A stretch of 63,954 nucleotides of DNA, the filler included, from an uncultured Acidimicrobiia bacterium (GTDB lineage Bacteria; Actinomycetota; Acidimicrobiia; Spongiisociales; JAOTWH01): the NCBI GenBank assembly GCA_964347285.1. It is 3 parts of 3 records of this genome, joined end to end, with 100 filler letters (N's around TTAATTAATTAA, not from the genome) between each part and the next. Parts side by side here need not be neighbours in the genome. Positions count along the whole stretch, not along the records: positions 1 to 29,960 come from CAYFYE010000018.1; 2 more parts are not named here. One strand, written 5' to 3'. Numbering within the stretch: the stretch's first letter is position 1; the number at the start of each line of letters is the position of its first letter. The notes below the pieces were generated by a model. It was given only the letters and a program-made list of their open reading frames with translations, searched no databases and was not told the DNA's origin. Shown piece after piece: positions 1 through 63,954 of this stretch. A program made the position numbers and the translations under genes.

Positions 1-321
1 GACCCGCGACGGCCATCTATCTGGGGCCGGCGTCTCCGCCGGCCTCGTGCGGCCTACCTGGGACGATTCGGGCGGGCCGCCCCGTCCCTGCTTGGCCTTG
101 CTCCGGGTGGGGTTTGCCAGCCGCCCCGGTCGCCCGGGGCGCTGGTGGTCTCTTACACCACCGTTTCACCCTTGCCTGTGCCCGGTAGGGCCATCGGCGG
201 TCTGTTCTCTGCGGCACTTTCCATCGGGTCGCCCCGCCTGGGAGTTACCCAGCACCCTGCCCTGTGGAGTCCGGACTTTCCTCGATCCCCGGTTGGGGAC
301 CGCGGCCGTCCGGCGGACTCG
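1..321 (-). ncRNA. rnpB: RNase P RNA (bacterial type A), 3' end runs off the window
   Basis: Minus strand contains the hallmark motifs GAGGAAAGTCCGGACTCC, GGAAAGTGCCGCAGAGAAC, GGGTGAAACGGTGGTGTAAGAGACCACC, GGCAAACCCCACCCGGAGCAAGGCC and AGATAGATGG. Confidence 0.96.
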
Positions 322-380
322 CCTACGTAACCGTAGTGCCATCGGCACGCTTCCCGACCGGGAGGGGAGGCTCGGGCGCC

Positions 381-740
381 CTACCGGCGAGCCCCCAGGA
401 CCCCGCCGGCCGATCCCACCCCGAGGGCTACCAGGCCCCCAGTGAAGAGGAGCACGGGCCCGGGGCGGGCTCCTCCCCCGAGGGAGATGAGGGCCGTAAC
501 CGCAAAGAGCGTCAATGCCGACAGCGCACCGTGAAAGGCCTCGCTGGGTCGGCCGAACCGCCCTCCGACGAAGCCGGCCCCGAGTTGACCGCCGAGCTGC
601 ACGAGCACGAAGGCGGCATCGGAGAGAGTGGAGCTGCCCACCCGCAGGCCGGAAGCGAACAGGATCACGGCGCCGACGGCGGTAGCTCCTAGGCCGGCAA
701 ACGCGCCGATGAGGGCGCCGCCCCAGTTGATGCGGCTCAT
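381..740 (-). CDS. Small hypothetical membrane protein (~4 TM)
   Basis: 119 aa, Gly/Ala-rich hydrophobic helices, co-directional with the upstream GGCT-like gene. Confidence 0.7.
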   Translation of the reverse strand: MSRINWGGALIGAFAGLGATAVGAVILFASGLRVGSSTLSDAAFVLVQLGGQLGAGFVGGRFGRPSEAFHGALSALTLFAVTALISLGGGARPGPVLLFTGGLVALGVGSAGGVLGARR

Positions 741-759
741 GTGGGGCGGCCGGCGGCGC

Positions 760-1206
760 TCAGCGCTCCAGGTGCTCTTCGAGTCCGGCGATCCAGCCGG
801 CCGGCAGTTGCCAGTGGCGGGCGCCGTTGAGCATGTGGGTGAGGTACTTGTCCGACGGCTTGAGGCGCCCGCTGCGCTTCCCGTTGCCGTTGAACAAGTG
901 GGTGAGGACTTCGTGCCGCCTCCCGGCCCGGTCCATCACTTCCACCGTGGAAGGGGTGCGCCCTTCCTTCTTCTCGGCCTTGTTCACCGCCTTGACCTCG
1001 GCGTCGGAGAGCTCGAACACTGCGCCCCAGATGGTGCTTCCGGGATCAGGCTTGGCGCTCGGCAGAGCTCCGCCCCATGCGCCATCGCGATGGGGGAATC
1101 CGAGGCCCCACTCGGGCAGGTGGGCGATGAACGCGAACTCGGCGCCCGGCGCCACGTCCTCCAGCTTCGAAGGCTCGATGAACGCCGTGTACGCGAAGTA
1201 CTTCAC
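760..1206 (-). CDS. Gamma-glutamylcyclotransferase (AIG2/GGCT-like) family protein
   Basis: GTG start at 1206 with GGAGGA SD; N-terminal YFAY, central IWGAVFELS, C-terminal PSxxYL...GA...LP typical of GGCT fold. Confidence 0.7.
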   Translation of the reverse strand: MKYFAYTAFIEPSKLEDVAPGAEFAFIAHLPEWGLGFPHRDGAWGGALPSAKPDPGSTIWGAVFELSDAEVKAVNKAEKKEGRTPSTVEVMDRAGRRHEVLTHLFNGNGKRSGRLKPSDKYLTHMLNGARHWQLPAGWIAGLEEHLER

Positions 1207-1447
1207 GTGGTCCTCCCGCAAGGGTGTCCTCTCGGCGTGGGGATTGTAGCGGCAAAGTGAGCCGCTCGGGCCGGGGCGAGCCCACTTTTTCCACCGATCC
1301 CTGTGGAGAAATCGGGGCTGGAACGCGCAGAGAAAAGTCGGTAGAATGCTATGCGTAGTAGTTGGGCAGCTCCGGGAACAAAACCGGGCTGCCCGACGTC
1401 TCTTTGGGCGAGGGGTGATGATCCCCAACGGAAGACGAAGGCCGCAT

Positions 1448-1711
1448 ATGGCTGATCGACAGAAGATGCAAAACCTGCTTCGCCAGGACGAACAACGTCC
1501 CTGGACGCTCGACGCCGCCTGTCGGGGCCTCGACTCGTCGATGTTCTTCCCGGGCCAAGACGGGGACACCGAGCCGGCCCTGCGCATCTGCGCCGGTTGC
1601 CCGGTGCGGGATAAGTGCTTGGATTTCGCCTTGGCAACCCGGCAGCGCTACGGCATCTGGGGAGGCACGACCGAGCGCCAGCGTCGCCGCCTGCTGCGCC
1701 GCACCGTCTGA
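1448..1711 (+). CDS. whiB: WhiB family Fe-S transcriptional regulator
   Basis: Four Cys (AACRG...CAGCPVRDKC), GIWGG turn and basic C-terminal tail; paralogue subclass not assigned. Confidence 0.93.
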   Translation: MADRQKMQNLLRQDEQRPWTLDAACRGLDSSMFFPGQDGDTEPALRICAGCPVRDKCLDFALATRQRYGIWGGTTERQRRRLLRRTV

Positions 1712-1765
1712 TCGTCGCTGCACTGCGCCCCTGGTACCTTGTGATCCCGCCCTGGAGGTCGCCGC

Positions 1766-2929
1766 GTGGACTTCGAACTCTCTCCCGAGCTCCGTGAGCT
1801 GCAGCTCACCGTGCGCCGCATGGCGCGGGAGCGGGTTCAACCGGTGGCCCGCCGCCTCGATACGGAGGCGACGTACCCCGAGGAGCTGTTTCGGCTGTTC
1901 GCCGACACCGGGCTGATGGCTCTGGCCATCCCCGAAAAGTACGGCGGCTCGGGGGCCGGAGCGCTCGGCCTGGTATTGGCCATCGAGGAAGTGGCCAAGT
2001 ACTGCCAATCCTCGGCGCTGCTTCTGCTGTTGAGCCGACTGCCCACCGGTCCGATCATCATCTCCGGCTCCCCGGAACAAAACGACCGTTGGGTGCGGGG
2101 GGTTGCCGAGGGAACCCTGCGCGGAGCCTTCGCCCTCTCTGAGCCCGATGCCGGATCCTGGGTGGCCGGGCAGACGACCCGGGCGGCCCGAGACGGCGAC
2201 GGATACCGCATTCGGGGCTCCAAGGTCTGGATGAGCGGGGCCACCGTGGCCGACTTCTACACCGTGTTCGCCAAGACCGACCCCGAGGCCGGGTACAAGG
2301 GGTTCAGCGCTTTCATCGTCCCGCGCGATGCACCCGGGCTGTCCGTGGGCCCAGCCGATCGCAAGATGGGAGTCAAGGCGGTCCCCACGGCCGAGGTGAT
2401 CTTCGACGATGTGTTCGTATCGGCCGACCACCGCATCGGCGAAGAGGGCAGCGGGTTCCGTACCGCCATGCTCGCTCTCAACTCCATGCGTCCGATCGTC
2501 GCGGCGCGGGGCATCGGCCTCGCCGAAGGGGCCTTGATGTATACGGTGCAATACGACAAGGAACGCCGGGCCTTCGGCCGGGCGATCGCCGACTTCCAGG
2601 GAGTCCGCTGGGTGTACGCCGATCTCGCCACCGAGATCGAGGCGGCCCGGCTGCTGACCTATCGGGCCGCCCGGATGGTCGACGACGGCTTCTTCGACAA
2701 GGAGCACGCCCCGTTCCTGTCGATGGCCAAGTACTTCGCCACCGAATTGGCGGTCCGGGCCTCGGGATGGGCGGTCCAGCTGCTGGGCGCCGCCGGGTAC
2801 ATGGAGGATCACCTCACTGAGCTGTGGTACCGCGACGCCCGCCAGCTGACGATCGTCGAAGGCACCAGCCAGATCCAGAAGAACCTCATTGCCGACGGCG
2901 TGGTGAACCAGGATGTGTGGTGGGATTGA
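1766..2929 (+). CDS. Acyl-CoA dehydrogenase
   Basis: AFALSEPDAGS, GSKVWMS, KMG, R.AFGR.I..FQ, GAAGY, IVEGTSQIQ motifs. Confidence 0.95.
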   Translation: MDFELSPELRELQLTVRRMARERVQPVARRLDTEATYPEELFRLFADTGLMALAIPEKYGGSGAGALGLVLAIEEVAKYCQSSALLLLLSRLPTGPIIISGSPEQNDRWVRGVAEGTLRGAFALSEPDAGSWVAGQTTRAARDGDGYRIRGSKVWMSGATVADFYTVFAKTDPEAGYKGFSAFIVPRDAPGLSVGPADRKMGVKAVPTAEVIFDDVFVSADHRIGEEGSGFRTAMLALNSMRPIVAARGIGLAEGALMYTVQYDKERRAFGRAIADFQGVRWVYADLATEIEAARLLTYRAARMVDDGFFDKEHAPFLSMAKYFATELAVRASGWAVQLLGAAGYMEDHLTELWYRDARQLTIVEGTSQIQKNLIADGVVNQDVWWD

Positions 2930-2930
2930 C

Positions 2931-3030
2931 NNNNNNNNNNNNNNNNNNNNNNNNNNNNNNNNNNNNNNNNNNNNNNNNNNNNNNNNNNNNNNNNNNNNNN
3001 NNNNNNNNNNNNNNNNNNNNNNNNNNNNNN
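2931..3030. other. Scaffold gap (100 N) with a 55-nt duplicated overlap
   Basis: 2876-2930 is identical to 3031-3085. Confidence 0.9.
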
Positions 3031-3135
3031 CAGAAGAACCTCATTGCCGACGGCGTGGTGAACCAGGATGTGTGGTGGGATTGACTGCTGGCCCCGGCGA
3101 GGGAACCGGGATGGGCGGGTGAGCGTTTGGTGGGC

Positions 3136-3777
3136 ATGGGAGTGAGCAAGTCACTGCCGGCCGTCGCCGCCTTGCTGCTCATCGTGGCTGCCTGCGGCGG
3201 GGGCACCTCACCGGAGCCGGTCCCGGTCGCTCCGGCCGAAGCCGAAGCCGGCTCGCCGGCCACCGCGGCACCGTCCACCGAAGCGGTCGAGGGGCCGGCA
3301 GGCACCGAGGGATCGACCGCCGATGCTCCGGCGAGTTCGTCCACGAGCGCCGCTCCCCGTCCCGAGGGCCCGGCTGCTCCCGACTTCGAGCTCACCCTGG
3401 GGACCGGGAACGAGACGTTCTCGCTCGGTGCCGAGACGAGGCCGGTGTATCTCGTCTTCTGGGCGGACTGGTGACACCGCTGTCAGCGGGAGTTGCCCGT
3501 TGTCGATGAAATCGCAAAGGACTACCTCGACGAAGTGACCTTCGTGGCCGTCGCCGGCCGCAGCTCGCTGGACGAGACCGTTCCCGTGGCCGCCGAGCTG
3601 TTCTCGGATCGCCTGTTGTGGGGTTACGACGAAGGGTTGTGGGAGGCGTACGAGGTCCTGGGCCAGCCGACCACGTTCCTCGTCACCGGCGACGACATCG
3701 TGATCGGCGGGTGGTTCGGCGAGCAGTCCGAGGAGTTCATCCGCGATCAGCTCGACGGGCTGGTGGCCGTCGGCTGA
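3136..3777 (+). CDS. TlpA/redoxin-family lipoprotein, probable selenoprotein (UxxC)
   Basis: Lipobox IVAAC; APDFEL...VYLVFWADW-TGA(3472-3474)-HRCQRELP continues in frame to 3777 with the cis-Pro motif GQPTTFLV; the ORF track splits it into two ORFs. Confidence 0.85.
3484..3502 (+). promoter_or_regulatory. Candidate bacterial SECIS hairpin
   Basis: CAGCGGG-AGTTG-CCCGTTG stem-loop; loop starts 16 nt after the UGA, with G at loop position 2. Confidence 0.65.
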
Positions 3778-3778
3778 C

Positions 3779-4816
3779 TCACTCCCGCACTGCCGAGGCG
3801 GCCGTGGCCGCGATCAGCTCGGCGACCAGGGCCGGGCCCTCGAAGATGAGCCCGGTGTACACCTGGACCAGATCGGCACCGGCCTCGAGCCTCTCGACCG
3901 CGTCGGCGGCGCTCATCACCCCGCCCGAGGCCACGATCCCCACATGGGGTCCCATGTGGTCCCGTATCCGGCGGACGAGCCCGGCGGCGCCGGCCCGTAG
4001 CGGGGCACCGCTCAAGCCGCCGGGCTCCCCCCCCGCCGCGGAGCACAGCCCGGGGCGGCGTACCGTGGTGTTGGCGGCGATCACCCCGTCGATGCCGGCG
4101 GCGACGATGGCGTCGAGGGCGTTCTCGAGGTCGTTGCCGAGGTCGGGCGACAGCTTGACCAGCACCGGCAGGCCCTTGCCGAGGCGGTCGGCCCATCGGT
4201 TCCGCTCCTCGGTCACCGCAGCCAGGAGACCTCCGAGCTCGGGGCCGGCCTGCAGGTCCCGCAGGCCGGGCGTATTGGGAGAGCTGACGTTGACGACGAC
4301 GAAATCGGCAAGGGGGGCGAGCTTGGCGAGCAGCCGGGTGTAGTCGCCGGAGGCTTCGGCATTGGGGGTGGTCCGGCTCCGGCCCAGGTTGACCCCGATG
4401 ACCGTTCCGGAGGGGCGCGGCTTCCCCAGACGATGGGCTACGAAGTCGGCGCCCCGGCCCGGAAAGCCCATCCGATTGATCACGGCCCGGTCTTCGTCCA
4501 GGCGGAACAGTCGGGGCCGGGGGTTGCCGGGCTGGGCCTGCGGGGTCACCGTGCCCACCTCGATGTGGCCGAAGCCGAGTCGAGCCAGCCCCCGCCAGGC
4601 CAGGCCGTCCTTGTCGAAGCCGGCGGCGAGCCCGATGCGGTTGGGGAAGGTGAGGCCGAGGATCTCCACCGGGGCGGCCGGGGGAGCCGTCCACACGCGT
4701 TCGAGCGCCCATCCGAGCGGAGCGAAGGCCCCGGCCGCCTGGAGCAGCCGCAGCGTGCCGTGGTGGACCCGCTCCGGGTCGAGCCGGAACAGCAGGCGGC
4801 GCACCGCGTCGTACAT
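3779..4816 (-). CDS. pyrD: Dihydroorotate dehydrogenase (quinone), class 2
   Basis: GLAAGFDK, EVGTVTP.AQPGNPRPRLFRL, NVSSPNTPGLR, GGLSG, QVYTG. Confidence 0.95.
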   Translation of the reverse strand: MYDAVRRLLFRLDPERVHHGTLRLLQAAGAFAPLGWALERVWTAPPAAPVEILGLTFPNRIGLAAGFDKDGLAWRGLARLGFGHIEVGTVTPQAQPGNPRPRLFRLDEDRAVINRMGFPGRGADFVAHRLGKPRPSGTVIGVNLGRSRTTPNAEASGDYTRLLAKLAPLADFVVVNVSSPNTPGLRDLQAGPELGGLLAAVTEERNRWADRLGKGLPVLVKLSPDLGNDLENALDAIVAAGIDGVIAANTTVRRPGLCSAAGGEPGGLSGAPLRAGAAGLVRRIRDHMGPHVGIVASGGVMSAADAVERLEAGADLVQVYTGLIFEGPALVAELIAATAASAVRE

Positions 4817-4817
4817 G

Positions 4818-6209
4818 TCAGCCGGCCAGGTGGGCGAGCACCGCTCGATGGTCGGAGGCTTCCACCAGGCCGAGGCGGCGCAGACGGTCGACGAGGTCCT
4901 CGAGGGTGAACAGCGTGTGGAGCCGGCAGCCGGCCGCTTCGAGCGTGGCCTTCGCCCCACTCTGGCGATCGATCAGCACCACCACGTCCCGCACCGACAC
5001 CCCTTCGGCCGCCAGTGCGGCGATGGCTTCCAGCTTGCTGTCTCCGGTCGTCGCCAGGTCGTCGATCACTACCGCCTGCTGGCCCGCCTCGAAGTCCCCC
5101 TCCACGAGGGCTCGGGTCCCGTAGCTCTTGGCCAGACGGCGCGGATAGATGAGCGACCAGGCGTTCTGGAGGGCGATGGCGGTGCCGATCGGCAGAGCGG
5201 CGTAGGGCAGGGCGGCCAGGTGGTCGAAGGCGAGGCCGTCGAGGAGGGGGCCGTAGGCGGCGGCGACGTCGGCCAGCAGTGCCGGGTGGCTCGACAGCCG
5301 GCGCAAATCGATGTAGACGGGAGAGCTGGCTCCTGATTTCAGCGTGAAGTGGCCGAACCGCACGCAACCGGCCCGGAACAGGCCGGCCGCCAACCGGTCG
5401 AGGGCATCGGTCCGGGGGGCGGCCCGGCCGGGGTCGGCACGGGCGGCGTTGATGTCGTCGCGCAGGCGGTGGGCCGCTCCTCCGGGATCGGGGGCGCCGG
5501 CGATGGAGCGGGCCGCCACCATCAGCATGCCCAGTCCGTCGGCGCGCAGCCCGGAGTGAAGGGCGTCGCCCAGATCGGCCCCCTGGGCGCCTACGCCGGG
5601 GGAGAGGATCCACGTCGTCGGGGCCAGGGCGCGGACCCGGGCCAGCGCATCGGGCGCCGTGGCTCCCACCACCAGGCCGATGTCGCCCGGGTTGGGCCGG
5701 CTCATCACCATCCGGGCCACCCGCTCGTAGACCCGCTCCCCTCCGGCCATGGCTTCCTGGATGTCGGCGGCGCCGGAGTTCGAGGTCCGGCACAGCACGA
5801 AGACCGCTGTGCCCGGCCTGAGGAACGGCTCGAGGGCCTCCACTCCGAGGTAGGGGCTGACGGTGACGGCATCGGCGCCCAGGCGGTCGTAGACGGCCCG
5901 GGCATAGGCCTGCGCGGTCGAGGCGATGTCCCCGCGTTTGGCGTCCACGATCACCGGGATGTCATCGGGAACCGCTTGGATCACGTCCCGGAGGGCGGTC
6001 AGGCCATTGGACCCTAGGGCCTCGTAGAAGGCGATGTTGGGTTTGAAAGCGGCCGCCGCGCCTGCCGTGGCCTCGACGAGCCCCAGGCCGAAGGCCCGGG
6101 CCGCTCGGGGAGTGGGCTCGGGGAGGAGGTCGGGGTGGGGATCGATGCCGACGCAAAGGAGCGTGTCGGCCCGGCGGGCCCGGGCTTCGAGGCGGCGTAC
6201 GAACGACAT
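4818..6209 (-). CDS. pyrF: Bifunctional OMP decarboxylase / orotate phosphoribosyltransferase (PyrF-PyrE fusion)
   Basis: N-terminal LCVGIDP, DAKRGDIAST, PGVGAQG; C-terminal FTLKSG.SSPVYIDLR and VVIDDLATTGDS. Confidence 0.93.
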   Translation of the reverse strand: MSFVRRLEARARRADTLLCVGIDPHPDLLPEPTPRAARAFGLGLVEATAGAAAAFKPNIAFYEALGSNGLTALRDVIQAVPDDIPVIVDAKRGDIASTAQAYARAVYDRLGADAVTVSPYLGVEALEPFLRPGTAVFVLCRTSNSGAADIQEAMAGGERVYERVARMVMSRPNPGDIGLVVGATAPDALARVRALAPTTWILSPGVGAQGADLGDALHSGLRADGLGMLMVAARSIAGAPDPGGAAHRLRDDINAARADPGRAAPRTDALDRLAAGLFRAGCVRFGHFTLKSGASSPVYIDLRRLSSHPALLADVAAAYGPLLDGLAFDHLAALPYAALPIGTAIALQNAWSLIYPRRLAKSYGTRALVEGDFEAGQQAVVIDDLATTGDSKLEAIAALAAEGVSVRDVVVLIDRQSGAKATLEAAGCRLHTLFTLEDLVDRLRRLGLVEASDHRAVLAHLAG

Positions 6210-6213
6210 CCCG

Positions 6214-7197
6214 TCAGGCCTTTCCCAGGACCATCGCCAGCAGGGCCATTCTCACGTAGAGCCCGTACTCCATTTGGCGGAAGTAGGCGGCCCTGGGGTC
6301 CTCGTCGACCTCGATGGTGATTTCTCCGACCCGGGGCAGGGGGTGCATCACGATCATTCGCTCCTTGGCCTTCTCCAGCGTCTCGGGCGTCACCGTGTAG
6401 GTGCCCTCGATGGAGGCATAGGCGGCCTCGTCGCCGAAGCGCTCCTTCTGTACCCGGGTCACGTACAGGATGTCGGTCTCGGTCAAAACGCCGTCCAGCG
6501 AGGAGTGCTCGGCCTGGGGGATGCCGGCAGCGGCGATCTCGTCGATGATCTCGGGCGGCATGGCCAGGATGTCGGGCGACACGTAGTGCAGGGTCACGTC
6601 GTAGAGGGACAGCAGCCGGGCCAGGGAGTGGACGGTCCGGCCGTACTTCAGGTCGCCGAGCATCGTCACCGTCATGCCGTCCACGGCTCCCAGCTCGGCC
6701 TTGATCGTGAAGAGGTCGAGGAGTGCCTGGGTGGGGTGCTCGCCGATTCCGTCTCCGGCGTTGATGATCGGTTTGGTCGCGTACCGGGCCGCCAGGGCCG
6801 AAGCTCCAACGTCGGGGTGGCGTAGCACGATCACGTCGGCGTAGCACTCCAGCGTGCGCACCGTGTCGGGCAGGGATTCCCCCTTGGACACCGACGAGTA
6901 GTGGACCTCGTTGATCGGAATCACGCTGCCGCCCAACCGCTCCATCGCCGCGGTGAACGAGGAAGAGGTACGCGTCGACGGCTCGTAGAACAGGCTGGCC
7001 AGGATCTTCCCCTTGAGGAGATCGAACGTGCCGACTCGAGACACCATTTCCCGCATCTCGTGGGCGACGCCGAAGATGTAATCGAGGTCGGCGACGCCGA
7101 ACTGGTTCACCGACAGGATGTCCTTGCCGTAGAAGGGTGCATCGCGCCGATCCCCTAGGGGCAAGTGCATGTTGGTGGGTACGACGGACGTGGTCAT
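6214..7197 (-). CDS. pyrB: Aspartate carbamoyltransferase catalytic chain (CAD-like)
   Basis: [37 protein letters not shown] at 7197 overlaps the pyrC stop (ATGA). Confidence 0.96.
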
Positions 7198-8267
7198 GTC
7201 TTCGACTCCTCTCGTACGTGCTCTCGAATGTTCCGGCCGCTGCCGACCGGGGCGATCACCCGGCCGTCGCGGAATGCTTCTCTGCCCCGCACCACCACTT
7301 GCCGGACCCGGCCGGTGACCCGGCATCCCTCGAAGGGCGTCCAGCCGCAGCGGCTGCGGGCCTCTCCGCCCCGGATCACCCACCGTTCGTCGGGATCGAT
7401 CTCGGCGTAGGTATCGGGCTGCTCCGGCAGGCCGAAGATCCGGCGAGGATTGTCGTGCAGGCGGGCGGTGACGTCGTCGAGCTCGAGCCGTCCTTCACCG
7501 ACGGCGGTGAGCAGCAAGGGCAATGCCGTTTCCAGGCCCGGGAAACCGGGCGGCGCCGCCGGGCCGTCCTTCTCCTCCAGGGTGTGGGGGGCGTGGTCGG
7601 TGGCGAAGCAATCGATGGCTTCGAGGTGCTCCCACAGGGCCCGGCGGTCGGGGGCGGTGGCCAGCGGAGGCCGGACGCGGCTTCGGCCGATGCCGGCAAC
7701 GTTCTCTTCCCCGAGGAACAGGTGATGAGGGCTGACCTCACAGGTCACCGGAGCGCCCCGTTCCTTGTAGGACCGGATCAGCTCGATCTCGTCCCGACGA
7801 GCTACGTGGCACACGTGGACGGCGCGACCGAGCCCGTCCGCGATCTCGAGGACGCGCTCCATCGTCGCACCCTCGGCATGAACGGCCAGCGGATGTTCCG
7901 GCGGCCAGTTTTCGAGGTGCTCGACAAGGGCCCGGGTCTCGGCCAGGCGTAGCTCGCCGAAGGTTTCGTTGAGGTAGATCTTGAGGCCGGCGACCCGAGG
8001 GGCCAGTCGAGCCGCCTCGGCGGCGTTGTGGGAGGTCGCCCCGACGTATTGGGCGTAGTCGCAGCGGGCCTTGGCCCCGGCGAGAGCGAGGGCCTCGGCC
8101 AGCGACTCGGCGTCGATGATCGGCGGGTCGGTATTGGGCATCGCCAGCACTTGGGTGAAGCCGCCGGTCAGCGCCGCCGCCGTACCGCTGTCCCAGTCCT
8201 CCTTGTGGGTCGCTCCGGGGTCTCGCATGTGGACGTGGACGTCGACGAGGCCGGGGAGCCGGATCAT
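7194..8267 (-). CDS. pyrC: Dihydroorotase (CAD-like amidohydrolase)
   Basis: [59 protein letters not shown]. Confidence 0.93.
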
Positions 8268-8350
8268 CGCCAATCGCCCATGAAAACGGGCCCCATACGA
8301 GGGGCCCTCGGTCGCAGCTTGCGGTAGATGGGTCGGGAGCGGTCAGCCAT
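8264..8350 (-). CDS. Candidate 28-aa pyr leader peptide ([28 protein letters not shown])
   Basis: Read by hand; spans the terminator hairpin and its TGA overlaps the pyrC ATG. Confidence 0.4.
   Translation of the reverse strand: MADRSRPIYRKLRPRAPRMGPVFMGDWR
8283..8307 (-). terminator. Intrinsic terminator/attenuator in the pyr operon leader
   Basis: GGGCCCC-TCGTAT-GGGGCCC followed by GTTTT, just upstream of pyrC. Confidence 0.65.
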
Positions 8351-8461
8351 CGACCGTCCCCGCCCGGGGCTGCTTGGACACTGGTTTCCTCCGCCCGTGG
8401 CGAAGGGATGTTCCCGCCCGCGACCCCCGGTGTCAAGTTTCCGAGGGCGCCCGGACGGCTG

Positions 8462-8887
8462 CTAGCCCGAGGACGCCTCCTCGCCGCCGGGAGGGGTGTA
8501 TTCCTCGCCGTCGCGGGTCCGGTATTCCTCGTCGTGGCGGATGATCATCGTGTCGGAGTGGAACACGCCGCCTTCCCAGCGGCCCTCCACCACCACGCCG
8601 ATGCCCTCCCGGAACAGCTGCTGGGGTGCCCCTTCATGCACGACCCGGACGGCCTGGATCCCATCGGTCACCTCGAAGGTGACCTCATTCTCGCCGGACA
8701 CCACGGTCCCCTCGACCACCTGCCCTCCGAGCCGGAGCCGTTCGCCCTCGACGGGCCCCTCCTCGAGGAGTTCGTTGGGGGTGCGGAAGTACACCAGGCT
8801 CTCGTTGAGGCTGAAGAAGAGAAACCCGCCGAGGATGGCGACCACCCCGATGGCAGGGATCAGGAAGGCTCGATATTTCTTCAACAC
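8462..8887 (-). CDS. ccmE: Cytochrome c maturation heme chaperone CcmE
   Basis: N-terminal TM, YFRTPNE, RLGG.V..G, LFREGIGVVVEG, heme-binding HDEEY. Confidence 0.93.
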   Translation of the reverse strand: MLKKYRAFLIPAIGVVAILGGFLFFSLNESLVYFRTPNELLEEGPVEGERLRLGGQVVEGTVVSGENEVTFEVTDGIQAVRVVHEGAPQQLFREGIGVVVEGRWEGGVFHSDTMIIRHDEEYRTRDGEEYTPPGGEEASSG

Positions 8888-8900
8888 GGCTTCACCTCTC

Positions 8901-9023
8901 TCACGTCAGTTCTTCCAGCCGTCGGCGGGCTCGGCGCAGGCGGTAGATCGTGAACACCACGTAGGCGAGCAGCGTCCCATACACCACCGAGTAGCCGAAC
9001 ACGATCCAGCCCCAGTCACCCAT
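8901..9023 (-). CDS. ccmD: Heme exporter protein CcmD (40 aa, absent from the ORF track)
   Basis: MGDWGWIVFGYSVVYGTLLAYVVFTIYRLRRARRRLEELT: TM plus basic tail, located between ccmC and ccmE. Confidence 0.8.
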   Translation of the reverse strand: MGDWGWIVFGYSVVYGTLLAYVVFTIYRLRRARRRLEELT

Positions 9024-9738
9024 CGACCCCTCCCAGCTGTGGGGCGGTGACCGCGCTCCCGGCGATAGCCGCCTCGTTGCGGACGAGTGCCACTTCGACC
9101 TCGTCCTCGAGGCGGGCCAGTTCGAGGCGCCTCAGCAGCAGCGCCACGTACAGCATGAGGAAGGCGACGAGCGCGAAGAAGAACGCGGCCAGGAAGGGGG
9201 GGTCCATCTGCAGTCCGCCGGGACGCACCAGCGTGGGCTGCTGGTGGAGCGTCCGCCACCAGATCACCGAGAAGTGCACCAGCGGGATCTGGACGATGGC
9301 CAGCACGCCGAACACCGCCGCCCGCTGGGCCCGGACGCGTGGGTCGGTGAGGCTACGGCGCAGGGCCAGGTAGCCGAGGTAGACGAAGAACAGCACCGCG
9401 GTGAGGACGAGGCGGGCGTCCCAGGTCCACCACACCCCCCAGGTGGGCTTGCCCCAGATCATCCCGGTGAGGATGGCCGTTCCCGTGAATACGACGCCCA
9501 CCTCGGCGGAGGCTCCGGCCAGCCGATCCCAGCGCAGATCTTTGCGCAGCAGATAGGCGGCGCTGCCTGCCATGGTCACTGCAAAGGCGAGATACGCCAA
9601 GAAGATCGACGGGACGTGCACGAACAGCATCCGGGCCAGGTCGCCCTGGGTCTCCTCTGGAGGGACGAACACGGCGGCGATGAGGGCGGAGAGCACGGCG
9701 GCCACCGCCGCTACCTCGACCAACCGGCGCCGCGTCAT
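9016..9738 (-). CDS. ccmC: Heme exporter CcmC
   Basis: FVHVP, WWD motif WGKPTWGVWWTWDARL, WWRTLHQ. Confidence 0.94.
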   Translation of the reverse strand: MTRRRLVEVAAVAAVLSALIAAVFVPPEETQGDLARMLFVHVPSIFLAYLAFAVTMAGSAAYLLRKDLRWDRLAGASAEVGVVFTGTAILTGMIWGKPTWGVWWTWDARLVLTAVLFFVYLGYLALRRSLTDPRVRAQRAAVFGVLAIVQIPLVHFSVIWWRTLHQQPTLVRPGGLQMDPPFLAAFFFALVAFLMLYVALLLRRLELARLEDEVEVALVRNEAAIAGSAVTAPQLGGVDG

Positions 9739-10421
9739 CTGTTGACCTCCTGGAGTGGGCGAGCCGTCGTCACCCCTGCGATGGCGAGGATGAGGTTCAT
9801 CGTCACCAGCAGGAGAATCCAGCCAAGGATACTTTCGCTCAGGCGCAATCCCTCCAGAGCCTGGGTGGCGCCCAACAGGAGGGGGATGGCCAGTGGGGCG
9901 ACGAGCAGGGGCACCAGGGCCGCTCCGGACCGGGCCCGTATCACCACCCCTCCGGCCAGCGTGCCCAGCTGGCCCAGTCCGCCGGCCACCAGCGGGATGA
10001 GCACGAACAGCCACGGCCACCCCGTGATCCGGGCGTCGTACAGGGCCAGGGCCACCGGGAGCAACAGCGCTTCGAACGCCAGCAGGAGGATCGTGTTGGC
10101 GCCGGCCTGGCCCACGTAGCGAGCAGCCGGATCGATGCCGAGCATGCCGAGCAGATCACGCTGGGCCTCGGCATCGGCGGCACTCTGGCGCAGGGCCACC
10201 AGCATTCCGAACAGCAACACCACCGACCAGTAGATGCCCGGCCCGATACGGCGCAGCAGTGGTACGTCCACCCCGACGGCGAAGGGAATCAGCATGAGGG
10301 CGATGGCGCCGAAGGGGATCGTCACCGCCACCACCTCGCCCCGGCGCCACTCGGTACGCAGGTCCTTCCGGGCGATGATCGCCGCCTGCGTCCAAAACGA
10401 GACCTCGGCGGCAGCCTGCAT
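9735..10421 (-). CDS. ccmB: Heme exporter CcmB
   Basis: KDLRTEWR, six TM helices, LVPLLVAPLAIPLL; position in the ccm operon. Confidence 0.88.
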   Translation of the reverse strand: MQAAAEVSFWTQAAIIARKDLRTEWRRGEVVAVTIPFGAIALMLIPFAVGVDVPLLRRIGPGIYWSVVLLFGMLVALRQSAADAEAQRDLLGMLGIDPAARYVGQAGANTILLLAFEALLLPVALALYDARITGWPWLFVLIPLVAGGLGQLGTLAGGVVIRARSGAALVPLLVAPLAIPLLLGATQALEGLRLSESILGWILLLVTMNLILAIAGVTTARPLQEVNR

Positions 10422-11068
10422 CAGGCGATCTCCCAGAGCTTGCCGTCGTTGAGCTCGAGCATGCGGTCGGACAGCGGAGCCGTCCAGTCTTCCTGGTGCG
10501 ATACGACCAGGGCGCCCCCCCGGCGGGCCTGCACGGTCTTGACCACGTGATCGACCAGCTCGACTGCGGCGGGATCGAGGCCGGCGTGGGCCTCGTCGAA
10601 GAGGAGCAAGTCGGGCTCGAGCAGAAGGATGCGGGCGAACTCGGCGCGACGCTGCATGCCGAACGAGCACTCGGAGGCACGCCGGCCGGAAGCCCGCGAC
10701 AGCCCTACGGCATCGAGCACCTCCTTCACCCGCCGCTCGCCCTGGCGGACGAAGCGGGCCACGAAGGCGGTGTTTTCGGCAAGGGTCAGCTCCGGGTAGA
10801 GGGCGGGGCCGTGTCCGATGAGACCGATGCGGCGGCGCACGTCGAGCCGGTTCTCGTTCTTCAGCTCGACGCCGAGGACCGAACCGGTTCCCTCGTCGGG
10901 CCGGAGCAGGGTGGCGGCGACTCGCAGGAGTGTGGTCTTGCCCGAGCCGTTGGACCCGCGTATCCCGATGACCTCGCCGGGGACCAGTTCGAGGTCGAGC
11001 CCGCGCAGCACGGGTGTACGACCGAGGCGCACACCGACGCCGCTGAGAGAGAGAAGCGGGGGAGCCAC
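10421..11068 (-). CDS. ccmA: Heme exporter ATP-binding protein CcmA
   Basis: GSNGSGKTT, CSFGMQRR signature, LLFDE; GTG start after TACAAT. Confidence 0.9.
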   Translation of the reverse strand: MAPPLLSLSGVGVRLGRTPVLRGLDLELVPGEVIGIRGSNGSGKTTLLRVAATLLRPDEGTGSVLGVELKNENRLDVRRRIGLIGHGPALYPELTLAENTAFVARFVRQGERRVKEVLDAVGLSRASGRRASECSFGMQRRAEFARILLLEPDLLLFDEAHAGLDPAAVELVDHVVKTVQARRGGALVVSHQEDWTAPLSDRMLELNDGKLWEIA

Positions 11069-11127
11069 GGGGCGATTGTACCGGGGGGTGGGGGGCGATC
11101 CCCGGTCGTGCCGGGGCGGCCGGGTAG

Positions 11128-11829
11128 TCACAGAGGGCGGGGCTGTTCCCGGCGGGTCCGGATGAGGATCCACGCTAGAGCCGCCAAACCGACCGCCAGG
11201 GCCGCGACGTACCAGACGACCGGGCGGTTGCCCAGCGACGGGCGCAGGGGTTCGGTGGCCAGGCGGATGGCTCCGGCCAGGGCCAGTCCGAGGGCGGCGA
11301 CCGCCCCGAGGGGCGGAACCCTGCGCTTCCAGGCGATGAGGACCACGACCGCTGCTGCGAAGAGAAGTGCGGTGTAGATCCCCTCAGGATGCCGAGTGAC
11401 TTCGCCGTTGCCCACGGCCATCGCCCACGGCAGGTCGGAGGGGGTACCGTGGCAGGCATCGCGCACCAGGCATCCGGCGTGCCAGCCCGCCAATCCGGCC
11501 AGGGCGGCGGCGGCGACGCCGTCGGCGGCGGCGCCGATCTCGCCCCGGACCAGCACGGCGAAGCTCCCCAGGGCGGCCACCGCTGCCCAGCCGGTGGCGA
11601 CGCCGGCCCTGACGATGAGGATGTCACCGGGATGGCTGATCGGGTTGACGCCGTCACCGATCATCGCCGCCAGGCGGCCCACGACCAGGCCGATGAACCC
11701 GGCAGACAAAGCGAGGTCCCACAGGTCCCTGGTGCACTCGGCGGCGTTGCCGCGCCTCACCTCCCACCACAGCACCCCGTACAGCAGCGCCACGCCGACC
11801 GCGGCGGCGCCGAGCAGCGAGAACTCCAT
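11128..11829 (-). CDS. Prolipoprotein diacylglyceryl transferase (Lgt)-like membrane protein
   Basis: VGRL, GC.....C.G.PSDLPWAM, RHP..IY, R...E.LR motifs of the Lgt family. Confidence 0.7.
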   Translation of the reverse strand: MEFSLLGAAAVGVALLYGVLWWEVRRGNAAECTRDLWDLALSAGFIGLVVGRLAAMIGDGVNPISHPGDILIVRAGVATGWAAVAALGSFAVLVRGEIGAAADGVAAAALAGLAGWHAGCLVRDACHGTPSDLPWAMAVGNGEVTRHPEGIYTALLFAAAVVVLIAWKRRVPPLGAVAALGLALAGAIRLATEPLRPSLGNRPVVWYVAALAVGLAALAWILIRTRREQPRPL

Positions 11830-12317
11830 CAGGTAGACCTGACGAGCTCGTCGATGTGCAGCGCCAGGGTCCGCTCGTCGATGACGCCGCTGTGCAGATG
11901 GCTCAGGTCACCGCCGGGATGGAAGAAGAACGTCAGAGGAACGCCCCGTCCGCCGAGCGTTGCGGACACGTCGCCGGGTGGATCGGAGAAGTGCTCGAAG
12001 CCGGTCAGATCGAACTCGTCCAGGAACGCCCGGGAATCGGTCTGCCGGTCGCGGACGGCCACACCGACGAAACGGATCTCCTCGCCGAAGCGCCGATGGG
12101 CGGTGCGCAGGAGTGGGGCTTCGGAGCGGCACGGGATGCACCACGACGCCCAGATGTTGACCACGACCGGGCGCTCCGATTCGGCCAGAAGCGCCTCGAT
12201 CTCGGCGGGGCCGACTTCAGGAAGGGGAGCCCCCCCGGAGGGGCTGCCGGCCGGACCCGAGCACGAAGCAACCACGACCAGGATTGCCGCGGAGAGGAAT
12301 GGGGTGCGCCGGTGCAC
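11829..12317 (-). CDS. TlpA/ResA(CcmG)-like thiol-disulfide oxidoreductase lipoprotein
   Basis: Lipobox VASC, VVNIWASWCIPCRSEAP, GVPLTFF. Confidence 0.88.
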   Translation of the reverse strand: MHRRTPFLSAAILVVVASCSGPAGSPSGGAPLPEVGPAEIEALLAESERPVVVNIWASWCIPCRSEAPLLRTAHRRFGEEIRFVGVAVRDRQTDSRAFLDEFDLTGFEHFSDPPGDVSATLGGRGVPLTFFFHPGGDLSHLHSGVIDERTLALHIDELVRST

Positions 12318-12350
12318 CGCACCAGTGTATGGGCCGGTTCCGGGTAGCCC

Positions 12351-13101
12351 TCAGCCGTTCCGAAGCCAGAGCACCACCGGATCGTTCTCGGACGCCACGA
12401 CCCCGCCGGCCACCTCTTCCGTTATCGCCAATCCGGCGATCTCTCCAGTGACCTGGAACGGGGACACGCCCGGATCAGGCCCGAGGACTCCGGCCGATAC
12501 GACGGTCGTGCCCACGATCGCCCACAGCTGGTAGGTGCGGTCTGGGGACAGGGCCGGCAGGCCGTCGGAGATCAGATAGCCCACGCCGTCGGCCTGGAGG
12601 ACGATCGTGGCCTCGGCTTCCGGCACCTCTTCGGGAGCGGTGAGCGTGACGACCTCCGAGCCCGGCGCCGCCAGGGCGGCGCCGGCGGCCTGGGCCAGAC
12701 GGTCCCCCTCGAGTTCGGCGCGGAACTCGTCCAGCCGGCTCTCCTGCTGGGCCACCCTCACCCCGAGTACGGCGACGGCCACCGCGGCCGCCGCCGCGAA
12801 TGCGGTCACTGCCTGGAGCAGACGCCGCCGCCCTCCCAGCTTGGCCACCGGGGGCGAGCTCGAGTGGCGGCGGGACCTCCTCCAGTCGGGAGGCGATGGC
12901 CGTCCACATCGCGGCCGGGGCCTCTTCACGGTTCGAGAGGGCGGCGGCGATGGTCGCCATGGTCGCCCGATAGTCGTCGACCTCGGCTTGCTGGTCGAGA
13001 TTTTCGGCAAGGTGAGCTTCGACCCTGGTTCTCTCCCAATCTTCGACGGCGTCGAGGGCGTATGGGGCGAGGAGGTCGTCGATCGCGCCGAGGTTGCTCA
13101 T
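12351..13101 (-). pseudogene. rskA: Anti-sigma-K factor RskA, frameshifted
   Basis: N-terminal LLAPYALDAV...EAHL (ORF 12475-13101) joins TM + RskA C domain (YQLWAI, AITEE..GG) in another frame; +1 base in a C5 run near 12850. Confidence 0.75.
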
Positions 13102-13710
13102 GTGCTCACCATCCCGGCTTCGGCCAACTCGGTCCTCAGCTTGCGCAGCCCGGACCTGATCCGACTCTTCACGGTTCCTTCCGGCTGGTCGAGGGAGCGG
13201 GCCACCTGCTGGTAGGTCTGGCCCCCGAAGTAGGCCAGCTCGATGGCGTGTCGCTCACCGTCGCTGAGGGTCTCCAGCGCCTCTCGCACCTGAGCCGAGG
13301 CAACCCGCGACCACACCTCTCCCTCGACGTCCTGGCCCCCCCTCCGGCGCCAGCTTCGCCTGGCGCTCTTCGCGGCCGCGCCGGGCGCCCTCGGCTCGAA
13401 TGAGGTCCACGCTGCGGCCGTGGGTGTCGGCCAGCAGGAACGAGCGCAGTGAGCCCCGGTTCACGTCGAACCGCTCCGGCCTGTCCCACAGGCGCAAGAA
13501 GACCTCCTGGGTGACCTCTTCGGCCAGGGAGGGGTTGCGCAGCAGCCGCTGGGCCAGTGCATACACGCTTCCGCCGTGTCGTCGGTACGTCTCAGCCAGG
13601 GCCTCGGGGTGCCAGCGGCCGACCGCCACCACCAGCGTACCGTCGCTCGCCCGGCGCAATTCTCGCTCGGTCATCTCCGGGGTATTCGGCGCCGGGGGGG
13701 GATTCGACAT
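13098..13710 (-). pseudogene. sigK: ECF sigma factor SigK-like, frameshifted
   Basis: Region 2 (AEEVTQEVFLRLW..PERFD..RGS) and region 4 (LAYFGGQTY..VA..L..PEGTVKSRIRSGL) lie in different frames; +1 G in a G7 run at 13336-13342. Confidence 0.78.
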
Positions 13711-13734
13711 GCCGGAAACTCTAGGATTCCGAAA

Positions 13735-13761
13735 TCATCCAATTCGGCCGTGACGCCGAAC
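13735..13761 (+). promoter_or_regulatory. Putative SigK-dependent promoter
   Basis: TCATCC-N15-CCGAAC, resembling the mycobacterial SigK consensus (CATCC-N15-CCGAA), upstream of the DUF4397 gene and divergent from sigK. Confidence 0.65.
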
Positions 13762-13793
13762 ATTGGGGCAGTAGAGCGCGCAGGAGGAGAGAG

Positions 13794-14597
13794 ATGCGCA
13801 GGATTGCACTGGTGGCGCTGACCGTGACGGCGCTGGGCGCCCTCGGCGGCGTGGCCGTAGCCCAAAACACGAGCCTGGTGACCGTCGTCCACGGCGTCCC
13901 CGGTCTCACCGTCGACATCTACGTCAACGGCGAGCTGACCATCGAGGGATTTGCGCCGGGAGACATCGCCGGGCCGCTGGAACTCCCGGCCGGGAACTAC
14001 GACTTCGCCATCACGGCGGCCGGCGACCCCATCGACAATGCGGTACTCGAGGGTTCGGCATCACTGCCCAGCGGCATCAACGCCACGGTGGTCGCCCACC
14101 TCGACGCCGACGGCAACCCGGCGGTGGCAACGTTCGTCAACGACACATCGGAGACCGACGCAGGAGAAGGCCGTCTCGTGGTCCGTCACCTGGCCGCCGC
14201 CCCCACCGTCGACATCCTCCTGGAGGATGGGACCGAGGTGTTCACCGGGGTCTCCAACCCAAATGAGGGAGCGGTCGATCTGGCCGCCGGCACCTACTCC
14301 GTCGTCATCGCACCTGCCGGCGCGGGGGTGGATGGCGGCGTGTTCGGGCCCGCCGACCTCGCAGTAGAGGAGGGCACGGTTCGGATCGTCTACGCGACCG
14401 GCGATCTCGAGGCGGGCACCTTCGACCTGGTGATTCAAGACATCCAGGCGGCCGCGGCGGCGGCGCCCGAAGCCGTTCCTGCCGGCTCCGGGGACCTGGC
14501 CGGATCCGGCGTGAATCCGTGGCTGGTGACACTGAGCGTGTTGGCGGCCCTCGGGCTGGCCGTCTCCGCTCGCATCGCATTTGCCCGCAATCGGTAG
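13794..14597 (+). CDS. DUF4397-domain secreted protein with C-terminal sorting signal
   Basis: Signal peptide, VVHGVPGLTVDIYVNG and VRHLAAAPTVDI repeats, VPAGSG + TM + RNR tail. Confidence 0.85.
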   Translation: MRRIALVALTVTALGALGGVAVAQNTSLVTVVHGVPGLTVDIYVNGELTIEGFAPGDIAGPLELPAGNYDFAITAAGDPIDNAVLEGSASLPSGINATVVAHLDADGNPAVATFVNDTSETDAGEGRLVVRHLAAAPTVDILLEDGTEVFTGVSNPNEGAVDLAAGTYSVVIAPAGAGVDGGVFGPADLAVEEGTVRIVYATGDLEAGTFDLVIQDIQAAAAAAPEAVPAGSGDLAGSGVNPWLVTLSVLAALGLAVSARIAFARNR

Positions 14598-14687
14598 GAG
14601 CCCGGCATGCGCTCGGAGGGACCGCCTCGGGCGGTCTCTCCGGCGCTCGGCTGTTCTGGGTACCGGTCTCGAAAGCGTAGAGTGGTC

Positions 14688-15440
14688 ATGCAGATGTCTG
14701 GTCGATTAGCACTCGTGGTCGCCGCCGGGTGCGCTTTCGTGCTTGCCGGGGCGCTGGCCGGTTTGTCGGCCGACCTCGATGGTGTATCGGCCCACGTCGT
14801 CGAGCCCTCGGGCGTGGTGCCCGGTCCGACCGTGGATGTCAACCGCGTCGGAGCAGAGGCCCGGGATCCGGGAGAGACAGCCCGGCCGGCGGAGTGGCCG
14901 GAAGGGCCGGCACGGCGTCCCGAGGTCCCCGTGCGCAACGGATTCATCGGAGAGCTGGAGCCCGACCGGGGCCCCGCGCCGGTCCGCCTCCACGTGGGCA
15001 CCCTCTCCATCGATGCCCCAATTGAGCCGGTCGGCTACGACGCCGAAGCCGAAGCAATGGAAGTGCCCCGCTCGGCCGACGTCGTGGGTTGGTATCGTTT
15101 CGGGCCCTTGCCCGGGGAGCAGGGATCTTCGGTCCTGGCCGGCCACGTCGACTGGAACGGACGGGGAGTGTTCTTCGACCTGTATCTCCTCGAGGTCGGC
15201 ACGGTTATGACCGTGGACTACGACGACGGATCCAAGCGCCGCTTCGAGGTGGTGGCCAGCCGCCAATACCGGAAGGAGCGGCTTCCCATCGACGATCTGT
15301 TCAGGCGGGATGGAGAGCCGGTGCTGGCGCTGATCACCTGTGGTGGCTCGTTTGACCGGGCTACGCGGAGCTACACCGAGAACGTGGTGGTCTACGCCCG
15401 GCCCTTCGATTCCTGGAAACGGTCTGCCTCGGCCGCCTGA
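14688..15440 (+). CDS. Class F sortase
   Basis: N-terminal TM, VGWY..GP.PG..GS.VLAGHVD, LITCGG.F......Y..NVVVYA. Confidence 0.9.
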   Translation: MQMSGRLALVVAAGCAFVLAGALAGLSADLDGVSAHVVEPSGVVPGPTVDVNRVGAEARDPGETARPAEWPEGPARRPEVPVRNGFIGELEPDRGPAPVRLHVGTLSIDAPIEPVGYDAEAEAMEVPRSADVVGWYRFGPLPGEQGSSVLAGHVDWNGRGVFFDLYLLEVGTVMTVDYDDGSKRRFEVVASRQYRKERLPIDDLFRRDGEPVLALITCGGSFDRATRSYTENVVVYARPFDSWKRSASAA

Positions 15441-15443
15441 GCA

Positions 15444-17426
15444 TCAGCCCCGGTACCGGCGGATCGCCGCCGCCATGTCCGCGGCGTTCACCGCCAAGGC
15501 CGAGGCGTCGCGGCGCAGGGCGTTCAAGGCCGCTTCCCGCAGCGCCCCGGCCAGATCGGCGAACGAGAACCCCTCGGTGGCTTCGACCACCGCATCCAGG
15601 TCGACGCCGGGGTCGAACGGCACGTCGGTGATGTCGAGCAGCGCCCGCCTCCCTTCGGGGCCGGGGAGACCGAGTTCGATGTGCACTTCGAACCGGCCGC
15701 CCCGCAGCAGGGCAGGGTCGATGAGATCCTTGCGGTTCGTGGCCCCGATCACCACGATGTCGCCTCGGCCGGAGACCCCGTCCAGCTCGGTGAGCAGGGC
15801 GGCCACTACCGAATCGCTCACGGTCGTCGTGCTCCGCCCCCGGACCGGGGCCAGCGCGTCGACTTCGTCGAAGAACAGGATGGCCGGGGCCACCGCCCGG
15901 GCCCGGGCAAACACCTCCCGCACCCCTCGTTCCGACTCGCCGACGAACTTGTCGAGCAGTTCCGCCCCCTTGACGGCGAAGAAGGCGGCACCGGACTCGT
16001 GGGCCAGGGCCCGGACCACGAAGGTCTTGCCGGTGCCCGGTGGACCATGCAAGAGAATCCCCCGCGGTGGCTCGATGTTCATTCGTTCGAAACGAGCCGG
16101 ATCGGTCATCGGCCAGATGACCGCTTCGGTGAGGCGCTGCTTGACCTCGGCGAGATCGGCCACCCGTTCGAATCCGTAGGTTGGTACTTCACCGAGCTGG
16201 ACGGTGCCCAGGGACGGGATGGTCTCTTCGACGGCCTCCACCATGGTCTCCTGGCTCACCCGGGCTCCGCTGCGAGCCACCTTGGCCGAGGCATGCACGA
16301 CGGCGGCCAGGATGTCGACTCCCGAGAACCCGGCGGTCCGGGCGGCCAGCTGGTCGTAGTCGATTTCCGCGTGGGGCACCCGGGCCAGGCCGGCTTCGAA
16401 CAACATCCGGCGACGGTCGACGTCGGGAGGAGGAATCGACAGGCTCCGGGGGAGCAGCGGCGACCGGGTGATGCTGGCATCGAGGCGGGCGGCCGACGAG
16501 ACACCCAGCACGCAGGCCAGACGGGGCCGCTCGGCCACGGCGTCGAGGAACCAGCGCAGGATGGCGGCGGTCTGGGTGCGGAACATGCCTTCCTCACCGG
16601 CGACCGACTCCAGCCGGTCGAGGAACACCACCCCCGGCGTCGGAGATCCCTTGGCCGCCTTTTCCAGCGAATCGAGGAGCCGCTCCGGCTTGAAGACCAG
16701 CTCGAGCGATAGCTCGGTCACGGTCGCCCCGGCTTGCTCGGCGGCGGCGCTCACGAGTTCGGACTTGCCGACGCCGGCCGGGCCTTCGAGGAGCACGCCG
16801 GCGACCCGCGGCAGCCCCCACGCCGCCGGGAGGTCGGCCGGCGAGGTGAGCAGGGCCAGCCATCCGGCCAGCGCCTCGAGCTCGGCGTCGAGGCCGGCGA
16901 GCAATGCCTCCGAGGTTGTAGGGATCGTCGTGGGCGCCGCCCTCGGTTCCTTCGAGACCGCCGTGGCCGCCTCCCCGGCGGCCACCACCACGGTGGCGCC
17001 GCCCACCAGCGCTGGTCCGGTCGGGTCGACGGCGGCTATCCGGAGCTCGATCACCTCATCGGGGCCCCCGGCAGCGTAGGCGGAGTCCACCGCCACGGTG
17101 TCGCCCGGTGTGACCGGCATCCCCTGGAGGGCGTGCGCAATGGCCTGTGCGTCCAGGGGAAGAGTGTCGCCCTCGAGGACGACCCGGCCCGCCGGCGGCA
17201 GCAAGGCCCGGACGGCGTCGACGGTATCGCCGTCGGAGCATCCGGCGTTGGCCATGGTCCGGGGCCCGAGGGTGAGGGCGGTGGGCTGGGGAGGCTGGCC
17301 GGGACGGACCACCACGTGGGTCTTGCCCACCTTGACGACGCCGCCGCCGGGGAGGCCCATGGCCGCCAGGAGGGTGGAGTCGGCCTGGGCGAATGGATCG
17401 GATCCCGGTCGGACGACAAAGCGCAT
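15444..17426 (-). CDS. Cdc48/VCP-like double AAA+ ATPase (Cpa-like)
   Basis: N domain, D1 GPAGVGKS, D2 GPPGTGKT/LFFDEVD, GATNRKDLIDPALLRGGRF. Confidence 0.85.
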   Translation of the reverse strand: MRFVVRPGSDPFAQADSTLLAAMGLPGGGVVKVGKTHVVVRPGQPPQPTALTLGPRTMANAGCSDGDTVDAVRALLPPAGRVVLEGDTLPLDAQAIAHALQGMPVTPGDTVAVDSAYAAGGPDEVIELRIAAVDPTGPALVGGATVVVAAGEAATAVSKEPRAAPTTIPTTSEALLAGLDAELEALAGWLALLTSPADLPAAWGLPRVAGVLLEGPAGVGKSELVSAAAEQAGATVTELSLELVFKPERLLDSLEKAAKGSPTPGVVFLDRLESVAGEEGMFRTQTAAILRWFLDAVAERPRLACVLGVSSAARLDASITRSPLLPRSLSIPPPDVDRRRMLFEAGLARVPHAEIDYDQLAARTAGFSGVDILAAVVHASAKVARSGARVSQETMVEAVEETIPSLGTVQLGEVPTYGFERVADLAEVKQRLTEAVIWPMTDPARFERMNIEPPRGILLHGPPGTGKTFVVRALAHESGAAFFAVKGAELLDKFVGESERGVREVFARARAVAPAILFFDEVDALAPVRGRSTTTVSDSVVAALLTELDGVSGRGDIVVIGATNRKDLIDPALLRGGRFEVHIELGLPGPEGRRALLDITDVPFDPGVDLDAVVEATEGFSFADLAGALREAALNALRRDASALAVNAADMAAAIRRYRG

Positions 17427-17460
17427 GGGGGGAAGTTATCAGTTGCCGGTTGCCGGCTGC

Positions 17461-19092
17461 TCACAACTCGATGCGCTCCAGGGCCGGAACCGGCCGGACC
17501 GATGAGGCAAAGACCCCGCTCACACCCTCGAGCACCACGTCGCCGTTCGAGAGCCACTTCCAGATGAGGTGGGCCTCCTCGGCGTCGGCACTGGATCGGG
17601 GTACCGGCGTCCACTCGCCCTGGGGCGGGGCGAGAGTGGTGAGGAGCGGCGGGGCCGCGCCCCGCCAGGCGGCCACCAGGCGGCCGCGCTCCAGCAAGGC
17701 GCCGTTGCCGGCGCCGTCGACCGCACGCACCAAACCGGCCTCCTGGAGGGCGCACCACGCCCGGCGGCGCTCCAGCGCCCGGGCGAGAGCTCGATAACGG
17801 TCCCGCAGCCAAGCCGCCTCCTCGAACCGACTACGGCGGGCGTGAGCCGCCACCATCTCGGCGAGAGGATCCAGGAGCACACGATGATCGCGCTCGACTC
17901 CCTCCAGCAGTCGTTCGATCACCTCGCCGTAGGTTCCTTCGTCGGCATCCCCCGAGCAGGGGCAGGTGGCCAGGCCGAGCTGGGCGAACGCGCACGGCGC
18001 CTGCCGAGTCCCCGGCGACCCGGTGCAGCGCCTCAGCGGAAGGGCGTCCCACAGCGCGGTGACGATCAGCTGGGCCGACTTCCTGGTGCGAAACGGCCCC
18101 AGGTAGAGAAGGGCGTCTTCACGCAGGGTCCTCACCATCGACAATCGAGGGAATCGTTCTCTGGTGAGCTTGACCCAGTGGTCGGTGCCTCGGGGCCGAG
18201 AGCGGCGGTTGTAGCGGGGGGAATGGGCGTTGATGAGCCGAACCTCGGTGATCGATGCTTCCAGCTCGGTTTCACAGAGCCGGTAGTCGATGTCGGCCAA
18301 CTCCCGGAGCATGTTCGCCACGGTGCGCCTCCGGTCGCCGTAGAAATAGGCCCGGACCCGGGACCGGAGGTCCTTGGCCTTGCCCACGTAGAAGACCGTC
18401 CCGCTCCGGTCCCGGAACAGGTAGACGCCGGAACGTCGGGGCAGCCCGTCGGCGAGCCGGAGCTTGTGGTAGTGGGGAGTCCCGCGGGCGGAGGGGAGAG
18501 CCAGCAGGTCGTCGAGGTGGGTGGCACCGATGGTCCCGGCTCGTTCCAGCAAGCCCCAGAACACGTGGGCCGTGGCGGTGGCGTCGTCGAGGGCCCGGTG
18601 AGTCGGGGCCACCGGCGAGCGGAAGTAGGCGGCCAGGGTGGCCAGCTTGAGGTTGCGCACCTCGGTGCGTATCAGGCGCCGGGCCAGGGCGGCGGTGTCG
18701 GCCGACCGGTTGGGCAGGCGCCCATACCCGAGCCGCTCGGCGGCGGCATTGAGGAACGACAAGTCGAAGCGGACGTTGTGGCCGACGATCACCGCGTCGC
18801 CCAGGAACTCGAGGAAACTGGGCAGGGCTTCCTCGATCTTGGGGGCCTCGACGACCATGGCGTGAGTGATCCCGGTGAGCACGGTGATGAACGGGGGGAT
18901 GGCGGTCTCCGGATCGACCAGCGTCTGGAAGGTGCCGGCCGGTTCGCCCCCGATGAACTTCACGGCGCCGATCTCGGTGATCGCACAATCGGCGGGAGAG
19001 CCTCCGGTCGTCTCGAGATCGACCACACAGAACGGCACTTCCGACAGGGGCGCCCCGAGGTCGTCGAAGCTGCGCTGGAGCGGGATCGCCAC
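17461..19092 (-). CDS. DEDDh exonuclease (DnaQ-like) fused to GIY-YIG/UvrC-like domain
   Basis: VVDLETTG, HNVRFD, HRALDDA; GVYLF....G.VFYVGKAKDLRSRV. Confidence 0.9.
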   Translation of the reverse strand: MAIPLQRSFDDLGAPLSEVPFCVVDLETTGGSPADCAITEIGAVKFIGGEPAGTFQTLVDPETAIPPFITVLTGITHAMVVEAPKIEEALPSFLEFLGDAVIVGHNVRFDLSFLNAAAERLGYGRLPNRSADTAALARRLIRTEVRNLKLATLAAYFRSPVAPTHRALDDATATAHVFWGLLERAGTIGATHLDDLLALPSARGTPHYHKLRLADGLPRRSGVYLFRDRSGTVFYVGKAKDLRSRVRAYFYGDRRRTVANMLRELADIDYRLCETELEASITEVRLINAHSPRYNRRSRPRGTDHWVKLTRERFPRLSMVRTLREDALLYLGPFRTRKSAQLIVTALWDALPLRRCTGSPGTRQAPCAFAQLGLATCPCSGDADEGTYGEVIERLLEGVERDHRVLLDPLAEMVAAHARRSRFEEAAWLRDRYRALARALERRRAWCALQEAGLVRAVDGAGNGALLERGRLVAAWRGAAPPLLTTLAPPQGEWTPVPRSSADAEEAHLIWKWLSNGDVVLEGVSGVFASSVRPVPALERIEL

Positions 19093-19125
19093 GCCCTCGT
19101 CCTCCCGGCCCGAGGAGGAGACGCT

Positions 19126-19147
19126 ACATCGAACATATGTTCGATGT
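19126..19147. promoter_or_regulatory. LexA (SOS) box within the promoter of the exonuclease gene
   Basis: Perfect 22-bp palindrome ACATCGAACATATGTTCGATGT (core TCGAAC-N4-GTTCGA), lying between minus-strand TTGACA (19145-19150) and TAGCGT (19121-19126). Confidence 0.9.
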
Positions 19148-19968
19148 CAAGGAACCGGCCGTTGGAGTGGGGGTGACGCTCTTTGACGGACTGCTTCGTA
19201 GAGGACGATGGCGGCCACCGCAGCCGCGTTCAGGCTGTCGACGGCTCCTGCCATAGGGAGGCGAATCGCCATCGACGACTCCAGCCACCGGGGTGACAGG
19301 CCCTCGGCCTCGCTCCCGATCACGATGGCGGCCGGCCCCCGCAGGTCCGCTTCGGCGTACGGGAGCTCGCCGGCCGGGGTCGTCGCGAACGCGGCGATGT
19401 CGCCCTCGGCGAGCCACCGGAGGCAGGCATCCGAAGTGGTGACCGCCAGCGGCACCGTGAACAGGGCTCCCATCGAAGCTCGCACGACGTTGGGGTTGAA
19501 CGGGTCGGTGACCGGGTCGCACACGACCACTCCGTCGGCACCGGCGGCATCGGCCGTCCGCAGCATCGTCCCCAGGTTGCCCGGTTTCTCGATGGCCTCC
19601 ACGACCAAGAGCAGGGGATTGTCGCCGATCTGGAGGCGGTCGAGGCCGGTGGAGAACTGGCAGGCCACCGCCAGCAGACCATCGGGGTGGTCCCGGTACG
19701 AGGCCTTGGCAAAAGCCCGGCCGCCGAGGTCGACTCTCTGGGCCCCGGCCGCCTTTGCCCGCCGGGCCAGATCGGGCCCCAGGCCGCCGCGTAAGTCCTC
19801 GCACACGTACAGCTCGGTGATCTGTACCCCTCCGGCCAGGGCCCGCTCGATCTCGCGCTCGCCCTCGATGATGAACAGGCCGGCTTCGTCGCGGGCCCGG
19901 CGCCGGCGCAGCCTGACGAGACGCTTCACCCGCGTATTGGTGGGACTGGTAATAGGTCCGTCAGCCAT
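19147..19968 (-). CDS. TrmH/SpoU family RNA methyltransferase
   Basis: ITSPTN.RVK, EKPGNLGTMLRTADAAG, GSEAEGL, SLNAA. Confidence 0.93.
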   Translation of the reverse strand: MADGPITSPTNTRVKRLVRLRRRRARDEAGLFIIEGEREIERALAGGVQITELYVCEDLRGGLGPDLARRAKAAGAQRVDLGGRAFAKASYRDHPDGLLAVACQFSTGLDRLQIGDNPLLLVVEAIEKPGNLGTMLRTADAAGADGVVVCDPVTDPFNPNVVRASMGALFTVPLAVTTSDACLRWLAEGDIAAFATTPAGELPYAEADLRGPAAIVIGSEAEGLSPRWLESSMAIRLPMAGAVDSLNAAAVAAIVLYEAVRQRASPPLQRPVP

Positions 19969-20044
19969 GACGGTTCATGCTCCTCCACGTGCAGGTTGGG
20001 CCGCGGGCTCGGCCCGGCGGTCCGGCATCGGGGCTCCGCCCCGA

Positions 20045-22366
20045 CTACCAGCCGGCTCCGCCTCCACCACCGCCGCCGAACCCCCCACCGCCGCCGAACC
20101 CCCCGAATCCGCCGCCGCCCCAGTTGAAGCCCCCCCAGGATGCTCCGCCACTCGAGCCGCCGCCGAAGCCGCCGCCGCCGCCAAAGCCGCCCCACCACGA
20201 ACGCCGGTCGCCCGACCAGGAGCGGTCTCGGTACACCGGTTCCCAGCCGTAGGAGCCGCTATGGCCGCGGGTAATGACCCAGTGGTAGAAGAGCAGGGTG
20301 AACGGATCGAAACTGCCCAGATCGGGAGGCAGGGGCCGGCCCGTCCAGGTATCGGTCTGTCGCTTGGTCCCTTCGTGGGCCAGCTCGGGGGCGAAGCGGT
20401 CGGCGTCGTCGATCTTGGAGCGGGCCAGCGCCTGGCGGGTGGCCGCATAGGCGAGGGCAAACTGTCGAGGCCCGCGCGGGTCGGATGCCCCGAAAGCGGC
20501 GGCAACATCGGCGTAGGCTCCTTCGAGTCCGAGTCCGGCGAGGGCGCGGCGCGCCTCGAGCCAGCGGCGCAGAGCCTGGGCCGGCTCCAGAGAGATCGCC
20601 AGGATGCCGGCCACGGTGCGACGGGTCTCTCCGCTCACCTCATGGGCGGCGAGTTCCTCGACGAGACGGCCATACACTTCGGGGCCGTCGTCGCGGCGGC
20701 GCAGGAGGGCGGCCGCTATCGAAACCGGTATCCCCAGTTTGCGGGCCTGCTCGCGGATCGCCGAAATCACTGCCCGATCTTGGAGTCCGGCCAGGGCGTA
20801 CTCCACGGCGGCGTCGGGCTCGAATCCGGAGCTGCGATTGGAGCGGTAGGCGAGCAGGAACTCGTCCACCGCATCCTCGTCGCGGTTCAACAGCAGGAGG
20901 GCCGCTACTGCCGGAATAGCCAGACCGTCCCGCTCCAGGACCGCGCCCTCTTCCTCCAGGCGTCGGCGGACTTTCTCGTACCGTTCCAGGGCGGCCCCCG
21001 GGTCCTCGTCGAGGTCGGCCAGGGCAGCCGCTACGGCCGGGCGGGTGGTCGACGCCGGAAGCTGGTCGTACAGCTTCTCCAGGGCCTCGGTCTTGCCCCG
21101 GGCCACCGCGTATACCGATTCGAGCTCCTCGACCGATTCCGTCACCGACAGCTCGGGATCGAGAGCGGGACCGGCCCGGAGCAGCCGCTCTCCGAGGTCG
21201 GACAACGTGACGTGACCGATCGGGGTCTCCACCAGGAGATCGGCGATTGCCTGCCCGGCCCGGCGACGGGCGGCGGCCACCCGGTAGGGGCGGAGGGCGT
21301 CCACCAGTCGCCGCAGTTCTTTGAGCTGTACGTCGAATTGCTCGCGCCGGCCCACCGGTACTTCGAGTGCATTGCCGGCCGTAGCCTGGACCGATTCCTC
21401 GAGTATCGGTCGCTCGCCACTCACCCGCAGCTCGAGAGGCATCTCGGTCTCTGCGACCAGGCGCTCGGGTTCGACCACCTCGAGCATTCCCAGGCTCCAC
21501 AGGGATCCGAGCTCGGATTCGGTACCCGCCGCTCGGCCGTCTTGGAGGGGGCGCAACAGCCGAAGCGCGACGACGGTGGAGGGCGGCGTGCCATCGAGCG
21601 GTGGGGGCCCGACCGTGAACTCATCGAGTCGGGGAAGCTCGTGGCCGGCCGGCTCGAGCCGGTCCAACTCGTCGTCGATCAGCCGGGATCGCCGCTTGCG
21701 TACCCGCCCCGCCCGCTGGCTGCGAGCTGCGCCGGTGCCGATTCCGGCTCCGACCACGGCCACGATTGCCAGAACGGATATCACTCCGATAGCCGACGGA
21801 CCCTCTTCTTGCTCTGTGTCCGGTGGGCGGGGGACGGTCACCGGGACGGTATCAGCGGTCGTGGGGCCGCCTTCGGCTTCGAGAATTGCCTGCTGCAGAC
21901 CACCCAGCACCGCCGAGAGCCCTCCATCGAAGTCGCCGGCACCAAAGAAGCTGGTGGCCGAGCCGGCGATCCGGTCGAGGCCATCGAGGACGAGTCCCGT
22001 TCCGGTGACGATTTCGATCCGGCGCTCCGCCAGCGCCACTAGCACCACGATGCCATCGTCGAGCTCGACGGCGCCCACGCCCCAGGCATTACCCAAGTCC
22101 TCGGCGAACCGGCGCGGATCGCGGGACCCGGTGTCGGGCACGGTGACGACGGCAATCTGATGGCCGTAGGCACCCACCAGCCGATCGACTGCCTCTTCGA
22201 GGCGGGGCTCGTCCTCGAGTACGCCGGCCGCGTCGGTGACCCAACCGTCGCAGGTGTAACCCTCGAAGGGCGGGCACTCGGCCGGGTCCTGAGCCCGGGC
22301 CGGAAGGGAGATGGTCAGGCCCAACGCCAGGCCCGCTGCCAGCGCAGTCGTGCGGCCCAGTCTCAT
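20045..22366 (-). CDS. TPM-domain membrane protein with long cytoplasmic region and Gly-rich tail
   Basis: Signal peptide, VTDAAGVL, QIAVVTV, WGVG....DDGIVVLVA..ERRIEI..G.GL, TM, C-terminal GGGGFGGGGGGGAGW. Confidence 0.8.
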   Translation of the reverse strand: MRLGRTTALAAGLALGLTISLPARAQDPAECPPFEGYTCDGWVTDAAGVLEDEPRLEEAVDRLVGAYGHQIAVVTVPDTGSRDPRRFAEDLGNAWGVGAVELDDGIVVLVALAERRIEIVTGTGLVLDGLDRIAGSATSFFGAGDFDGGLSAVLGGLQQAILEAEGGPTTADTVPVTVPRPPDTEQEEGPSAIGVISVLAIVAVVGAGIGTGAARSQRAGRVRKRRSRLIDDELDRLEPAGHELPRLDEFTVGPPPLDGTPPSTVVALRLLRPLQDGRAAGTESELGSLWSLGMLEVVEPERLVAETEMPLELRVSGERPILEESVQATAGNALEVPVGRREQFDVQLKELRRLVDALRPYRVAAARRRAGQAIADLLVETPIGHVTLSDLGERLLRAGPALDPELSVTESVEELESVYAVARGKTEALEKLYDQLPASTTRPAVAAALADLDEDPGAALERYEKVRRRLEEEGAVLERDGLAIPAVAALLLLNRDEDAVDEFLLAYRSNRSSGFEPDAAVEYALAGLQDRAVISAIREQARKLGIPVSIAAALLRRRDDGPEVYGRLVEELAAHEVSGETRRTVAGILAISLEPAQALRRWLEARRALAGLGLEGAYADVAAAFGASDPRGPRQFALAYAATRQALARSKIDDADRFAPELAHEGTKRQTDTWTGRPLPPDLGSFDPFTLLFYHWVITRGHSGSYGWEPVYRDRSWSGDRRSWWGGFGGGGGFGGGSSGGASWGGFNWGGGGFGGFGGGGGFGGGGGGGAGW

Positions 22367-22445
22367 CGTGGCGAACGCTAGCGGGCCACGCACCCCTCTC
22401 GGCCGGCCGCCGGCTGAGTAGTGCGGGGATGCTCGTCGGCCGATC

Positions 22446-23528
22446 TCAAAAGGAGAGACGGCGGACCGAGCGATGCTCCACGAGCTCGACGTCGACCGAG
22501 ACGCCGATGCCGGGCCCCTCGGGGGCTTCCAGCTGGCCCTCCGCCAACTGCCACGGCGGGTCCACGAGGTCGGGGTCGAAGAGGCGGTCCGACGCTCCAA
22601 GGTCTCCGGGCACTGTGAAGCCGTCCAGAGTCGCCAGAGCGATGGCGTGGGCCCGGCCTACCCCGGTCTCCAGCATCCCCCCGATGCGGAGCGGGATGCC
22701 GGCGGCGACGGCAACAGCGTGCAGGGACAGGGCCTCGTTGATGCCGCCCAGCCTGGCGTGCTTGACCGAGATCAGATCGGCCGCACCGGTGTCGATGGCT
22801 CGATGGGCGTCGGCCAGGTCGGCCACGCCCTCGTCGAGGCACACCGGGGTGACCGCCTCCACGGCCAGGCGGGCGTGGGTGTCGACGTCTTCGGCGGGGA
22901 ACGGCTGCTCGACGTACGCCAGGCCGAGATCATCCAGGGCCCGGAGTGCAGGGAGGTCGTCGGCTCCGTAGGACCCGTTGCCGTCGGCCCCCAGCGACAG
23001 ATCGGGCTGGGCGGTCCGCAATGCCGACAGCTCGTCCCAGTCGTGGCCCGGAGCGATCTTGACCTTCACATGCTGGTAGCCGGCCGCTACACACCCGGCC
23101 ACCTCCTCCAACAGGGCGGATGTCGATGAGTGGAGTCCGAGCACCGCTCCGGCTGTTATCCGTTCTCGACCGCCCCCCAGCAGACGCCACAGTGGCTGTC
23201 CGGCGGCCCGGGCCGACAGGTCCCACAGGGCTCCTTCGAGTGCCGCCCGCCCCGACGGGGTAGCAGCCTCGAGCGGGGAGTGGGGGTCGACCCGGCGACC
23301 GACGAGAAGCGGGCCGGCGACCGAGAGGTCCTTCCATGCCGCCTCGAGGGACTCCTTCGAGTAGCCGGGGATCGGCGAGCACTCGCCCCAACCGTCGATG
23401 CCCTCGCCGAGAAGGTGGACGAGCCCGATTCGCCGATGCTCGACGGTTCCACTGGCAGTCACGAAGGGAGTGAGCATCGGCACGGCTACGTCGTAGAGCT
23501 CGACCCGGTCGATGCGAACGGTCTTCAT
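22446..23528 (-). CDS. menC: o-succinylbenzoate synthase / N-succinylamino acid racemase (enolase superfamily)
   Basis: PF.TA.G, GWGE, KVKIAPG.D, DGN, EQP, LDE, GGMLETGVGRA, PGDLGAS. Confidence 0.78.
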   Translation of the reverse strand: MKTVRIDRVELYDVAVPMLTPFVTASGTVEHRRIGLVHLLGEGIDGWGECSPIPGYSKESLEAAWKDLSVAGPLLVGRRVDPHSPLEAATPSGRAALEGALWDLSARAAGQPLWRLLGGGRERITAGAVLGLHSSTSALLEEVAGCVAAGYQHVKVKIAPGHDWDELSALRTAQPDLSLGADGNGSYGADDLPALRALDDLGLAYVEQPFPAEDVDTHARLAVEAVTPVCLDEGVADLADAHRAIDTGAADLISVKHARLGGINEALSLHAVAVAAGIPLRIGGMLETGVGRAHAIALATLDGFTVPGDLGASDRLFDPDLVDPPWQLAEGQLEAPEGPGIGVSVDVELVEHRSVRRLSF

Positions 23529-24310
23529 CGCCGGCTCAGCAACAGGCTCTGCAGTCCAAGCCCAAAAGGGCCGGCCCGGTCGTAGAGGGTGCTCGAGGCC
23601 AGTCCGATTCCCGGGTCACCGACATCGGTGTCCGCTTGGAGGCAGATCCACTCGCCGACCGGCCGGCGATACACGTACACGGTCAGGTCGGGGTTGATGA
23701 AGGTGAACTCGGCCGGATCGAGTACGGCGGAGAGGCCGTTGCCGAAGTCGGCGACGGCGGCGGCCCGCTGCAGTGGTGTGGCCTCCTCACCCGCAACGAT
23801 GGGTACCCTGAGCCGGATCCACATCGTGGCGGGACCGTGCCCGTCGACATCGCCGGCGACCGACCGCATGTCCACTCCACGATCGTGGTAGCCCGAGACG
23901 GCAAAGCGAGACCACTCCACCGGGCTCCCCTCTTCTGGGCCCGGCGGGGCCGGCTTGGGGACCCGGGAGACAGGGGTCTCGGCGCCCAGGCGAAGTCGCA
24001 GACCGGACGCCCGGGCCACCGTCGTCTCCTCGGTACGCAGCGCGGTAGCGACCAGCTGGACCCGTCGCCCCTGCCGGACCACCCGGGCCGACGTGGAGAG
24101 CGGCTCCAGGGGCACCGGGCGCTCCAGCTCTACCGTGAGTCGCACCACCTCCATCGGGCTCTCGGTGGGGACGCCCTCGATGGCACGAGCCAGGAGGGCG
24201 GCCGGGGGCCCGCCGTGTTGGGCCCCTTCGATCCAGGGTCCCTGAGTGAGGGGGGTGGGCACCAGGGTGATTCCGTCGGTCACGAACAGCGCTTCGGTGT
24301 CGCCCACCAT
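23525..24310 (-). CDS. Acyl-CoA thioesterase-like (double hotdog) protein
   Basis: GPW..GAQHGGPPAALLAR, ADFGNGLS, FINPDLTV...R.P.GEW. Confidence 0.85.
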   Translation of the reverse strand: MVGDTEALFVTDGITLVPTPLTQGPWIEGAQHGGPPAALLARAIEGVPTESPMEVVRLTVELERPVPLEPLSTSARVVRQGRRVQLVATALRTEETTVARASGLRLRLGAETPVSRVPKPAPPGPEEGSPVEWSRFAVSGYHDRGVDMRSVAGDVDGHGPATMWIRLRVPIVAGEEATPLQRAAAVADFGNGLSAVLDPAEFTFINPDLTVYVYRRPVGEWICLQADTDVGDPGIGLASSTLYDRAGPFGLGLQSLLLSRR

Positions 24311-24431
24311 CGAATGCATGCTACGGCCCGGACGTGGTGCACTCCCGTCGGTAACGGTCTCACGGCGGCGCGCCGGGGTCGCCGCAGCCGTCACCGGTCC
24401 GGCATCACCGCCGACAGATATCGGGGCCCTC

Positions 24432-25355
24432 TCACGAAATGAATTCGTTGTCGGTGAGCCAGTCGGCCGCTACCTGGTCGGGATCGATACGGTCGAACCC
24501 GGCCCGACGGTTCATCTCGGTCAGCTCCTCGGTGGTGATCTCGGCGCTGACCCGGTTGACCAGGTCCTCGAGATCCGATCCGTAGGCGTCGAGGATTTCC
24601 TGGCGGATCACCGGGATCACGTTCTCGGCGGGCTGCAGGCCCTTGTCGTCCTCCAGGAGCACGAAGTTCCGAGCGCTGATCACCCCGTCGCTGGTGAACA
24701 GCAAGGCGACGTCGATGGCGCCGCCGTCGAGTGCTTCCACCGTCAGAGGCCCGCCGACGTCGAGGGCCTGGAAGGCGGCGAACTCGAGTCCATAGACGTC
24801 GCGCAATCCGATGAGGCACCGAGGACGGTTGGGGCACTCGGGTGGGCCCCCAAAGGTGAGCGCAGAGGCGATGCCCTCCAGATCGCTGACCTCTTCGAGG
24901 CCGAACTCCTCGGCGGTGGCCGCAGTGACCACGATGCCGTTCTTGTCCTGAGCCGGGGCCGGTTCGAGGACCGTCACCCCGCTCTCCTCGAAAGCCGAGG
25001 CGAGGGCTTCGGCGGTCTCTTCGGTATCGGAAGACGGCTCCCCCCCGAAGCCCACTTCCAAGGCGCTGCCGACGTACTCGGGCACGAAGTCGATTTCACC
25101 GTTCTCCAGGGCCGGCTTGATGATCTCCCGAGTACCGGCCCGGAGCTTGCGTTCCACGGCATAGCCCTCGGCCTCGAGGGCCTGGGCGTACACCTCGGCG
25201 AGGATCTCACTCTCTCCGAAGTCGAACGATCCAACAACGATGGGCGGCCCTTCTTTGGGCCCTGCGGCGTCATCACCCGATCCGCAGGCCGCCGCGACTA
25301 GCGCGACGGTCCCGAGGATCGCCCCAACGACGGCCTTGCGGAAGCCGGTCCGCAT
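24432..25355 (-). CDS. Glycine betaine/osmoprotectant ABC transporter substrate-binding lipoprotein
   Basis: Lipobox AAAC, VGSFDFGESEILAEVYAQAL, PEYVGS, LEDDK. Confidence 0.9.
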   Translation of the reverse strand: MRTGFRKAVVGAILGTVALVAAACGSGDDAAGPKEGPPIVVGSFDFGESEILAEVYAQALEAEGYAVERKLRAGTREIIKPALENGEIDFVPEYVGSALEVGFGGEPSSDTEETAEALASAFEESGVTVLEPAPAQDKNGIVVTAATAEEFGLEEVSDLEGIASALTFGGPPECPNRPRCLIGLRDVYGLEFAAFQALDVGGPLTVEALDGGAIDVALLFTSDGVISARNFVLLEDDKGLQPAENVIPVIRQEILDAYGSDLEDLVNRVSAEITTEELTEMNRRAGFDRIDPDQVAADWLTDNEFIS

Positions 25356-25441
25356 GGGTCTCTCCTTCTTTTCGACGTTGTGACGGCCCCGACGGGCCGC
25401 GGGAATAAGCTAGCTGCGCGGCTTGCCAATCCCAACAGAGC

Positions 25442-26158
25442 TCAAACGGCCGCCCGGACCAGCCTCCGTCGGCGGCGTCCCTGCAGACGAAGCCCCTTGG
25501 GCACCAGGCGCCGTTCCAGCACGGAGAAGAACAGCTCGGTGAACACTGCGAGGAGGGCCACGAGGAGCCCGCCGGCGAACACCTGGACGCGATCGCCCTG
25601 GGCGAACCCGTCGATGATGAATCGGCCCAGTCCTCCCCAGGCGACCAGAGCGCCCAACGTGGCGGTGGCTACCACCTGCACCGACGAGATGCGGACGGCC
25701 GCCAGGATGAGCGGCGAGGCTTCGGGAAGCTCGATATTCCACAGCACCTGTCGCCCCCGCATCCCCATACCGCGGGCCGCCTCCACGGTGGCCGGATCGG
25801 CTTCGTTCACTCCCGTGTAGCTGTTGGTGAACATTGGTGGCACGGCCAGGGCCACGAGCGCGAGCAGGGTCGGCCAGAAGCCCAGGCCCAATCCCAGCTT
25901 GATCGAGATCGGCAGCGCCAGCGCCACGATCCCGAACGACGGCACCGCCCGGCCGATGTTGACGACCGCCACCGCAGCCATACCGCCCTTGTGGAGGTGC
26001 CCGAGGGCAACGCCGATGGGAAGGGCGATGGCGCCGGCAACCGCGACGGCAACGGCCGAGAGCTGGATGTGCTCCCAAGTCCGGTTGAGCACTCCCTGTT
26101 CCCCCGTCCAGTTGGAGGCGGTGGTGAACCACTCGAAGACTTCGCTCAGGAATTCCAT
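25442..26158 (-). CDS. Osmoprotectant ABC transporter permease
   Basis: RAVPS, EAARGMGM, IELP.A.P, GGLG. Confidence 0.9.
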   Translation of the reverse strand: MEFLSEVFEWFTTASNWTGEQGVLNRTWEHIQLSAVAVAVAGAIALPIGVALGHLHKGGMAAVAVVNIGRAVPSFGIVALALPISIKLGLGLGFWPTLLALVALAVPPMFTNSYTGVNEADPATVEAARGMGMRGRQVLWNIELPEASPLILAAVRISSVQVVATATLGALVAWGGLGRFIIDGFAQGDRVQVFAGGLLVALLAVFTELFFSVLERRLVPKGLRLQGRRRRRLVRAAV

Positions 26159-26171
26159 TGCCGCGCCTCCA

Positions 26172-26846
26172 TCACTCGGTCGCCCGCCGCCGAGCCCAGG
26201 GCGTGAGCGCCCTCTCGACGAGTGCCAGGGTCACGTCGATTGCCACTGCCAGAGCCACCGAAAGCACCACCCCCACCACGATCTCGGTGGTGAAGAAACG
26301 CTGCAACCCCCGCAGGATGAACTTGCCGAGCCCGCCAAAGGTGATCAGCGACGTCACCGTCACCAGCCCGACCGTCGTCACCGCCGCGATGCGAAGTCCG
26401 GCCATGATCGCCGGAAGCGCCAGAGGAACTTCGATCTCCCAGAACAGCCGACGAGGCGTATAGCCCATGCCGAGCGCCGCCTCCCTCACTTCCGGCGGAA
26501 CCGATCTGATGCCGGCGGTGATGTTGCGGATGATGATCAGGAGGGTGTAGCTCACCAGCCCGATCTCGGCCGTGAGGAAGGTCAGGCCGGTATACGGGAC
26601 CAGGAGGGCGAACAGGGCGAGGCTGGGAATGGTGTAGAGGATCCCGGCCGTCCACGTGATCGGGGGATACGACTTCGGAAAGCGAAGGCCCAAGATGGCC
26701 AGCGCCATCGAGAGCACGAATCCGATCGTCACCGCCACGAGGGTGAGCTGCAGATGCTCCCACGTGTTGGCCCAGATGTCGTCGAGGTGATCCCATACCC
26801 AACTCCAAACGACGAACGGCTCGTCGGCAATCTGGCCGGAGATCAC
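26172..26846 (-). CDS. Osmoprotectant ABC transporter permease
   Basis: YTIPSLALF, EAALGMG, EVPLALPAIMAGLR. Confidence 0.9.
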   Translation of the reverse strand: MISGQIADEPFVVWSWVWDHLDDIWANTWEHLQLTLVAVTIGFVLSMALAILGLRFPKSYPPITWTAGILYTIPSLALFALLVPYTGLTFLTAEIGLVSYTLLIIIRNITAGIRSVPPEVREAALGMGYTPRRLFWEIEVPLALPAIMAGLRIAAVTTVGLVTVTSLITFGGLGKFILRGLQRFFTTEIVVGVVLSVALAVAIDVTLALVERALTPWARRRATE

Positions 26847-27946
26847 TGCAGGACCTCCTCGCTGATGTGGTTGAGCGTGAGGATGCCCAGGTAGCGGCCC
26901 GCCTCGAACACCGCCGCCGCCCGGGTGTGGGAGCTGACCACCGCGTCGAGCGCCTCACGCAGGGTGTTGTCGGGGCTGAGCGAGGTGCGGAAGGGGCGCG
27001 GCGACAGCTCGGATACGGGCGAGTGGGAGTCCAGCTTGTCGCCGGGGATCCACCCCACGACCTCGTCGCCCTCGCCGACGATGACCCAGTCGATCCCATG
27101 GCGGCCCATCACGATGGTGGCCTCATCGGCCCCGGCCGAGGGCGGCACGACCGGGCCCGGATCAAGCTCGACGTCGCGAATCTTGATGAGCGACAACCGC
27201 TTGATGCCGCGATCGGTGCCCAAGAAGCCGGCGACGAACTCGTTGGCCGGCGATCGCAATACCGCCGCCGGCTCGTCGTATTGCTCCAGGCGACCGCCGG
27301 TGGCGAGGATCGCCACCCGATCACCGAGCTTGATCGCTTCGTCGATGTCGTGGGTCACGAAGACGATGGTCTTGTGCACGCGGGCCTGGAGTTCGAGCAG
27401 CTCGTCCTGCAATCGGGCCCGGACGATTGGGTCGACGGCGCCGAATGGTTCGTCCATGAGCAACACCGGAGGGTCGGCGGCCAGCGCCCGGGCTACCCCA
27501 ACGCGCTGGCGCTGGCCTCCGGACAGCTCGGCGGGGTAGCGGTGCTGCATCTCGGGGTCCAGATCGACGAGCTTCACCAACTCGGCGATCCGGGTCGAAA
27601 TGCGCTGCTTGGCCCAACCGAGCAACTTGGGGACGGTGGCGATGTTGTCGGCAATCGTCTTGTGGGGGAACAGCCCCACCTGCTGGATCACGTAGCCGAT
27701 ACGCCGGCGCAGCTCGTGGGCCTCCATCTCGGTGACATCGCGCCCCGCCACCCGGATGGATCCGGAGGTCGGTTCGATGAGGCGATTGATCATCTTCAGC
27801 GTCGTGGTCTTCCCGCATCCGGAAGGACCGACGAGGACGGCGATCTCGCCCTCGGGCACCTCCAGGCTCAGATCGGCCACCGCAGGGGCGGTCGCGTCCG
27901 CGAAGACCTTGGTCACCCCGTCGAGACGGATCATCGGCTCGCCCAT
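26843..27946 (-). CDS. Osmoprotectant ABC transporter ATP-binding protein with CBS domains
   Basis: GPSGCGKTT, LSGGQRQR, LMDEPFGAVDP. Confidence 0.92.
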   Translation of the reverse strand: MGEPMIRLDGVTKVFADATAPAVADLSLEVPEGEIAVLVGPSGCGKTTTLKMINRLIEPTSGSIRVAGRDVTEMEAHELRRRIGYVIQQVGLFPHKTIADNIATVPKLLGWAKQRISTRIAELVKLVDLDPEMQHRYPAELSGGQRQRVGVARALAADPPVLLMDEPFGAVDPIVRARLQDELLELQARVHKTIVFVTHDIDEAIKLGDRVAILATGGRLEQYDEPAAVLRSPANEFVAGFLGTDRGIKRLSLIKIRDVELDPGPVVPPSAGADEATIVMGRHGIDWVIVGEGDEVVGWIPGDKLDSHSPVSELSPRPFRTSLSPDNTLREALDAVVSSHTRAAAVFEAGRYLGILTLNHISEEVLQ

Positions 27947-27986
27947 TGCAGGGTCAGGCTAGGGCGAGTCCATTCCTGTCTCGCCG

Positions 27987-28934
27987 TCAGGCCGAGCCGG
28001 GATGGGTCGGTGGCTTCCGTCCCCGGCGCAACCGTCCGGCGACATATCCCGTTAGCTGGGCGTAGCCGAATACGAGGTGGGCCCACGGGATGAAGAGGTA
28101 CTTGCCCGGCCCCGTGGCCCACCGGTACTTGTACCTGGTCCCCCGGGCGGTGGCGGCGGCCAGGGGGAGCACAACCAGGGGGACGGCCCAGGACCAGACG
28201 AGCAGGGCGCCGGCCACGGCGAGCGAGGTTCCGAAATACAGGAGGAAGCGGCGCTTGAGGTAGAAGCGACTGAGGCCGGTGATGCCGTCCCAGCGGCCCC
28301 AGCGGAAGCCGGTCCGGGCCAGGTCGATGAATCGCTCCGGTGGGGTCCAGCGCACCACGGCATCTCCAGCGAAGGTCGGCACATGCCCGGCGGCCAGCAG
28401 TCGCTCGTCGAAGAGTGAGTCCTCGGCAAATTCCACGCCCTCGGGGAATCCGCCCACTCCCTGCCATGCCGCCCTGGTGAACGCCATGGAGCGGGCCGAG
28501 GGGAGGAATTGGCCGGGGCGGACCTCCTCGAGCACGTACACCATGACGAGGCCCATGCACGTGGAGCGAAGGGAGGGACCGGCCGGACGGTAGAACCCGG
28601 CCACCCAGGTGGCGTCCCGATCGAAGGGTTCGGTCAGATTCTCCAGCCAGTCGGGTTCGGCGACGCATCCTCCATCGATGCAGGCGATCCGATCGTGGAC
28701 GGCCGCCCTGATGGCGGCGTTGCGGCCCGCCGAGCGGTCACCGGGGTGGTCGATGACGCGCAGCGACGAATGGCGAGTCGCCAGCTCGTCGAGGAGCCGG
28801 CGCGTCCCATCGGTCGAGCCGGCGTCGGCGACGACGATCTCGTCGGCAGGCCGCGACTGTCCGAGCAGGGAACTCACCAGGGCGTCTATGGATGAACGCT
28901 CGTTGAAGACCGTGGTGATGACGGAGACGTTCAG
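27987..28934 (-). CDS. Glycosyltransferase family 2
   Basis: VSVITTVFNE, EIVVADAGSTDGT, GRNAAI, GGFPE....ED; start uncertain (CTG after GGAGG). Confidence 0.85.
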   Translation of the reverse strand: MNVSVITTVFNERSSIDALVSSLLGQSRPADEIVVADAGSTDGTRRLLDELATRHSSLRVIDHPGDRSAGRNAAIRAAVHDRIACIDGGCVAEPDWLENLTEPFDRDATWVAGFYRPAGPSLRSTCMGLVMVYVLEEVRPGQFLPSARSMAFTRAAWQGVGGFPEGVEFAEDSLFDERLLAAGHVPTFAGDAVVRWTPPERFIDLARTGFRWGRWDGITGLSRFYLKRRFLLYFGTSLAVAGALLVWSWAVPLVVLPLAAATARGTRYKYRWATGPGKYLFIPWAHLVFGYAQLTGYVAGRLRRGRKPPTHPGSA

Positions 28935-29004
28935 GGCTCCTCCCCGACGGCGGTGCTGATCGTACCGAGCGACGGCACGCGTTCCCGCCCCGAGCGTCGG
29001 CGAG

Positions 29005-29960
29005 CTACAGCGACCGGTAGAGCGCGTCGACGAGCGCTCGAGATCTGGTGGTCGAACCGGGGGCCGCAAAGAGCAGCTGATTGGGGGTGTAGGCGAACCC
29101 GATCCCGTCCACCGGGTCGCCGAAGGCCAGCGATCCACCCAGACCGCCGTGCCCGAACGCCTCCGGGTTGGGCCCGAGCGGGAAGTCGGCGGTCGACTTG
29201 GCGAAGCCGAGCGCGTACGCCGTTTCGAACAAAAGGACCGTGTCGAAGCCCCGCACCTGCTCGACACTGTGGGCGGTGATCGATCGCTCGGAGGCGATTC
29301 GGACTCCGTCGAGCGTGCCGCCCACGGCCAGGCAGCCGTACATCCGGGCCAGGCTGCGGGCGGTGCCGATGCCTCCGGCGGCCGGGATCTCCGCCGACCG
29401 GACGACCGCGCTGTTGAAGAACTCGGCGACCCGCCCAATGCCGTGCTCTCCCACGAAGTGGGCCCGTCCGGTCCACGTGTCGGGTGTGAACAGGGACAGG
29501 TAGGCGGCCACGGCGGGATCGATCGGGTCCGGGGCGTCGCGCAGGTCGGCCACCCGGGAGTGAAAGGCCTCAGGGGTACCGATCCAGAAGTCGAGACCGA
29601 GCGGCTCGGCCACCTCGTGGCGGAACACCTTCCCCAGGTCGGCACCGGTGATGCGACGCACGACCTCCCCAAGGATCCAGCCGAAGGTCAGCGCGTGATA
29701 GCCGTGCTGGGTTCCGGGCTCCCAGAGCGGGGCGGCCACGGCCAGGCCGGCCCGGATGGCCTCGGGGGCGGCCCAATGGTCCTCGAGGTTCAGCACGTCG
29801 TTGTAGGACGGGAAGGTGATCACCCCCGAGGTGTGGGTGAGCACCTGCTGCACCGTGATCGATTCTTTGCCGGCGTCGGCGAACTCCGGCCAGTAGGCGG
29901 CTACCGGCGCGCCCACGTCGAGCTCGCTCCGGTCGGCGAGGATCTGCACCACCAGGGCTA
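29005..29960 (-). CDS. Serine hydrolase, beta-lactamase/esterase family (5' truncated by gap)
   Basis: YWPEF...GK, WEPG..HGYHALTFGW, FGHGGLGGS. Confidence 0.9.
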
Positions 29961-30060
29961 NNNNNNNNNNNNNNNNNNNNNNNNNNNNNNNNNNNNNNNN
30001 NNNNTTAATTAATTAANNNNNNNNNNNNNNNNNNNNNNNNNNNNNNNNNNNNNNNNNNNN
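29961..30060. other. Artificial contig linker (N-TTAATTAATTAA-N)
   Basis: All-frame stop spacer at 30005-30016 within N run. Confidence 0.95.
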
Positions 30061-32355
30061 GGGTCCGGACTGGAGGACTACGGCGGGGCGGCTCGCTTCG
30101 TAGCCCTGGTGAAGCAACAGCAGGCGATGGCGACCAACCCGGTGACCTTGTCCTCCGGCGATAATTTCCTAGCCGGGCCCGAGTTCAGCCTTTCGCTGGA
30201 CAAGGGGATCCCCTTCTACGACACGATCGTGTCGGAGGCCATCGGGTACGACGCCGTCAACTTCGGCAATCACGACTTCGACTTCGGTCCGGACGTGCTG
30301 GCCGACTTCATCGGAGGCTTCACGGTGCCGCCTCCCTACCTGGGGGCCAATTTGGACTTCAGCGCCGAACCCGAGCTGAAGGCATTGGTGGACTCCGGGG
30401 TGATCGTTCCCAGCACGACGCTCACGGCAGGCAGCGAGACAATCGGCGTCATCGGCGTCAACACGCCGAACCTGGCCTCGATCTCGAGCCCGCGCGGAGT
30501 CAAGGTCGATGCCGACGTGGCAACGGTCGTGCAAACGGAGGTCGACAAACTTGACGCGGCTGGCGTCGAAATCATCATCCTGACCAGCCACCTCCAGGAC
30601 ATCGACAACGAGATCGCGCTGGCCAAGGAGCTGACTGGTGTGGACGTGATCATCGCCGGCGGAGGCGACGAGCTGCTGGCCAACGCAGGCGACGTCCTCA
30701 TCCCGGGCGACGAGCCCGATTCCGACTACCCGGAGTATCCGGTGGTCGCCAAGGACAAGGACGGCAAGGACGTTCGGATCGTCACCACCAGCGGCGAGTA
30801 CCGGTACCTCGGCAAGCTCGTCGTGACCTTCGACGGCATGGGCAACGTAGACACGGCGACTGGTGGACCGATTCGGGTCTCGGGGGTCGCTCCCGATGCG
30901 GTGACGCCGGATCCGACCATCCAGACGACGGTGATCGATCCCGTCGAGGCCGGCTTGGCCGCCCTCGACGCCGACGTTATCACGACGAGCACCGTCGCCC
31001 TCGACGGGCGGCGCAACTCGGTGCGGTTCCGGGAGACCAATGAGGGCAACCTCATCGCCGACGCGTTGCTGCGATCGGGTCGGAATCTGGCCGCCAAGTA
31101 CGGTGCCAAGTATCCCGACGTGGCCCTCCAGAACGGGGGTGGCATCCGCAACAACACCCTCATCCCGGCTGGGCCCCTGTCGGTGCTGGACACGTTCGAC
31201 ATGGTGCCGTTCCCGAACTTCGTCTCGGTGGTGTCCAACGTGCCTGCGTCCCAGTTCAAGGAGATTCTCGAGAACGCGGTGTCGCGGGTCGACGGCCTCA
31301 CCGGGGGAACCGGGCGGTTCGCCCAGATCGCCGGGTTCATGATGGTGTACGACCCGTCGCGGCCGGCACAGTCCGTCGATGACGACGGAAAGGTGACGTC
31401 GGCCGGAAGCCGGATCCGGTACGTAGAGCTCAACGACGGGACGGTGATCGTGTCGAACGGGGCGCTGGCCGCCACCGCTCGGCCGATCACCATCGCCACG
31501 ATCGACTTCCTGGCAAGGGGCGGCGATCAGTATCCCTTCCGGGGTCTTCCTTTCGCGGTGCTGGGTTTGAGTTACCAGCAAGCGGTGCAGGACTACCTCG
31601 CTACAGGGATTCCGATCAACGCCACCAACTACCCGGAGGGAGGCGAGGGCCGAATCCGTCTCTCCTCCAAGCTGGCTGGGTCGGTGAATCCCAACAGCGG
31701 GTTGTGGGTCCTGGGCGGCAACGATCCCTTCTTCTTCGGCGATCCGGGGGACGTCCCGTTCGCCGGCGACTGGGACTGTGACGGGTTGGATACTCCCGGT
31801 CTGTTCCGTTTGTCGGACGGCCGGGTCTACCTGCGGAACTCCAACGACTCGGGGGTCGCCGACATCGACTTCTTCTTCGGCAATCCCAACGACATCCCCC
31901 TGGCGGGCGATTTCGACGGCGATGGCTGTGACACGGTGTCGGTGTACCGGCCTTCCGAGTCCAAGGTGTTCGTGGTCAACGAGCTCGGCACCGACGGCGG
32001 TGGCCTCGGTCCGGCGGAATTCTCCTTCACGTTCGGCAACCCGGGTGATGACCCGTTCGTTGGCGACTTCGATGGAGACGGGGTCGACACGGTCGGCCTG
32101 CATCGTGCCACCACCGGCCGGGTCTACTTCCGCAACAGTCTCGATTCGGGACCGGCCACCTTCGATTTCATCTTTGGAGATCCGGGTGACACGTTCCTGG
32201 CCGGGGACTGGGATGGAAATGGGACCGACACCGTGGGCGTGGTGCGAGGCGGCACGTTGCTGTTCCGCAACTCGAACACGGCCGGTTTCGCGCACGGATC
32301 GGTGCCGTTCGACAACGACATCAACGTGCCCGTGGTCGGGCGGTTCGGGAAGTAA
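30061..32355 (+). CDS. 5'-nucleotidase/metallophosphoesterase with C-terminal GDWDGDG repeats (5' truncated)
   Basis: SSGDNF, GNHDFD, GGG, NGGGIR, FLARGGDQYP; C-terminal repeats. Confidence 0.9.
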   Translation, partial: GSGLEDYGGAARFVALVKQQQAMATNPVTLSSGDNFLAGPEFSLSLDKGIPFYDTIVSEAIGYDAVNFGNHDFDFGPDVLADFIGGFTVPPPYLGANLDFSAEPELKALVDSGVIVPSTTLTAGSETIGVIGVNTPNLASISSPRGVKVDADVATVVQTEVDKLDAAGVEIIILTSHLQDIDNEIALAKELTGVDVIIAGGGDELLANAGDVLIPGDEPDSDYPEYPVVAKDKDGKDVRIVTTSGEYRYLGKLVVTFDGMGNVDTATGGPIRVSGVAPDAVTPDPTIQTTVIDPVEAGLAALDADVITTSTVALDGRRNSVRFRETNEGNLIADALLRSGRNLAAKYGAKYPDVALQNGGGIRNNTLIPAGPLSVLDTFDMVPFPNFVSVVSNVPASQFKEILENAVSRVDGLTGGTGRFAQIAGFMMVYDPSRPAQSVDDDGKVTSAGSRIRYVELNDGTVIVSNGALAATARPITIATIDFLARGGDQYPFRGLPFAVLGLSYQQAVQDYLATGIPINATNYPEGGEGRIRLSSKLAGSVNPNSGLWVLGGNDPFFFGDPGDVPFAGDWDCDGLDTPGLFRLSDGRVYLRNSNDSGVADIDFFFGNPNDIPLAGDFDGDGCDTVSVYRPSESKVFVVNELGTDGGGLGPAEFSFTFGNPGDDPFVGDFDGDGVDTVGLHRATTGRVYFRNSLDSGPATFDFIFGDPGDTFLAGDWDGNGTDTVGVVRGGTLLFRNSNTAGFAHGSVPFDNDINVPVVGRFGK

Positions 32356-32382
32356 CGAGTAGCTGAAAGCGCTCGTCGGTCT

Positions 32383-32411
32383 GAGGGGCCCTGCGAGAAA
32401 CGGGGCCCCTC
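32383..32411. terminator. Hairpin between convergent genes
   Basis: GAGGGGCCCTG-N7-CGGGGCCCCTC. Confidence 0.6.
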
Positions 32412-32508
32412 GGACTGGGCTGTGCGAGATGAATAGGCGCCGAGGGTCGGGCGCGCCGGCAGTGGCCCCCGGCGTTATGTCGACGAGCGTGGTGGCGTGG
32501 GTTCGGCG

Positions 32509-32988
32509 CTACCCCTGGAGGTGCGCCTCGAGGAACCAGAGGTGCTTGTCGATGGTGCGGGACACCTCGGTGAACAGGTCGGCGGTATCCATGTCGCCGT
32601 GTCCCTCGGCGGTAGAGATTGCCGCCCGTATCTTGGCGGCGAAGTCTGCATAGCGGTCCGCCAGGGCGTTGACGTGTCCCATCCCATCGTGGAGGTCGCC
32701 GGGGTACTCCTGCAACGACGACGCTGAAGCTGCCATACGGGCGGTGCCGTAGGCGGTGCCGCCGAGGGTGGTGGCCCGCTCGGCAATCATGTCGACGTAG
32801 GGGAGCACTCCTCCCGCCAGCTCGTCGAAGAGCTCATGGAGCTGGATGAAGTCCGACCCCTTGACGTTCCAGTGGGCTTGCTTGGCCTGGGTGTAGAGGT
32901 CGAGGGCGTCGCCCAGGCGGGCGTTGAGGAGGTCGATGAGCGCCTTGCGCTCCTCCTCGGGAAGATCGATACGGGTTTCGTGGAGCAT
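32509..32988 (-). CDS. dps: DNA starvation/stationary phase protection protein Dps
   Basis: KQAHWNVKG..FIQLHELFDE, DMIAERA..LGG, DKHLWFLEAH. Confidence 0.96.
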   Translation of the reverse strand: MLHETRIDLPEEERKALIDLLNARLGDALDLYTQAKQAHWNVKGSDFIQLHELFDELAGGVLPYVDMIAERATTLGGTAYGTARMAASASSLQEYPGDLHDGMGHVNALADRYADFAAKIRAAISTAEGHGDMDTADLFTEVSRTIDKHLWFLEAHLQG

Positions 32989-33078
32989 GGGATGTACCTC
33001 GTTGGAGTTGGCTGCTCCAACGATAGGCAGGCTTCATGACTGGGGCGCCCGGTATCCCAGCGATTGGAGCGAGCTCGG

Positions 33079-33390
33079 TCCCCCCAAGCGAACGAAGTGA
33101 GCGTTGGGGGGAAGGTACCGCAGGCCGACCGAAGGGAGGCCTGGGGTAGGGGGGCTTGGGGGTAGTGGCGAGGAGCGTAGCGACGAGGCGAGGGGGGCTC
33201 GAAGGCTGGGGTAGGGGGCTTCCGCGCGGCCACACGCGCCCCTCCGCCCCTTCGGGGCACCTCCCCCTCGAGGAAACGGGGAGGCCGGCGAAGCCGGTAG
33301 GAGGCTCCCGCGTCGCAGAACGCGCCCCCTCCGCCCCTTCGGGGCACCTCCGGGGGAGGAAACGCGCCGGGGCACCTCCGCCGGGAGGGT
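33079..33390. repeat. Cluster of GC-rich palindromic repeats (left of aco operon)
   Basis: CCCTCCGCCCCTTCGGGGCACCTCC at ~33240 and ~33327, partial at ~33368; CTGGGGTAGGGGG(G)CTT at 33141 and 33206. Confidence 0.75.
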
Positions 33391-33459
33391 CGCCCCGTGA
33401 CCGCACTCTCGTCGCAATAGGGTGAGGGTGTCGTGGCCGCTTCACCCACTCCTGATCCG

Positions 33460-34470
33460 ATGGCCGGCACGGATAGCCCGGTGGTCGGCCTCATCGCCAA
33501 CCCGGTCGCCTCCAAGGACATCCGGCGGTTGGTGGGCCTGGCCCGGGTGGTCGACGTCGAGGAGAAGGCCAACCTCATCGCCCGATTGCTGGCCGGGATG
33601 ACCGCCGGGCCCCCGGTTCGGGTGCTGGCGCTGGCAGATGCCGCGGGCCTGGTGCGTCGGGCGCTGCGGCTGGCTCGGAACACGACGCCGCCCGTGGAGT
33701 TCCTGGCCGTCGAGGCGGAGGCCAAGGAAAGCGACACCAGACGGGCGGCCGAGCAGCTGGCCGCCTCGGGCGCGACCGCGGTGGTGACCGTCGGAGGCGA
33801 CGGCACCATCCGTTCCGCGGTGGAGGGATGGCCGCAGGCTCGGCTCGTGCCGGTAGCGGCCGGCACCAACAACGCGGTGGCGATAGCCGACGAGCCGACG
33901 GCGGTGGGTCTGGCGGTCGCCCTGGCAGCGAACGGCCTCGTTCCGGATGACGCGTACAGACGGCTCACCACCCTGGCCGTCGATACCGGCGCCGACTCGG
34001 TCAGCACGGCCGTCGTGGATGTGGTGGGCGTCCGCACCCACTGGACGGGGGCTCGGGCCCTGTGGGAGCCGAACGATCTCGTGGAGGCGGTGATCGCCAA
34101 CGTGCGTCCCACCGCAGTGGGAGTCGCTTCGATTGCCGCCGGGCTGGGCCCGCTGGGAGCCGGGCACGTCCGCTACGTCCGGTTCGGTCCAGGTGCCACG
34201 GTGCGGGCCCTGCTCGGCCCAGGGCTGGTCGCCGACGTCTCGGTGGCCGACTACCGGGACATCCCGGAAGGGACCCGCCTCCACCTCGATGCCGCCACTC
34301 GTGTGGTGGCTCTCGATGGTGAGCGACGCTTGGTGCGCGCACCCGCCCACGTGGAAGCACGACCCGGCCCACTCCTCTTGTCGGTACCCAGGGCCCTCGA
34401 GAGCGGAAGGGGCCGCCCCGGCCGAAAACACGTCGAATCGACCCCGGCAGGCCCCTTGGTGGAGGAGTAG
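33460..34470 (+). CDS. acoX: Acetoin catabolism protein X (NAD kinase-like)
   Basis: VGLIANP.ASKDIRRLV, GGDGT, GTNN, ALDGER; adjacent to acoABC. Confidence 0.8.
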   Translation: MAGTDSPVVGLIANPVASKDIRRLVGLARVVDVEEKANLIARLLAGMTAGPPVRVLALADAAGLVRRALRLARNTTPPVEFLAVEAEAKESDTRRAAEQLAASGATAVVTVGGDGTIRSAVEGWPQARLVPVAAGTNNAVAIADEPTAVGLAVALAANGLVPDDAYRRLTTLAVDTGADSVSTAVVDVVGVRTHWTGARALWEPNDLVEAVIANVRPTAVGVASIAAGLGPLGAGHVRYVRFGPGATVRALLGPGLVADVSVADYRDIPEGTRLHLDAATRVVALDGERRLVRAPAHVEARPGPLLLSVPRALESGRGRPGRKHVESTPAGPLVEE

Positions 34471-34567
34471 GTTCTGGAAAGAGCCCATAAGGGGCGGAGT
34501 ATCGGCGGTGGTCCTCCGTGCGGCCGGCGCGTCGCGCCGCGGACCACCCGGACGACGGGAGGTATGG

Positions 34568-35554
34568 ATGGAGATACCCAAGGAGCATCTGGTCGACATG
34601 TATTCGGCCATGGTGAAGATCCGCTACTTCGAGGAGCGGCTCCGGGAGATCTACTTCGAGGGCAAGCAGCCGGTGTTCGACATTGCTGCGGGACCGGTAC
34701 CGGGTGAGATGCACTTGGCCGCCGGCCAAGAACCGGTGGCGGTGGGAGTCATGCCCCACCTGCGGCCCGGCGACGCTATCACGGCCACCCACCGGCCCCA
34801 CCACGTGGCCATCGCCCAGGGCTTGGACCTCAAGCAGATGGCGGCGGAGATCTTCGGCAAGGACACCGGCTTGGGCCGGGGTAAAGGTGGGCACATGCAC
34901 CTGTTCTCGGTGGAGCCCAACTTCGGCTGCTCGGGCATCATCGCCGAGGGTATGCCGGTAGCCGTTGGTGCCGCCCTGGCGTTCAAGAAGCTCGGCAAGG
35001 ACAACGTGGCCCTCTCCTTCTTCGGGGAGGGAGCTGCCAATCAGGGCGGCTTTCATGAGTCGCTGAACCTGGCGGCCCTGTGGAACCTACCGGTCGTGTT
35101 CATCTGTGAGGACAACGCGTACGCCATCTCGGTCCCCAAGACCGCTTCAACGGCGGTGGCCGACAACAGCGACCGGGCGTCCGCCTACGGGATGCCAGGG
35201 GTGCTGGTCTCGGAGAACGACCCGGTGGCCGTTTACGAGGTGGCGGCAGAGGCAATTGCCCGGGGCCGGGCCGGAGATGGCCCGAGCCTCATCGAGGTCA
35301 AGACCGATCGGTTGTGGGGTCACTTCGAAGGCGACGCCGACGCGTATCGGAGCGACGAGTTCAAGACGGCCATGGCCGAAAGGGACGCCGTCGAGAGCTT
35401 CGGACGCCGGCTGGCTGAGGAGGGACTGCTGAGCCCCGCCGAACAGGAGAAGATCCGCAAGGACATGCAGCTCCAGGTCGACGAGGCGATCGACTTTGCC
35501 CGTTCCAGCCCGTACCCGAACCCGGAGGACGCCCTCCTCCATGTGTTCGCCTAG
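34568..35554 (+). CDS. acoA: TPP-dependent acetoin/2-oxoacid dehydrogenase E1 alpha
   Basis: HLAAGQE, THRPHH, GKGGHMH, FGEGAANQG...N, GHFEGD. Confidence 0.85.
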   Translation: MEIPKEHLVDMYSAMVKIRYFEERLREIYFEGKQPVFDIAAGPVPGEMHLAAGQEPVAVGVMPHLRPGDAITATHRPHHVAIAQGLDLKQMAAEIFGKDTGLGRGKGGHMHLFSVEPNFGCSGIIAEGMPVAVGAALAFKKLGKDNVALSFFGEGAANQGGFHESLNLAALWNLPVVFICEDNAYAISVPKTASTAVADNSDRASAYGMPGVLVSENDPVAVYEVAAEAIARGRAGDGPSLIEVKTDRLWGHFEGDADAYRSDEFKTAMAERDAVESFGRRLAEEGLLSPAEQEKIRKDMQLQVDEAIDFARSSPYPNPEDALLHVFA

Positions 35555-35563
35555 GAGGCGGCG

Positions 35564-36586
35564 ATGACCACGACAACGACAGAGCGCAAGCTCACCACTC
35601 AAAAGGCAATCGCCGAGGCCGTGGCTCAGGAGATGGAGCGGGACGACACCGTGTTCGTCATGGGCGAGGATATCGGCGTATACGGCGGGATATTCGGCGC
35701 CACCGAGGGCCTGCTCGATCGATTCGGGCCGGAGCGGGTGATGGACACCCCGATCTCGGAGACCGGGTTCATCGGGGCGGCCATCGGAGCGGCGGTCAAC
35801 GGGCTTCGGCCCATCGCCGAGCTGATGTTCGTGGACTTCTTCGGCGTGTGCATGGACCAGATCTACAACAACATGGCGAAGATCCACTATTTCTCGGGCG
35901 GCAACGTCAAGGTGCCGATGGTGCTCACCACCGCGGCCGGCGGCGGGTACTCAGACGCCGGCCAGCACAGTCAGACCCTGTGGGGGACGTTCGCCCACCT
36001 TCCGGGGATGAAGGTGGTGATTCCCTCGAATCCGTATGACGCCAAGGGTCTGATGATTTCGGCGATCCGGGACGACAACCCGGTGCTGTACATCTTCCAC
36101 AAAGGCGTGCTCGGTTTGGGGTGGATGACCCACAATGAGCGAGCCACCGGAGGGGTGCCCGAGGAGCCGTACACGGTTCCGATCGGCGAAGCTGCCGTAG
36201 CTCGGGAAGGGACCGACGCCACCGTGGCGACGGTCAGTTTGTCGGTACACCGGGCGCTGGACGCCGCCGAGCAGTTGGCGGAAGAAGGCGTTTCTGCCGA
36301 GGTGCTCGACCTGCGGTCGCTGGTCCCGTTGGACCGGGAGGCGATCGTGGAGTCGGTCCGCAAGACCCGCCGGCTTTTGGTAGTCGACGAGGACTACCGC
36401 AGCTTCGGGATGACCGGCGAGGTGATCACCACGGCCATCGAAGGGGCCTTCGACTATCTGGATGCGCCTCCGCAGCGAATCGCCATCCCGGACGTGCCGA
36501 TCCCATACAGCAGGCCTCTCGAGGAGTTCGTGATGCCGGATGCGGCCAATATCGTCGCCGGAGTGAAGTCGCTGCTGGCAGCCTGA
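35564..36586 (+). CDS. acoB: Acetoin/2-oxoacid dehydrogenase E1 beta
   Basis: GEDIG.YGG, DTPISE, ELMFVDF, QHSQ, DLRSLVPLD. Confidence 0.87.
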   Translation: MTTTTTERKLTTQKAIAEAVAQEMERDDTVFVMGEDIGVYGGIFGATEGLLDRFGPERVMDTPISETGFIGAAIGAAVNGLRPIAELMFVDFFGVCMDQIYNNMAKIHYFSGGNVKVPMVLTTAAGGGYSDAGQHSQTLWGTFAHLPGMKVVIPSNPYDAKGLMISAIRDDNPVLYIFHKGVLGLGWMTHNERATGGVPEEPYTVPIGEAAVAREGTDATVATVSLSVHRALDAAEQLAEEGVSAEVLDLRSLVPLDREAIVESVRKTRRLLVVDEDYRSFGMTGEVITTAIEGAFDYLDAPPQRIAIPDVPIPYSRPLEEFVMPDAANIVAGVKSLLAA

Positions 36587-36596
36587 AGGGAGCGTT

Positions 36597-37652
36597 GTGG
36601 CAGTCGAGGTGGTGATGCCCGTCATCACCGAAGAAGGTGAGGACGGGGTAGTCACCTCGTGGATGGTCGACGAGGGCACCCCGGTTACTGCCGGGCAGCT
36701 GATCGCCGAGGTCCAGGCAGAGAAGGTGGCCGAGGAGGTGCACGCTCCCTCCGACGGCCTGGTGCACAACCGGGTGGGCATCAATGAGCCGGTGCCGCAA
36801 GGACGGCCGATCTGCCTGATCGTCTCTGAAGACGAGGAGGCAGCCAAGCCTGCGGCACCGGCGGCCCCCCCGGCGGGGACGGCCGAGCCGGAGCCTGCCC
36901 TGGTGCCGGCCTCGCCGGCGGCGCGGCGGGTGGCCCGGGAGCTGGGCGTCGATTTGGCGGCAGTTGCCGGCACCGGTCCCGGGGGCAGGATCACAGAGGC
37001 CGATGTGCAGGGCGCGGCGGGGGAGGGGGGCGCGGCTCCCGCGACGCTCACCGGCTTGCGAGCGGTGATTGCCCGCAACATGCGAGAGAGCCTGCGAACG
37101 ACGGCGCCGGTCACGCTTACCACGACCGTCGACGTCACCGAGTCCCTGCCGGATCACATCACGGCGTGGATCGTCGGTGCGACCGCATCGGCACTGACCC
37201 GGCATCCGGCGTTGAACGGGATCCGCGAAGGCGACCGGTTCGTACCGGGCCGGAGGGTCGACATCGCGTTGGCCATCCAGACCGACGACGGCCTGGTAGC
37301 CCCCGTGCTGCGCGACCCGGCCGCTCAGTCGGTTGAATCGCTGGCCGAGGAGATCGCCGGGCTGGCGGAGCGAGCCCGCGCCAAGCAGTTGACCTCGACG
37401 GATTTCGAGGGCGCCACGTTCTCGGTGACCAACTTGGGGGCTTACGGCATCGACGGTTTCACGCCGATCATCAATCCGCCACAGGTCGCCATTCTCGGTG
37501 TAGGCGCGGTCCGCACCGTGCCCGGCCTCGACGACGGCGAGGTGGTGGCTCGCAAGCACCTGACGCTGAGCCTCACGTTCGACCACTCGTTCGTCGACGG
37601 CGCCCCCGCGGCCGCCTTCCTCGCCGAGGTGCGCGAGTTGCTGGAAAGCTGA
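36597..37652 (+). CDS. acoC: Dihydrolipoamide acyltransferase E2
   Basis: Lipoyl domain (EVQAEKV), E3-binding ASPAARR...GTGPGGRIT, FTPIINPPQ, LTFDHSFVDGA. Confidence 0.87.
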   Translation: MAVEVVMPVITEEGEDGVVTSWMVDEGTPVTAGQLIAEVQAEKVAEEVHAPSDGLVHNRVGINEPVPQGRPICLIVSEDEEAAKPAAPAAPPAGTAEPEPALVPASPAARRVARELGVDLAAVAGTGPGGRITEADVQGAAGEGGAAPATLTGLRAVIARNMRESLRTTAPVTLTTTVDVTESLPDHITAWIVGATASALTRHPALNGIREGDRFVPGRRVDIALAIQTDDGLVAPVLRDPAAQSVESLAEEIAGLAERARAKQLTSTDFEGATFSVTNLGAYGIDGFTPIINPPQVAILGVGAVRTVPGLDDGEVVARKHLTLSLTFDHSFVDGAPAAAFLAEVRELLES

Positions 37653-37672
37653 AGCCGGGCTTCTCGAGACTG

Positions 37673-37858
37673 CCCCCTCCGCCCCTGCGGGGTTGGTCAG
37701 CCTCCGGGAGAGGAAGCGGAGCCGGCGGTCCCTGGGGAGAGGGGCTTCCGCGCTGGAAGAACGCGCTCCCTCCGCCCCTGCGGGGCACCTCCCCCTCCAG
37801 GGGGAGAAAACGGGCCCCCTCCGCCTCTGCGGGGCACCTCGCTCTCCGGGGGAGAGGT
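37673..37858. repeat. Cluster of the same palindromic repeat family (right of aco operon)
   Basis: CCCTCCGCCCCTGCGGGGCACCTCC at ~37768, variants at ~37675 and ~37816. Confidence 0.75.
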
Positions 37859-37860
37859 CG

Positions 37861-38196
37861 TCAGCCCTCAGAACGTTGGAGCTGACCCTGCATCCAGTGC
37901 CAGGCGGCCACGGTCTTCGGAAAGCCGCAGGTGTTCATGCCCAGCATGATCGCCTGCTCCATCTCTTCGACGGTGGCGCCGTGTCCCATGGCCCTCCGCA
38001 CGTGGGATCGGGTCGCCGACTCCAGGCCGGCCCCGAGACAGATGCCGATCTTGATGAGCTCGCAGGTCTTGGCATCGAGCGGGCCCATCTCCGCCACGGC
38101 TTCGGCGACCCGGGCATGGGCCGCACCGATCTCAGGGAATCTCTCGATGAAGGCCTTGTAGGTGGAGGGGACCTTGCCGGACGGCGCGTCGCTCAT
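37861..38196 (-). CDS. Carboxymuconolactone decarboxylase (AhpD-like) family protein
   Basis: GPLDAKTCELIKIG, H..RA...GAT.EE, GFP. Confidence 0.85.
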   Translation of the reverse strand: MSDAPSGKVPSTYKAFIERFPEIGAAHARVAEAVAEMGPLDAKTCELIKIGICLGAGLESATRSHVRRAMGHGATVEEMEQAIMLGMNTCGFPKTVAAWHWMQGQLQRSEG

Positions 38197-38328
38197 CGGA
38201 CCTCTTCTCCCAGCTCGACTGAAACGGGCAGAACGCCCGGGCAGGCATGGTACCGACGGGCCCTGGGGCCCGGGTGCCGGTGGGGCCGATCGAAGGCCCA
38301 GTCCAGGTCCCTGCCGTAGGCTGTCCCC

Positions 38329-39129
38329 ATGTCGAAGACCGCAGCGTGGAAGGTGGTCAAGGCCGGTGAACACGATCCCAGGATCGTCACCGACCAGCTG
38401 GTCACGGAGGCCCCCGTCGAGATCCTGCTCGGGAAGATTCCGTTGGCCGTGCTGATGCGGACACCCGGAGACGACGAGGATCTGGTACTCGGCTTTGCGA
38501 TTACGGAGGGGATCGTGCTCGGCCCGGCCGAGGTCGGGCGCGTCGCCATCGTGCCCGGTGACCCGCACGAGAACCGATTGGAGCTGCAGCTGGCCGAGGG
38601 AGTCCAGGTCGATCCGGAGCAGTTCCGGCGCAACGTGTTCGCTTCGTCCTCGTGCGGCGTATGCGGCAAGGCGTCGATCGATGCGCTCCGAGTGGCGGCC
38701 CCACCCCCTCCCCCGGGCCCCAGCTTCAGCGCATCGGATTTGCTGCGGCTGCCTCACGTGATGTCGGAGGCGCAGGCCACTTTCGAACAGACCGGCGGTC
38801 TGCACGCCGCCGCCCTTTTCACTCCCAGCGGCGAGCTGCTGGCGATCCGGGAGGACGTGGGTCGTCACAATGCCGTCGACAAGGTCGTCGGCGCCCTGGC
38901 CGCCGAGCGCTGGCCGCTGGGCGAGCTCATTCTGCTGGTGTCGGGCCGGGTCTCGTTCGAGGTCGTGCAGAAGGCTGCTGTAGCCGGAATACCCGTGATC
39001 TGCGGGGTGTCGGCAGCATCGTCGCTGGCGGCGGAGCTCGCCGAGGAACTGGGCTTGACCGTGATCGGCTTTCTACGCGATCGGGACTTCAACATCTACA
39101 GCGGTGCCGGTCGACTTCAGGTCGACTGA
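38329..39129 (+). CDS. fdhD: Formate dehydrogenase sulfurtransferase FdhD
   Basis: MRTPG.DEDL..GF..TEG, SSCGVCGK, TGGLHAA, EDVGRHNAVDK. Confidence 0.95.
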   Translation: MSKTAAWKVVKAGEHDPRIVTDQLVTEAPVEILLGKIPLAVLMRTPGDDEDLVLGFAITEGIVLGPAEVGRVAIVPGDPHENRLELQLAEGVQVDPEQFRRNVFASSSCGVCGKASIDALRVAAPPPPPGPSFSASDLLRLPHVMSEAQATFEQTGGLHAAALFTPSGELLAIREDVGRHNAVDKVVGALAAERWPLGELILLVSGRVSFEVVQKAAVAGIPVICGVSAASSLAAELAEELGLTVIGFLRDRDFNIYSGAGRLQVD

Positions 39130-39333
39130 CACGCTGAGGTCGGCGGCGGCCGGCCCGGGCAGAACCACTTCGGCGAGGCGTTCTCCGGGGACCGGGCTGT
39201 TGGGGCCGGTTTTGACAACGGACCGAGGCCGCACATGCCTCGGGTACCACCAACAGCGGTGTACGTCGTTCTGACGGCTCGCATGAAGGCGGATAAGGTG
39301 CGAAAGATCCCAGAGGAAAGGCGGGGCCGCGCA

Positions 39334-40005
39334 ATGAACCGGATGAGCGAGGTGTTGGTATTCGACGTCAACGAAACGCTGCTCGACATGCGGGCCATGC
39401 GGGCCGGATTCGAAGAGGTGCTCGGCGACGCCACGCTGCTTCCCCAATGGTTCGGGCAGCTGCTGCGCAACTCGCTGGTGGCGACCGTCACCGAGACCTA
39501 CGCCCCATTCGACGTCCAGGGAGTGGCGGCTCTCCAGTTGACGGCCCGTCGAGCGGGGATCGACCTCTCGCCCGAGGACGGGGTGGCGCTGGTGGCCAGG
39601 ATGGAAGTACTGCCGCCCCACCCCGACGTGATGCCGGCGATGACCCGGTTTCGTGAGGCCGGGGTGCGCATGGCGACCTTGACCAACTCGGCCCCGCCGG
39701 TGCTGGAGGCCCAGATCCGCAACGCCGGCCTGACCGAGTTCTTCGAGCGATTGCTCTCCGTGGAACCGGTCGGTTTGTTCAAACCGGCACGACAGACCTA
39801 CCACTACGCCGCCCAGCAGCTCGGAGTCGATATCGGGGCCATGCGCCTCGTGGCCGCCCACGATTGGGACGTCACCGGGGCCATCCGGGCCGGAGCCAAG
39901 GGCGCCTTCGTGGCTCGTCCCGGCATGTTCCTGGGCGAACTCTCCGAACGCCCCGACATCGTCGGTCCCGACCTCGGCGCGATCGCCGCTCTGCTGCTCG
40001 ACTGA
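39334..40005 (+). CDS. Haloacid dehalogenase type II
   Basis: FDVNETLLD, LTNS, FKPA...Y, VAAHDWDVTGA. Confidence 0.88.
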   Translation: MNRMSEVLVFDVNETLLDMRAMRAGFEEVLGDATLLPQWFGQLLRNSLVATVTETYAPFDVQGVAALQLTARRAGIDLSPEDGVALVARMEVLPPHPDVMPAMTRFREAGVRMATLTNSAPPVLEAQIRNAGLTEFFERLLSVEPVGLFKPARQTYHYAAQQLGVDIGAMRLVAAHDWDVTGAIRAGAKGAFVARPGMFLGELSERPDIVGPDLGAIAALLLD

Positions 40006-40233
40006 ACCGCCCCGCCGGAGAGGACGGGGCGCGGCCGACGCCACAACGGGACGATCACCCGACCGCCCAGGGAGGATCTCTGCGTACCGAGCGCGTCGGG
40101 TAGCCGTCCGACGGCCCTGGGGTCAAGGGCCCTTTGGCCCTGGCCGGTGCGCTCCCGGTCTGGCGCGCTGGCGGAGCACGGTGAAGCGTCTGGGCGTCCG
40201 CGTCCGGAGCGCCGATGAGCGGGAGGTGCAGGG

Positions 40234-43086
40234 ATGACCGGCCAAGAAACCAGACGCGGCTACGCCGTCTTCGAGTGGTTGAACAGCCACATCAGGGTGG
40301 TGTCGGCGGTGGTGATCGTCGCTGCGGTCGCCCTCGGGTTCTTGGGGCCGGCTGTTGCCCAAGAGGGCGAGCCCGATTTCAGTCCCGGCGGGGAGATCTA
40401 CGACACCGAGGAGCTGGCCGAGGAGCGTTTCGCCTCCGACTCCCCGATCAGGGGGGCGGCATACCTGATCGAACATCCCGACGGCGGCGACGTGCTCACC
40501 GCGGCTTCGCTCCGGGAGTTGAAGGGATACTCGGACGCCGTGCGGGCAACCGAGGACTTTCGCACCCACGCCGTTGCCGTGTTCGACTACGACCTGGGGA
40601 TCGAGATAGATGGGCTCTTCTCCCTCGCCGATGCCGTCGACGAGCTGCTACCGGGCGGCCTGGCGGCGGCCAACGATGCCGACGTCAAGCTGGCGCTGGA
40701 CGCGCTGCTGGCCGACGACGCTCCGACCAGCGGCCTCCGCTTCAGCCTGTCCCAACTGGCCACCAGGAACCCGGGCGAGATCGGTGGCCGCGACGCGGTG
40801 ATCTGGGAGTCGCCGGCGTTCCTCGCCCAGCTGCGTTACAGCATCGCCGGATTCGACACCGCTCAAGAGGTCGAGGGATTCGAGGAGACCAGCAACCTGG
40901 ATGCCGAGCGCTGGCTGCGCGACGTGCAGACGGCACTGCGGGGCGACCAGAACGACGTCACCGCCATCGGGGTTGCCATCGATCCGGGCCTGGTCGACGA
41001 GGAGCAGACCACCGAGACGGCGCCCTACATCTTCTTCGCCGTTGCCTTCATCCTCATCGTCGTCGGAGCCTTGCTCCGCTCTTATTGGGCGGCGATGCTG
41101 GCCGGCGTCGGCCTGGGGGCGGTGATGATGTCCTACAACGGCATCAACTCTCTGATCGGGCTCAAGGTCGAGTCCCCGCTCATCATCTTCATAGTCCCGA
41201 TCGCGCTGATCGCATTCGGGATCGACTTCTTCATCCACGGCAGCGGCCGGGCCCGGGAGATGCAGGTGGAAGGCCACTCCCGGGAGCGGGCGTATCCGCT
41301 GGGAATGACCGCCCTGTTCACCGCGCTGCTCCTGGCGGCGCTGACGTCGATCGGCGCGTTCCTCTCCAACACCGCCTCCGGCATTCAGGCGATCATCGAG
41401 TTCGGCATCGCCGCGGCGGTGGCGATCGCCCTGTCGTACCTGATCCTGGGGCTGATCGCTCCCAAGCAGCTGCTCGCCATCGAAGAGGCGCTGGGCCCGC
41501 GACCGGCCGATCACGGACTCCACATCGGTCGCAAGCTGCTGTTCCTGGTGGCCGCCGTCGTGGGTGGGCTCACCGTGACGCTGGCGATCATGATGCCCGC
41601 CATCGGCGTGTTCGCCTACGTGGTCTTCCTGCTGCTGTTCGTGGCCCTGCCGTACGCACTCACCCGGGCCCGCAACCGCAGGGCGGCCGAGGCGGGCAAG
41701 CCGCTGACCGAGGCGGTGAAGGGGGCCGGACACGGTTTCCGCGCCGCGGGCACCGTTGTGCATTTCCTTGCTCGCTGGCGGGTGGTCACGGTTCCGGTGG
41801 TGGTGGCGCTGGCCATCGTCGGCGTCCTCGGCGCGTTCCGCGTCGAGACCGGGTTCAAGATCGCCGACTTCTACAGCACCAAGACCGATTTCATCAAGAG
41901 CATCAACGCCTTCGAGGACCACTTCGGAACCAGCGCTTCTGGAACTGGTTACATCTACCTCGAGGGCGACCTCACCGCGCCGTCCACCCTGTCGGCGATG
42001 GAAAGGGCGATCGGCGAGCTCGATGCCTCCGGCGTTGAGCTGGCCCGTGACTTCAACGGGGATCTCGAGGTCGCTCCCAACGCGGCCACCGTTGCTCGTC
42101 TCGCCGCGGCGTTTGAGACCGCCCGGGAAGCGATCGCCGGAGCCACCGGCGTGACCCCTACCGACGACGACGGCGACGGCCTCCCCGACACGGCCGATCA
42201 GGTGCGGGCCGCCTACGAGTTCGCGGCGGCCAACGGCGTGCTCGGAATGTTCGGGGAGACGGTCTTCCGCCCCGACCAGGTGCAGGAGTTCCTGTACATC
42301 GATCAGGCCAACCGGGTGCAGGGCACCCGCCTCGAGGTGGTGGTGCCGTCGGTGACCGACGATCCGGCCGTGCTGGCCGCTCGGGACGCTCTCGACGACG
42401 CCGCCGCCAATCTGGAGACCGAGCTGGCCGGCGTTCCCATCGACGTGCTCAGTGTGTCGGGGTCGGCCATCACCACCCAGGACACGCTCGAGTCGTTCAC
42501 CGGATCGATGCTGATCTCGCTGCCGGTGGCGGTGCTGGTGACCGTGATCATCGTGCTGCTGGCGCTGCGTTCGGTCCGCTACGCGCTCATCTCGATGGTC
42601 CCGATCTTGCTGGTGGTGGCCTGGCTGTATGGATTCATGTGGTGGGTCGACTACGAGGTGAACGTGGTCACCGCCACCATCGCCGCCATCGCCGTCGGTG
42701 TGGGCATCGACTACGCCACCCACTTCACCGTCCGGTTCCGTCAGGAGTTCGAGGGCGAGCCGAGTCGCTTCCCGGCCTTACGGCGGGCCGGGGAGGGCAC
42801 CGGTGGCGCCCTGGCCATCTCGGCGCTCACCTCGATGACCGGCTTCCTGGTCATGGCCGTGGCCCCGATGCCGATCTTCTCCACGTTCGGCGTATTGACG
42901 GCGGTGATGATCATCTTCGCCCTGCTGGTATCGCTCCTCGTGCTGCCCAGCCTCTTGCTGCTGGTGACGCCGTCCCGCAAGGGTGAGGAGCGGGAGCTCC
43001 TCGAGGAGGCCATCACCCGCGGCGAGTTCGTCTACGAGCCGCACGCCCGCGAGACCGCCCTGCGGGGACACCGCGAGGATCAGTAG
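40234..43086 (+). CDS. MMPL/RND family transporter
   Basis: 950 aa, two TM bundles with GIDF/GIDY, two extracytoplasmic loops. Confidence 0.88.
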   Translation: MTGQETRRGYAVFEWLNSHIRVVSAVVIVAAVALGFLGPAVAQEGEPDFSPGGEIYDTEELAEERFASDSPIRGAAYLIEHPDGGDVLTAASLRELKGYSDAVRATEDFRTHAVAVFDYDLGIEIDGLFSLADAVDELLPGGLAAANDADVKLALDALLADDAPTSGLRFSLSQLATRNPGEIGGRDAVIWESPAFLAQLRYSIAGFDTAQEVEGFEETSNLDAERWLRDVQTALRGDQNDVTAIGVAIDPGLVDEEQTTETAPYIFFAVAFILIVVGALLRSYWAAMLAGVGLGAVMMSYNGINSLIGLKVESPLIIFIVPIALIAFGIDFFIHGSGRAREMQVEGHSRERAYPLGMTALFTALLLAALTSIGAFLSNTASGIQAIIEFGIAAAVAIALSYLILGLIAPKQLLAIEEALGPRPADHGLHIGRKLLFLVAAVVGGLTVTLAIMMPAIGVFAYVVFLLLFVALPYALTRARNRRAAEAGKPLTEAVKGAGHGFRAAGTVVHFLARWRVVTVPVVVALAIVGVLGAFRVETGFKIADFYSTKTDFIKSINAFEDHFGTSASGTGYIYLEGDLTAPSTLSAMERAIGELDASGVELARDFNGDLEVAPNAATVARLAAAFETAREAIAGATGVTPTDDDGDGLPDTADQVRAAYEFAAANGVLGMFGETVFRPDQVQEFLYIDQANRVQGTRLEVVVPSVTDDPAVLAARDALDDAAANLETELAGVPIDVLSVSGSAITTQDTLESFTGSMLISLPVAVLVTVIIVLLALRSVRYALISMVPILLVVAWLYGFMWWVDYEVNVVTATIAAIAVGVGIDYATHFTVRFRQEFEGEPSRFPALRRAGEGTGGALAISALTSMTGFLVMAVAPMPIFSTFGVLTAVMIIFALLVSLLVLPSLLLLVTPSRKGEERELLEEAITRGEFVYEPHARETALRGHREDQ

Positions 43087-43517
43087 CGGGAGGAGGCCGC
43101 CTCCGGGCCGGGGCGGGCTCGCACCCGGTCGCGGCCGGGTGCTCCTCGCTGCGTGACGTAATACCCCGGTTTCCCGGGTGGTTGACCTCCGACAATGCTG
43201 CTCCTTGCTCTTCTCCTGTGGGCCGCCGTGAATCGCCACACCGGCGGGCCCTGCCCTTCTCTCCCCACCTGTACGTCGCCCCGCGCCGTGGGCAGCACCG
43301 TGGAAAGCCGATCGAGTGAATCCATCAGCGTCTCAGACCACGACACCCGTGCCCCTCATGCAGGTTCGTTGATCCCAAGGTAACTGGGACGCCGGGTGAG
43401 CAATGCAGGTATGGTCGTAGATATGGCCGCGCCGTCGGGCGTCCGATTTGGTAGTGAACGAGACGGTTGGGCGTCGCCGTCGCCTGACTACGCCGGACGC
43501 CGGGAGGAGGTTCTCGC

Positions 43518-43829
43518 ATGCTGTTCCACATCACCCTGACTCACGACATCGACAACTGCCCTGGGTACGACGACGCTCTGAGAAACCGCGCCATGCAGGC
43601 GTACGCCGGCCTCGACGACGTCGCCGCCGAGTACGGCGTCGTGATCCGCGACCACTACAACGCGGCCCCCGACCACGTGGAGTTCATCGTGGCGGAGGCC
43701 CCCAGCAACATGGCGCTCGCCATGTTCTTCACTGCGGCGCTTCCCTACAAGGTGGAGTTCGACTCCAAGGTCGTGACCGACCGGGCCGGGATGACCAGCC
43801 TCATGGAGTCGATGCCTCCCCCGACCTGA
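43518..43829 (+). CDS. Small hypothetical protein (GYD/DUF3303-like dimeric barrel)
   Basis: GGAGGAGG SD; F.I...H...CP...H....VEA pattern. Confidence 0.6.
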   Translation: MLFHITLTHDIDNCPGYDDALRNRAMQAYAGLDDVAAEYGVVIRDHYNAAPDHVEFIVAEAPSNMALAMFFTAALPYKVEFDSKVVTDRAGMTSLMESMPPPT

Positions 43830-44299
43830 TACTCCGCAGCCAAGCCAGCCTCACTGCGTGCCGTCTAGTTCTGGAATTACGGAGGTGGTTTACATCCGGG
43901 CCTCAGAGTGAGGAGGCTCGATGACTGGCTCGCCAAGGTCGGTTCCAGGCCATCTCCGGCAATTCCTCGAGCCGGCGCTGGGAGACCTCGGCGGAGGCCA
44001 CGCCGTACGACCATGCGGTGAACCCCACGCAGCGTGCCTGGTCCCGCCCCCGCCGAAGTAGCCGTGCTGGCTCACGCGTGAGTGAGCCGGCCGGAACACA
44101 TCGAGGGAGGGGTGGAGAAGCTCGAGACGCTTCTCCAACCTCTTCGCGAAGTACTTCAGGCCGTATGGATTGGACGCCACTCAGCGTCGCTTCTGCGGCG
44201 TGCACCCCGCCGTGACAAGCAGGAGAACCGGAACACCCACGACCCCGCCCCCTCATCCCACCAGCGGGGAGACAGAGCAAGCCCTGCCGAGTCGCCGGT

Positions 44300-45078
44300 T
44301 CAGCTCTCGAGGAGCCACCTTCGAATCTGGTGCACCGCGTCCCCCGTCGCCATGGCTGCGCCGCGCTCGGTGAGGCGATCCGTCTCGCTTTCACAGATGG
44401 CGTGGACGACGCGCTGCCGAAGCGCCTCCAGCTCAGGATCCCGGACCCGGCCGTATTCGGCAGGCAACTCGGCTGCGAGCGATGTGCCCAAGGCAAGGAC
44501 GGCTCGCTCGTGATCCCCGGACGCAAGGAAGATCTCCACGGCGGTGTCCATGGTGCGGGCTTCATGGACGTCCCTCATGGGCAGGACCGGCAGACGGTCG
44601 ATCACCGCCACGAGACGCCGAGCGGCGGAGTCCGGATCTCCGAGAACCGCCTCGCATTGCGTCAAATACCGGGTTGCTCCGGCCCAGCAGTTGGCGTCCC
44701 CCACGTCTTCCAGCCGGGTGGCTCCGAGGGCGAGGAAGCCGGCCGCCTCGCCGGGTTCACTTTCGCGCCGCAGCAAGATGCCCAGGTAATGCAGCGCATG
44801 GCCGTACCGGTTGGGTGCATCCATGTTCGTGAGGATCTCGCACGCTCGACGCACGTTGGCGAGCGCCCACGCGTCGAGTTCCCTGTCTCCCTCGCCGTGC
44901 ATGCCGGCGCTATCGGCAAGCGTTGCGGCCAGCAGGAGGTCGTCGCCGCACTCTTCGAACAGGGCGAGCGCGATGTGCAGGTGCTCCATGATCCCCGCTC
45001 GTCGTCGGCAGGCAGATACGCGGCGAGGAGCAGGTTGATGAGGCCGCGTTCCCAGCGGGTCAAGAACGGTTCGACCAC
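44300..45078 (-). pseudogene. Remnant of a helical/TPR C-terminal region of a regulator, frameshifted and 5' truncated
   Basis: ORFs 44662-45078 and 44300-44989 join through a G-run near 44995; A...F...GD repeats; no N-terminal domain. Confidence 0.45.
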
Positions 45079-45238
45079 GAGTTCCAGCGCATCACCACCC
45101 GGTTGGGCGACCCGTCTTCGGATTGAACGAGCGTCGCCAGGCGCTGCGGGCTGTCCCGCCCTCTACGCTTCCGACTCCGCGCATGCCCGTTCCCTCCGGG
45201 GTTACGGCGATCAGCGGCTCGAGGCGCCGGCCGGTGGG

Positions 45239-45790
45239 CTACAGCAAGTCCGCAGTCGCCGCGATCTTGGCGCCGTAGAAGGTTTTCAGATAGTCGAGCG
45301 CCGCCTGCTGGCGTTCCTGGTACGGGGCCTCGGAAAGGGGCTCGAACACGGCGGTGGCATCGGAGGCCACCACGAGGTCGAGGCCGCGCCGATAGGCGTC
45401 GTACGAGGTGTGGCGCACGCAGCAGTCGGTGTGCTGGCCCACCAGCACCAGGCGCCCGACGTCATGAACGTCGATGGTGGCGTCGAGATCGGTCTGGGTG
45501 AACGCCGAGTAGAAGCGTTTGGGCACGATCTCGTCTCGCTCGTCGGGAGCGAGATCCGAAATGACCTGGGCACCTTTGGAGCCGGCCAGTGCATGCTCGC
45601 CGAACACCTCGAACTCGAGGTCGCCCGGCCGGTGCGCATCGTTGGCGTAGACGACCACCCAGTCGGGACGTGAGCGGGCCGCCTCGACGAGTCCGCCAAT
45701 CGGCTCGATGGTGGCTTTGGACGGTGGGTTGGCCAGCACGCCGTCGACAAAGTCGTTCAGCATGTCGACTACGACTACCGCGGTCTTCAT
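45239..45790 (-). CDS. Isochorismatase-family cysteine hydrolase
   Basis: VVDMLNDF, KRFYSAF, GQHTDCCVRHT..DA. Confidence 0.9.
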   Translation of the reverse strand: MKTAVVVVDMLNDFVDGVLANPPSKATIEPIGGLVEAARSRPDWVVVYANDAHRPGDLEFEVFGEHALAGSKGAQVISDLAPDERDEIVPKRFYSAFTQTDLDATIDVHDVGRLVLVGQHTDCCVRHTSYDAYRRGLDLVVASDATAVFEPLSEAPYQERQQAALDYLKTFYGAKIAATADLL

Positions 45791-45890
45791 GAAAGCACCT
45801 CCCTCTGCTCCATCCCACAGTACCCGTCCAAGCGGGTGCAGGCGGCACGCGGGCGGGGCAGACCTACGGTGCCCGGCTGCGCCCGAAGCC

Positions 45891-46433
45891 TCAGCCGGTG
45901 ACGATCGGAAGCGGAAGAGCCCGGCCGAGGGCAAGGCGGGCTTCCTCGACGGCCGCGAAGAACGGCTCGGCGGTATCGAAGGCCACCTCCACTGAGCTCA
46001 GCACATCCGGACCGCCGGTGGTAAACACCACCAGCTGATAATCGATCCCGTCCACGCAGCCCCAGCACTGCCCCGGTTCCAGACGGGTGCGCAGGGCCGA
46101 GAAGTCGGTGTCGGCGATGACGGCGGCCATTCGATCGGCGATGTCGGTGTCTATGACGGCGTCGGTCTCGGCCTCGGTCGGATCGGGCGGGATCTGGGGC
46201 GGCCCGGGAGCGAAGCGGTCGCGGTATAGATAGGCGTGCCCGTCGGACCACAACACGTAGGTGGCGCAGTTGGGCCCCATCATGGCGCAGCCCCCGCTCT
46301 CGTTGATCATGAGCAGCGGCGTCGGCGCGGCGGGGAGGGTGGTCTGGCCGATCGCCGGGGTCGGCTCGGCGCCGCCCGGGCCGGATCCACAGGCTGCCAG
46401 CAGTACCGCGAGGACGACGAATGCCGGTTTCAT
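45891..46433 (-). CDS. Hypothetical lipoprotein
   Basis: MKPAFVVLAVLLAAC lipobox; four additional Cys. Confidence 0.7.
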   Translation of the reverse strand: MKPAFVVLAVLLAACGSGPGGAEPTPAIGQTTLPAAPTPLLMINESGGCAMMGPNCATYVLWSDGHAYLYRDRFAPGPPQIPPDPTEAETDAVIDTDIADRMAAVIADTDFSALRTRLEPGQCWGCVDGIDYQLVVFTTGGPDVLSSVEVAFDTAEPFFAAVEEARLALGRALPLPIVTG

Positions 46434-46661
46434 TGCTCCTGAGACGATCGGCACGCGGCGGCGGATTCCCAAGGGCGGTGCAGGAGGTGATCGACGACGG
46501 CGATCCGGCCTGGTTCTCGGCGGCCTCCCAACTGACGGACGCGGACACGGCGGAGTGGCGCGCTTCGGTCGTCGGAGAGCTCGGCTTCGATCTGGGGAGG
46601 ATGCCTCGGCGGTAGTGCTTCTGTGCGGCGAGAATGTCCCCGGTACCGGGAGGCACCGCGA

Positions 46662-47003
46662 TTGGACAGTGACGAGCACATCGCCCGGAGCCTGCGGGAG
46701 CGGCGGCACCGGCTGGCTGAAGAATTGGCCCGCCTCACCGAAGCTCCGGCGACCGGCGTAAACGTTTCGTTCGGCAAGCGGATCGGCGACGGTACCACCG
46801 AGGCAATCGAACGCATCAGCACCACCGCGACCGCTCGTTCCCTCACCGCGTCGCTGGCGGCCATCGATCGGGCACTCGTCAAGCTGGCGGAGGGCTCGTA
46901 CGGTCGATGCGACCGGTGCCGCCGGGCGATCGGCCCCGAGCGCCTGGAGGCCATTCCGGCCGCTTCCCACTGCGTCGAGTGCAGCGCCGCCGACCACGCC
47001 TAG
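46662..47003 (+). CDS. TraR/DksA C4 zinc-finger protein
   Basis: IDRAL.KL.EGSYGRCDRC...I..ERLEAIP....CVEC; TTG start after GGGAGG. Confidence 0.85.
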   Translation: MDSDEHIARSLRERRHRLAEELARLTEAPATGVNVSFGKRIGDGTTEAIERISTTATARSLTASLAAIDRALVKLAEGSYGRCDRCRRAIGPERLEAIPAASHCVECSAADHA

Positions 47004-47105
47004 GGATTTGCAGCTTCCGGCAGCCAGAGGCCGACCCCATCTCGAAGTGGCTGTTTCCGTATAGGCGTGGAGCACGGGCCGGCTTGCCGGCGGCCCGACA
47101 AGCTC

Positions 47106-48538
47106 TCACGGTGTTGGGGATGAGAAGGCACTCGGAAAGTGCCCGGGTCGCCGGGCGGCTGCGTGAACTCGATGGGCCGGGAGCTTCTGACCCACCATCG
47201 GAATGGCTTCGTGCGCGGCTCTGCGGGCCAGCAGGTCGATGGTCTGACGGTGCGCTCGGCCGAGGAAGTCCTCCTCGTCGAGGCTGGTACTCGAGCCGTT
47301 TTCGATCACGTGTCGGCCCTGCACCCACACATGGCGCACATCGCCGGCTCGGGCGGCGAATACCAGATTCCACGGAATGGGGTCATGCTCCTCGTCACGG
47401 GCAATGGGCATGAGGTGCGGCTGCCACAGGTCGACGGCAATCACGTCAGCCTGTTTGCCGACCTCCAGTGAACCCACCTTCCGGCCGATCCCGAGGAGTC
47501 GTGCTCCTTCAATGGTGGCCATGCGAATCGCCTGTTGGGCCGTGACGGCGGTGGCGTCCAAATGGGTGACTTCTTGCAGCAGCGAGGCATATTTCATGCA
47601 CTCGAACATGCTCAAAGAGTGTTGGAGATGCCGCCGTCCGAGCCCAGACCCACTCGCCCCCCCGGCATCGGTGTACTTCTGCAGAGGCGCCGGGCCGGAT
47701 GCCAGCTTCATGTTGCTGATGGGGCAGTGGGCTACGCCGGTGCCGATCTCGGCCAGCACGGCGATTTCGCCGTCGTCGAGCCACACACAGTGGGCCAGCA
47801 CCGAACCGGGTTTGAGGATGCCCCATTCCTCGAACTTGTGAACCGGGCGATCACCGAAGAGCTCCTCGACGACCTCTACCTCTTCCTGTTGCTCGCTCGT
47901 GTGGGTGTGGATATGGACGCCGTAGGCGCCTGCGATGCGTCGCGCCTCGCGGAACATGTCCTCGGAGCAGTACGTGATGTGTTCGAGGCCCACCCAGACC
48001 CTTACGCGTCCGTCTTGTGTGTTGTCGTGGCTTTCGATCAGCGTCCGGGTGCCGTCGAGAGTCTCGAAGAAGTCCTTGGTGGGTGGTCTGCGGCATAGGG
48101 CACCAAGTGGACCCGCATGCCGAGCTCTGCGGCTGCTTTGGCCCCCATGTGCAGGAAGCGATACATGTCCATGACGGTCGTGGTGCCCCCTTTGAGCGAT
48201 TCCAGGTAGCTGATCAGGCAGGCGCAGTACGCGTCTTCCTCGCTCAGCGCCTGGTGTTCTCGCTGGTACTCCGGCAGCCAATCCATCAGCTGGGCATCTT
48301 CACCGAACGCCTTGAGCAGGCTGGAGTGGCTGTGGGTGTCGATGAGCCCCGGCAGCAGCGCCAGGCGGCCACCGGCGTCGAAGACCTGGGCACCGTCCGG
48401 CACCGGGGTGGTGTCGGTGGGGCCGAGGGCGATGATGGCCTGTTGATCGAACACGATGGAGCCCGGGTTGAAGCAGGAGAAGGCTTCGTCCACCGGGTAG
48501 ATGACGGCGTTGGTGACGGCGGTTACTTCAGGCGGCAT
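47106..48538 (-). pseudogene. Amidohydrolase (MTA/SAH deaminase-like), multiply frameshifted
   Basis: PGLIDTHSH, GTTT, HTHTSE, AHCVWL, HCPISNMKL; GLGSDG motif displaced to another frame; indels near 48080, 47660 and 47620. Confidence 0.75.
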
Positions 48539-48728
48539 TACGCGGTTCCTTTCAGGTTGGTGTGCCTGCGGGTCGTTCCCCCTGCGCCGGCAGCAACAGA
48601 CTGGCAGGAAAGGGGCCGGCTCGGGAAGCCGGCCGCGACATCCGGTGGACCGATCCCTTCCCTCGGAGGCCCGGCCACCAACGACGGCGTTCCCCGGCGC
48701 TCATCGACCCGGCCGGGGCCGGCGAACG

Positions 48729-49595
48729 TCAGAGGGGGGTCTCCTCCTCACCGGGCTTGTCCTCACCGGCCTCCTCGAGGAAGCGCTCGATCTCGGCCGC
48801 GATCTCTTCGCCGGACGGGACCGGCCCTTCGGCGTCGTGGAGGTTCTCCAACGATCGGACGTACTCCGTCGCCTGTTCCTCGGAGGCCACGAGCTCGTCG
48901 AGGCGTTGTCGTTGCTCGGCGGCTTCGTCGATCAGGGTTCCGAGCGGAATGGTCACGCCGAGGTGGCGGGCGGCCCGCTCCACCAGGGCCACGATGCCGG
49001 GCAAGTAGCTCTCCACCACGTAGTGGGGGATCTGGGCCCAGAAGCCGACCGCCGGTATCCCCGAATCAACGACGAGGCTCTCGACCACGCTCACTGCCGC
49101 CCCCGGTACCCGGAGCAGGCCCTCGGGGAACTGCTCATCTTCGGCGATGAGATCGGGGCGGGAGGCGGTGGTGAGCAGCCGGACCGGTCGGGTATGTGGA
49201 GTCGCCGACGGGATCCCTCCAAGGGACACTTGCTGGACCACCCCGAGCCGGGCGGCGAGGTCGGCGACCGAGGCACCGAAGGCCCTCCAGTTCCAGTTGG
49301 GCTCCGGCCCGGACAGCACCAGCACGTCACGCTCATCGAGGTGACGGCGCCACAGGGTCATGTCCGGGAAGCTCACCTCCTTCATGACTCCATCTACGAA
49401 GTCGATCACCGGCCGACGCACCCGGTAGTCGTACAGCACATCGGAGTCGAACGTGGCGATGGCGTCGCCCGGCGCGGCGATGTGGTCGGCGGCACCGGTA
49501 CCCACGTAGCCGGCGTTGACCCAGCCGTCGAACGCGACGATCAGCGCCGGGGCCTCGAGATTGGTGACGTCGACCAGTAGCTCGAACATCGACAT
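48729..49595 (-). CDS. PAC2 family (proteasome assembly chaperone-like) protein
   Basis: AFDGWVNAG, DYRVRRP, GPEPNWNW, PHTRP, WAQIPHY, EIERFL. Confidence 0.9.
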   Translation of the reverse strand: MSMFELLVDVTNLEAPALIVAFDGWVNAGYVGTGAADHIAAPGDAIATFDSDVLYDYRVRRPVIDFVDGVMKEVSFPDMTLWRRHLDERDVLVLSGPEPNWNWRAFGASVADLAARLGVVQQVSLGGIPSATPHTRPVRLLTTASRPDLIAEDEQFPEGLLRVPGAAVSVVESLVVDSGIPAVGFWAQIPHYVVESYLPGIVALVERAARHLGVTIPLGTLIDEAAEQRQRLDELVASEEQATEYVRSLENLHDAEGPVPSGEEIAAEIERFLEEAGEDKPGEEETPL

Positions 49596-49788
49596 GGTTC
49601 CAGGCTAGGCAGATCTCCTCCCGAAGCCTTGGGAACCTCCGGTCCGGCGGGCGTCGAAGATCTGGCTCGAGCGGTCCGTTTCTGGAGCCCCTTGCCACGA
49701 AGGGTGGTGATAGACGACGCAGAGTGCATTAAGGTCGATCCGCGGGACCCCACCCCTGTAGCGTATGCGCCACGGCTGGAGGTCAGAG

Positions 49789-52700
49789 ATGACGCGATAT
49801 GGCTGCACAGCCAGCCCACTCGGCCGGCACGGCCGGTCGGGCGGCCCCATTCCCCGGGTCATCTACGACCCGGCGGACGAGCGCGATTCGTGCGGTGTCG
49901 GGTTCATCGCCGATCGGAGCCTTCGTCCCTCACATCGCACCCTCCGTACTGCGGTGGAATGCCTCGTCAACCTCGACCATCGAGGTGCGATCGCAGCCGA
50001 CGGCACCGGCGACGGCGCCGGCCTCCTCACCCAGGTTCCCTACCGGCTCCTGTCCCGGGAGATGGGGCGACGGGGCATGGCTCCGCCTCCCCGCGGATGG
50101 CTCGGGGTGATCGCTGCCTTCCTCCCGCCGCAGGCCCCGGAGAAGGGCCGCGTGCTCATCGAGGAGATGGCTGCGGCCGAAGGGCTGCGGGTGGCGTGGT
50201 GGCGCCGCGTTCCCATCGACCCGGAGTACCTGGGCGGAGCTGCTCGTGACTCGTTGCCCAGCATCGAGCAGGCGATGGTCGTGCCGGGGCCCGACGTCGC
50301 CGACGTCGACGACCTGGAGCGCCGTCTCTTTCTGGGGCGCAAGAACGCCGAGAAGGCGGCCCGCGGCTTGGGATTGCGCCGCTTTGCCGTGGCCTCGGCC
50401 TCGGCGCGCACGGTGGTCTACAAGGGCCTCTTCACCGCCCGCCACATCGACGACTTCTACCGGGACCTGGTCGACCCCCGCTTCGAGACCGCCTACGCCA
50501 TCTTCCACCAGCGCTACTCGACCAACACCTTTCCCTCCTGGGGGCGGGCCCAGCCGGGACGGATGCTGGCCCACAACGGAGAGATCAACACGATCAACTC
50601 CAACCGGGCGTGGATGGCCGCCCGTCAGGTAGACCTGCGCTCGGTGGTGTGGAAGGAGCGCACCCCCGACCTGGTGCCGCTCCTCCAGCCCCGCCAGAGT
50701 GACTCGGGCAGTCTGGACAACGCCGTCGAACTGCTGGTACGGAGTGGCCGCTCGCTGGCCCATGCCAAGGAGATGTTGATCCCTCCGGCGTGGGAGAACG
50801 TTGCCGATCTCGATCCATCGCTGCGGGCCTTCTATGAGTACCACGCCTTTCTCACCGAGCCGTGGGACGGTCCGGTGGCCATCGCCGCAACGGATGGCAT
50901 CGAGCTGTTGGCCGGGGTGGACCGCAACGGGCTCCGTCCGGCCCGCTGGACCCTCACCCCCGACATGATCATCGTCGCCTCCGAGGCGGGAGTGGCCCCG
51001 GCCGAAGAAGCCGATGCCGAGGCGACCGGACAGCTCGGGCCGGGTGAGCTGCTCACGTTCGATCTGGTTACCGGCCAGGTTCGGTTGACCGATGAGGTGC
51101 GACGCTCCCTGGCACAGCGACGTCCCTACCGGGAGTGGATCGACACCGAGACCATCTACGTCGAGCATCCGTTCGACGAGTTGCGCGATGAGCGGTTCGA
51201 TGCCGATGCGCTGGCGCGGGTCTTCGGGTACACCGCCGAGGAGCGTCGGCTCCTCCTGGCGCCGATGGCGGAGGGCGACATACCCATCGGCTCGATGGGC
51301 GACGACACTCCGCTGGCGATGTTGATGGATCCACTGCCGCGGCTGTCCCGGTTCTTCCGTCAGATGTTTGCCCAGGTGACCAATCCTCCCATGGACCCCA
51401 TTCGCGAGCGCCTGGTGATGTCGCTGCGCACCTACCTGGGCCGGCGGGGATCGCTGCTTCGGGAGACGGCTCAGCAGGCCCACCTGATGGAGCTGGCGTC
51501 TCCGGTCCTCTCCGATGCAGAGTTGGAGCGCATCATCGGTGCCGACGATCCGGCTTTCCGCGCCACATGGCTCCCGGCGTGCTTCGACCCCGCCGAGGGT
51601 GCCGCCGGAATGCGAAGCGCCCTCGCCGAGATGGGTGCCCGTGCCGAGCTAGCGGTCCGGGAAGGAGCGACGATCCTGGTCATCTCAGACCGCGAGGTGA
51701 GCGCCGACCGGGCCCCCATCCCCTCGCTCCTGGCCACCGGGGTGGTACACCAGCGGCTCATCGGCAGCGGGCGGCGACTCCACGCCTCGATCGTGGTCTT
51801 GTCCGGTGAGGCACGGGATGCCCACGATCTGGCCTGCCTCATCGGGTGTGGCGCCTCGGCGGTGAACCCCTACCTGGCCATCGAGGAAGTACGGGCAATG
51901 GCCGAACGGGGAGATGTTGCCGTCGACCCGGTATCGGCCCAGGAGAATTACCGGGCCGCCATGGAGAAGTCGCTGCTCAAGGTCTTCTCGAAGATGGGCA
52001 TCTGCACCATCAGCGCCTACCGGGGAAGCGCGTTGTTCGAGATCATCGGACTCGACGACGAGATCACCGACAAGGCCTTTCCCTTCTGCCGTGCCCGAGT
52101 GGGAGGAGTCGGCTTCGACGAGATCGCTGCCGCGACCGTCGATCGGCATGCCCGTTATCGAGGCGAAGGGGACGACGAACCAGAGGGCTTCTACAAGCAT
52201 CGCCGGGGCGGGGTCCCCCACGTCAATGCCCCCAAGGTGGTGCTCGGCGTGCAGCGGGCGGCTCGCTCCGGCGACCCCGAAGCATGGGAGGCATACCTGG
52301 CGGAGATCGATGATCGGGAGCCGGCGCTGCTGCGCGACCTGCTGGATCTCAGAGCGGGCCGGCCGGTGCCCCTCGACGAGGTGGAACCGGTCGAGAGCAT
52401 CATGGCCCGCTTCACGACGGCCGCCATGTCGCTGGGGGCATTGTCGCCGGAAGCTCACGAGTCGCTGGCCGAAGCCATGAATCGAATCGGGGGCCTCTCG
52501 AACTCCGGGGAGGGCGGCGAGGATCCGGATCGCTTCGGAACCATCCGCAATTCGGCGATCAAGCAGGTAGCCAGCGGCCGGTTCGGTGTCACCCCTGCCT
52601 ACCTCGCCTCCGCCGACGAGTTCCAGATCAAGATGGCCCAGGGCTCCAAGCCGGGTGAAGGGGGTCAGCTGCCGGGGAACAAGGTGACGGCCGAGATCGC

Positions 52701-54255
52701 CCGGCTGCGCCACACCGAGGTGGGCACCACCCTCATCTCGCCCCCGCCCCATCACGACATCTATTCGATCGAGGACCTGGCCCAGCTCATCTTCGACCTC
52801 AAGACCTTCAAGCCCGGGGCCCGGGTGTGCGTCAAGCTGACCTCGGAGCCGGGGGTGGGGACCATTGCGGTAGGAGTGGCCAAGGCGCGCGCCGACGTGG
52901 TGCTGATCAGCGGCTCCGACGGCGGCACCGGAGCCTCACCGCTCACCTCGATCAAGCATGCCGGCTCGCCGTGGGAGCTGGGGCTGGCCGAAGCCCATCG
53001 GGCCCTGGTGGCCAACGGCCTGCGGGAGAAGGTGATCCTCGAGGTCGACGGAGGATTCCGCACCGGCCGGGACGTGGTGGTGGCGGCCCTGCTGGGTGCG
53101 GGGCGGTTCGGCTTCGGGACTCTGCCTCTGCTGGCGCTGGGCTGCAAGATGGTGCGCCAGTGCCACCTCAACACCTGTCCCACCGGGGTGGCCACTCAGG
53201 ACCTGGATCTGCGGGCCAAATACACCGGCGCTGCCGAGCAAGTGGTTTCCCTCTTCACGCTCCTGGCCGATGAGGTGCGCCGCCATCTGGCGGCCATCGG
53301 GGCCCGCACGCTGGAAGAGATCATCGGTCGGGCCGACTTGCTGGAGGTCGTGGACGAACGAAGCCCGGTGGGTGCCGATCTGGCCGACCTGTTGGTAGAA
53401 GCACCGGTCGCCTACCGGCACCCCGGCTTTCAGCCGGTGGAGCGGTCGGCGGTGGGAGACGCCCTGGCCGCCGACTGGCGGGCGGCCGTCGTCGCCGGCG
53501 ATCCCGATCCGGTCGAACTCAGCTATCCGGTCACCAACCGGGACCGAGCGGTAGGGACGCGGTTGGCGGGCCTGGTGACCGAGCGGCATCCGGAGGGATT
53601 GCCCGACGGCAGCATCCAGGTCCGCCTCGCCGGCACCGCCGGCCAGAGCCTGGGCGCCTTCATGACCGCCGGCATCGACCTCCGCCTCGACGGCACTGCC
53701 AACGACTACGTCGGCAAGGGCATGGGAGGGGGCCGCATCGTGATCGCTCCCCGAGTTTCGGCACCGGGCCGCATCCCCCATGGCGGCGGAAATGCGGTGC
53801 TGTACGGGGCCACCGGCGGCCGGTTGTTCATTTCCGGGACGGTGGGTCAACGCTTCGCGGTCCGCAACAGCGGCGCAACGGCCGTGGTAGACGGCTGCAG
53901 TGACCACGGCTGCGAGTACATGACCGGAGGCACCGCAGTGATTCTGGGCAAACCCGGTCGCAATCTGGCGGCGGGCATGACCGGTGGCGTGCTCTACGTG
54001 TGGGACCCCGAAGGGATGGTGGCCCGGCATCTGGCCGAAACCGCCCCGTCGGCCCGCCGCCCCCGAGGCGATGAGCTGGCGGCGCTGCGCGCCCTCGTCA
54101 CCGAGCACCACCAGGAGACCGGCAGCGAGCGGGCCGGTTTCATCCTGGCGGATTGGCAGGAGCAGCAGCGACGCTTCTGGATCCTCGAGGGTGCCCCCCA
54201 ACGGCTCAGGGCGGAGGCCGGCGAGCCGGTGCCGGCGGCCACCGGCGCCGGTTGA
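49789..54255 (+). CDS. gltB: Glutamate synthase large subunit
   Basis: ERDSCGVGF, HQRYSTNT, HNGEINT, EPWDGP, QGSKPGEGGQLPG, C....CHLNTCPTG, GXGXG domain. Confidence 0.97.
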   Translation: MTRYGCTASPLGRHGRSGGPIPRVIYDPADERDSCGVGFIADRSLRPSHRTLRTAVECLVNLDHRGAIAADGTGDGAGLLTQVPYRLLSREMGRRGMAPPPRGWLGVIAAFLPPQAPEKGRVLIEEMAAAEGLRVAWWRRVPIDPEYLGGAARDSLPSIEQAMVVPGPDVADVDDLERRLFLGRKNAEKAARGLGLRRFAVASASARTVVYKGLFTARHIDDFYRDLVDPRFETAYAIFHQRYSTNTFPSWGRAQPGRMLAHNGEINTINSNRAWMAARQVDLRSVVWKERTPDLVPLLQPRQSDSGSLDNAVELLVRSGRSLAHAKEMLIPPAWENVADLDPSLRAFYEYHAFLTEPWDGPVAIAATDGIELLAGVDRNGLRPARWTLTPDMIIVASEAGVAPAEEADAEATGQLGPGELLTFDLVTGQVRLTDEVRRSLAQRRPYREWIDTETIYVEHPFDELRDERFDADALARVFGYTAEERRLLLAPMAEGDIPIGSMGDDTPLAMLMDPLPRLSRFFRQMFAQVTNPPMDPIRERLVMSLRTYLGRRGSLLRETAQQAHLMELASPVLSDAELERIIGADDPAFRATWLPACFDPAEGAAGMRSALAEMGARAELAVREGATILVISDREVSADRAPIPSLLATGVVHQRLIGSGRRLHASIVVLSGEARDAHDLACLIGCGASAVNPYLAIEEVRAMAERGDVAVDPVSAQENYRAAMEKSLLKVFSKMGICTISAYRGSALFEIIGLDDEITDKAFPFCRARVGGVGFDEIAAATVDRHARYRGEGDDEPEGFYKHRRGGVPHVNAPKVVLGVQRAARSGDPEAWEAYLAEIDDREPALLRDLLDLRAGRPVPLDEVEPVESIMARFTTAAMSLGALSPEAHESLAEAMNRIGGLSNSGEGGEDPDRFGTIRNSAIKQVASGRFGVTPAYLASADEFQIKMAQGSKPGEGGQLPGNKVTAEIARLRHTEVGTTLISPPPHHDIYSIEDLAQLIFDLKTFKPGARVCVKLTSEPGVGTIAVGVAKARADVVLISGSDGGTGASPLTSIKHAGSPWELGLAEAHRALVANGLREKVILEVDGGFRTGRDVVVAALLGAGRFGFGTLPLLALGCKMVRQCHLNTCPTGVATQDLDLRAKYTGAAEQVVSLFTLLADEVRRHLAAIGARTLEEIIGRADLLEVVDERSPVGADLADLLVEAPVAYRHPGFQPVERSAVGDALAADWRAAVVAGDPDPVELSYPVTNRDRAVGTRLAGLVTERHPEGLPDGSIQVRLAGTAGQSLGAFMTAGIDLRLDGTANDYVGKGMGGGRIVIAPRVSAPGRIPHGGGNAVLYGATGGRLFISGTVGQRFAVRNSGATAVVDGCSDHGCEYMTGGTAVILGKPGRNLAAGMTGGVLYVWDPEGMVARHLAETAPSARRPRGDELAALRALVTEHHQETGSERAGFILADWQEQQRRFWILEGAPQRLRAEAGEPVPAATGAG

Positions 54256-55295
54256 GAAGCAGCCCGACGGGCGTGCGCCGGTTCGAGACCATGCCCAAAG
54301 TGGAGCTCCATCTCCATCTGGAGGGAGCAATCCCGCTCGAAGCGATGTGGGCCATGGTGGAAGCTCGGGGCGGGGATCCCGAGGTTCCCACTCCCGAGGC
54401 GCTCACCGAGCGGTTCGCCTATCGCGACTTCGCTCACTTCATCGAGACCTGGGTATGGAAGAACCGCTTCCTCGACAGCTACCGGGCCTTCGAGTTGGCG
54501 GCGGAAGCGGTGGCCGCCAGCCTATTCGACCAGCACATCCTCTACGCCGAGGCGTTCTTCTCGCCGACCGACTTTCGCTCCCACGGCTTGGCGCCTTCGG
54601 GGCTGGCCCTGGCCATCAGGCGAGGACTCGATCGGATCCCCGGGGTCGAGGTGGCGCTGGTGGTCGATCTCGTCCGGGAGACCGGACCGGAGCGAGCCGC
54701 CCGCACCTTCGACCAGGTTCGGGAGGTGGCCGGGGAGGCCGGGGTGATCGGCGTCGGGATGGGGGGTTCCGAGGCGGGGCACCCGCCGGAGCCGTTCGCC
54801 CGGGTGTACCGGAGGGCCCGGGATGCCGGATTCCGCCTCACGGCCCACGCCGGCGAGGGGGAGGGACCGGCCGGCGTGTGGGGGGCGCTCCGGGCGCTCG
54901 AGGTGGATCGTGTCGGTCATGGGGTGCGGTCGGTAGAGGATCCGGAACTGGTGCGGTACCTGGTGGAGCACCGGGTACCGCTGGAGGTCTGCCCCACCTC
55001 CAACCTGCGTACCGGCGTGGTCGCCACCTGGGACGAACACCCGGCCCGGACCCTCATCGACGTCGGCGCCGTGGTGACGCTCAACACCGACGACCCGGCC
55101 ATGTTTGGGTGCACCCTGGCCGGGGAGTACCGAGCGGTGGCAGAGCGGTACGGGTACGGCGACGACGTGATGCGGCGGTTGGCCGACAACGCGGTGGAGG
55201 CCTCGTGGGCGCCGGAGGACCTCAAGGAGCACATTCGGGGACTCCTCGACGATTGGTGGCGAGAGCCGGAGGCGCTGCCCGGGTCCGGGGCGTGA
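54252..55295 (+). CDS. add: Adenosine deaminase
   Basis: PKVELHLHLEG, AHAGE, RVGHG, EVCPTSN, NTDDP; start uncertain (54252/54273/54291). Confidence 0.9.
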   Translation: MRSSPTGVRRFETMPKVELHLHLEGAIPLEAMWAMVEARGGDPEVPTPEALTERFAYRDFAHFIETWVWKNRFLDSYRAFELAAEAVAASLFDQHILYAEAFFSPTDFRSHGLAPSGLALAIRRGLDRIPGVEVALVVDLVRETGPERAARTFDQVREVAGEAGVIGVGMGGSEAGHPPEPFARVYRRARDAGFRLTAHAGEGEGPAGVWGALRALEVDRVGHGVRSVEDPELVRYLVEHRVPLEVCPTSNLRTGVVATWDEHPARTLIDVGAVVTLNTDDPAMFGCTLAGEYRAVAERYGYGDDVMRRLADNAVEASWAPEDLKEHIRGLLDDWWREPEALPGSGA

Positions 55296-55343
55296 CCTTC
55301 GGCCCGTTACTACCCTGATGGCATCGAGAGGAGGGAGGAATCC

Positions 55344-56192
55344 ATGCGCGTGAGGTTTGGTTTGGCCGTCCTCGTGGTGACGGCGCTCGTTGCCGCTGCC
55401 TGCGGTGACAGCAACGGAGGGGCCGTCGGCGGGGAGGGGTGTGCCAAGGACCAGCTCAACTTGGTGGAGCCCGGCGTCCTCACCATCGCTACCGGTGAGC
55501 CGGCGTTCCCGCCGTGGATCATCGACGACGACCCCACCAACAAGCAGGGCTTCGAAGGCGAGATCGCCTACGCCATCGCCGAGAAGCTCGGCTTCGCCGA
55601 CAACGAGGTGGTATGGGTGCGGACCGGGTTCGATGAAGCCATCGCTCCCGGGCCCAAGGATTTCGACTTCAACCTGCAGCAGTACTCGATACGAGAGGAT
55701 CGGGACGAGGTCGTCGACTTCAGCATCCCCTACTACACCACCTCACAGGCCCTGGTGGCGTACGACGCGTCGGCTTTCGCCGGCGCAGAGACGGTGGACG
55801 ACCTGAAAGGCAACAAGCTCGGGGCCGCCATCGGGACCACGAGCCTGTCCTACATCGAGGACGTGATCCAGCCGGACGAAGCCGCCGCGGTCTACGACAC
55901 CAATGCCGATGCCAAGGCGGCGCTCGACGCCGGCCAGATCGACGCCATCGTCATCGACGTGCCCATCGCCATCTACATCACCGGGGTCGAGCTGCCCGAC
56001 CTTTCCATCGTCGGCGTGCTGGAGGCCTCGGAGGGCCAGGCCGACGAGTACGGCCTGCTCTTCGCCGAAGGCAACCCGCTCGTGGAGTGCATCAACGGCG
56101 CGCTGGAAGAGCTGGAGAGCGAGGGCAAGTTGGCGGAATTCGCCGCAGAGTGGCTGGAGGGAGCCGGCGACCTGCCGGTGCTCTCCCGGTAG
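55344..56192 (+). CDS. Polar amino acid ABC transporter substrate-binding lipoprotein
   Basis: Lipobox AAAC, PAFPPW, VDFSIPYY, GTTS. Confidence 0.9.
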   Translation: MRVRFGLAVLVVTALVAAACGDSNGGAVGGEGCAKDQLNLVEPGVLTIATGEPAFPPWIIDDDPTNKQGFEGEIAYAIAEKLGFADNEVVWVRTGFDEAIAPGPKDFDFNLQQYSIREDRDEVVDFSIPYYTTSQALVAYDASAFAGAETVDDLKGNKLGAAIGTTSLSYIEDVIQPDEAAAVYDTNADAKAALDAGQIDAIVIDVPIAIYITGVELPDLSIVGVLEASEGQADEYGLLFAEGNPLVECINGALEELESEGKLAEFAAEWLEGAGDLPVLSR

Positions 56193-56213
56193 GGGCCGAG
56201 GGGAGTCCGGCAC

Positions 56214-57092
56214 GTGACCGAGCCGCAGACTCCCATCGACGATGTGATCAGGCGGGGCCCGAGCTTGCTCGGACCCCGTCCCCGGCGCCGGGTACGCGAA
56301 GAGGGAGCTCGGGGAGCGCTGATTGCCTTTGTGTCGACGGTCGTCTTCGGCGGCATCGTCATCTGGGCGATACTCACCTCCGAAGCGTGGCCCCAGGTCC
56401 AGCAGCAGTTCTTCAGTCCGTTCCACTTTCGGGAGGTATGGCCCGACGTCGTCACCGGGTTCTGGCTGGACGTCCAGATGTTTCTGGTCGCCGAGGTGCT
56501 GATCCTGATCATCGCCCTGATCGTGGCGATGATCAGGGCGTTGCGGGGTCCGGCCTTCTTCCCATTGCGTGCCCTGGCCGTGGCCTACATCGACATCATC
56601 CGCGGTGTGCCCATCCTGCTGCTGATCCTGCTGCTCGGTTTCGGTGTTCCGGCGCTCCAGCTGGAGGGCGTGCCTCGCAGCGCCCTGTTCTGGGGAGTGG
56701 GGGCGCTGGTCATCAGCTACAGCGCCTACACCGCCGAGGTGTACCGGGCCGGCATCGAGTCGGTCCACGAGAGCCAGCGGATGTCGGCCCGCTCGCTGGG
56801 TCTCACCCAGGTACAGGCCCTCCGATTCGTCCTCGTCCCCCAGGCGATCCGCAACGTAATCCCGGCTCTCCTCAACGGTTTCGTCAGCCTGCAGAAGGAC
56901 GTGGCGCTGGTGTTCGTGCTCGGGGTGCGTGAGGGGGTGCGAGAGGCCCAGATCTACACCTCGCTCACGTTCAACTACACCGGCTACATCGTGGCGGCCA
57001 TCCTCTTCCTGATCGTGAGCGTGCCTGTGGCCCGTTTCACCGACTGGTACACCGAGCGCGACCGGCGCCGCCGTCAAGCGATGAGTGTGTGA
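56214..57092 (+). CDS. Polar amino acid ABC transporter permease
   Basis: [28 protein letters not shown]. Confidence 0.92.
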
Positions 57093-57838
57093 TGGTGCCC
57101 AAGCTACAACTCCGCAATGTCGGCAAGGCCTTCGACAACAAGGTGGTGCTGCGCGACATCGACCTGGCGGTGGAGCCTCACGACGTGGTGTGTCTCATCG
57201 GCTCGTCGGGCTCGGGCAAGTCGACGCTGCTCAAGTGCATCAACTTGCTGGTGCCCATCGATGCCGGACAGATCCTTCTGGACGGGAGCGACATCACCGC
57301 ACCCGGGGTCAACCCCAACGCCGTCCGGGAGTCGATGGGCATCGTCTTTCAGGCGTTCAACCTCTTCCCGCACATGAAGGTGGTCGACAACATCACGCTG
57401 AGCCCCCGCAAGGTCCACGGCGTGCCCCGGGCCGCAGCCGAAGAACGGGCCCGTGAGCTCCTGGATCAGTTTGGCCTGGCCGACAAGATGCACGAGTACC
57501 CCGACCGTCTGTCCGGCGGCCAGCAGCAGCGAGTGGCGGTGATCCGGGCGCTGGCCACCGAGCCGGAACTGATGCTGCTCGACGAGGTGACCTCGGCCCT
57601 CGACCCCGAGCTGGTCGGTGAGGTGCTCAGCGTCATCAGAGGGCTCAAGGAGATCGGCATGACCATGGTGGTTGCCACCCACGAGATGGGCTTCGCCCGC
57701 GACGTTGCCGATCGGGTCTGTTTCATCGACGACGGCGTGATCTTGGAGCAGGGCCCCCCGGCCGACATCTTCACCGATCCCCAGCAGCCGCGGACCCGTC
57801 GGTTCCTGCAGCGCATCATGGAGTCGGGCCGGCTGTGA
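57092..57838 (+). CDS. Polar amino acid ABC transporter ATP-binding protein
   Basis: [28 protein letters not shown]. Confidence 0.94.
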
Positions 57839-57906
57839 CGTCCCGGCGGTCGGGTGAAACCGGGCCGGCCATATCATCGGAAAGCCACGACGGACGAGAG
57901 GACGGG

Positions 57907-58731
57907 ATGCGCAGGATTGCGGGATTGCTGGTGGCCCTCACGATGGTCGCCGCCGCCTGCGGCTCGGACGAGGGGGCCGGATCCTTGGTCTTGCCGTTCT
58001 CCGAAGTGCAGGCCACCGACTTCGTCTTCGAGAACGATCCCTCCTTTCCCGATCGGGGCATCTTCCGGGTGATCACCACCGAGCCGATGATCTGCGCCAT
58101 CGTCTGGGGCGAGACCGAGGCGCTCGGCAACTTCAACAACTCACTGGACATGAACGGCACCGGCATCGCCGAACACAACGTGTTCCTTCCCGGGGCCGAG
58201 GCCGGGGAGACCTATTTCTTCGTAGTCCAGGGCTCTACGGCCGACGGCCGGCTGTTTCAGAGCGAGATGGACACCTTCACCCTGCCCGATCGCCCCGAGG
58301 GCGCCGCCGCTCTCCAAGACGCCGACGTCGGGCCCAACCTGGCGGAAGGGGCCGCGGTGGTCGACGTCAGCAGCGAGTTCAGCGCCACCTGGGCGGCCGC
58401 GAACGCGCTCGACGGCGATCTCGCCACCGAGTGGTCATCGGCCGGCGACGGGGACGACGCCTACCTCACGATCGATCTGGGGGCGGTGAGCGATGTGGCC
58501 GGGGTGGAGTTCGTCACGAGAACCATGGCCGACGGTTCGGCCACCGCCACCACCTACTCGGTCGTGGTGGACGATGGCCAGCGACTCGGGCCGTTTCCGG
58601 CCGGCAGTCCCGCGTCTCCCGCAGTCAACCAGGTCGACGTAGCCGGTCGAGTCTTCCGATTCGAGATCGAGTCGTCCACCGGGGGGAACACCGGGGCCGT
58701 CGAGGTGCGGGTGTTCGCCTCCGCCCCCTAG
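57907..58731 (+). CDS. Lipoprotein with F5/8 type C (discoidin) domain
   Basis: Lipobox AAAC; SSEF...W.A.NALDGD..TEW...YLTIDLG. Confidence 0.75.
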   Translation: MRRIAGLLVALTMVAAACGSDEGAGSLVLPFSEVQATDFVFENDPSFPDRGIFRVITTEPMICAIVWGETEALGNFNNSLDMNGTGIAEHNVFLPGAEAGETYFFVVQGSTADGRLFQSEMDTFTLPDRPEGAAALQDADVGPNLAEGAAVVDVSSEFSATWAAANALDGDLATEWSSAGDGDDAYLTIDLGAVSDVAGVEFVTRTMADGSATATTYSVVVDDGQRLGPFPAGSPASPAVNQVDVAGRVFRFEIESSTGGNTGAVEVRVFASAP

Positions 58732-58736
58732 CGCCC

Positions 58737-59776
58737 TCAGCCACTGGCGGCTACCACCGCCTCGAGCCGCCTGGCCATGACTCCGACCAACGGCAGCAAA
58801 GCCACACAGATCAGCCCGGCAACGGCCAGCTCTCCCCACACGTCGCCGAGGGCGGCGTCCTTGACGGCGATCTCGAACATCGGCTCGAGGAAGTAGTAGG
58901 TGGGCCCCAGCTTGGCGATCCATTGGGGCAGTCCGGGCCAGATGTAGAAGATCACCGGGAAGATCAGCAGGATGGCCCCGCTCTTCCAGGCGGCGAACAG
59001 GGTGTTGGCGTCCTTGGCCCAGGCGCCGAGCATGAGCCCGAACTCGGCCATCATCACGGCCGCCACCACGAGCACCAATGTCAGAGCTAGCGGGCTGGGC
59101 CCGAAGGCGTTGTTGAGTGCGAGCGTGACGATGCCGGTGAGGACGGCAAGCACGATGCCGACGCCCGCCTTGGCGGCGAGCACGTCGTGGATCGTCGATG
59201 GGGTCACCAGGAGGGCGTTGATCGTGCCTCGCTCTTTCTCGTCGACCAGGGCGGCGGCCGGGACCATGCCACCGGCGATGGCCACCGCCATGACCACCAG
59301 CATCGGCAGCAATCGGGAGGCGATGTCGACGGCTTCGGCGTCTCCGACGATCACGACGTCGACCTCCACCGGTGCCGGCTCGCCGGCGACTCGGCGGATC
59401 AGGTCCAGCGTGGTCACCGAGAGGATGATTCGGTTGGAGGCAAGGCTCTCGCCACCGATGTAGAACTGGAGGAGTGGTTGCTCACCGGCACGCAACGCCT
59501 CGTCGAAGCCATCCTGGAGAATGAGGCCGGCGTCGAGGTCGTTGCTCTCGACCATTTCCCTGAGGCGCTGGGCCGACGACACCTCGGTCACCGAGATGCC
59601 GTCGAGGTTGTGGGCGGCGCTCGTGATCGCCGACCCATCTTCGTCGACGATGCCGAGCCGAGGCGAGGGGGCGAACAGTGAGCCGAAGACTCCGTTCACG
59701 ATGACGGTGAGGATTACGGGCAGGACGATCGCATACAGCAAGATGGGCGACCGGGGACCCATCCGGATCTCTTTGC
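58737..59776 (-). CDS. ABC-2 type permease (5' truncated by gap)
   Basis: LVDEKERGTINALLVTP, multi-TM. Confidence 0.85.
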
Positions 59777-59876
59777 NNNNNNNNNNNNNNNNNNNNNNNN
59801 NNNNNNNNNNNNNNNNNNNNTTAATTAATTAANNNNNNNNNNNNNNNNNNNNNNNNNNNNNNNNNNNNNNNNNNNN
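59777..59876. other. Artificial contig linker
   Basis: N run with TTAATTAATTAA at 59821-59832. Confidence 0.95.
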
Positions 59877-60300
59877 CCATGAACGCCGTGAAGACGACCA
59901 CCGCCACCTTGCGAGAGGCGGCCCGGCGGGCGGGATTGCGGTCGATGTAGGGGAGGACCACCAGCCCGATGATGATCCCGGTGGGAACGAACACTCCGGC
60001 CACCACCGGGTGGAAGTGGGCGAGCAGTTCCTGGAGGCCGATGAAATACCAGGGCGCCTTTTCGGGATTGGGGGTCTCGTTGGGGTTGGCGATCTCTTGC
60101 AGCGGAGCGTCGAAGAAGAGCGAGACGACCAGCACGAGCAGGAGGACGGCGATTGTGGCCACGGCGTGACGGACCAGTAGATGGGGCCACACCATGACCA
60201 GCTGCTGTTCCTCGGGCACCTTGCGCTCGCCGGCGGCCGGTTCGCCGGGTACCACTCCGAGCACCCGCTTTCCCTCGACGAGGCGAGGCTCACTGTCCAT
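59877..60300 (-). CDS. Cytochrome b C-terminal / subunit IV (PetD-like), 3' truncated
   Basis: WPHL, APL...ANP..TPNPEKAPWYFIGLQELL, LPYIDR. Confidence 0.85.
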
Positions 60301-61018
60301 CAGCGCCCCCGCCGTCGAGCATGGCGTCCTTTCGCCACCTCCACAGATGCACCGCCACCAGCACCACCGCCAGGGTGGGCAGCACCGCGACGTGGAGGAC
60401 GTAGAACCGGAGCACGGTGGCGCTCCCGATTTCTGATCCGCCGAGGAGGGTCTGCTGGGTCTGCTCGCCGATGAAGGGAACGAAGGCGGCGATGGAAGTC
60501 CCCACCGTCACCGCCCAGTACGCCAGCTGGTCCCAAGGCAACAGGTAGCCGGTAAACGACAGCAGCAGCGTGAGGAAGAGGAGGACGACCCCGATCACCC
60601 AGTTGAACTCACGGGGCGACTTGTAGGCCCCTCGATAGAAGACCCGGGCCATGTGGGCGGCCACCGCGATCACCATCAGGTGAGCCGCCCAGCGGTGGGT
60701 GTTGCGAATGAACTGCCCGAACCCCACCTCGGTCTGCAAGGTCTGCATGTCGCTATAGGCGGTGGTGGGGGAGGGCACGTAGAAGAACATCAGGTAGATG
60801 CCCGAAACGATCAGCGACACGAAGAGGGTCACCGAGGCCACTCCAAGGAACCAGGAGTAGCGGAAGGTGATCTCCTCGCGGCGAACCTTCACCGGGTAGA
60901 TGTGCAGAAAGAAGTTGGCCCAGTGGGCGGCGGCTCGATCGCGAGCGGTGTCGCGGTCCGGAACGCGAAAGACCGACTTCCAGGCGTTCGACTCACGGAC
61001 GCGATCACCGAGCTTCAT
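60290..61018 (-). CDS. Split cytochrome b (b6-like N-terminal chain)
   Basis: YVPS...AY, RNTHRWAAH...H, REFNWVIG, TGYLLPWDQ.AYWA, RFYVLH-14aa-H. Confidence 0.92.
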   Translation of the reverse strand: MKLGDRVRESNAWKSVFRVPDRDTARDRAAAHWANFFLHIYPVKVRREEITFRYSWFLGVASVTLFVSLIVSGIYLMFFYVPSPTTAYSDMQTLQTEVGFGQFIRNTHRWAAHLMVIAVAAHMARVFYRGAYKSPREFNWVIGVVLLFLTLLLSFTGYLLPWDQLAYWAVTVGTSIAAFVPFIGEQTQQTLLGGSEIGSATVLRFYVLHVAVLPTLAVVLVAVHLWRWRKDAMLDGGGADGQ

Positions 61019-62814
61019 CCGACCGAACCTGCCGTCACCGGCACACCCACCCCCGACCATACGCCCATGACCAGGGCATCGGTCGGGCACCGTTCGATGC
61101 ACAGGGCACACCGGATGCACTTGGTCTCGTCGAGGAGCAGGGCCGTACCCGATTCTCCGCTGCCCAACTCGGCCGCGGGAACCAGCGAGATGAGATCGAG
61201 CGGGCACACGTCGGAGCACAAGCCGCACAACACGCACTTGTCGGTCTCGAGGAGGATGTTGGCGAAGCAGCGGAGACAGCGTTTGGCCTCGCAGCGGGCC
61301 AGCTCCTCGCTGAAACCGATTTCGACCTCGCTGAGGCCGACCCGCCGCTCGCTGGGAAGGGCGGGAATGGGGAGCCGATCGAAGCTGTCGTAGTCGTCGT
61401 CGAAGCGGTGGAATTGGTCCAGGACCACCATCTGGCCGGGGGGCTCGGCCTCGGCGGCTTCGCCGCCGAGGGCGGTGTGGATACGGGCGGCGGCCTGCCT
61501 ACCGTCGGCGATGGCGTCGATGAGATTGCGGGGCCCTTTGGCGGCGTCGCCTCCGGCCCACACGAGGGGCAAGCTGGTGGCGAGGGTGTTGGGGTCGATC
61601 TCGATCGTTTGGCGGCTCGAAATGGCCGGTCCGTTGGGGCCCAGGGCCTCGACATCGACGGCCTGCCCGATGGCCAGAATGACGGTGTCGGCCCCGATCG
61701 TCTGGTGGTCGTCGGTGTCGAAGACGGGGGCAAAGCGTCCCTCCTCGTCGAACACCGACACGACCCCGATCGTGTCGACCCCGGTGGCGGTGCCGTTGTC
61801 CACGGTGATCGAGGCCGGTCCGCGCCGGTGCACGAATCTGATGCCCTCGATGGCGGCTTCTTCCAGCTCGTACTCGGCGGCCGGCATCTCCTCCTGTGAC
61901 TCCAGGGCGACCACGGTCACCTCCCGGGCTCCGGCCCGTACGGCGGACCGGGCGGCGTCTACGGCCTCGGTGATGCTCGACATCTCATCGGCTTCCTCGT
62001 AGCGCTCGGCCAACTCCCGGCCCTCGTAGGCGGCGGCCCGCAGTGCGGTCCGGGCCGCGTCCATGGCCACATTGCCGCCCCCGATCACCACGACCCGCTC
62101 CCCGACCTCGACCTGGAATCCCAGGTTGATGTTGAGAAGGAACTCGATGGCGCGAAACACGCCGTCGGCTTCGTGGCCTTCGATGTCGAGTCCCCTCCCC
62201 AGGGAGGCTCCGATGGCCAGGAAGATCGCATCGTGGCGGTCGCGTAGTTCGTCGAGGGTCACGTCCCTTCCCAGCGCGGTCTCCACCCGAACGTCGACGC
62301 CCATGTCCACGATGGCCTGGATCTCGGAGCGGAGGAGGCTGCGGTCGAGACGGTACTCCGGTATGCCGAGCAGCATCATGCCTCCTAGCTCCCGGGTCGC
62401 CTCGTACACCGTGACCCGGTATCCCATGAGGCGCAGATCGTGGGCGGCGGCCAGCCCGGCCGGCCCCCCTCCGACCACCCCGACGCTGGCGAGGCGCTCG
62501 ACGGGAGGAGGCGCCCCCACCTCGTGCCATCGGCTGTCGGGACCCGCCTCGGCGCCGTACTGCTCGGTCACGAAACGCTTCAGGGCCCGTATGGCAATCG
62601 GCTTGTCGACGGCTCCCCGGCGGCAGGCATCCTCACACGGGGCGGCGCACACCCGGCCGCACACGGAGGCAAACGGATTGGGGAGGCGGGCGGTCAGATA
62701 GGCGGTGAGGTCGTCGCCGTCGGCGATGGCGGCCACATACATTCCGGCGTTGGTGTGAACCGGGCACGCCGCCAGGCAGGGAATGTTGCGGTCGTAGTAG
62801 TGCAGCTCGTCCAT
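61015..62814 (-). CDS. GltD/NfnB-like NAD(P)H:flavin Fe-S oxidoreductase with C-terminal 2[4Fe-4S] ferredoxin domain
   Basis: PC..ACP, CGRVC..PCE..C, GGGPAG, GIPEYRL, GGGNVAMD, EAKRCLRC, CVLCGLC...CP, CIRCALC...CP. Confidence 0.88.
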   Translation of the reverse strand: MDELHYYDRNIPCLAACPVHTNAGMYVAAIADGDDLTAYLTARLPNPFASVCGRVCAAPCEDACRRGAVDKPIAIRALKRFVTEQYGAEAGPDSRWHEVGAPPPVERLASVGVVGGGPAGLAAAHDLRLMGYRVTVYEATRELGGMMLLGIPEYRLDRSLLRSEIQAIVDMGVDVRVETALGRDVTLDELRDRHDAIFLAIGASLGRGLDIEGHEADGVFRAIEFLLNINLGFQVEVGERVVVIGGGNVAMDAARTALRAAAYEGRELAERYEEADEMSSITEAVDAARSAVRAGAREVTVVALESQEEMPAAEYELEEAAIEGIRFVHRRGPASITVDNGTATGVDTIGVVSVFDEEGRFAPVFDTDDHQTIGADTVILAIGQAVDVEALGPNGPAISSRQTIEIDPNTLATSLPLVWAGGDAAKGPRNLIDAIADGRQAAARIHTALGGEAAEAEPPGQMVVLDQFHRFDDDYDSFDRLPIPALPSERRVGLSEVEIGFSEELARCEAKRCLRCFANILLETDKCVLCGLCSDVCPLDLISLVPAAELGSGESGTALLLDETKCIRCALCIERCPTDALVMGVWSGVGVPVTAGSVG

Positions 62815-62922
62815 CAACAGCGCTGTTCGCCTGCACGCTACTCGGTGATGAGCCGATCCCGGCCGCTGCCGGCAAATACTGGTGCGACGGGTGCGCCAAC
62901 AATAGGGTCGGACGATCGCCGC

Positions 62923-63369
62923 TCAGCCGGCCTCCTCGAGGGCTTCCTGCAACGCCACCCACGGCAGGTCGGCGCATTTGATCCGCACCGGGAACTTGCG
63001 CACGCCCTGGAGTGCCTCCAGGTCGCCCAGGGTGGACCCGGGGCGGGACTCGTCGACGCCACTGTCACCCTCCTCGATCGTCATCATCGCCTTGAACCGA
63101 TGGGTGAGGTCGTTGATCTGCCCCAGGCTCTTGCCGATGATCGCCTCCGTCATCATCGATGCCGAGGCCTGGCTGATCGAGCAACCGGTGCCGGAGAAGG
63201 CAGCGTCGGCTACCCCCTCGGCATCCAAGCGGAGCGTGAGCGTGATCTCATCACCGCACAGGGGGTTCTGTCCCTCGGCCCGGGCGTCGGGGTCGGACAG
63301 CTCGCCGCGGTGGCGCGGGTTGCGGTAGTGGTCGAGGATGACCTCCCGGTACAGATCCTCAACCGACAC
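62923..63369 (-). CDS. sufU: SUF system Fe-S assembly protein SufU
   Basis: LYREVILDHYRNPR, NPLCGD, GCSISQAS, RIKCA.L.W. Confidence 0.94.
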   Translation of the reverse strand: MSVEDLYREVILDHYRNPRHRGELSDPDARAEGQNPLCGDEITLTLRLDAEGVADAAFSGTGCSISQASASMMTEAIIGKSLGQINDLTHRFKAMMTIEEGDSGVDESRPGSTLGDLEALQGVRKFPVRIKCADLPWVALQEALEEAG

Positions 63370-63954
63370 CGAAGACGCTCCGGGCCCGCTCCAGCGCCGA
63401 CACCAGGCGGTCGGCATCCTCGAGCGAGTTGTAAACGTAGAAGGAGGCCCGGGCGGTGGCGGCCACCCCCAGGATGCGCATGAGCGGCTTGGCGCAGTGG
63501 TGTCCGGCCCGCACCGCAACTCCTTGCTCGTCCAAGATCGTCGCCAGGTCGTGGGGGTGGATGTCGGCGAGGGTGAAGCTGATGGTTCCGCCGCGCACCG
63601 CCGGGTCGGCTGGGCCGTAGATCCTCAGCTCGGGAATGGCCCCCAGCAGCTCGAGGGCGTAGCTGGTGATCTCGATCTCGTGGCGGCGGACCTCTTCCAT
63701 CCCGATCTCGGCGAGGTAGTCGACCGCGGCCCCGAAGCCGATGGCTTCGGCGATCGGCGGCGTGCCCGCTTCGAACTTGTGGGGCACCGGGGCCCACTTC
63801 GACTCATGGAGGTGGACATCGCTGATCATCTCCCCGCCGCCCTCGGCGGGCTCCATCTCCTCGAGGAGCTCGGCCCGACCCCACAGCACGCCGATGCCGG
63901 TCGGCCCCAGCATCTTGTGGGCGCCGAAGGCGAGGAAATCGGCCCCCAGCTCCT
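63359..63954 (-). CDS. sufS: Cysteine desulfurase SufS (5' outside window)
   Basis: HKMLGPTGIG, FEAGTP, HPHD, RAGHHCA.P, RASFYVYN. Confidence 0.95.
   Translation of the reverse strand, partial: ELGADFLAFGAHKMLGPTGIGVLWGRAELLEEMEPAEGGGEMISDVHLHESKWAPVPHKFEAGTPPIAEAIGFGAAVDYLAEIGMEEVRRHEIEITSYALELLGAIPELRIYGPADPAVRGGTISFTLADIHPHDLATILDEQGVAVRAGHHCAKPLMRILGVAATARASFYVYNSLEDADRLVSALERARSVFGVG

Follow-up and report, generated by a model that had tools for sequence, protein, structure and literature searches.

A probable lipid-anchored, ResA-like selenoprotein interrupted by an in-frame TGA in Acidimicrobiia

Within the window analysed here (the whole 63,954-nucleotide stretch of DNA from an uncultured Acidimicrobiia bacterium, filler included), two short open reading frames lie on the plus strand, one at 3127..3474 (115 aa, with a C-terminal end reading VYLVFWADW) and the other at 3493..3777 (94 aa). 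Their starts are offset by 366 nucleotides, which puts both in one frame, and translation from 3127 to the terminal TGA at 3775-3777 meets a single stop, TGA 3472-3474, followed by CAC CGC TGT CAG CGG GAG TTG CCC GTT GTC. This is the arrangement described in the first-pass annotation, with which both the coordinates and our frame check agree. Read through the internal TGA, the frame gives a product of 216 residues with the motif FWADW-U-HRC-QRELP. It resembles a lipoprotein whose thioredoxin domain is of the ResA/TlpA type and whose active site reads W-U-H-R-C. The candidate selenoprotein coding sequence is placed at 3136..3777 (+), passing through TGA 3472-3474 and ending at the true stop, TGA 3775..3777 (+), within a few codons of which the homologues end as well; ATG 3136 is the probable start and TTG 3127 an alternative. 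A convergent pyrD frame ends at 3779, and a contig join (Ns and a 55-nt duplicated overlap) lies ~440 nt from the gene.

The N-terminal part encodes a predicted lipoprotein signal peptide (3136..3195, +) with the lipobox L-I-V-A-A-C, whose lipidated Cys would correspond to codon TGC 3193-3195. A regular expression for a hydrophobic stretch plus a lipobox-like motif was positive for 78 of 81 sequences (the window and 80 related loci, see below); a lipobox is visible by eye in two more (L054 and L055), which leaves L078 as the remaining sequence without a clear one. Between the anchor and the domain, translation gives a low-complexity linker rich in Ala, Pro, Ser, Thr and Glu (3196..3363, +, residues 24-79), variable in length and sequence across the homologue alignment. 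The ResA/TlpA-like thioredoxin-fold domain itself spans 3364..3774 (+, residues 80-216), as judged from AlphaFold2, Foldseek and a PDB profile search. It contains the in-frame TGA (3472..3474, +), for which the homologue alignment indicates a putative selenocysteine (Sec), U116, at the first-Cys position of CxxC, and a TGT (3481..3483, +) encoding C119, the resolving Cys of U-H-R-C, which is invariant in 80 of 80 rows of the homologue alignment (A4). Pfam matched AhpC-TSA (PF00578) over residues 82-192 with 30.9 bits (gathering score 26), and the matches to Thioredoxin and Redoxin (PF08534) likewise span TGA 3472-3474.

The AlphaFold2 model of the domain, built from the 80-row alignment, had a mean pLDDT of 96.2 and a pTM of 0.91, and the predicted fold is of the ResA/CcmG thioredoxin type, with its N-terminal extension and central insert. 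The best Foldseek match was B. subtilis ResA (1st9_A, TM 0.89 over 136 columns, rmsd 1.5 A, 26% identity), with DsbF (TM 0.86) and CcmG (1kng, TM 0.82) further down, and the PDB profile search returned Etrx1 (3e-18), ResA (8e-17) and DsbF (1.5e-15). In the model, W-U-H-R-C sits at the start of helix 1 (model residue 37), with U replacing the first Cys, and an invariant Q-P pair (model positions 100-101) aligns with the L-P of the ResA cis-Pro loop. The lipobox pattern and the modelled TlpA/ResA fold are thus both consistent with the lipid-anchored, TlpA-like protein first proposed for this locus. Among NCBIfam models none names the Sec protein, which had generic matches only, all below their cut-offs (ResA PRK03147, 47.8 bits vs. 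170; DsbE TIGR00385, 26.9 vs. 123). The Sec protein is ResA-like in fold and motif, and is filed neither as ResA nor as CcmG.

ResA is anchored by a transmembrane helix. With that protein (PDB 1st9/1su9) the Sec protein shares the W-C-x-x-C-x-x-E-x-P layout, the cis-Pro loop, a predicted extracytoplasmic and membrane-tethered setting and, in part of the relatives (those with ccm genes in their flanks), a tie to cytochrome c maturation. It differs from ResA in its low identity (26%), in having Sec for the first Cys, in its lipid anchor and long linker, and in that the Sec-protein genomes use System I (ccm) and encode a further CcmG-like paralogue, of the Cys type, within the ccm cluster. Etrx1/Etrx2 of S. 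pneumoniae (4hqs, 2yp6, 4hqz), which are surface-exposed lipoprotein thioredoxins according to their PDB titles and so share the architecture of the Sec protein, and DsbF/DsbE of M. tuberculosis (3ios, 1lu4), which are actinobacterial extracytoplasmic relatives, provide the best profile matches in PDB. All of these are Cys enzymes, and their identity to the Sec protein is 24-29%. Etrx proteins reduce MsrAB2, and the partners of Etrx, DsbF and DsbE were not seen adjoining the Sec gene.

We compared the window with 80 related Acidimicrobiia loci, one per species, found at only 42-59% identity (tblastn, best segment). The same codon is TGA in 77 of these 80 loci and TGC or TGT in three (L009, L027 and L058), so that Cys is the only variant seen at this codon, which is the signature of Sec/Cys exchange. 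That the TGA falls on the first Cys of the thioredoxin motif, as originally claimed, is borne out by the alignment, where it lies opposite the Cys of WCxxC in homologues and of WCEPC in ResA; likewise, the first Cys of WCPxC in the annotated homologues P0002-P0004 (58-59% identity) aligns with TGA 3472-3474. The frame remains open past this codon in all 80 loci, for about 84-106 more codons, and the C-terminal ~100 residues are conserved as protein (alignment A4), among them the resolving Cys, the Glu typical of ResA and the cis-Pro: neither the Glu and Pro that follow CxxC nor the cis-Pro loop varies, and the RELP peptide is nearly invariant. A reassigned genetic code is ruled out, TGA being the ordinary stop of 34 of the 46 high-GC3 candidate ORFs of the window (counted from the ORF listing).

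A SECIS-like hairpin occupies 3484..3502 (+), with the 5' arm CAGCGGG (3484-3490), the loop AGTTG (AGUUG as RNA, 3491-3495) and the 3' arm CCCGTTG (3496-3502) forming seven pairs, one of them G-U. It begins 9 nt past the UGA and its loop 16 nt past it, with G as the second loop base followed by U; the two arms, the loop and its distance from the UGA, and the G at loop position 2 are as described in the first-pass annotation. A lower extension, with 3481-3482 paired to 3504-3505 across a U-U mismatch, is possible. Published criteria for bacterial SECIS elements, as listed in one figure legend, are a loop of 3-9 nt, a stem of 4-16 bp, a G among the first two bases of the loop, a UGA-to-loop distance of 16-37 nt and an MFE <= -7.5 kcal/mol (PMC13188914, Fig. 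2 legend). The window hairpin, with a 5-nt loop, 7 bp, 16 nt and -10.5 kcal/mol, falls within all of these ranges. Like the bacterial SECIS consensus, it follows the UGA directly, inside the coding sequence, and its apical loop is small and carries G-U at positions 2-3, whereas its spacing (16 nt) is at the lower end of the allowed range and nucleotide conservation across the family is unusually high, 60 of 80 species sharing an identical 13-mer. The E. coli fdhF/fdnG elements are presumably unrelated to it in sequence.

Among the 78 TGA forms, 73 have a hairpin of <= -7.5 kcal/mol in the same register, and the loop is AGUUG in 65. These 73 have 5-7 contiguous pairs, against 1-2 in the three Cys forms, none of which keeps the hairpin. 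The five remaining TGA forms comprise two with a shifted hairpin (L032 and L042) and three (L070, L074 and L080) in which a different, weaker hairpin lies 26 nt downstream. In 60 of the 80 loci the 13-mer CGGGAGTTGCCCG has a single exact occurrence, solely at the hairpin site; the window holds one exact and two one-mismatch matches (0.32 expected), the latter (18294-18306 and 62007-62019, minus strand) being chance copies that encode R-E-L-A and have no TGA upstream. No Rfam family corresponds to the hairpin: with gathering thresholds only RNase P was found in the whole window, and at E up to 10 the interval 3300-3800 gave only chance miRNA/sRNA matches.

The Sec machinery was sought in the window and the 80 flanks (1.31 Mb, ~20 kb per genome), in which tblastn with E. 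coli K-12 proteins gave no match to selA, selB or selD (best E 0.46) and ARAGORN no tRNA-Sec, and NCBIfam named no Sec-machinery protein among the 59 window proteins. Because only ~20 kb per genome is visible, this absence of Sec genes is a weak negative. An ARAGORN 'tRNA-Thr' of 90 nt at 3917-4006 (-), within pyrD, was not seen by Rfam, and we count it neither as a tRNA nor as a tRNA-Sec. A strict scan for in-frame TGA codons across all loci turned up 37 further candidates, none of them in a Cys-type context, and was insensitive, recovering 25 of 78 family members. A relaxed scan of the window gave eight sites and no second selenoprotein candidate: 3472 alone is credible, the other seven being true stops between same-frame neighbours or sites in antisense frames. 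Elsewhere in the class, one supplement lists SelD and the Sec trait for Ilumatobacter coccineus (15 selenoproteins), I. nonamiensis (10) and Ca. Microthrix parvicella (7) (Peng 2016, supplement), and selA, selC and selD are given for Actinomarina, with selB reported below the profile threshold (bioRxiv Actinomarina preprint).

The Sec genes missing from these ~20 kb views, together with a hairpin that is short and of unexceptional stability and with the three TGA forms that have only a weak alternative to it, would fit a conserved UGA that does not, or does not mainly, specify Sec: it might be read by a near-cognate tRNA (Trp/Cys) or act as a regulated terminator, the hairpin serving for pausing or read-through. 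In the regulated-terminator variant, the main product would be the 115-residue anchored N-terminal piece. We nevertheless regard this explanation as quite improbable, since the UGA coincides exactly with the codon of the catalytic Cys, at which Cys is the only natural variant, since the hairpin lies within every published bSECIS range, and since Sec decoding is reported in the supplement cited above for cultured Acidimicrobiia (Peng 2016). Moreover, the conserved C-terminal 100 residues would be pointless if translation mostly stopped at the UGA, and the N-terminal piece is largely low-complexity linker.

Thermodynamics alone was dropped as an argument for the hairpin because folding of the single sequence was not significant (65 nt, -19.1 kcal/mol, z = -0.68, with 50 of 200 shuffles at least as stable), and the case for more than chance rests instead on comparison with relatives. 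Over the alignment, 92.6% of cells are paired and 17 cells, at four pairs, have changes on both sides; 0 of 500 shuffles reach the covariation score. At pair 20:36, for example, 61 sequences have GC, 10 have AU and one has CG, and at pair 23:33 GC (69 sequences) alternates with AU (3). The stem register is ambiguous because of the G-run/C-run composition: a register slid by +3 had a covariation of 0.187 (vs. 0.162 for the named register), with fewer cells paired (76% vs. 93%) and no both-side changes, and RNAalifold on the 78 sequences recovered a slipped four-pair consensus (-0.79 kcal/mol) in place of the named hairpin.

A rival explanation is that the hairpin merely reflects conservation of the peptide C-R-R-E-L-P-V-V and does nothing as RNA, in which case any Sec insertion would depend on another signal. 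The near-invariance of RELP fits this explanation, as does the ease with which G/C-rich codons pair, 66-76% of cells still being paired in slid registers. Synonymous codon choice argues strongly otherwise, as it is fixed far beyond gene-wide usage at the hairpin (TTG for Leu, 83% vs. 15%; CGG for Arg, 96% vs. 41%; CCC for Pro, 91% vs. 43%), and this constraint is confined to the hairpin codons. The Cys forms, likewise, lose the pairing, yet in two of the three (L009 and L058) the second Cys is still followed by Glu and Pro, and L056 conversely retains the stem (GCGCGGG/CCCGCGC) although its amino acids have changed. With the compensatory double changes at three pairs as well, we consider a peptide by-product very improbable. 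Finally, a nonsense mutation (TGC/TGT to TGA) or a sequencing or assembly error splitting an ordinary CxxC TlpA-like gene, which could appeal to the single base separating TGA from TGC or TGT, to the Cys of the closest full-length database proteins and to the nearby contig join, is barely credible and in practice refuted by the conservation of the TGA in 77 of 80 independent species-level genomes, all with an intact downstream frame, by nucleotide-level selection on the hairpin itself and by the database bias behind those full-length Cys entries.

We therefore consider that 3136-3777 is very probably one selenoprotein gene. The overall interpretation that had been put forward, a UxxC lipoprotein with a SECIS-like hairpin, draws support from TGA conservation, hairpin covariation, the predicted fold and the lipobox. 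Standard gene callers had been expected to miss such a gene, and they do: the database holds 21 other entries that are C-terminal fragments of 86-100 aa with no Pfam domain, the named ones as 'hypothetical protein', the callers mistaking the conserved TTG in the SECIS loop for a start codon. Among full-length database proteins, the nearest ones carry Cys at the active site, a bias that arises because Sec forms are stored only as fragments.

The Sec redoxin reading stands, then, but its unusualness had been overstated, as UxxC Prx-like, redoxin and TlpA families are established and Sec has been reported in Acidimicrobiia before, judging from the tables and supplement cited here. Prx-like thiol:disulfide oxidoreductase, Redoxin and Prx-like 1 and 3 (all UxxC) are tabulated as high-confidence predictions (2026 review table; GOS table), and metagenome predictions rank UxxC thioredoxin-fold selenoproteins among the most frequent (GOS table). 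The window protein shares with the Prx-like/Redoxin families of Zhang & Gladyshev a thioredoxin fold, UxxC with Sec for the first Cys and many Cys homologues, and also the logic of prediction (a Cys/Sec pair, TGA-bearing homologues and a bSECIS); with the Prx-like family (PF00578, UxxC) it shares the Pfam match (30.9 bits) and, in U-H-R-C, the motif. The Acidimicrobiia lipoprotein clade may belong to one of those families or may stem from a Cys-to-Sec change of its own. Neither a lipid anchor nor near-universal conservation in one class is described for those families in these tables. The gene appears to be a new, unannotated and lineage-wide member of the known UxxC redoxin/TlpA kind of selenoprotein, and no new category.

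The genomic neighbourhood includes ccmE, ccmC, ccmB and ccmA (8465..11173, -; NCBIfam), a System I cytochrome c maturation cluster 4.7 kb downstream of the Sec gene. Adjoining ccmABCE and an Lgt-like gene is a Cys-type, CcmG/DsbE-like paralogue with W-C-I-P-C (11829..12317, -; NIWASWCIPCRSEAP), which scores 58.2 bits with DsbE TIGR00385, below the cut-off of 123 and above the 26.9 of the Sec protein, and which falls in a clade apart from the Sec family (SH-aLRT 98). We accordingly rejected the Sec protein as CcmG, the ccm cluster having this better, Cys-type candidate inside it. In 43 of the 80 loci a similar paralogue is found downstream and in opposite orientation, and ccm genes are within the flank of 24. 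What surrounds the gene in relatives suggests cytochrome c maturation, or else metal-centre/metal-uptake proteins; no CcdA/DsbD-type donor was seen near the Sec gene.

The most likely role of the Sec protein is that of an extracytoplasmic thiol-disulfide reductase. The product would be made as a prolipoprotein and anchored through the lipobox Cys (3193-3195), probably on the outside of the cytoplasmic membrane, with the flexible Ala/Pro/Ser-rich linker bearing the ResA/TlpA/CcmG-type thioredoxin-fold domain. During translation, UGA 3472-3474 would not be read as a stop, the hairpin at 3484-3502 binding SelB with Sec-tRNA(Sec) for insertion of selenocysteine, and termination would follow at TGA 3775-3777. 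In W-U-x-x-C-x-x-E-x-P, by analogy with ResA, the exposed first position may then act as the nucleophile on a substrate disulfide, a selenenylsulfide with C119 would resolve the mixed intermediate, and some membrane electron shuttle would presumably re-reduce the enzyme.

A further, joint reading, which as a whole we hold to be rather doubtful, would see in the Sec lipoprotein an ancestral selenoenzyme, acting outside the cytoplasm and near-universal in much of the Acidimicrobiia, that serves as a dedicated second arm of envelope redox. It would take in a pairing with the Cys-type CcmG-like paralogue of the ccm cluster, the compact operon of one clade (Fur-family regulator, Sec-redoxin and CbiM-CbiQ-ABC, a Ni/Co-type ECF importer) and the rare Cys forms as secondary reversions. 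If it were true, selenium supply would gate extracytoplasmic cytochrome or metal-centre maturation in an abundant soil, marine and sludge lineage.

For annotation, the finding means that the gene has an in-frame TGA in 77 of 80 species-representative genomes while public protein sets hold fragments only. The near-base-identical hairpin also offers a probe for SelB recognition in this lineage, and for other selenoprotein genes there. Discussion of selenoproteins centres more often on redox enzymes of the cytoplasm; a class-wide, lipid-anchored selenoenzyme outside the cytoplasm, as the sequences suggest, would imply that the thiol chemistry of the envelope depends on selenium.

The ORFs at 3127-3474 (115 aa, C-terminal VYLVFWADW) and 3493-3777 (94 aa) lie in the same frame within a window of 68% G+C, and the TGA at 3472-3474 is the sole stop from 3127 to the terminal TGA at 3775-3777, so that the ORF listing and the translation bear out the first-pass annotation, which had described two frames split by this one codon. 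Read-through gives a 216-residue product in which FWADW-U-HRC-QRELP flanks the internal stop, and the TGA does fall, as had been claimed, at the first active-site Cys position when set against the WCIPC motif of the Cys-type (CcmG/DsbE-like) paralogue (11829-12317, minus strand). The Pfam AhpC-TSA domain runs across the TGA (30.9 bits, residues 82-192), as do Thioredoxin and Redoxin. Overall, the earlier interpretation is supported, and 3136..3777 (plus strand) very probably is a selenocysteine (Sec)-encoding gene. It starts ~100 nt into the second of two contigs, after a 100-N run (2931-3030) with an identical 55 nt on either side (2876-3085). This looks like an unmerged overlap that apparently duplicates the acyl-CoA dehydrogenase gene's 3' end.

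Among predicted proteins, only four full-length relatives were found, and the three close ones (58-59% identity) all carry WCPxC, which taken alone would fit a nonsense mutation or sequencing error in an ordinary Cys gene. However, a DNA scan of relatives (223 stretches matching the peptide patterns, 143 encoding a relative, best 80 retained) showed that the first active-site codon is TGA in 77 of these best 80 loci, L008 included, and TGC or TGT in the other three (L009, L027 and L058). These loci, 42-59% identical to the window protein (tblastn, best segment), all come from metagenome-assembled, species-level genomes, mostly labeled Acidimicrobiia, Acidimicrobiaceae or Actinomycetota, with some labeled just “bacterium” and three Acidobacteria/Acidobacteriota. 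Beyond the TGA site, the frame stays open for 84-106 further codons in all of the best 80, and the resolving Cys, Glu, Pro, Trp, Q-P loop and Gly are invariant in the alignment of relatives. Because the TGA, the downstream frame and these residues are kept across relatives, a pseudogene or sequencing error cannot account for the internal stop, and the conservation among homologues that a Sec codon had been proposed to show is indeed found. A reassigned genetic code is excluded, since TGA is otherwise an ordinary stop here, ending 34 of the 46 high-GC3 ORFs listed for the window.

A stem-loop follows the TGA (5' arm CAGCGGG 3484-3490, loop AGTTG 3491-3495, 3' arm CCCGTTG 3496-3502), and its loop lies 16 nt past the UGA with G as second base, as first described. 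The bacterial SECIS criteria in the Figure 2 legend of a 2026 review (PMC13188914) are a loop of 3-9 nt, an upper stem of 4-16 bp, G within the first two loop positions (often with G or U next), a UGA-to-loop distance of 16-37 nt and a minimum free energy ≤ -7.5 kcal/mol. The window hairpin has a 5-nt loop (AGUUG), 7 bp, a spacing of 16 nt and -10.5 kcal/mol, and among the 78 TGA forms (77 loci plus the window) the same hairpin reaches ≤ -7.5 kcal/mol in 73 and the loop AGUUG recurs in 65. In a gap-free alignment of 66 nt around the TGA in these forms (the three Cys forms left out), 92.6% of the 702 cells are paired over nine pairs, i.e., the named hairpin and a two-pair lower extension. Covariation, proposed earlier as a check on the element, was evident: both sides change in four of the nine pairs (17 cells altogether, e.g., pair 20:36 with GC in 61 sequences, AU in 10, CG in 1 and GU in 2, and pair 23:33 with GC in 69 and AU in 3), and none of 500 shuffles attained the covariation score.

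Because the stem coincides with codons of the conserved peptide R-R-E-L-P-V-V, codon choice was tested for constraint beyond the protein. Leu is encoded by TTG in 83% of sequences within the hairpin vs. 15% gene-wide (most of which is supplied by that one column), Arg by CGG in 96% vs. 41%, and Pro by CCC in 91% vs. 43%, while equally conserved residues outside the hairpin use codons at background frequencies. Synonymous choice is thus nearly fixed at precisely the hairpin codons. The three Cys forms retain only 1-2 contiguous stem pairs, whereas 73 of the 78 TGA forms have 5-7, and in locus L056 the residues are altered (C-A-R-E-L-P-A-L) with a still perfect stem (GCGCGGG/CCCGCGC). The exact 13-mer CGGGAGTTGCCCG occurs in single copy, at the Sec site only and with both strands checked, in 60 of the best 80 of 143 loci.

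Some results ran counter to this. The window sequence alone folds no better than shuffles (z = -0.68), RNAalifold on the TGA forms returned merely a slipped four-pair consensus, and no Rfam family matched the hairpin. A register slid by +3 scored higher for covariation (0.187 vs. 0.162 for the named hairpin), but with just 76% of cells paired and zero double changes. The common hairpin is absent from 5 of the 78 TGA forms; hairpins are shifted relative to it in L032 and L042, and three members of a divergent subclade (Sec codons at L070:10229, L074:10154 and L080:874) keep the TGA with a different, weaker hairpin (CCGGU-GGUCA-AUCGG) whose loop GGUCA begins 26 nt past the UGA, which may represent a second SECIS type inside one protein family.

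The protein opens with charged residues, a hydrophobic segment and a lipobox (LIVAAC, Cys codon 3193-3195) followed by a low-complexity linker, and a lipoprotein-type signal was identified in 78 of the 81 sequences (window plus 80 loci) by pattern search and in two more by eye. AlphaFold2 (80-row alignment) predicted a thioredoxin fold (pLDDT 96.2, pTM 0.91) with the active site at the start of helix 1. The top Foldseek match in the PDB was Bacillus subtilis ResA (1st9_A, TM 0.89, rmsd 1.5 Å, 26% identity), followed by a Bacillus ResA-like protein, Mycobacterium tuberculosis DsbF, CcmG proteins and the pneumococcal lipoprotein thioredoxins Etrx1/2. In a profile alignment, the family motif W-U/C-x-x-C-x-x-E-x-P falls onto W-C-E-P-C-K-K-E-F-P of B. 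subtilis ResA. Because its NCBIfam ResA and DsbE scores are well under the cut-offs, the modeled protein is best named ResA/TlpA-like in fold and motif, rather than ResA or CcmG.

In a quick maximum-likelihood tree (92 rows, 139 columns, SH-aLRT support only, Sec/Cys column masked), the Sec family split from the Cys-type paralogues (SH-aLRT 98), and five Cys forms (L009, L027, L058 and the database proteins P0002 and P0003) appeared as scattered tips within one 39-row subclade (support 96), requiring four Sec/Cys state changes. As the paralogue-rooted tree places the Cys forms in this way, it points to Sec as the ancestral state of the sampled family, with the Cys forms secondary, on a short tree in which many forks lack resolution.

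As for the Sec machinery, NCBIfam assigned none of the 59 window proteins to SelA, SelB or SelD, tblastn with the Escherichia coli proteins against 1.31 Mb of window and relatives' flanks gave nothing (best E-value 0.46), and ARAGORN found no tRNA-Sec in the same 1.31 Mb. Its 90-nt “tRNA-Thr (cgt)” call at 3917-4006 (minus strand) lies inside the pyrD frame, has no Rfam tRNA counterpart at gathering thresholds, and is most likely a false positive and not a tRNA-Sec. The window held no second selenoprotein candidate. It does include fdhD (formate dehydrogenase accessory sulfurtransferase; 38329-39126, plus strand, 268.8 bits vs. a cut-off of 269) without an adjoining formate dehydrogenase gene, and since FdhA is the commonest bacterial selenoprotein, this genome may hold an FdhA-type selenoprotein gene elsewhere. 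Three adjacent genes at 59824-62817 (minus strand) have sub-threshold matches to families named for selenium-related contexts: an ExtQ-like gene (42 bits), an ExtP-like cytochrome b (267 bits vs. a cut-off of 290) and a GltD-like Fe-S flavoprotein (weaker matches to “diclust_near_Sec” and YgfK). None of the three showed a Sec codon, the selenium link being the family names only. Elsewhere in the class, Peng et al. (2016) list 15 selenoproteins for Ilumatobacter coccineus, 10 for I. nonamiensis and seven for Ca. Microthrix parvicella, all three scored SelD- and Sec-positive, with Acidimicrobium ferrooxidans negative, and a 2026 preprint reports that each of the 84 Actinomarina genomes carries selA, selC and selD, with selB under the profile threshold.

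In the window, the selenoprotein gene, located after the acyl-CoA dehydrogenase gene, runs convergently toward pyrD, and 4.7-8.5 kb downstream on the opposite strand lie ccmE, ccmC, ccmB, ccmA, an Lgt-like gene and the Cys-type paralogue; neither ccmF nor ccmH is in the window. Of the best 80 of 143 loci, 53 have trpD upstream, 43 have a Cys-type paralogue downstream in opposite orientation, and 24 have ccmB, C, E, F or H in the flank (22 when counting only the 53 loci whose downstream sequence reaches 8 kb or more). Thirteen of these 80 (L016, L029, L039-L041, L045, L046, L050, L051, L055, L059, L063 and L072) show the redoxin gene flanked, all on one strand, by a Fur-family gene immediately before it and a CbiM-PDGLE gene immediately after it, the latter followed in 10 by CbiQ and/or ABC ATPase genes (Ni/Co-type ECF importer). 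The redoxin stop lies ≤205 nt from the first possible CbiM start in 20 of the 24 loci having a CbiM gene, and an operon tying the selenoprotein to metal uptake is possible. This gene context points to a putative role in envelope redox chemistry linked to cytochrome c maturation or metal handling, and any particular substrate could be assigned only with low confidence. No CcdA/DsbD-type donor occurred among the 25 commonest neighbor clusters (24 with Pfam annotation) or in the window.

Several other features were recorded. A pyrD, pyrF/E, pyrB, pyrC block, including a fused pyrF-pyrE (orotidine-5'-phosphate decarboxylase/orotate phosphoribosyltransferase; 4821-6209, minus strand), lies between the selenoprotein gene and the ccm cluster in the window genome only, and all 80 related flanks (best 80 of 143) lack pyrD. 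The Lgt-like gene (prolipoprotein diacylglyceryl transferase family, Pfam 55.5 bits; 11131-11829, minus strand) adjoins the Cys-type paralogue, and in 22 of the best 80 of 143 loci such a gene is the immediate downstream neighbor of the Sec-lipoprotein gene, in opposite orientation. A SigK-like ECF sigma factor (13101-13710, minus strand), followed by an anti-sigma gene (12354-13010), is broken up between two ORFs that overlap out of frame and match the N-terminal (13258-13710) and C-terminal (13101-13316) parts of the family profile, an apparent frameshift or sequencing error. The window start clips a class A bacterial RNase P RNA (1-321, minus strand, 233 bits). Positions 29961-30060 and 59777-59876 each hold a pair of 44-N runs 12 bases apart, which interrupt, on both sides, LipL-like esterase and 5'-nucleotidase-like ORFs at the former and ABC-2 permease and ExtQ-like cytochrome b ORFs at the latter.

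Several established or high-confidence families of the same type are listed by Zhang et al. (2006), the GOS study and the 2026 review table (PMC13188914), namely a Prx-like thiol:disulfide oxidoreductase (PF00578, UxxC), a Prx-like 3/Redoxin family (PF08534, UxxC), a thiol:disulfide interchange protein and a UGC-containing TlpA family, and some of these families rank with the most abundant ones of marine metagenomes. The window gene shares the PF00578 match and UxxC with them, a likeness of descriptors, not of representative sequences. The full-text literature on Acidimicrobiia selenoproteins/selenocysteine or TlpA selenoproteins, in the portions available, yielded no description of the Sec-lipoprotein clade, and with the descriptors shared we therefore count the gene as an unannotated addition to the known UxxC type. 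The 21 C-terminal fragments in databases (P0007-P0027) start at the TTG (Leu) in the SECIS loop (3493-3495), or at GTN/ATG just before the second Cys. As this TTG is conserved, the element marking the Sec codon also creates a false gene start, and public annotation systematically misses the gene. A UxxC selenoprotein of known type will hardly surprise a selenoprotein specialist; even so, it is a clean, lineage-wide extracytoplasmic example with an unusually conserved SECIS.

Follow-up and report, generated by a model that had tools for sequence, protein, structure and literature searches.

The window, a stretch of 63,954 nucleotides from an uncultured Acidimicrobiia bacterium, holds the first three genes of an operon which, on its gene content, is composed of five: those for a flavoprotein, cytochrome b6, subunit IV, a Rieske protein and cytochrome c. 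As judged from sequence, the encoded complex belongs to the flavoprotein-bearing "APWY/subfamily G" Rieske/cytochrome b complexes known from anammox bacteria. In composition and wiring it is very probably a Rieske/cytochrome b complex that oxidises menaquinol and bears an NAD-linked Fe-S flavoprotein on its negative, cytoplasmic side. The best explanation overall is such a five-gene complex running from quinol to NAD+ by bifurcation, a reading that would be given slightly less than an even chance. The design itself is known from anammox bacteria and other phyla and occurs here, Rieske protein included, in an aerobic-type actinobacterium; the new details are the invariance of His39 in cytochrome b, Leu-Glu in place of Arg-Arg in the flavoprotein and a paralogous operon with a small ferredoxin.

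The front of the operon occupies the minus strand of a 4,078-bp contig (C147; Table 1). The flavoprotein stop codon (TGA, 61017-61015) and the cytochrome b start codon (ATG, 61018-61016) overlap as ATGA, while the cytochrome b stop (60292-60290) falls 8 nt past the subunit IV ATG (60300), so that the two genes share 11 nt. An alternative start, TTG, is present at 62817, three bases 5' of the flavoprotein start. Further 5' lie sufU and then the 3' part of sufS, and no Rieske gene occurs 5' of the flavoprotein on this contig. In this genome the operon probably has its promoter/start region in the gap that separates the flavoprotein gene from sufU; a sufU gene adjoining the operon was not found in the 16 same-order loci searched. 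A preliminary description of this DNA had reported a flavoprotein with a ferredoxin domain joined by ATGA to a four-helix cytochrome b, an overlapping subunit IV gene, sufU instead of a Rieske gene upstream and an operon cut by the contig end, all of which agree with the coordinates, the Pfam matches and the gene content of the contig.

Table 1. Features of the operon and its surroundings (positions along the window).
Feature	Position	Strand	Description
Flavoprotein gene	61015..62814	-	599 aa; GltD/NfnB-like; Pfam and NCBIfam matches, PDB relatives
Cytochrome b gene	60290..61018	-	242 aa; four-helix, b6-type; Pfam Cytochrome_B 155.7 bits
Subunit IV-like gene	59877..60300	-	First 141 of 172 codons, rest cut by contig end; Pfam Cytochrom_B_C 34.6 bits
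His39 codon of cytochrome b	60902..60904	-	Candidate axial ligand of extra haem b at dimer interface
sufU/flavoprotein intergenic stretch	62815..62922	-	Putative promoter/start region of operon; sequence read
sufU-like gene	62923..63381	-	NifU_N 96.7 bits; start uncertain; context, outside the complex
N/TTAATTAATTAA linker	59777..59876	.	Artificial, joins assembly contigs C19 and C147; no biology

The flavoprotein is built from an N-terminal Cys-rich Fer4_20 domain (residues 10-86, 61.2 bits), two Rossmann domains with FAD/NAD motifs, an RCxxC pair and a C-terminal 2x[4Fe-4S] ferredoxin domain (approximately residues 520-582; Fer4 43.6 bits, Fer4_7 37.4 bits), with a Pyr_redox_2 match at residues 111-438 (94.6 bits). 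Its best solved relatives are NfnA/NfnB, GltD and the flavin subunits of formate dehydrogenase-type enzymes, with PDB matches of at most 308 bits. The Cys-rich and Rossmann domains are common to NfnB/GltD/NfnA-type proteins, whereas the C-terminal RCxxC pair and 2x[4Fe-4S] domain are additions of the flavoprotein, as is an insert (about 35 residues) in which a DAAR..A.R.GA helix is repeated. A further difference lies after strand beta-2, where the solved relatives have Arg-Arg and the flavoprotein has Leu-Glu ('ALE' at residues 303-305 against 'YRR' in five solved relatives). The Arg pair presumably takes part in the choice between NADH and NADPH, and because it is replaced by an invariant Leu-Glu, NADH is the more likely nucleotide. 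Sixteen Cys and Arg512 are invariant in an alignment of 21 sequences, and these cysteines would be enough for four Fe-S clusters. Assignment to GltD or NfnB proper was rejected, as the protein scores under every NCBIfam cut-off (TIGR01317, 185.3 against 447.7; TIGR01316, 294.1 against 471.75; PRK12771, 468.4 against 516) and has sufU and cytochrome b as neighbors, with neither a GltB nor an NfnA partner adjoining.

Cytochrome b carries the haem-ligand pairs His108/His122, with 13 residues between them, and His209/His224, with the 14 residues typical of b6; all four are invariant (n=21). Among solved structures cytochrome b6 matches it best (151.8 bits), and against the spinach protein (6rqf_I) Phe57 faces Cys35 (WFLGV vs YCLGG). 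The haem cn Cys was counted in 2 of 47 aligned linked cytochromes b. In subunit IV the Qo motif reads APWY (residues 82-85, window 60057-60046), as it does in all 64 linked subunit IV sequences. The b6-type spacing of the helix-D pair, the missing haem ci Cys and the APWY in place of PEWY had all been noticed earlier and hold up in these comparisons. His39, in the N-terminal cytoplasmic stretch of cytochrome b, is invariant in 47/47 and 21/21 aligned sequences, and the motif that contains it is present in each of 81 linked cytochromes b; it is a candidate ligand of the extra haem proposed in 2025.

Several known families were considered for the cytochrome subunits and set aside on NCBIfam scores. 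Membership of cytochrome b6f fails for both proteins (b6, 186.7 bits against 325; subunit IV, 20.6 against 127). The cyanobacterial and chloroplast complex shares the 14-residue helix-D spacing and the split subunit IV, whereas here Cys35 (haem cn) is missing, APWY stands for PEWY and a flavoprotein subunit is added; b6f has cytochrome f where this operon has a class-I cytochrome c. The actinobacterial QcrCAB model is also far off (bc1_QcrB_actin, 122.5 bits against a cut-off of 500), which bears out the earlier view of a non-canonical complex. ExtP and ExtQ of the Geobacter ExtOPQ (Cbc6) module are the closest NCBIfam models, both under cut-off (268.2 bits against 290 and 42.5 against 150); according to the accessible part of PMC5877670, the ext cluster has multihaem cytochromes and lacks a flavoprotein.

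The remainder of the operon was recovered from outside the window. A metagenome contig (L152) overlaps the window's contig by 620 nt at 99.84 % identity and extends it by 625 nt, as far as a 55-mer that exactly matches the end of another contig of the same assembly (C43). This extension codes for the rest of subunit IV (full 172-aa protein, L152:1331-1849(-)), directly followed by a Rieske gene (L152:834-1349(-), 171 aa, Pfam Rieske 40.7 bits) and then by the start of cytochrome c, a dihaem class-I protein whose remainder lies on C43. Recovery of the downstream sequence, proposed in the preliminary description, has thus yielded both the Rieske and the cytochrome c genes. The Rieske protein has the 2Fe-2S motif CPHLAC...CPCHGSVF and a Tat-like TRRQLL motif. 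Logan contigs of two sequencing runs (X1 and X2), which may come from the source sample itself, span the bridge, and their loose end at the junction reads as a continuation of C43; the join from C147 to C43 crosses a branch of the assembly graph at which a second path (C90) exists. A Rieske match follows subunit IV in all 15 same-order loci with sequence past cytochrome b (in 2 of them as an N-terminal piece only, before the contig end), in 13/13 other Actinomycetota loci and in 50/50 linked named loci, and all orthologous Actinomycetota loci have the cytochrome c gene as well. Of 81 linked Rieske proteins, 76 have Ser directly after CPCHG and 70 have Phe two residues further on; the Kustd1480 Rieske protein has the same Ser/Phe pattern and a measured potential of +335 mV (PMC12954380, cited here and below from the available part of its text).

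The linkage of flavoprotein and cytochrome b, chosen beforehand as the point on which the proposal could fail, is conserved: it is found in 16/16 same-order loci, 13/13 other Actinomycetota loci and 50 of the 52 informative loci among 56 full-length homologues in named metagenome-assembled genomes. The linked named genomes span about ten phylum-level lineages (Acidimicrobiia, Acidobacteriota, Planctomycetota, Zixibacteria, Binatus, Tectomicrobia, Nitrospiraceae, Hydrogenedentota, Chloroflexi and a genome labelled Cytophagia). Every orthologous locus examined has the same gene trio, a recurrence far beyond chance. With starts chosen heuristically, the stop and start codons of flavoprotein and cytochrome b genes overlap by 4 nt in 18 of 36 Actinomycetota loci. 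The flavoprotein-type operon is an accessory trait, present in 17/41 genomes of the order and 16/301 of a phylum sample. In a cytochrome b tree (46 rows, LG+G4, SH-aLRT only) the flavoprotein-linked Acidimicrobiales sequences form a clade with support 99.

A paralogous operon occurs on another contig of the window's genome (G000 contig C60) and in 31/41 genomes of the order. It has, at the exact place of the flavoprotein, a 2x[4Fe-4S] protein of 151-172 aa that matches flavoprotein residues 520-588. Both operon types share a cytochrome b (54-60 % identical), APWY, the N-terminal His and the gene order cytochrome b-subunit IV-Rieske-cytochrome c; the paralogue differs in keeping the CxGG haem cn motif, which is missing from the flavoprotein type, and in its larger Rieske protein and cytochrome c. 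This near-universal operon is located near nuo genes and looks like a housekeeping complex, and in the tree it groups with Acidobacteriota sequences at a support of only 80, in a backbone that is open. The genome therefore has more than one Fe-S-decorated cytochrome b complex. Since the paralogue has a free-standing 2x[4Fe-4S] protein at the flavoprotein position, the comparison points to the C-terminal 2x[4Fe-4S] domain of the flavoprotein as a docking module.

The clade to which these proteins belong is already in print. The available text of Kao and Hunte (2014; PMC4122944) describes an 'APWY clade' that includes a split cytochrome b from Acidimicrobiia, and that of Dibrova et al. (2017; PMC5600118), the source of cytochrome b "subfamily G", reports short cytochromes b co-occurring with NAD(P)-binding Fe-S proteins beyond anammox bacteria. 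APWY, the split cytochrome b and the co-occurring NAD(P)-binding Fe-S protein are all shared with the operon described here, and the distribution given in these texts is patchy (Planctomycetes, Nitrospirae, Chloroflexi, delta-Proteobacteria and deep Actinobacteria, including one Acidimicrobiia strain). The parts of both papers available contain no operon-level account for Acidimicrobiia, and their supplementary tables and figures may list such loci; a literature search for Acidimicrobiia Rieske/cytochrome b6 with NADPH returned only plant and algal b6f work, and PMC4122944 was the sole relevant result of a stricter one.

Comparison with the anammox clusters, suggested in the preliminary description, proved apt. 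The Rieske/cytochrome b complexes of Kuenenia stuttgartiensis (Kuste4569-4574, Kustd1480-1485) share a b6-like four-helix cytochrome b, a subunit IV-like protein, the Rieske Ser signature (with Phe too, in Kustd1480) and a cytoplasmic FAD/NAD(P) protein with about four Fe-S clusters, and all subunits of the Kuenenia complex, with its four clusters, co-migrate (PMC12954380). From AlphaFold3 models of anammox complexes the same paper proposes a novel haem bound by cytochrome b His43, with flavoprotein Arg511 nearby, the proposed ligands being His43 of Kuste4571 and His62 of Kustd1481. By numbering and context, the invariant His39, at a similar place near the N-terminus of cytochrome b, and the flavoprotein Arg512 are candidate counterparts of His43 and Arg511, and their invariance would fit the model-based haem of 2025. 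The complexes differ in several respects. The haem cn Cys (CxGG), a trait of the anammox examples and not of the wider clade, is missing here, and for this reason chemistry on the n side may not be the same. Multihaem cytochrome partners are likewise a trait of the anammox examples: hexa/octahaem proteins and an HAO-like partner stand there in place of the small dihaem class-I cytochrome c found here. The gene order here is flavoprotein-cytochrome b-subunit IV-Rieske-cytochrome c, the hosts are heterotroph-like and a preference for NADH is probable.

In the proposed mechanism quinol would be bifurcated at the Qo site (APWY). The high-potential electron would pass through the Rieske protein to the dihaem cytochrome c on the outer side and on to an oxidase, paying for the transfer of the low-potential electron to NAD+. 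The latter would run through haem bL and haem bH, possibly through a fifth haem b held by the His39 of both cytochrome b copies, and then through the C-terminal 2x[4Fe-4S] domain and the N-terminal clusters to FAD and NAD(H). Donors at the level of quinol could in this way yield NADH with no need to run complex I in reverse. A complex prediction with two cytochrome b copies and flavoprotein residues 460-599, given as alignments, scored 0.00 and gave no answer, and it weighs neither way on binding. The direction is tentative: quinol bifurcation to NAD+ is what has been proposed for the anammox complexes, where it is a proposal too. Against it, no lithoautotrophic demand for such NAD+ reduction is apparent and the oxidation of NADH is already provided for, because RuBisCO, the sole carbon-fixation/lithotrophy marker searched, was found in 1/41 genomes of the order and not in the window's genome, while NuoD occurs in 41/41, mostly with two loci. 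The same counts rule out a replacement of complex I and speak against a link to lithoautotrophy; the hosts resemble aerobic heterotrophs that have complex I and lack RuBisCO.

Of the readings that change what the complex contains, the Rieske-less quinone:NAD(P)H oxidoreductase raised in the preliminary description, made of flavoprotein, cytochrome b and subunit IV alone, could appeal to the lack of a Rieske gene on the window's contig and of an orthologous one elsewhere in the 90 %-complete assembly. It does not survive the Rieske gene found directly after subunit IV on the bridging contig, unless that contig belongs to another strain, nor the Rieske matches at every linked locus with sequence there, and is now extremely improbable. 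It is also very unlikely indeed that the flavoprotein is a soluble enzyme merely co-transcribed with the complex. Its GltD/NfnB relatives are usually soluble, and in this organism the linkage is a genetic one; yet it persists over about ten phylum-level lineages although the gene order changes, stop/start overlaps join the two genes, the invariant His39 and Arg512/RCxxC have no role in solved relatives, and the Kuenenia subunits co-migrate (PMC12954380, same text).

Other readings keep the complex and change its direction. It might work the opposite way, as an NADH:menaquinone/cytochrome c oxidoreductase with NDH-2-like input into a Q-cycle enzyme, electrons passing from NADH to FAD, along the Fe-S chain and by way of the n-side haem(s) to quinone at the n-side site. 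This is rather unlikely, even though such a flow would be thermodynamically downhill and could work with ordinary haem potentials, the carriers seem to be heterotrophs and not CBB autotrophs, and Leu-Glu hints at NADH, which is the carrier of catabolism. A ferredoxin-like subunit on the n side also belongs to the paralogue, which keeps the haem cn Cys, and electron input on that side may therefore be general in the clade. With NuoD in all 41 genomes, however, a non-pumping NADH route would be redundant; the authors of PMC12954380 argue, in the text available, that it would be wasteful of energy, and the operon is an accessory one. Very unlikely, too, is a confurcating reverse in which electrons of a high-potential donor, arriving by cytochrome c and Rieske, and those of NADH together reduce menaquinone at Qo. 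Kao and Hunte, in the accessible text of PMC4122944, suggest the reverse direction for the APWY clade and tie APWY to it, and the motif is invariant in the linked sequences; but the housekeeping-like paralogue near the nuo genes also has APWY, which therefore does not mark reversal here, and no high-potential lithotrophic donor system was seen adjoining the operon.

Returning to bifurcation from quinol to NAD+, its fullest form, which is possible but doubtful, would be a complex III variant with five haems per dimer interface in aerobic-heterotroph-like Actinomycetota, in which menaquinol and oxygen drive the reduction of NAD+. A haem b clamped between two His39 residues would pass low-potential Qo electrons into a four-cluster Fe-S wire and on to FAD. 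If this is true, the small-ferredoxin paralogue would use the same docking site, and n-side Fe-S modules would be ancestral and interchangeable across the APWY clade; cultured Acidimicrobiia may carry the operon, so that bifurcation from quinol to NAD(P)H would become testable outside anammox bacteria. Whether Qo bifurcation can reduce NAD(P)+ has been debated since the anammox proposal, and anammox bacteria are hard to grow and manipulate. The design, found as a five-gene operon in aerobic-type Actinomycetota and spread over some ten lineages, offers simpler systems and concrete residues, His39 and Arg512, with which to approach the question.

The genes of interest lie on contig C147, the last of three assembly contigs that are joined via N/TTAATTAATTAA linkers, and gene neighbourhood across these linkers is not genomic. 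The preliminary description of a flavoprotein with a ferredoxin domain is borne out by Fer4_20 and Pyr_redox_2 domains and a C-terminal 2x[4Fe-4S] region, and the best solved relatives of this protein are NfnA/NfnB, GltD and related flavin subunits. The gene overlaps (an ATGA stop/start between flavoprotein and cytochrome b, 11 nt between cytochrome b and subunit IV) were both read in the sequence, as were the other traits first ascribed to the membrane subunits: a 14-residue, b6-type spacing in the pair His209/His224 (the other haem ligand pair being His108/His122), a missing haem ci Cys (Phe57 faces Cys35 of spinach cytochrome b6 in the alignment), and APWY in place of PEWY in subunit IV.

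Coordinates of the features discussed (window positions unless a fetched locus, L, is named; C, contigs of the source assembly G000)
Feature	Position	Strand	Remarks
Contig C147	59877-63954		4,078 bp; all genes of interest, minus strand
sufS		-	First in gene order on C147; 5' end cut
sufU		-	After sufS; 108-nt spacer, then flavoprotein
Flavoprotein gene	62814..61015	-	
Flavoprotein insert	61930-62080	-	Residues about 246-295
Cytochrome b gene	61018..60290	-	
Subunit IV gene	60300..59877	-	Cut after codon 141 by contig end
N stretches	2931-3030, 29961-30060, 59777-59876		Last two are linkers between C18, C19 and C147
55-mer in cytochrome c 5' end	L152 746-800	+	Apparently common to C43 end and C90 start (L153:1-1000)
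Variable gene before flavoprotein	L034:12209-13054, L041:12124-12969, L043:6917-7915, L035:6535-7479, L046:3439-3651, L047:126-365		
Paralogous operon	C60 (L136:1-4310); L131:6721-12470; L129:4981-9926		Order-level paralogue; start cut in G000 (C60)
Third cytochrome b set	C7 (L137:4526-7369)		
Cytochrome c adjoining COX2/COX1	C2 (L138:1925-5767)		

No orthologous Rieske gene was found in the source assembly, and the orthologous cytochrome c gene begins at the extreme end of contig C43. When the 34 bases that precede the C147 cut were searched for exact matches, a single metagenome contig was retrieved, L152, which overlaps C147 over 620 nt at 99.84 % and adds 625 nt, up to a 55-mer identical to the C43 end. 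This extension completes subunit IV, to a full length of 172 aa, and goes on into a Rieske gene of 171 aa (CPHLAC...CPCHGSVF; TRRQLL motif; Pfam 40.7 bits) and the opening codons of cytochrome c. Past the 55-mer, C43 reads ...FPIYRALEPS..., matching the orthologues, and encodes a dihaem cytochrome c, and L152 takes a different path, into the TusA/DsrE-like gene region of C90; both continuations are present in Logan contigs of two sequencing runs, X1 and X2. The junction is an assembly-graph branch, probably with strain variation behind it, and accounts for the C147 break. A Rieske gene follows subunit IV on either path, so the complex is not Rieske-less, and that alternative of the preliminary description falls on the gene directly after subunit IV in L152 and on the Rieske genes of the orthologous loci.

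The 55-mer was matched directly in C43 and deduced from the alignment offset in C90. On the C90 path cytochrome c would break off after ~29 codons, the sequence running into a convergent TusA/DsrE-like gene; the fork reflects strain variation or a chimera.

Within the order (40 relatives and G000 searched), a cytochrome b orthologue, 70-77 % identical, occurs in 17/41 genomes. Flavoprotein, cytochrome b and subunit IV stand together in all 15 fetched orthologous loci, and a 16th, short locus holds the flavoprotein end and cytochrome b. According to Pfam hits in the neighbouring genes, subunit IV is directly followed by a Rieske protein (167-197 aa) and then by a class-I cytochrome c with one or two haems, and upstream of the operon there is often a membrane-anchored cytochrome c or, in one locus, an EB_dh-like protein.

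What precedes the flavoprotein gene varies between loci: a monohaem cytochrome c with a membrane anchor (281-332 aa), an EB_dh-like protein, or else a small membrane ORF (70-79 aa) that resembles the C-terminal helices of the membrane-anchored cytochrome; among the loci compared, sufU takes this place only in G000. The upstream cytochrome has its closest G000 relative on contig C2, beside COX2/COX1; the C-terminal helices of this relative are similar to a section of a NarI-like ORF (Nitrate_red_gam).

Linkage of flavoprotein and cytochrome b, the loss of which in other genomes had been named as the refutation of the proposed complex, is kept well beyond the order and the proposal is thus not refuted. 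Searching with the flavoprotein gave 80 named loci, 56 of them with a full-length homologue, four of which were too short downstream to be judged; in 50 of the remaining 52 a cytochrome b gene lies no more than 4 kb away on the same strand, always accompanied by a Rieske gene. Of the other two loci, one belongs to a Proteobacteria MAG carrying tandem flavoprotein paralogues, and the second is on a Planctomycetaceae contig whose sequence stops 1.7 kb past the Rieske gene. Homologues show 65-69 % identity in Acidimicrobiia and 37-47 % in Acidobacteriota, Planctomycetota, Zixibacteria, Binatus, Tectomicrobia, Nitrospiraceae, Hydrogenedentota, Chloroflexi and a MAG labelled Cytophagia. Outside Actinomycetota (the Chloroflexi locus apart) the order is flavoprotein-Rieske-cytochrome b-subunit IV followed by multihaem cytochromes, with cytochrome b often fused to subunit IV. 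Among 301 Actinomycetota genomes sampled evenly, 16 have a full-length homologue, and the order flavoprotein-cytochrome b-subunit IV-Rieske-cytochrome c recurs in 13/13 fetched Actinomycetota loci outside the order of the source genome.

Cytochrome b and subunit IV form one ORF in 6/36 Actinomycetota loci (L041, L043, L051, L139-L141) and in the majority of loci from Planctomycetota and Zixibacteria, so that the split is no fixed family trait.

Two further types of cytochrome b set accompany the operon. A paralogue of 54-60 % identity is found in 31/41 genomes (the count takes in the unpublished G011 and G022), and its Rieske/cytochrome b operon, present in G000 on C60, lies 8-13 kb from a NuoD gene in several genomes. 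Elsewhere than in G000, a 151-172-aa 2x[4Fe-4S] ferredoxin-like protein, which matches flavoprotein residues 520-588, is encoded directly before this cytochrome b, in 12 of 13 short loci (two of the 13 from unpublished genomes; the 13th is without upstream sequence). The paralogous cytochrome b retains the N-terminal His and APWY, plus a CxGG (haem cn) motif. The third set, on C7, with a Rieske-like match just upstream, has a cytochrome b of 250 aa that lacks the extra His and CxGG and has no Fe-S partner; behind it comes a 694-aa protein in which subunit IV is fused to a multihaem cytochrome c. Within G000 the extra His thus goes with an n-side Fe-S module.

This residue of the window cytochrome b, His39 (NFFLHIYP, in the N-terminal cytoplasmic stretch), is invariant in alignments (47/47 and 21/21) and by motif (81/81). 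The haem cn Cys is found in just 2/47 cytochromes b, and APWY in 64/64 linked subunit IV sequences. After strand beta-2, five solved relatives of the flavoprotein read YRR[S/T] vs ALES in the window protein, where Leu304-Glu305 is invariant among family sequences. In Rossmann folds and in NfnB and GltD, the two Arg residues bind the 2'-phosphate of NADPH, and NADH is favoured by an acidic residue at this place; use of NADH is thus probable, judging from the Leu-Glu that replaces the Arg pair. Sixteen Cys (C13, C17, C52, C56, C60, C64, C513, C516 and two CxxCxxCxxxCP motifs) are invariant in 21 flavoprotein sequences and suffice for four clusters, and Arg512, directly before the RCxxC pair, is equally invariant. 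For the Kuenenia complexes, PMC12954380 (2025) reports Rieske potentials > +300 mV and AlphaFold3 models with four Fe-S clusters, in which a new haem b, located where the two cytochrome b copies of the dimer meet, is liganded by His43 (or His62) of cytochrome b and has flavoprotein Arg511 (or Arg550) at its propionates. Judging by numbering and context, His39 and Arg512 would be the obvious counterparts.

In the flavoprotein, an insert of ~35 residues, placed after the second Rossmann helix and before strand beta-2, repeats a helix motif (MDAARTALRAA ... VDAARSAVRAGA), and HMMER places both copies on one and the same segment of solved relatives.

The operon type is already known: PMC12954380 deals with the anammox Rieske/cytochrome b complexes; according to PMC5600118, short cytochromes b of "subfamily G" are found "in many other cases" together with Fe-S proteins that bind NAD(P); and the "APWY clade" takes in a split cytochrome b of Ilumatobacter, with no member characterised (PMC4122944). 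No account of the operon in Acidimicrobiia was found in the literature searched, which lay mostly outside subscription journals. The window operon differs from the anammox examples in a cytochrome b without haem cn, a small cytochrome c, the gene order, probable use of NADH and carriers that look like aerobic heterotrophs.

RuBisCO was detected in 1/41 genomes of the order, one other than G000, and NuoD in 41/41; on this evidence the carriers resemble heterotrophs that possess complex I and have the operon as an accessory. The case for bifurcation from quinol to NAD+, as proposed in anammox bacteria, is somewhat weakened by this, and entry of electrons from NADH at the n side offers a simple, slightly less likely alternative. 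Bifurcation is tentatively favoured, because the Rieske signature is of the high-potential type (Ser in 76/81), because NADH oxidation is already served by complex I, and because the design is common to organisms in which the supply of NAD(P)H is a problem.
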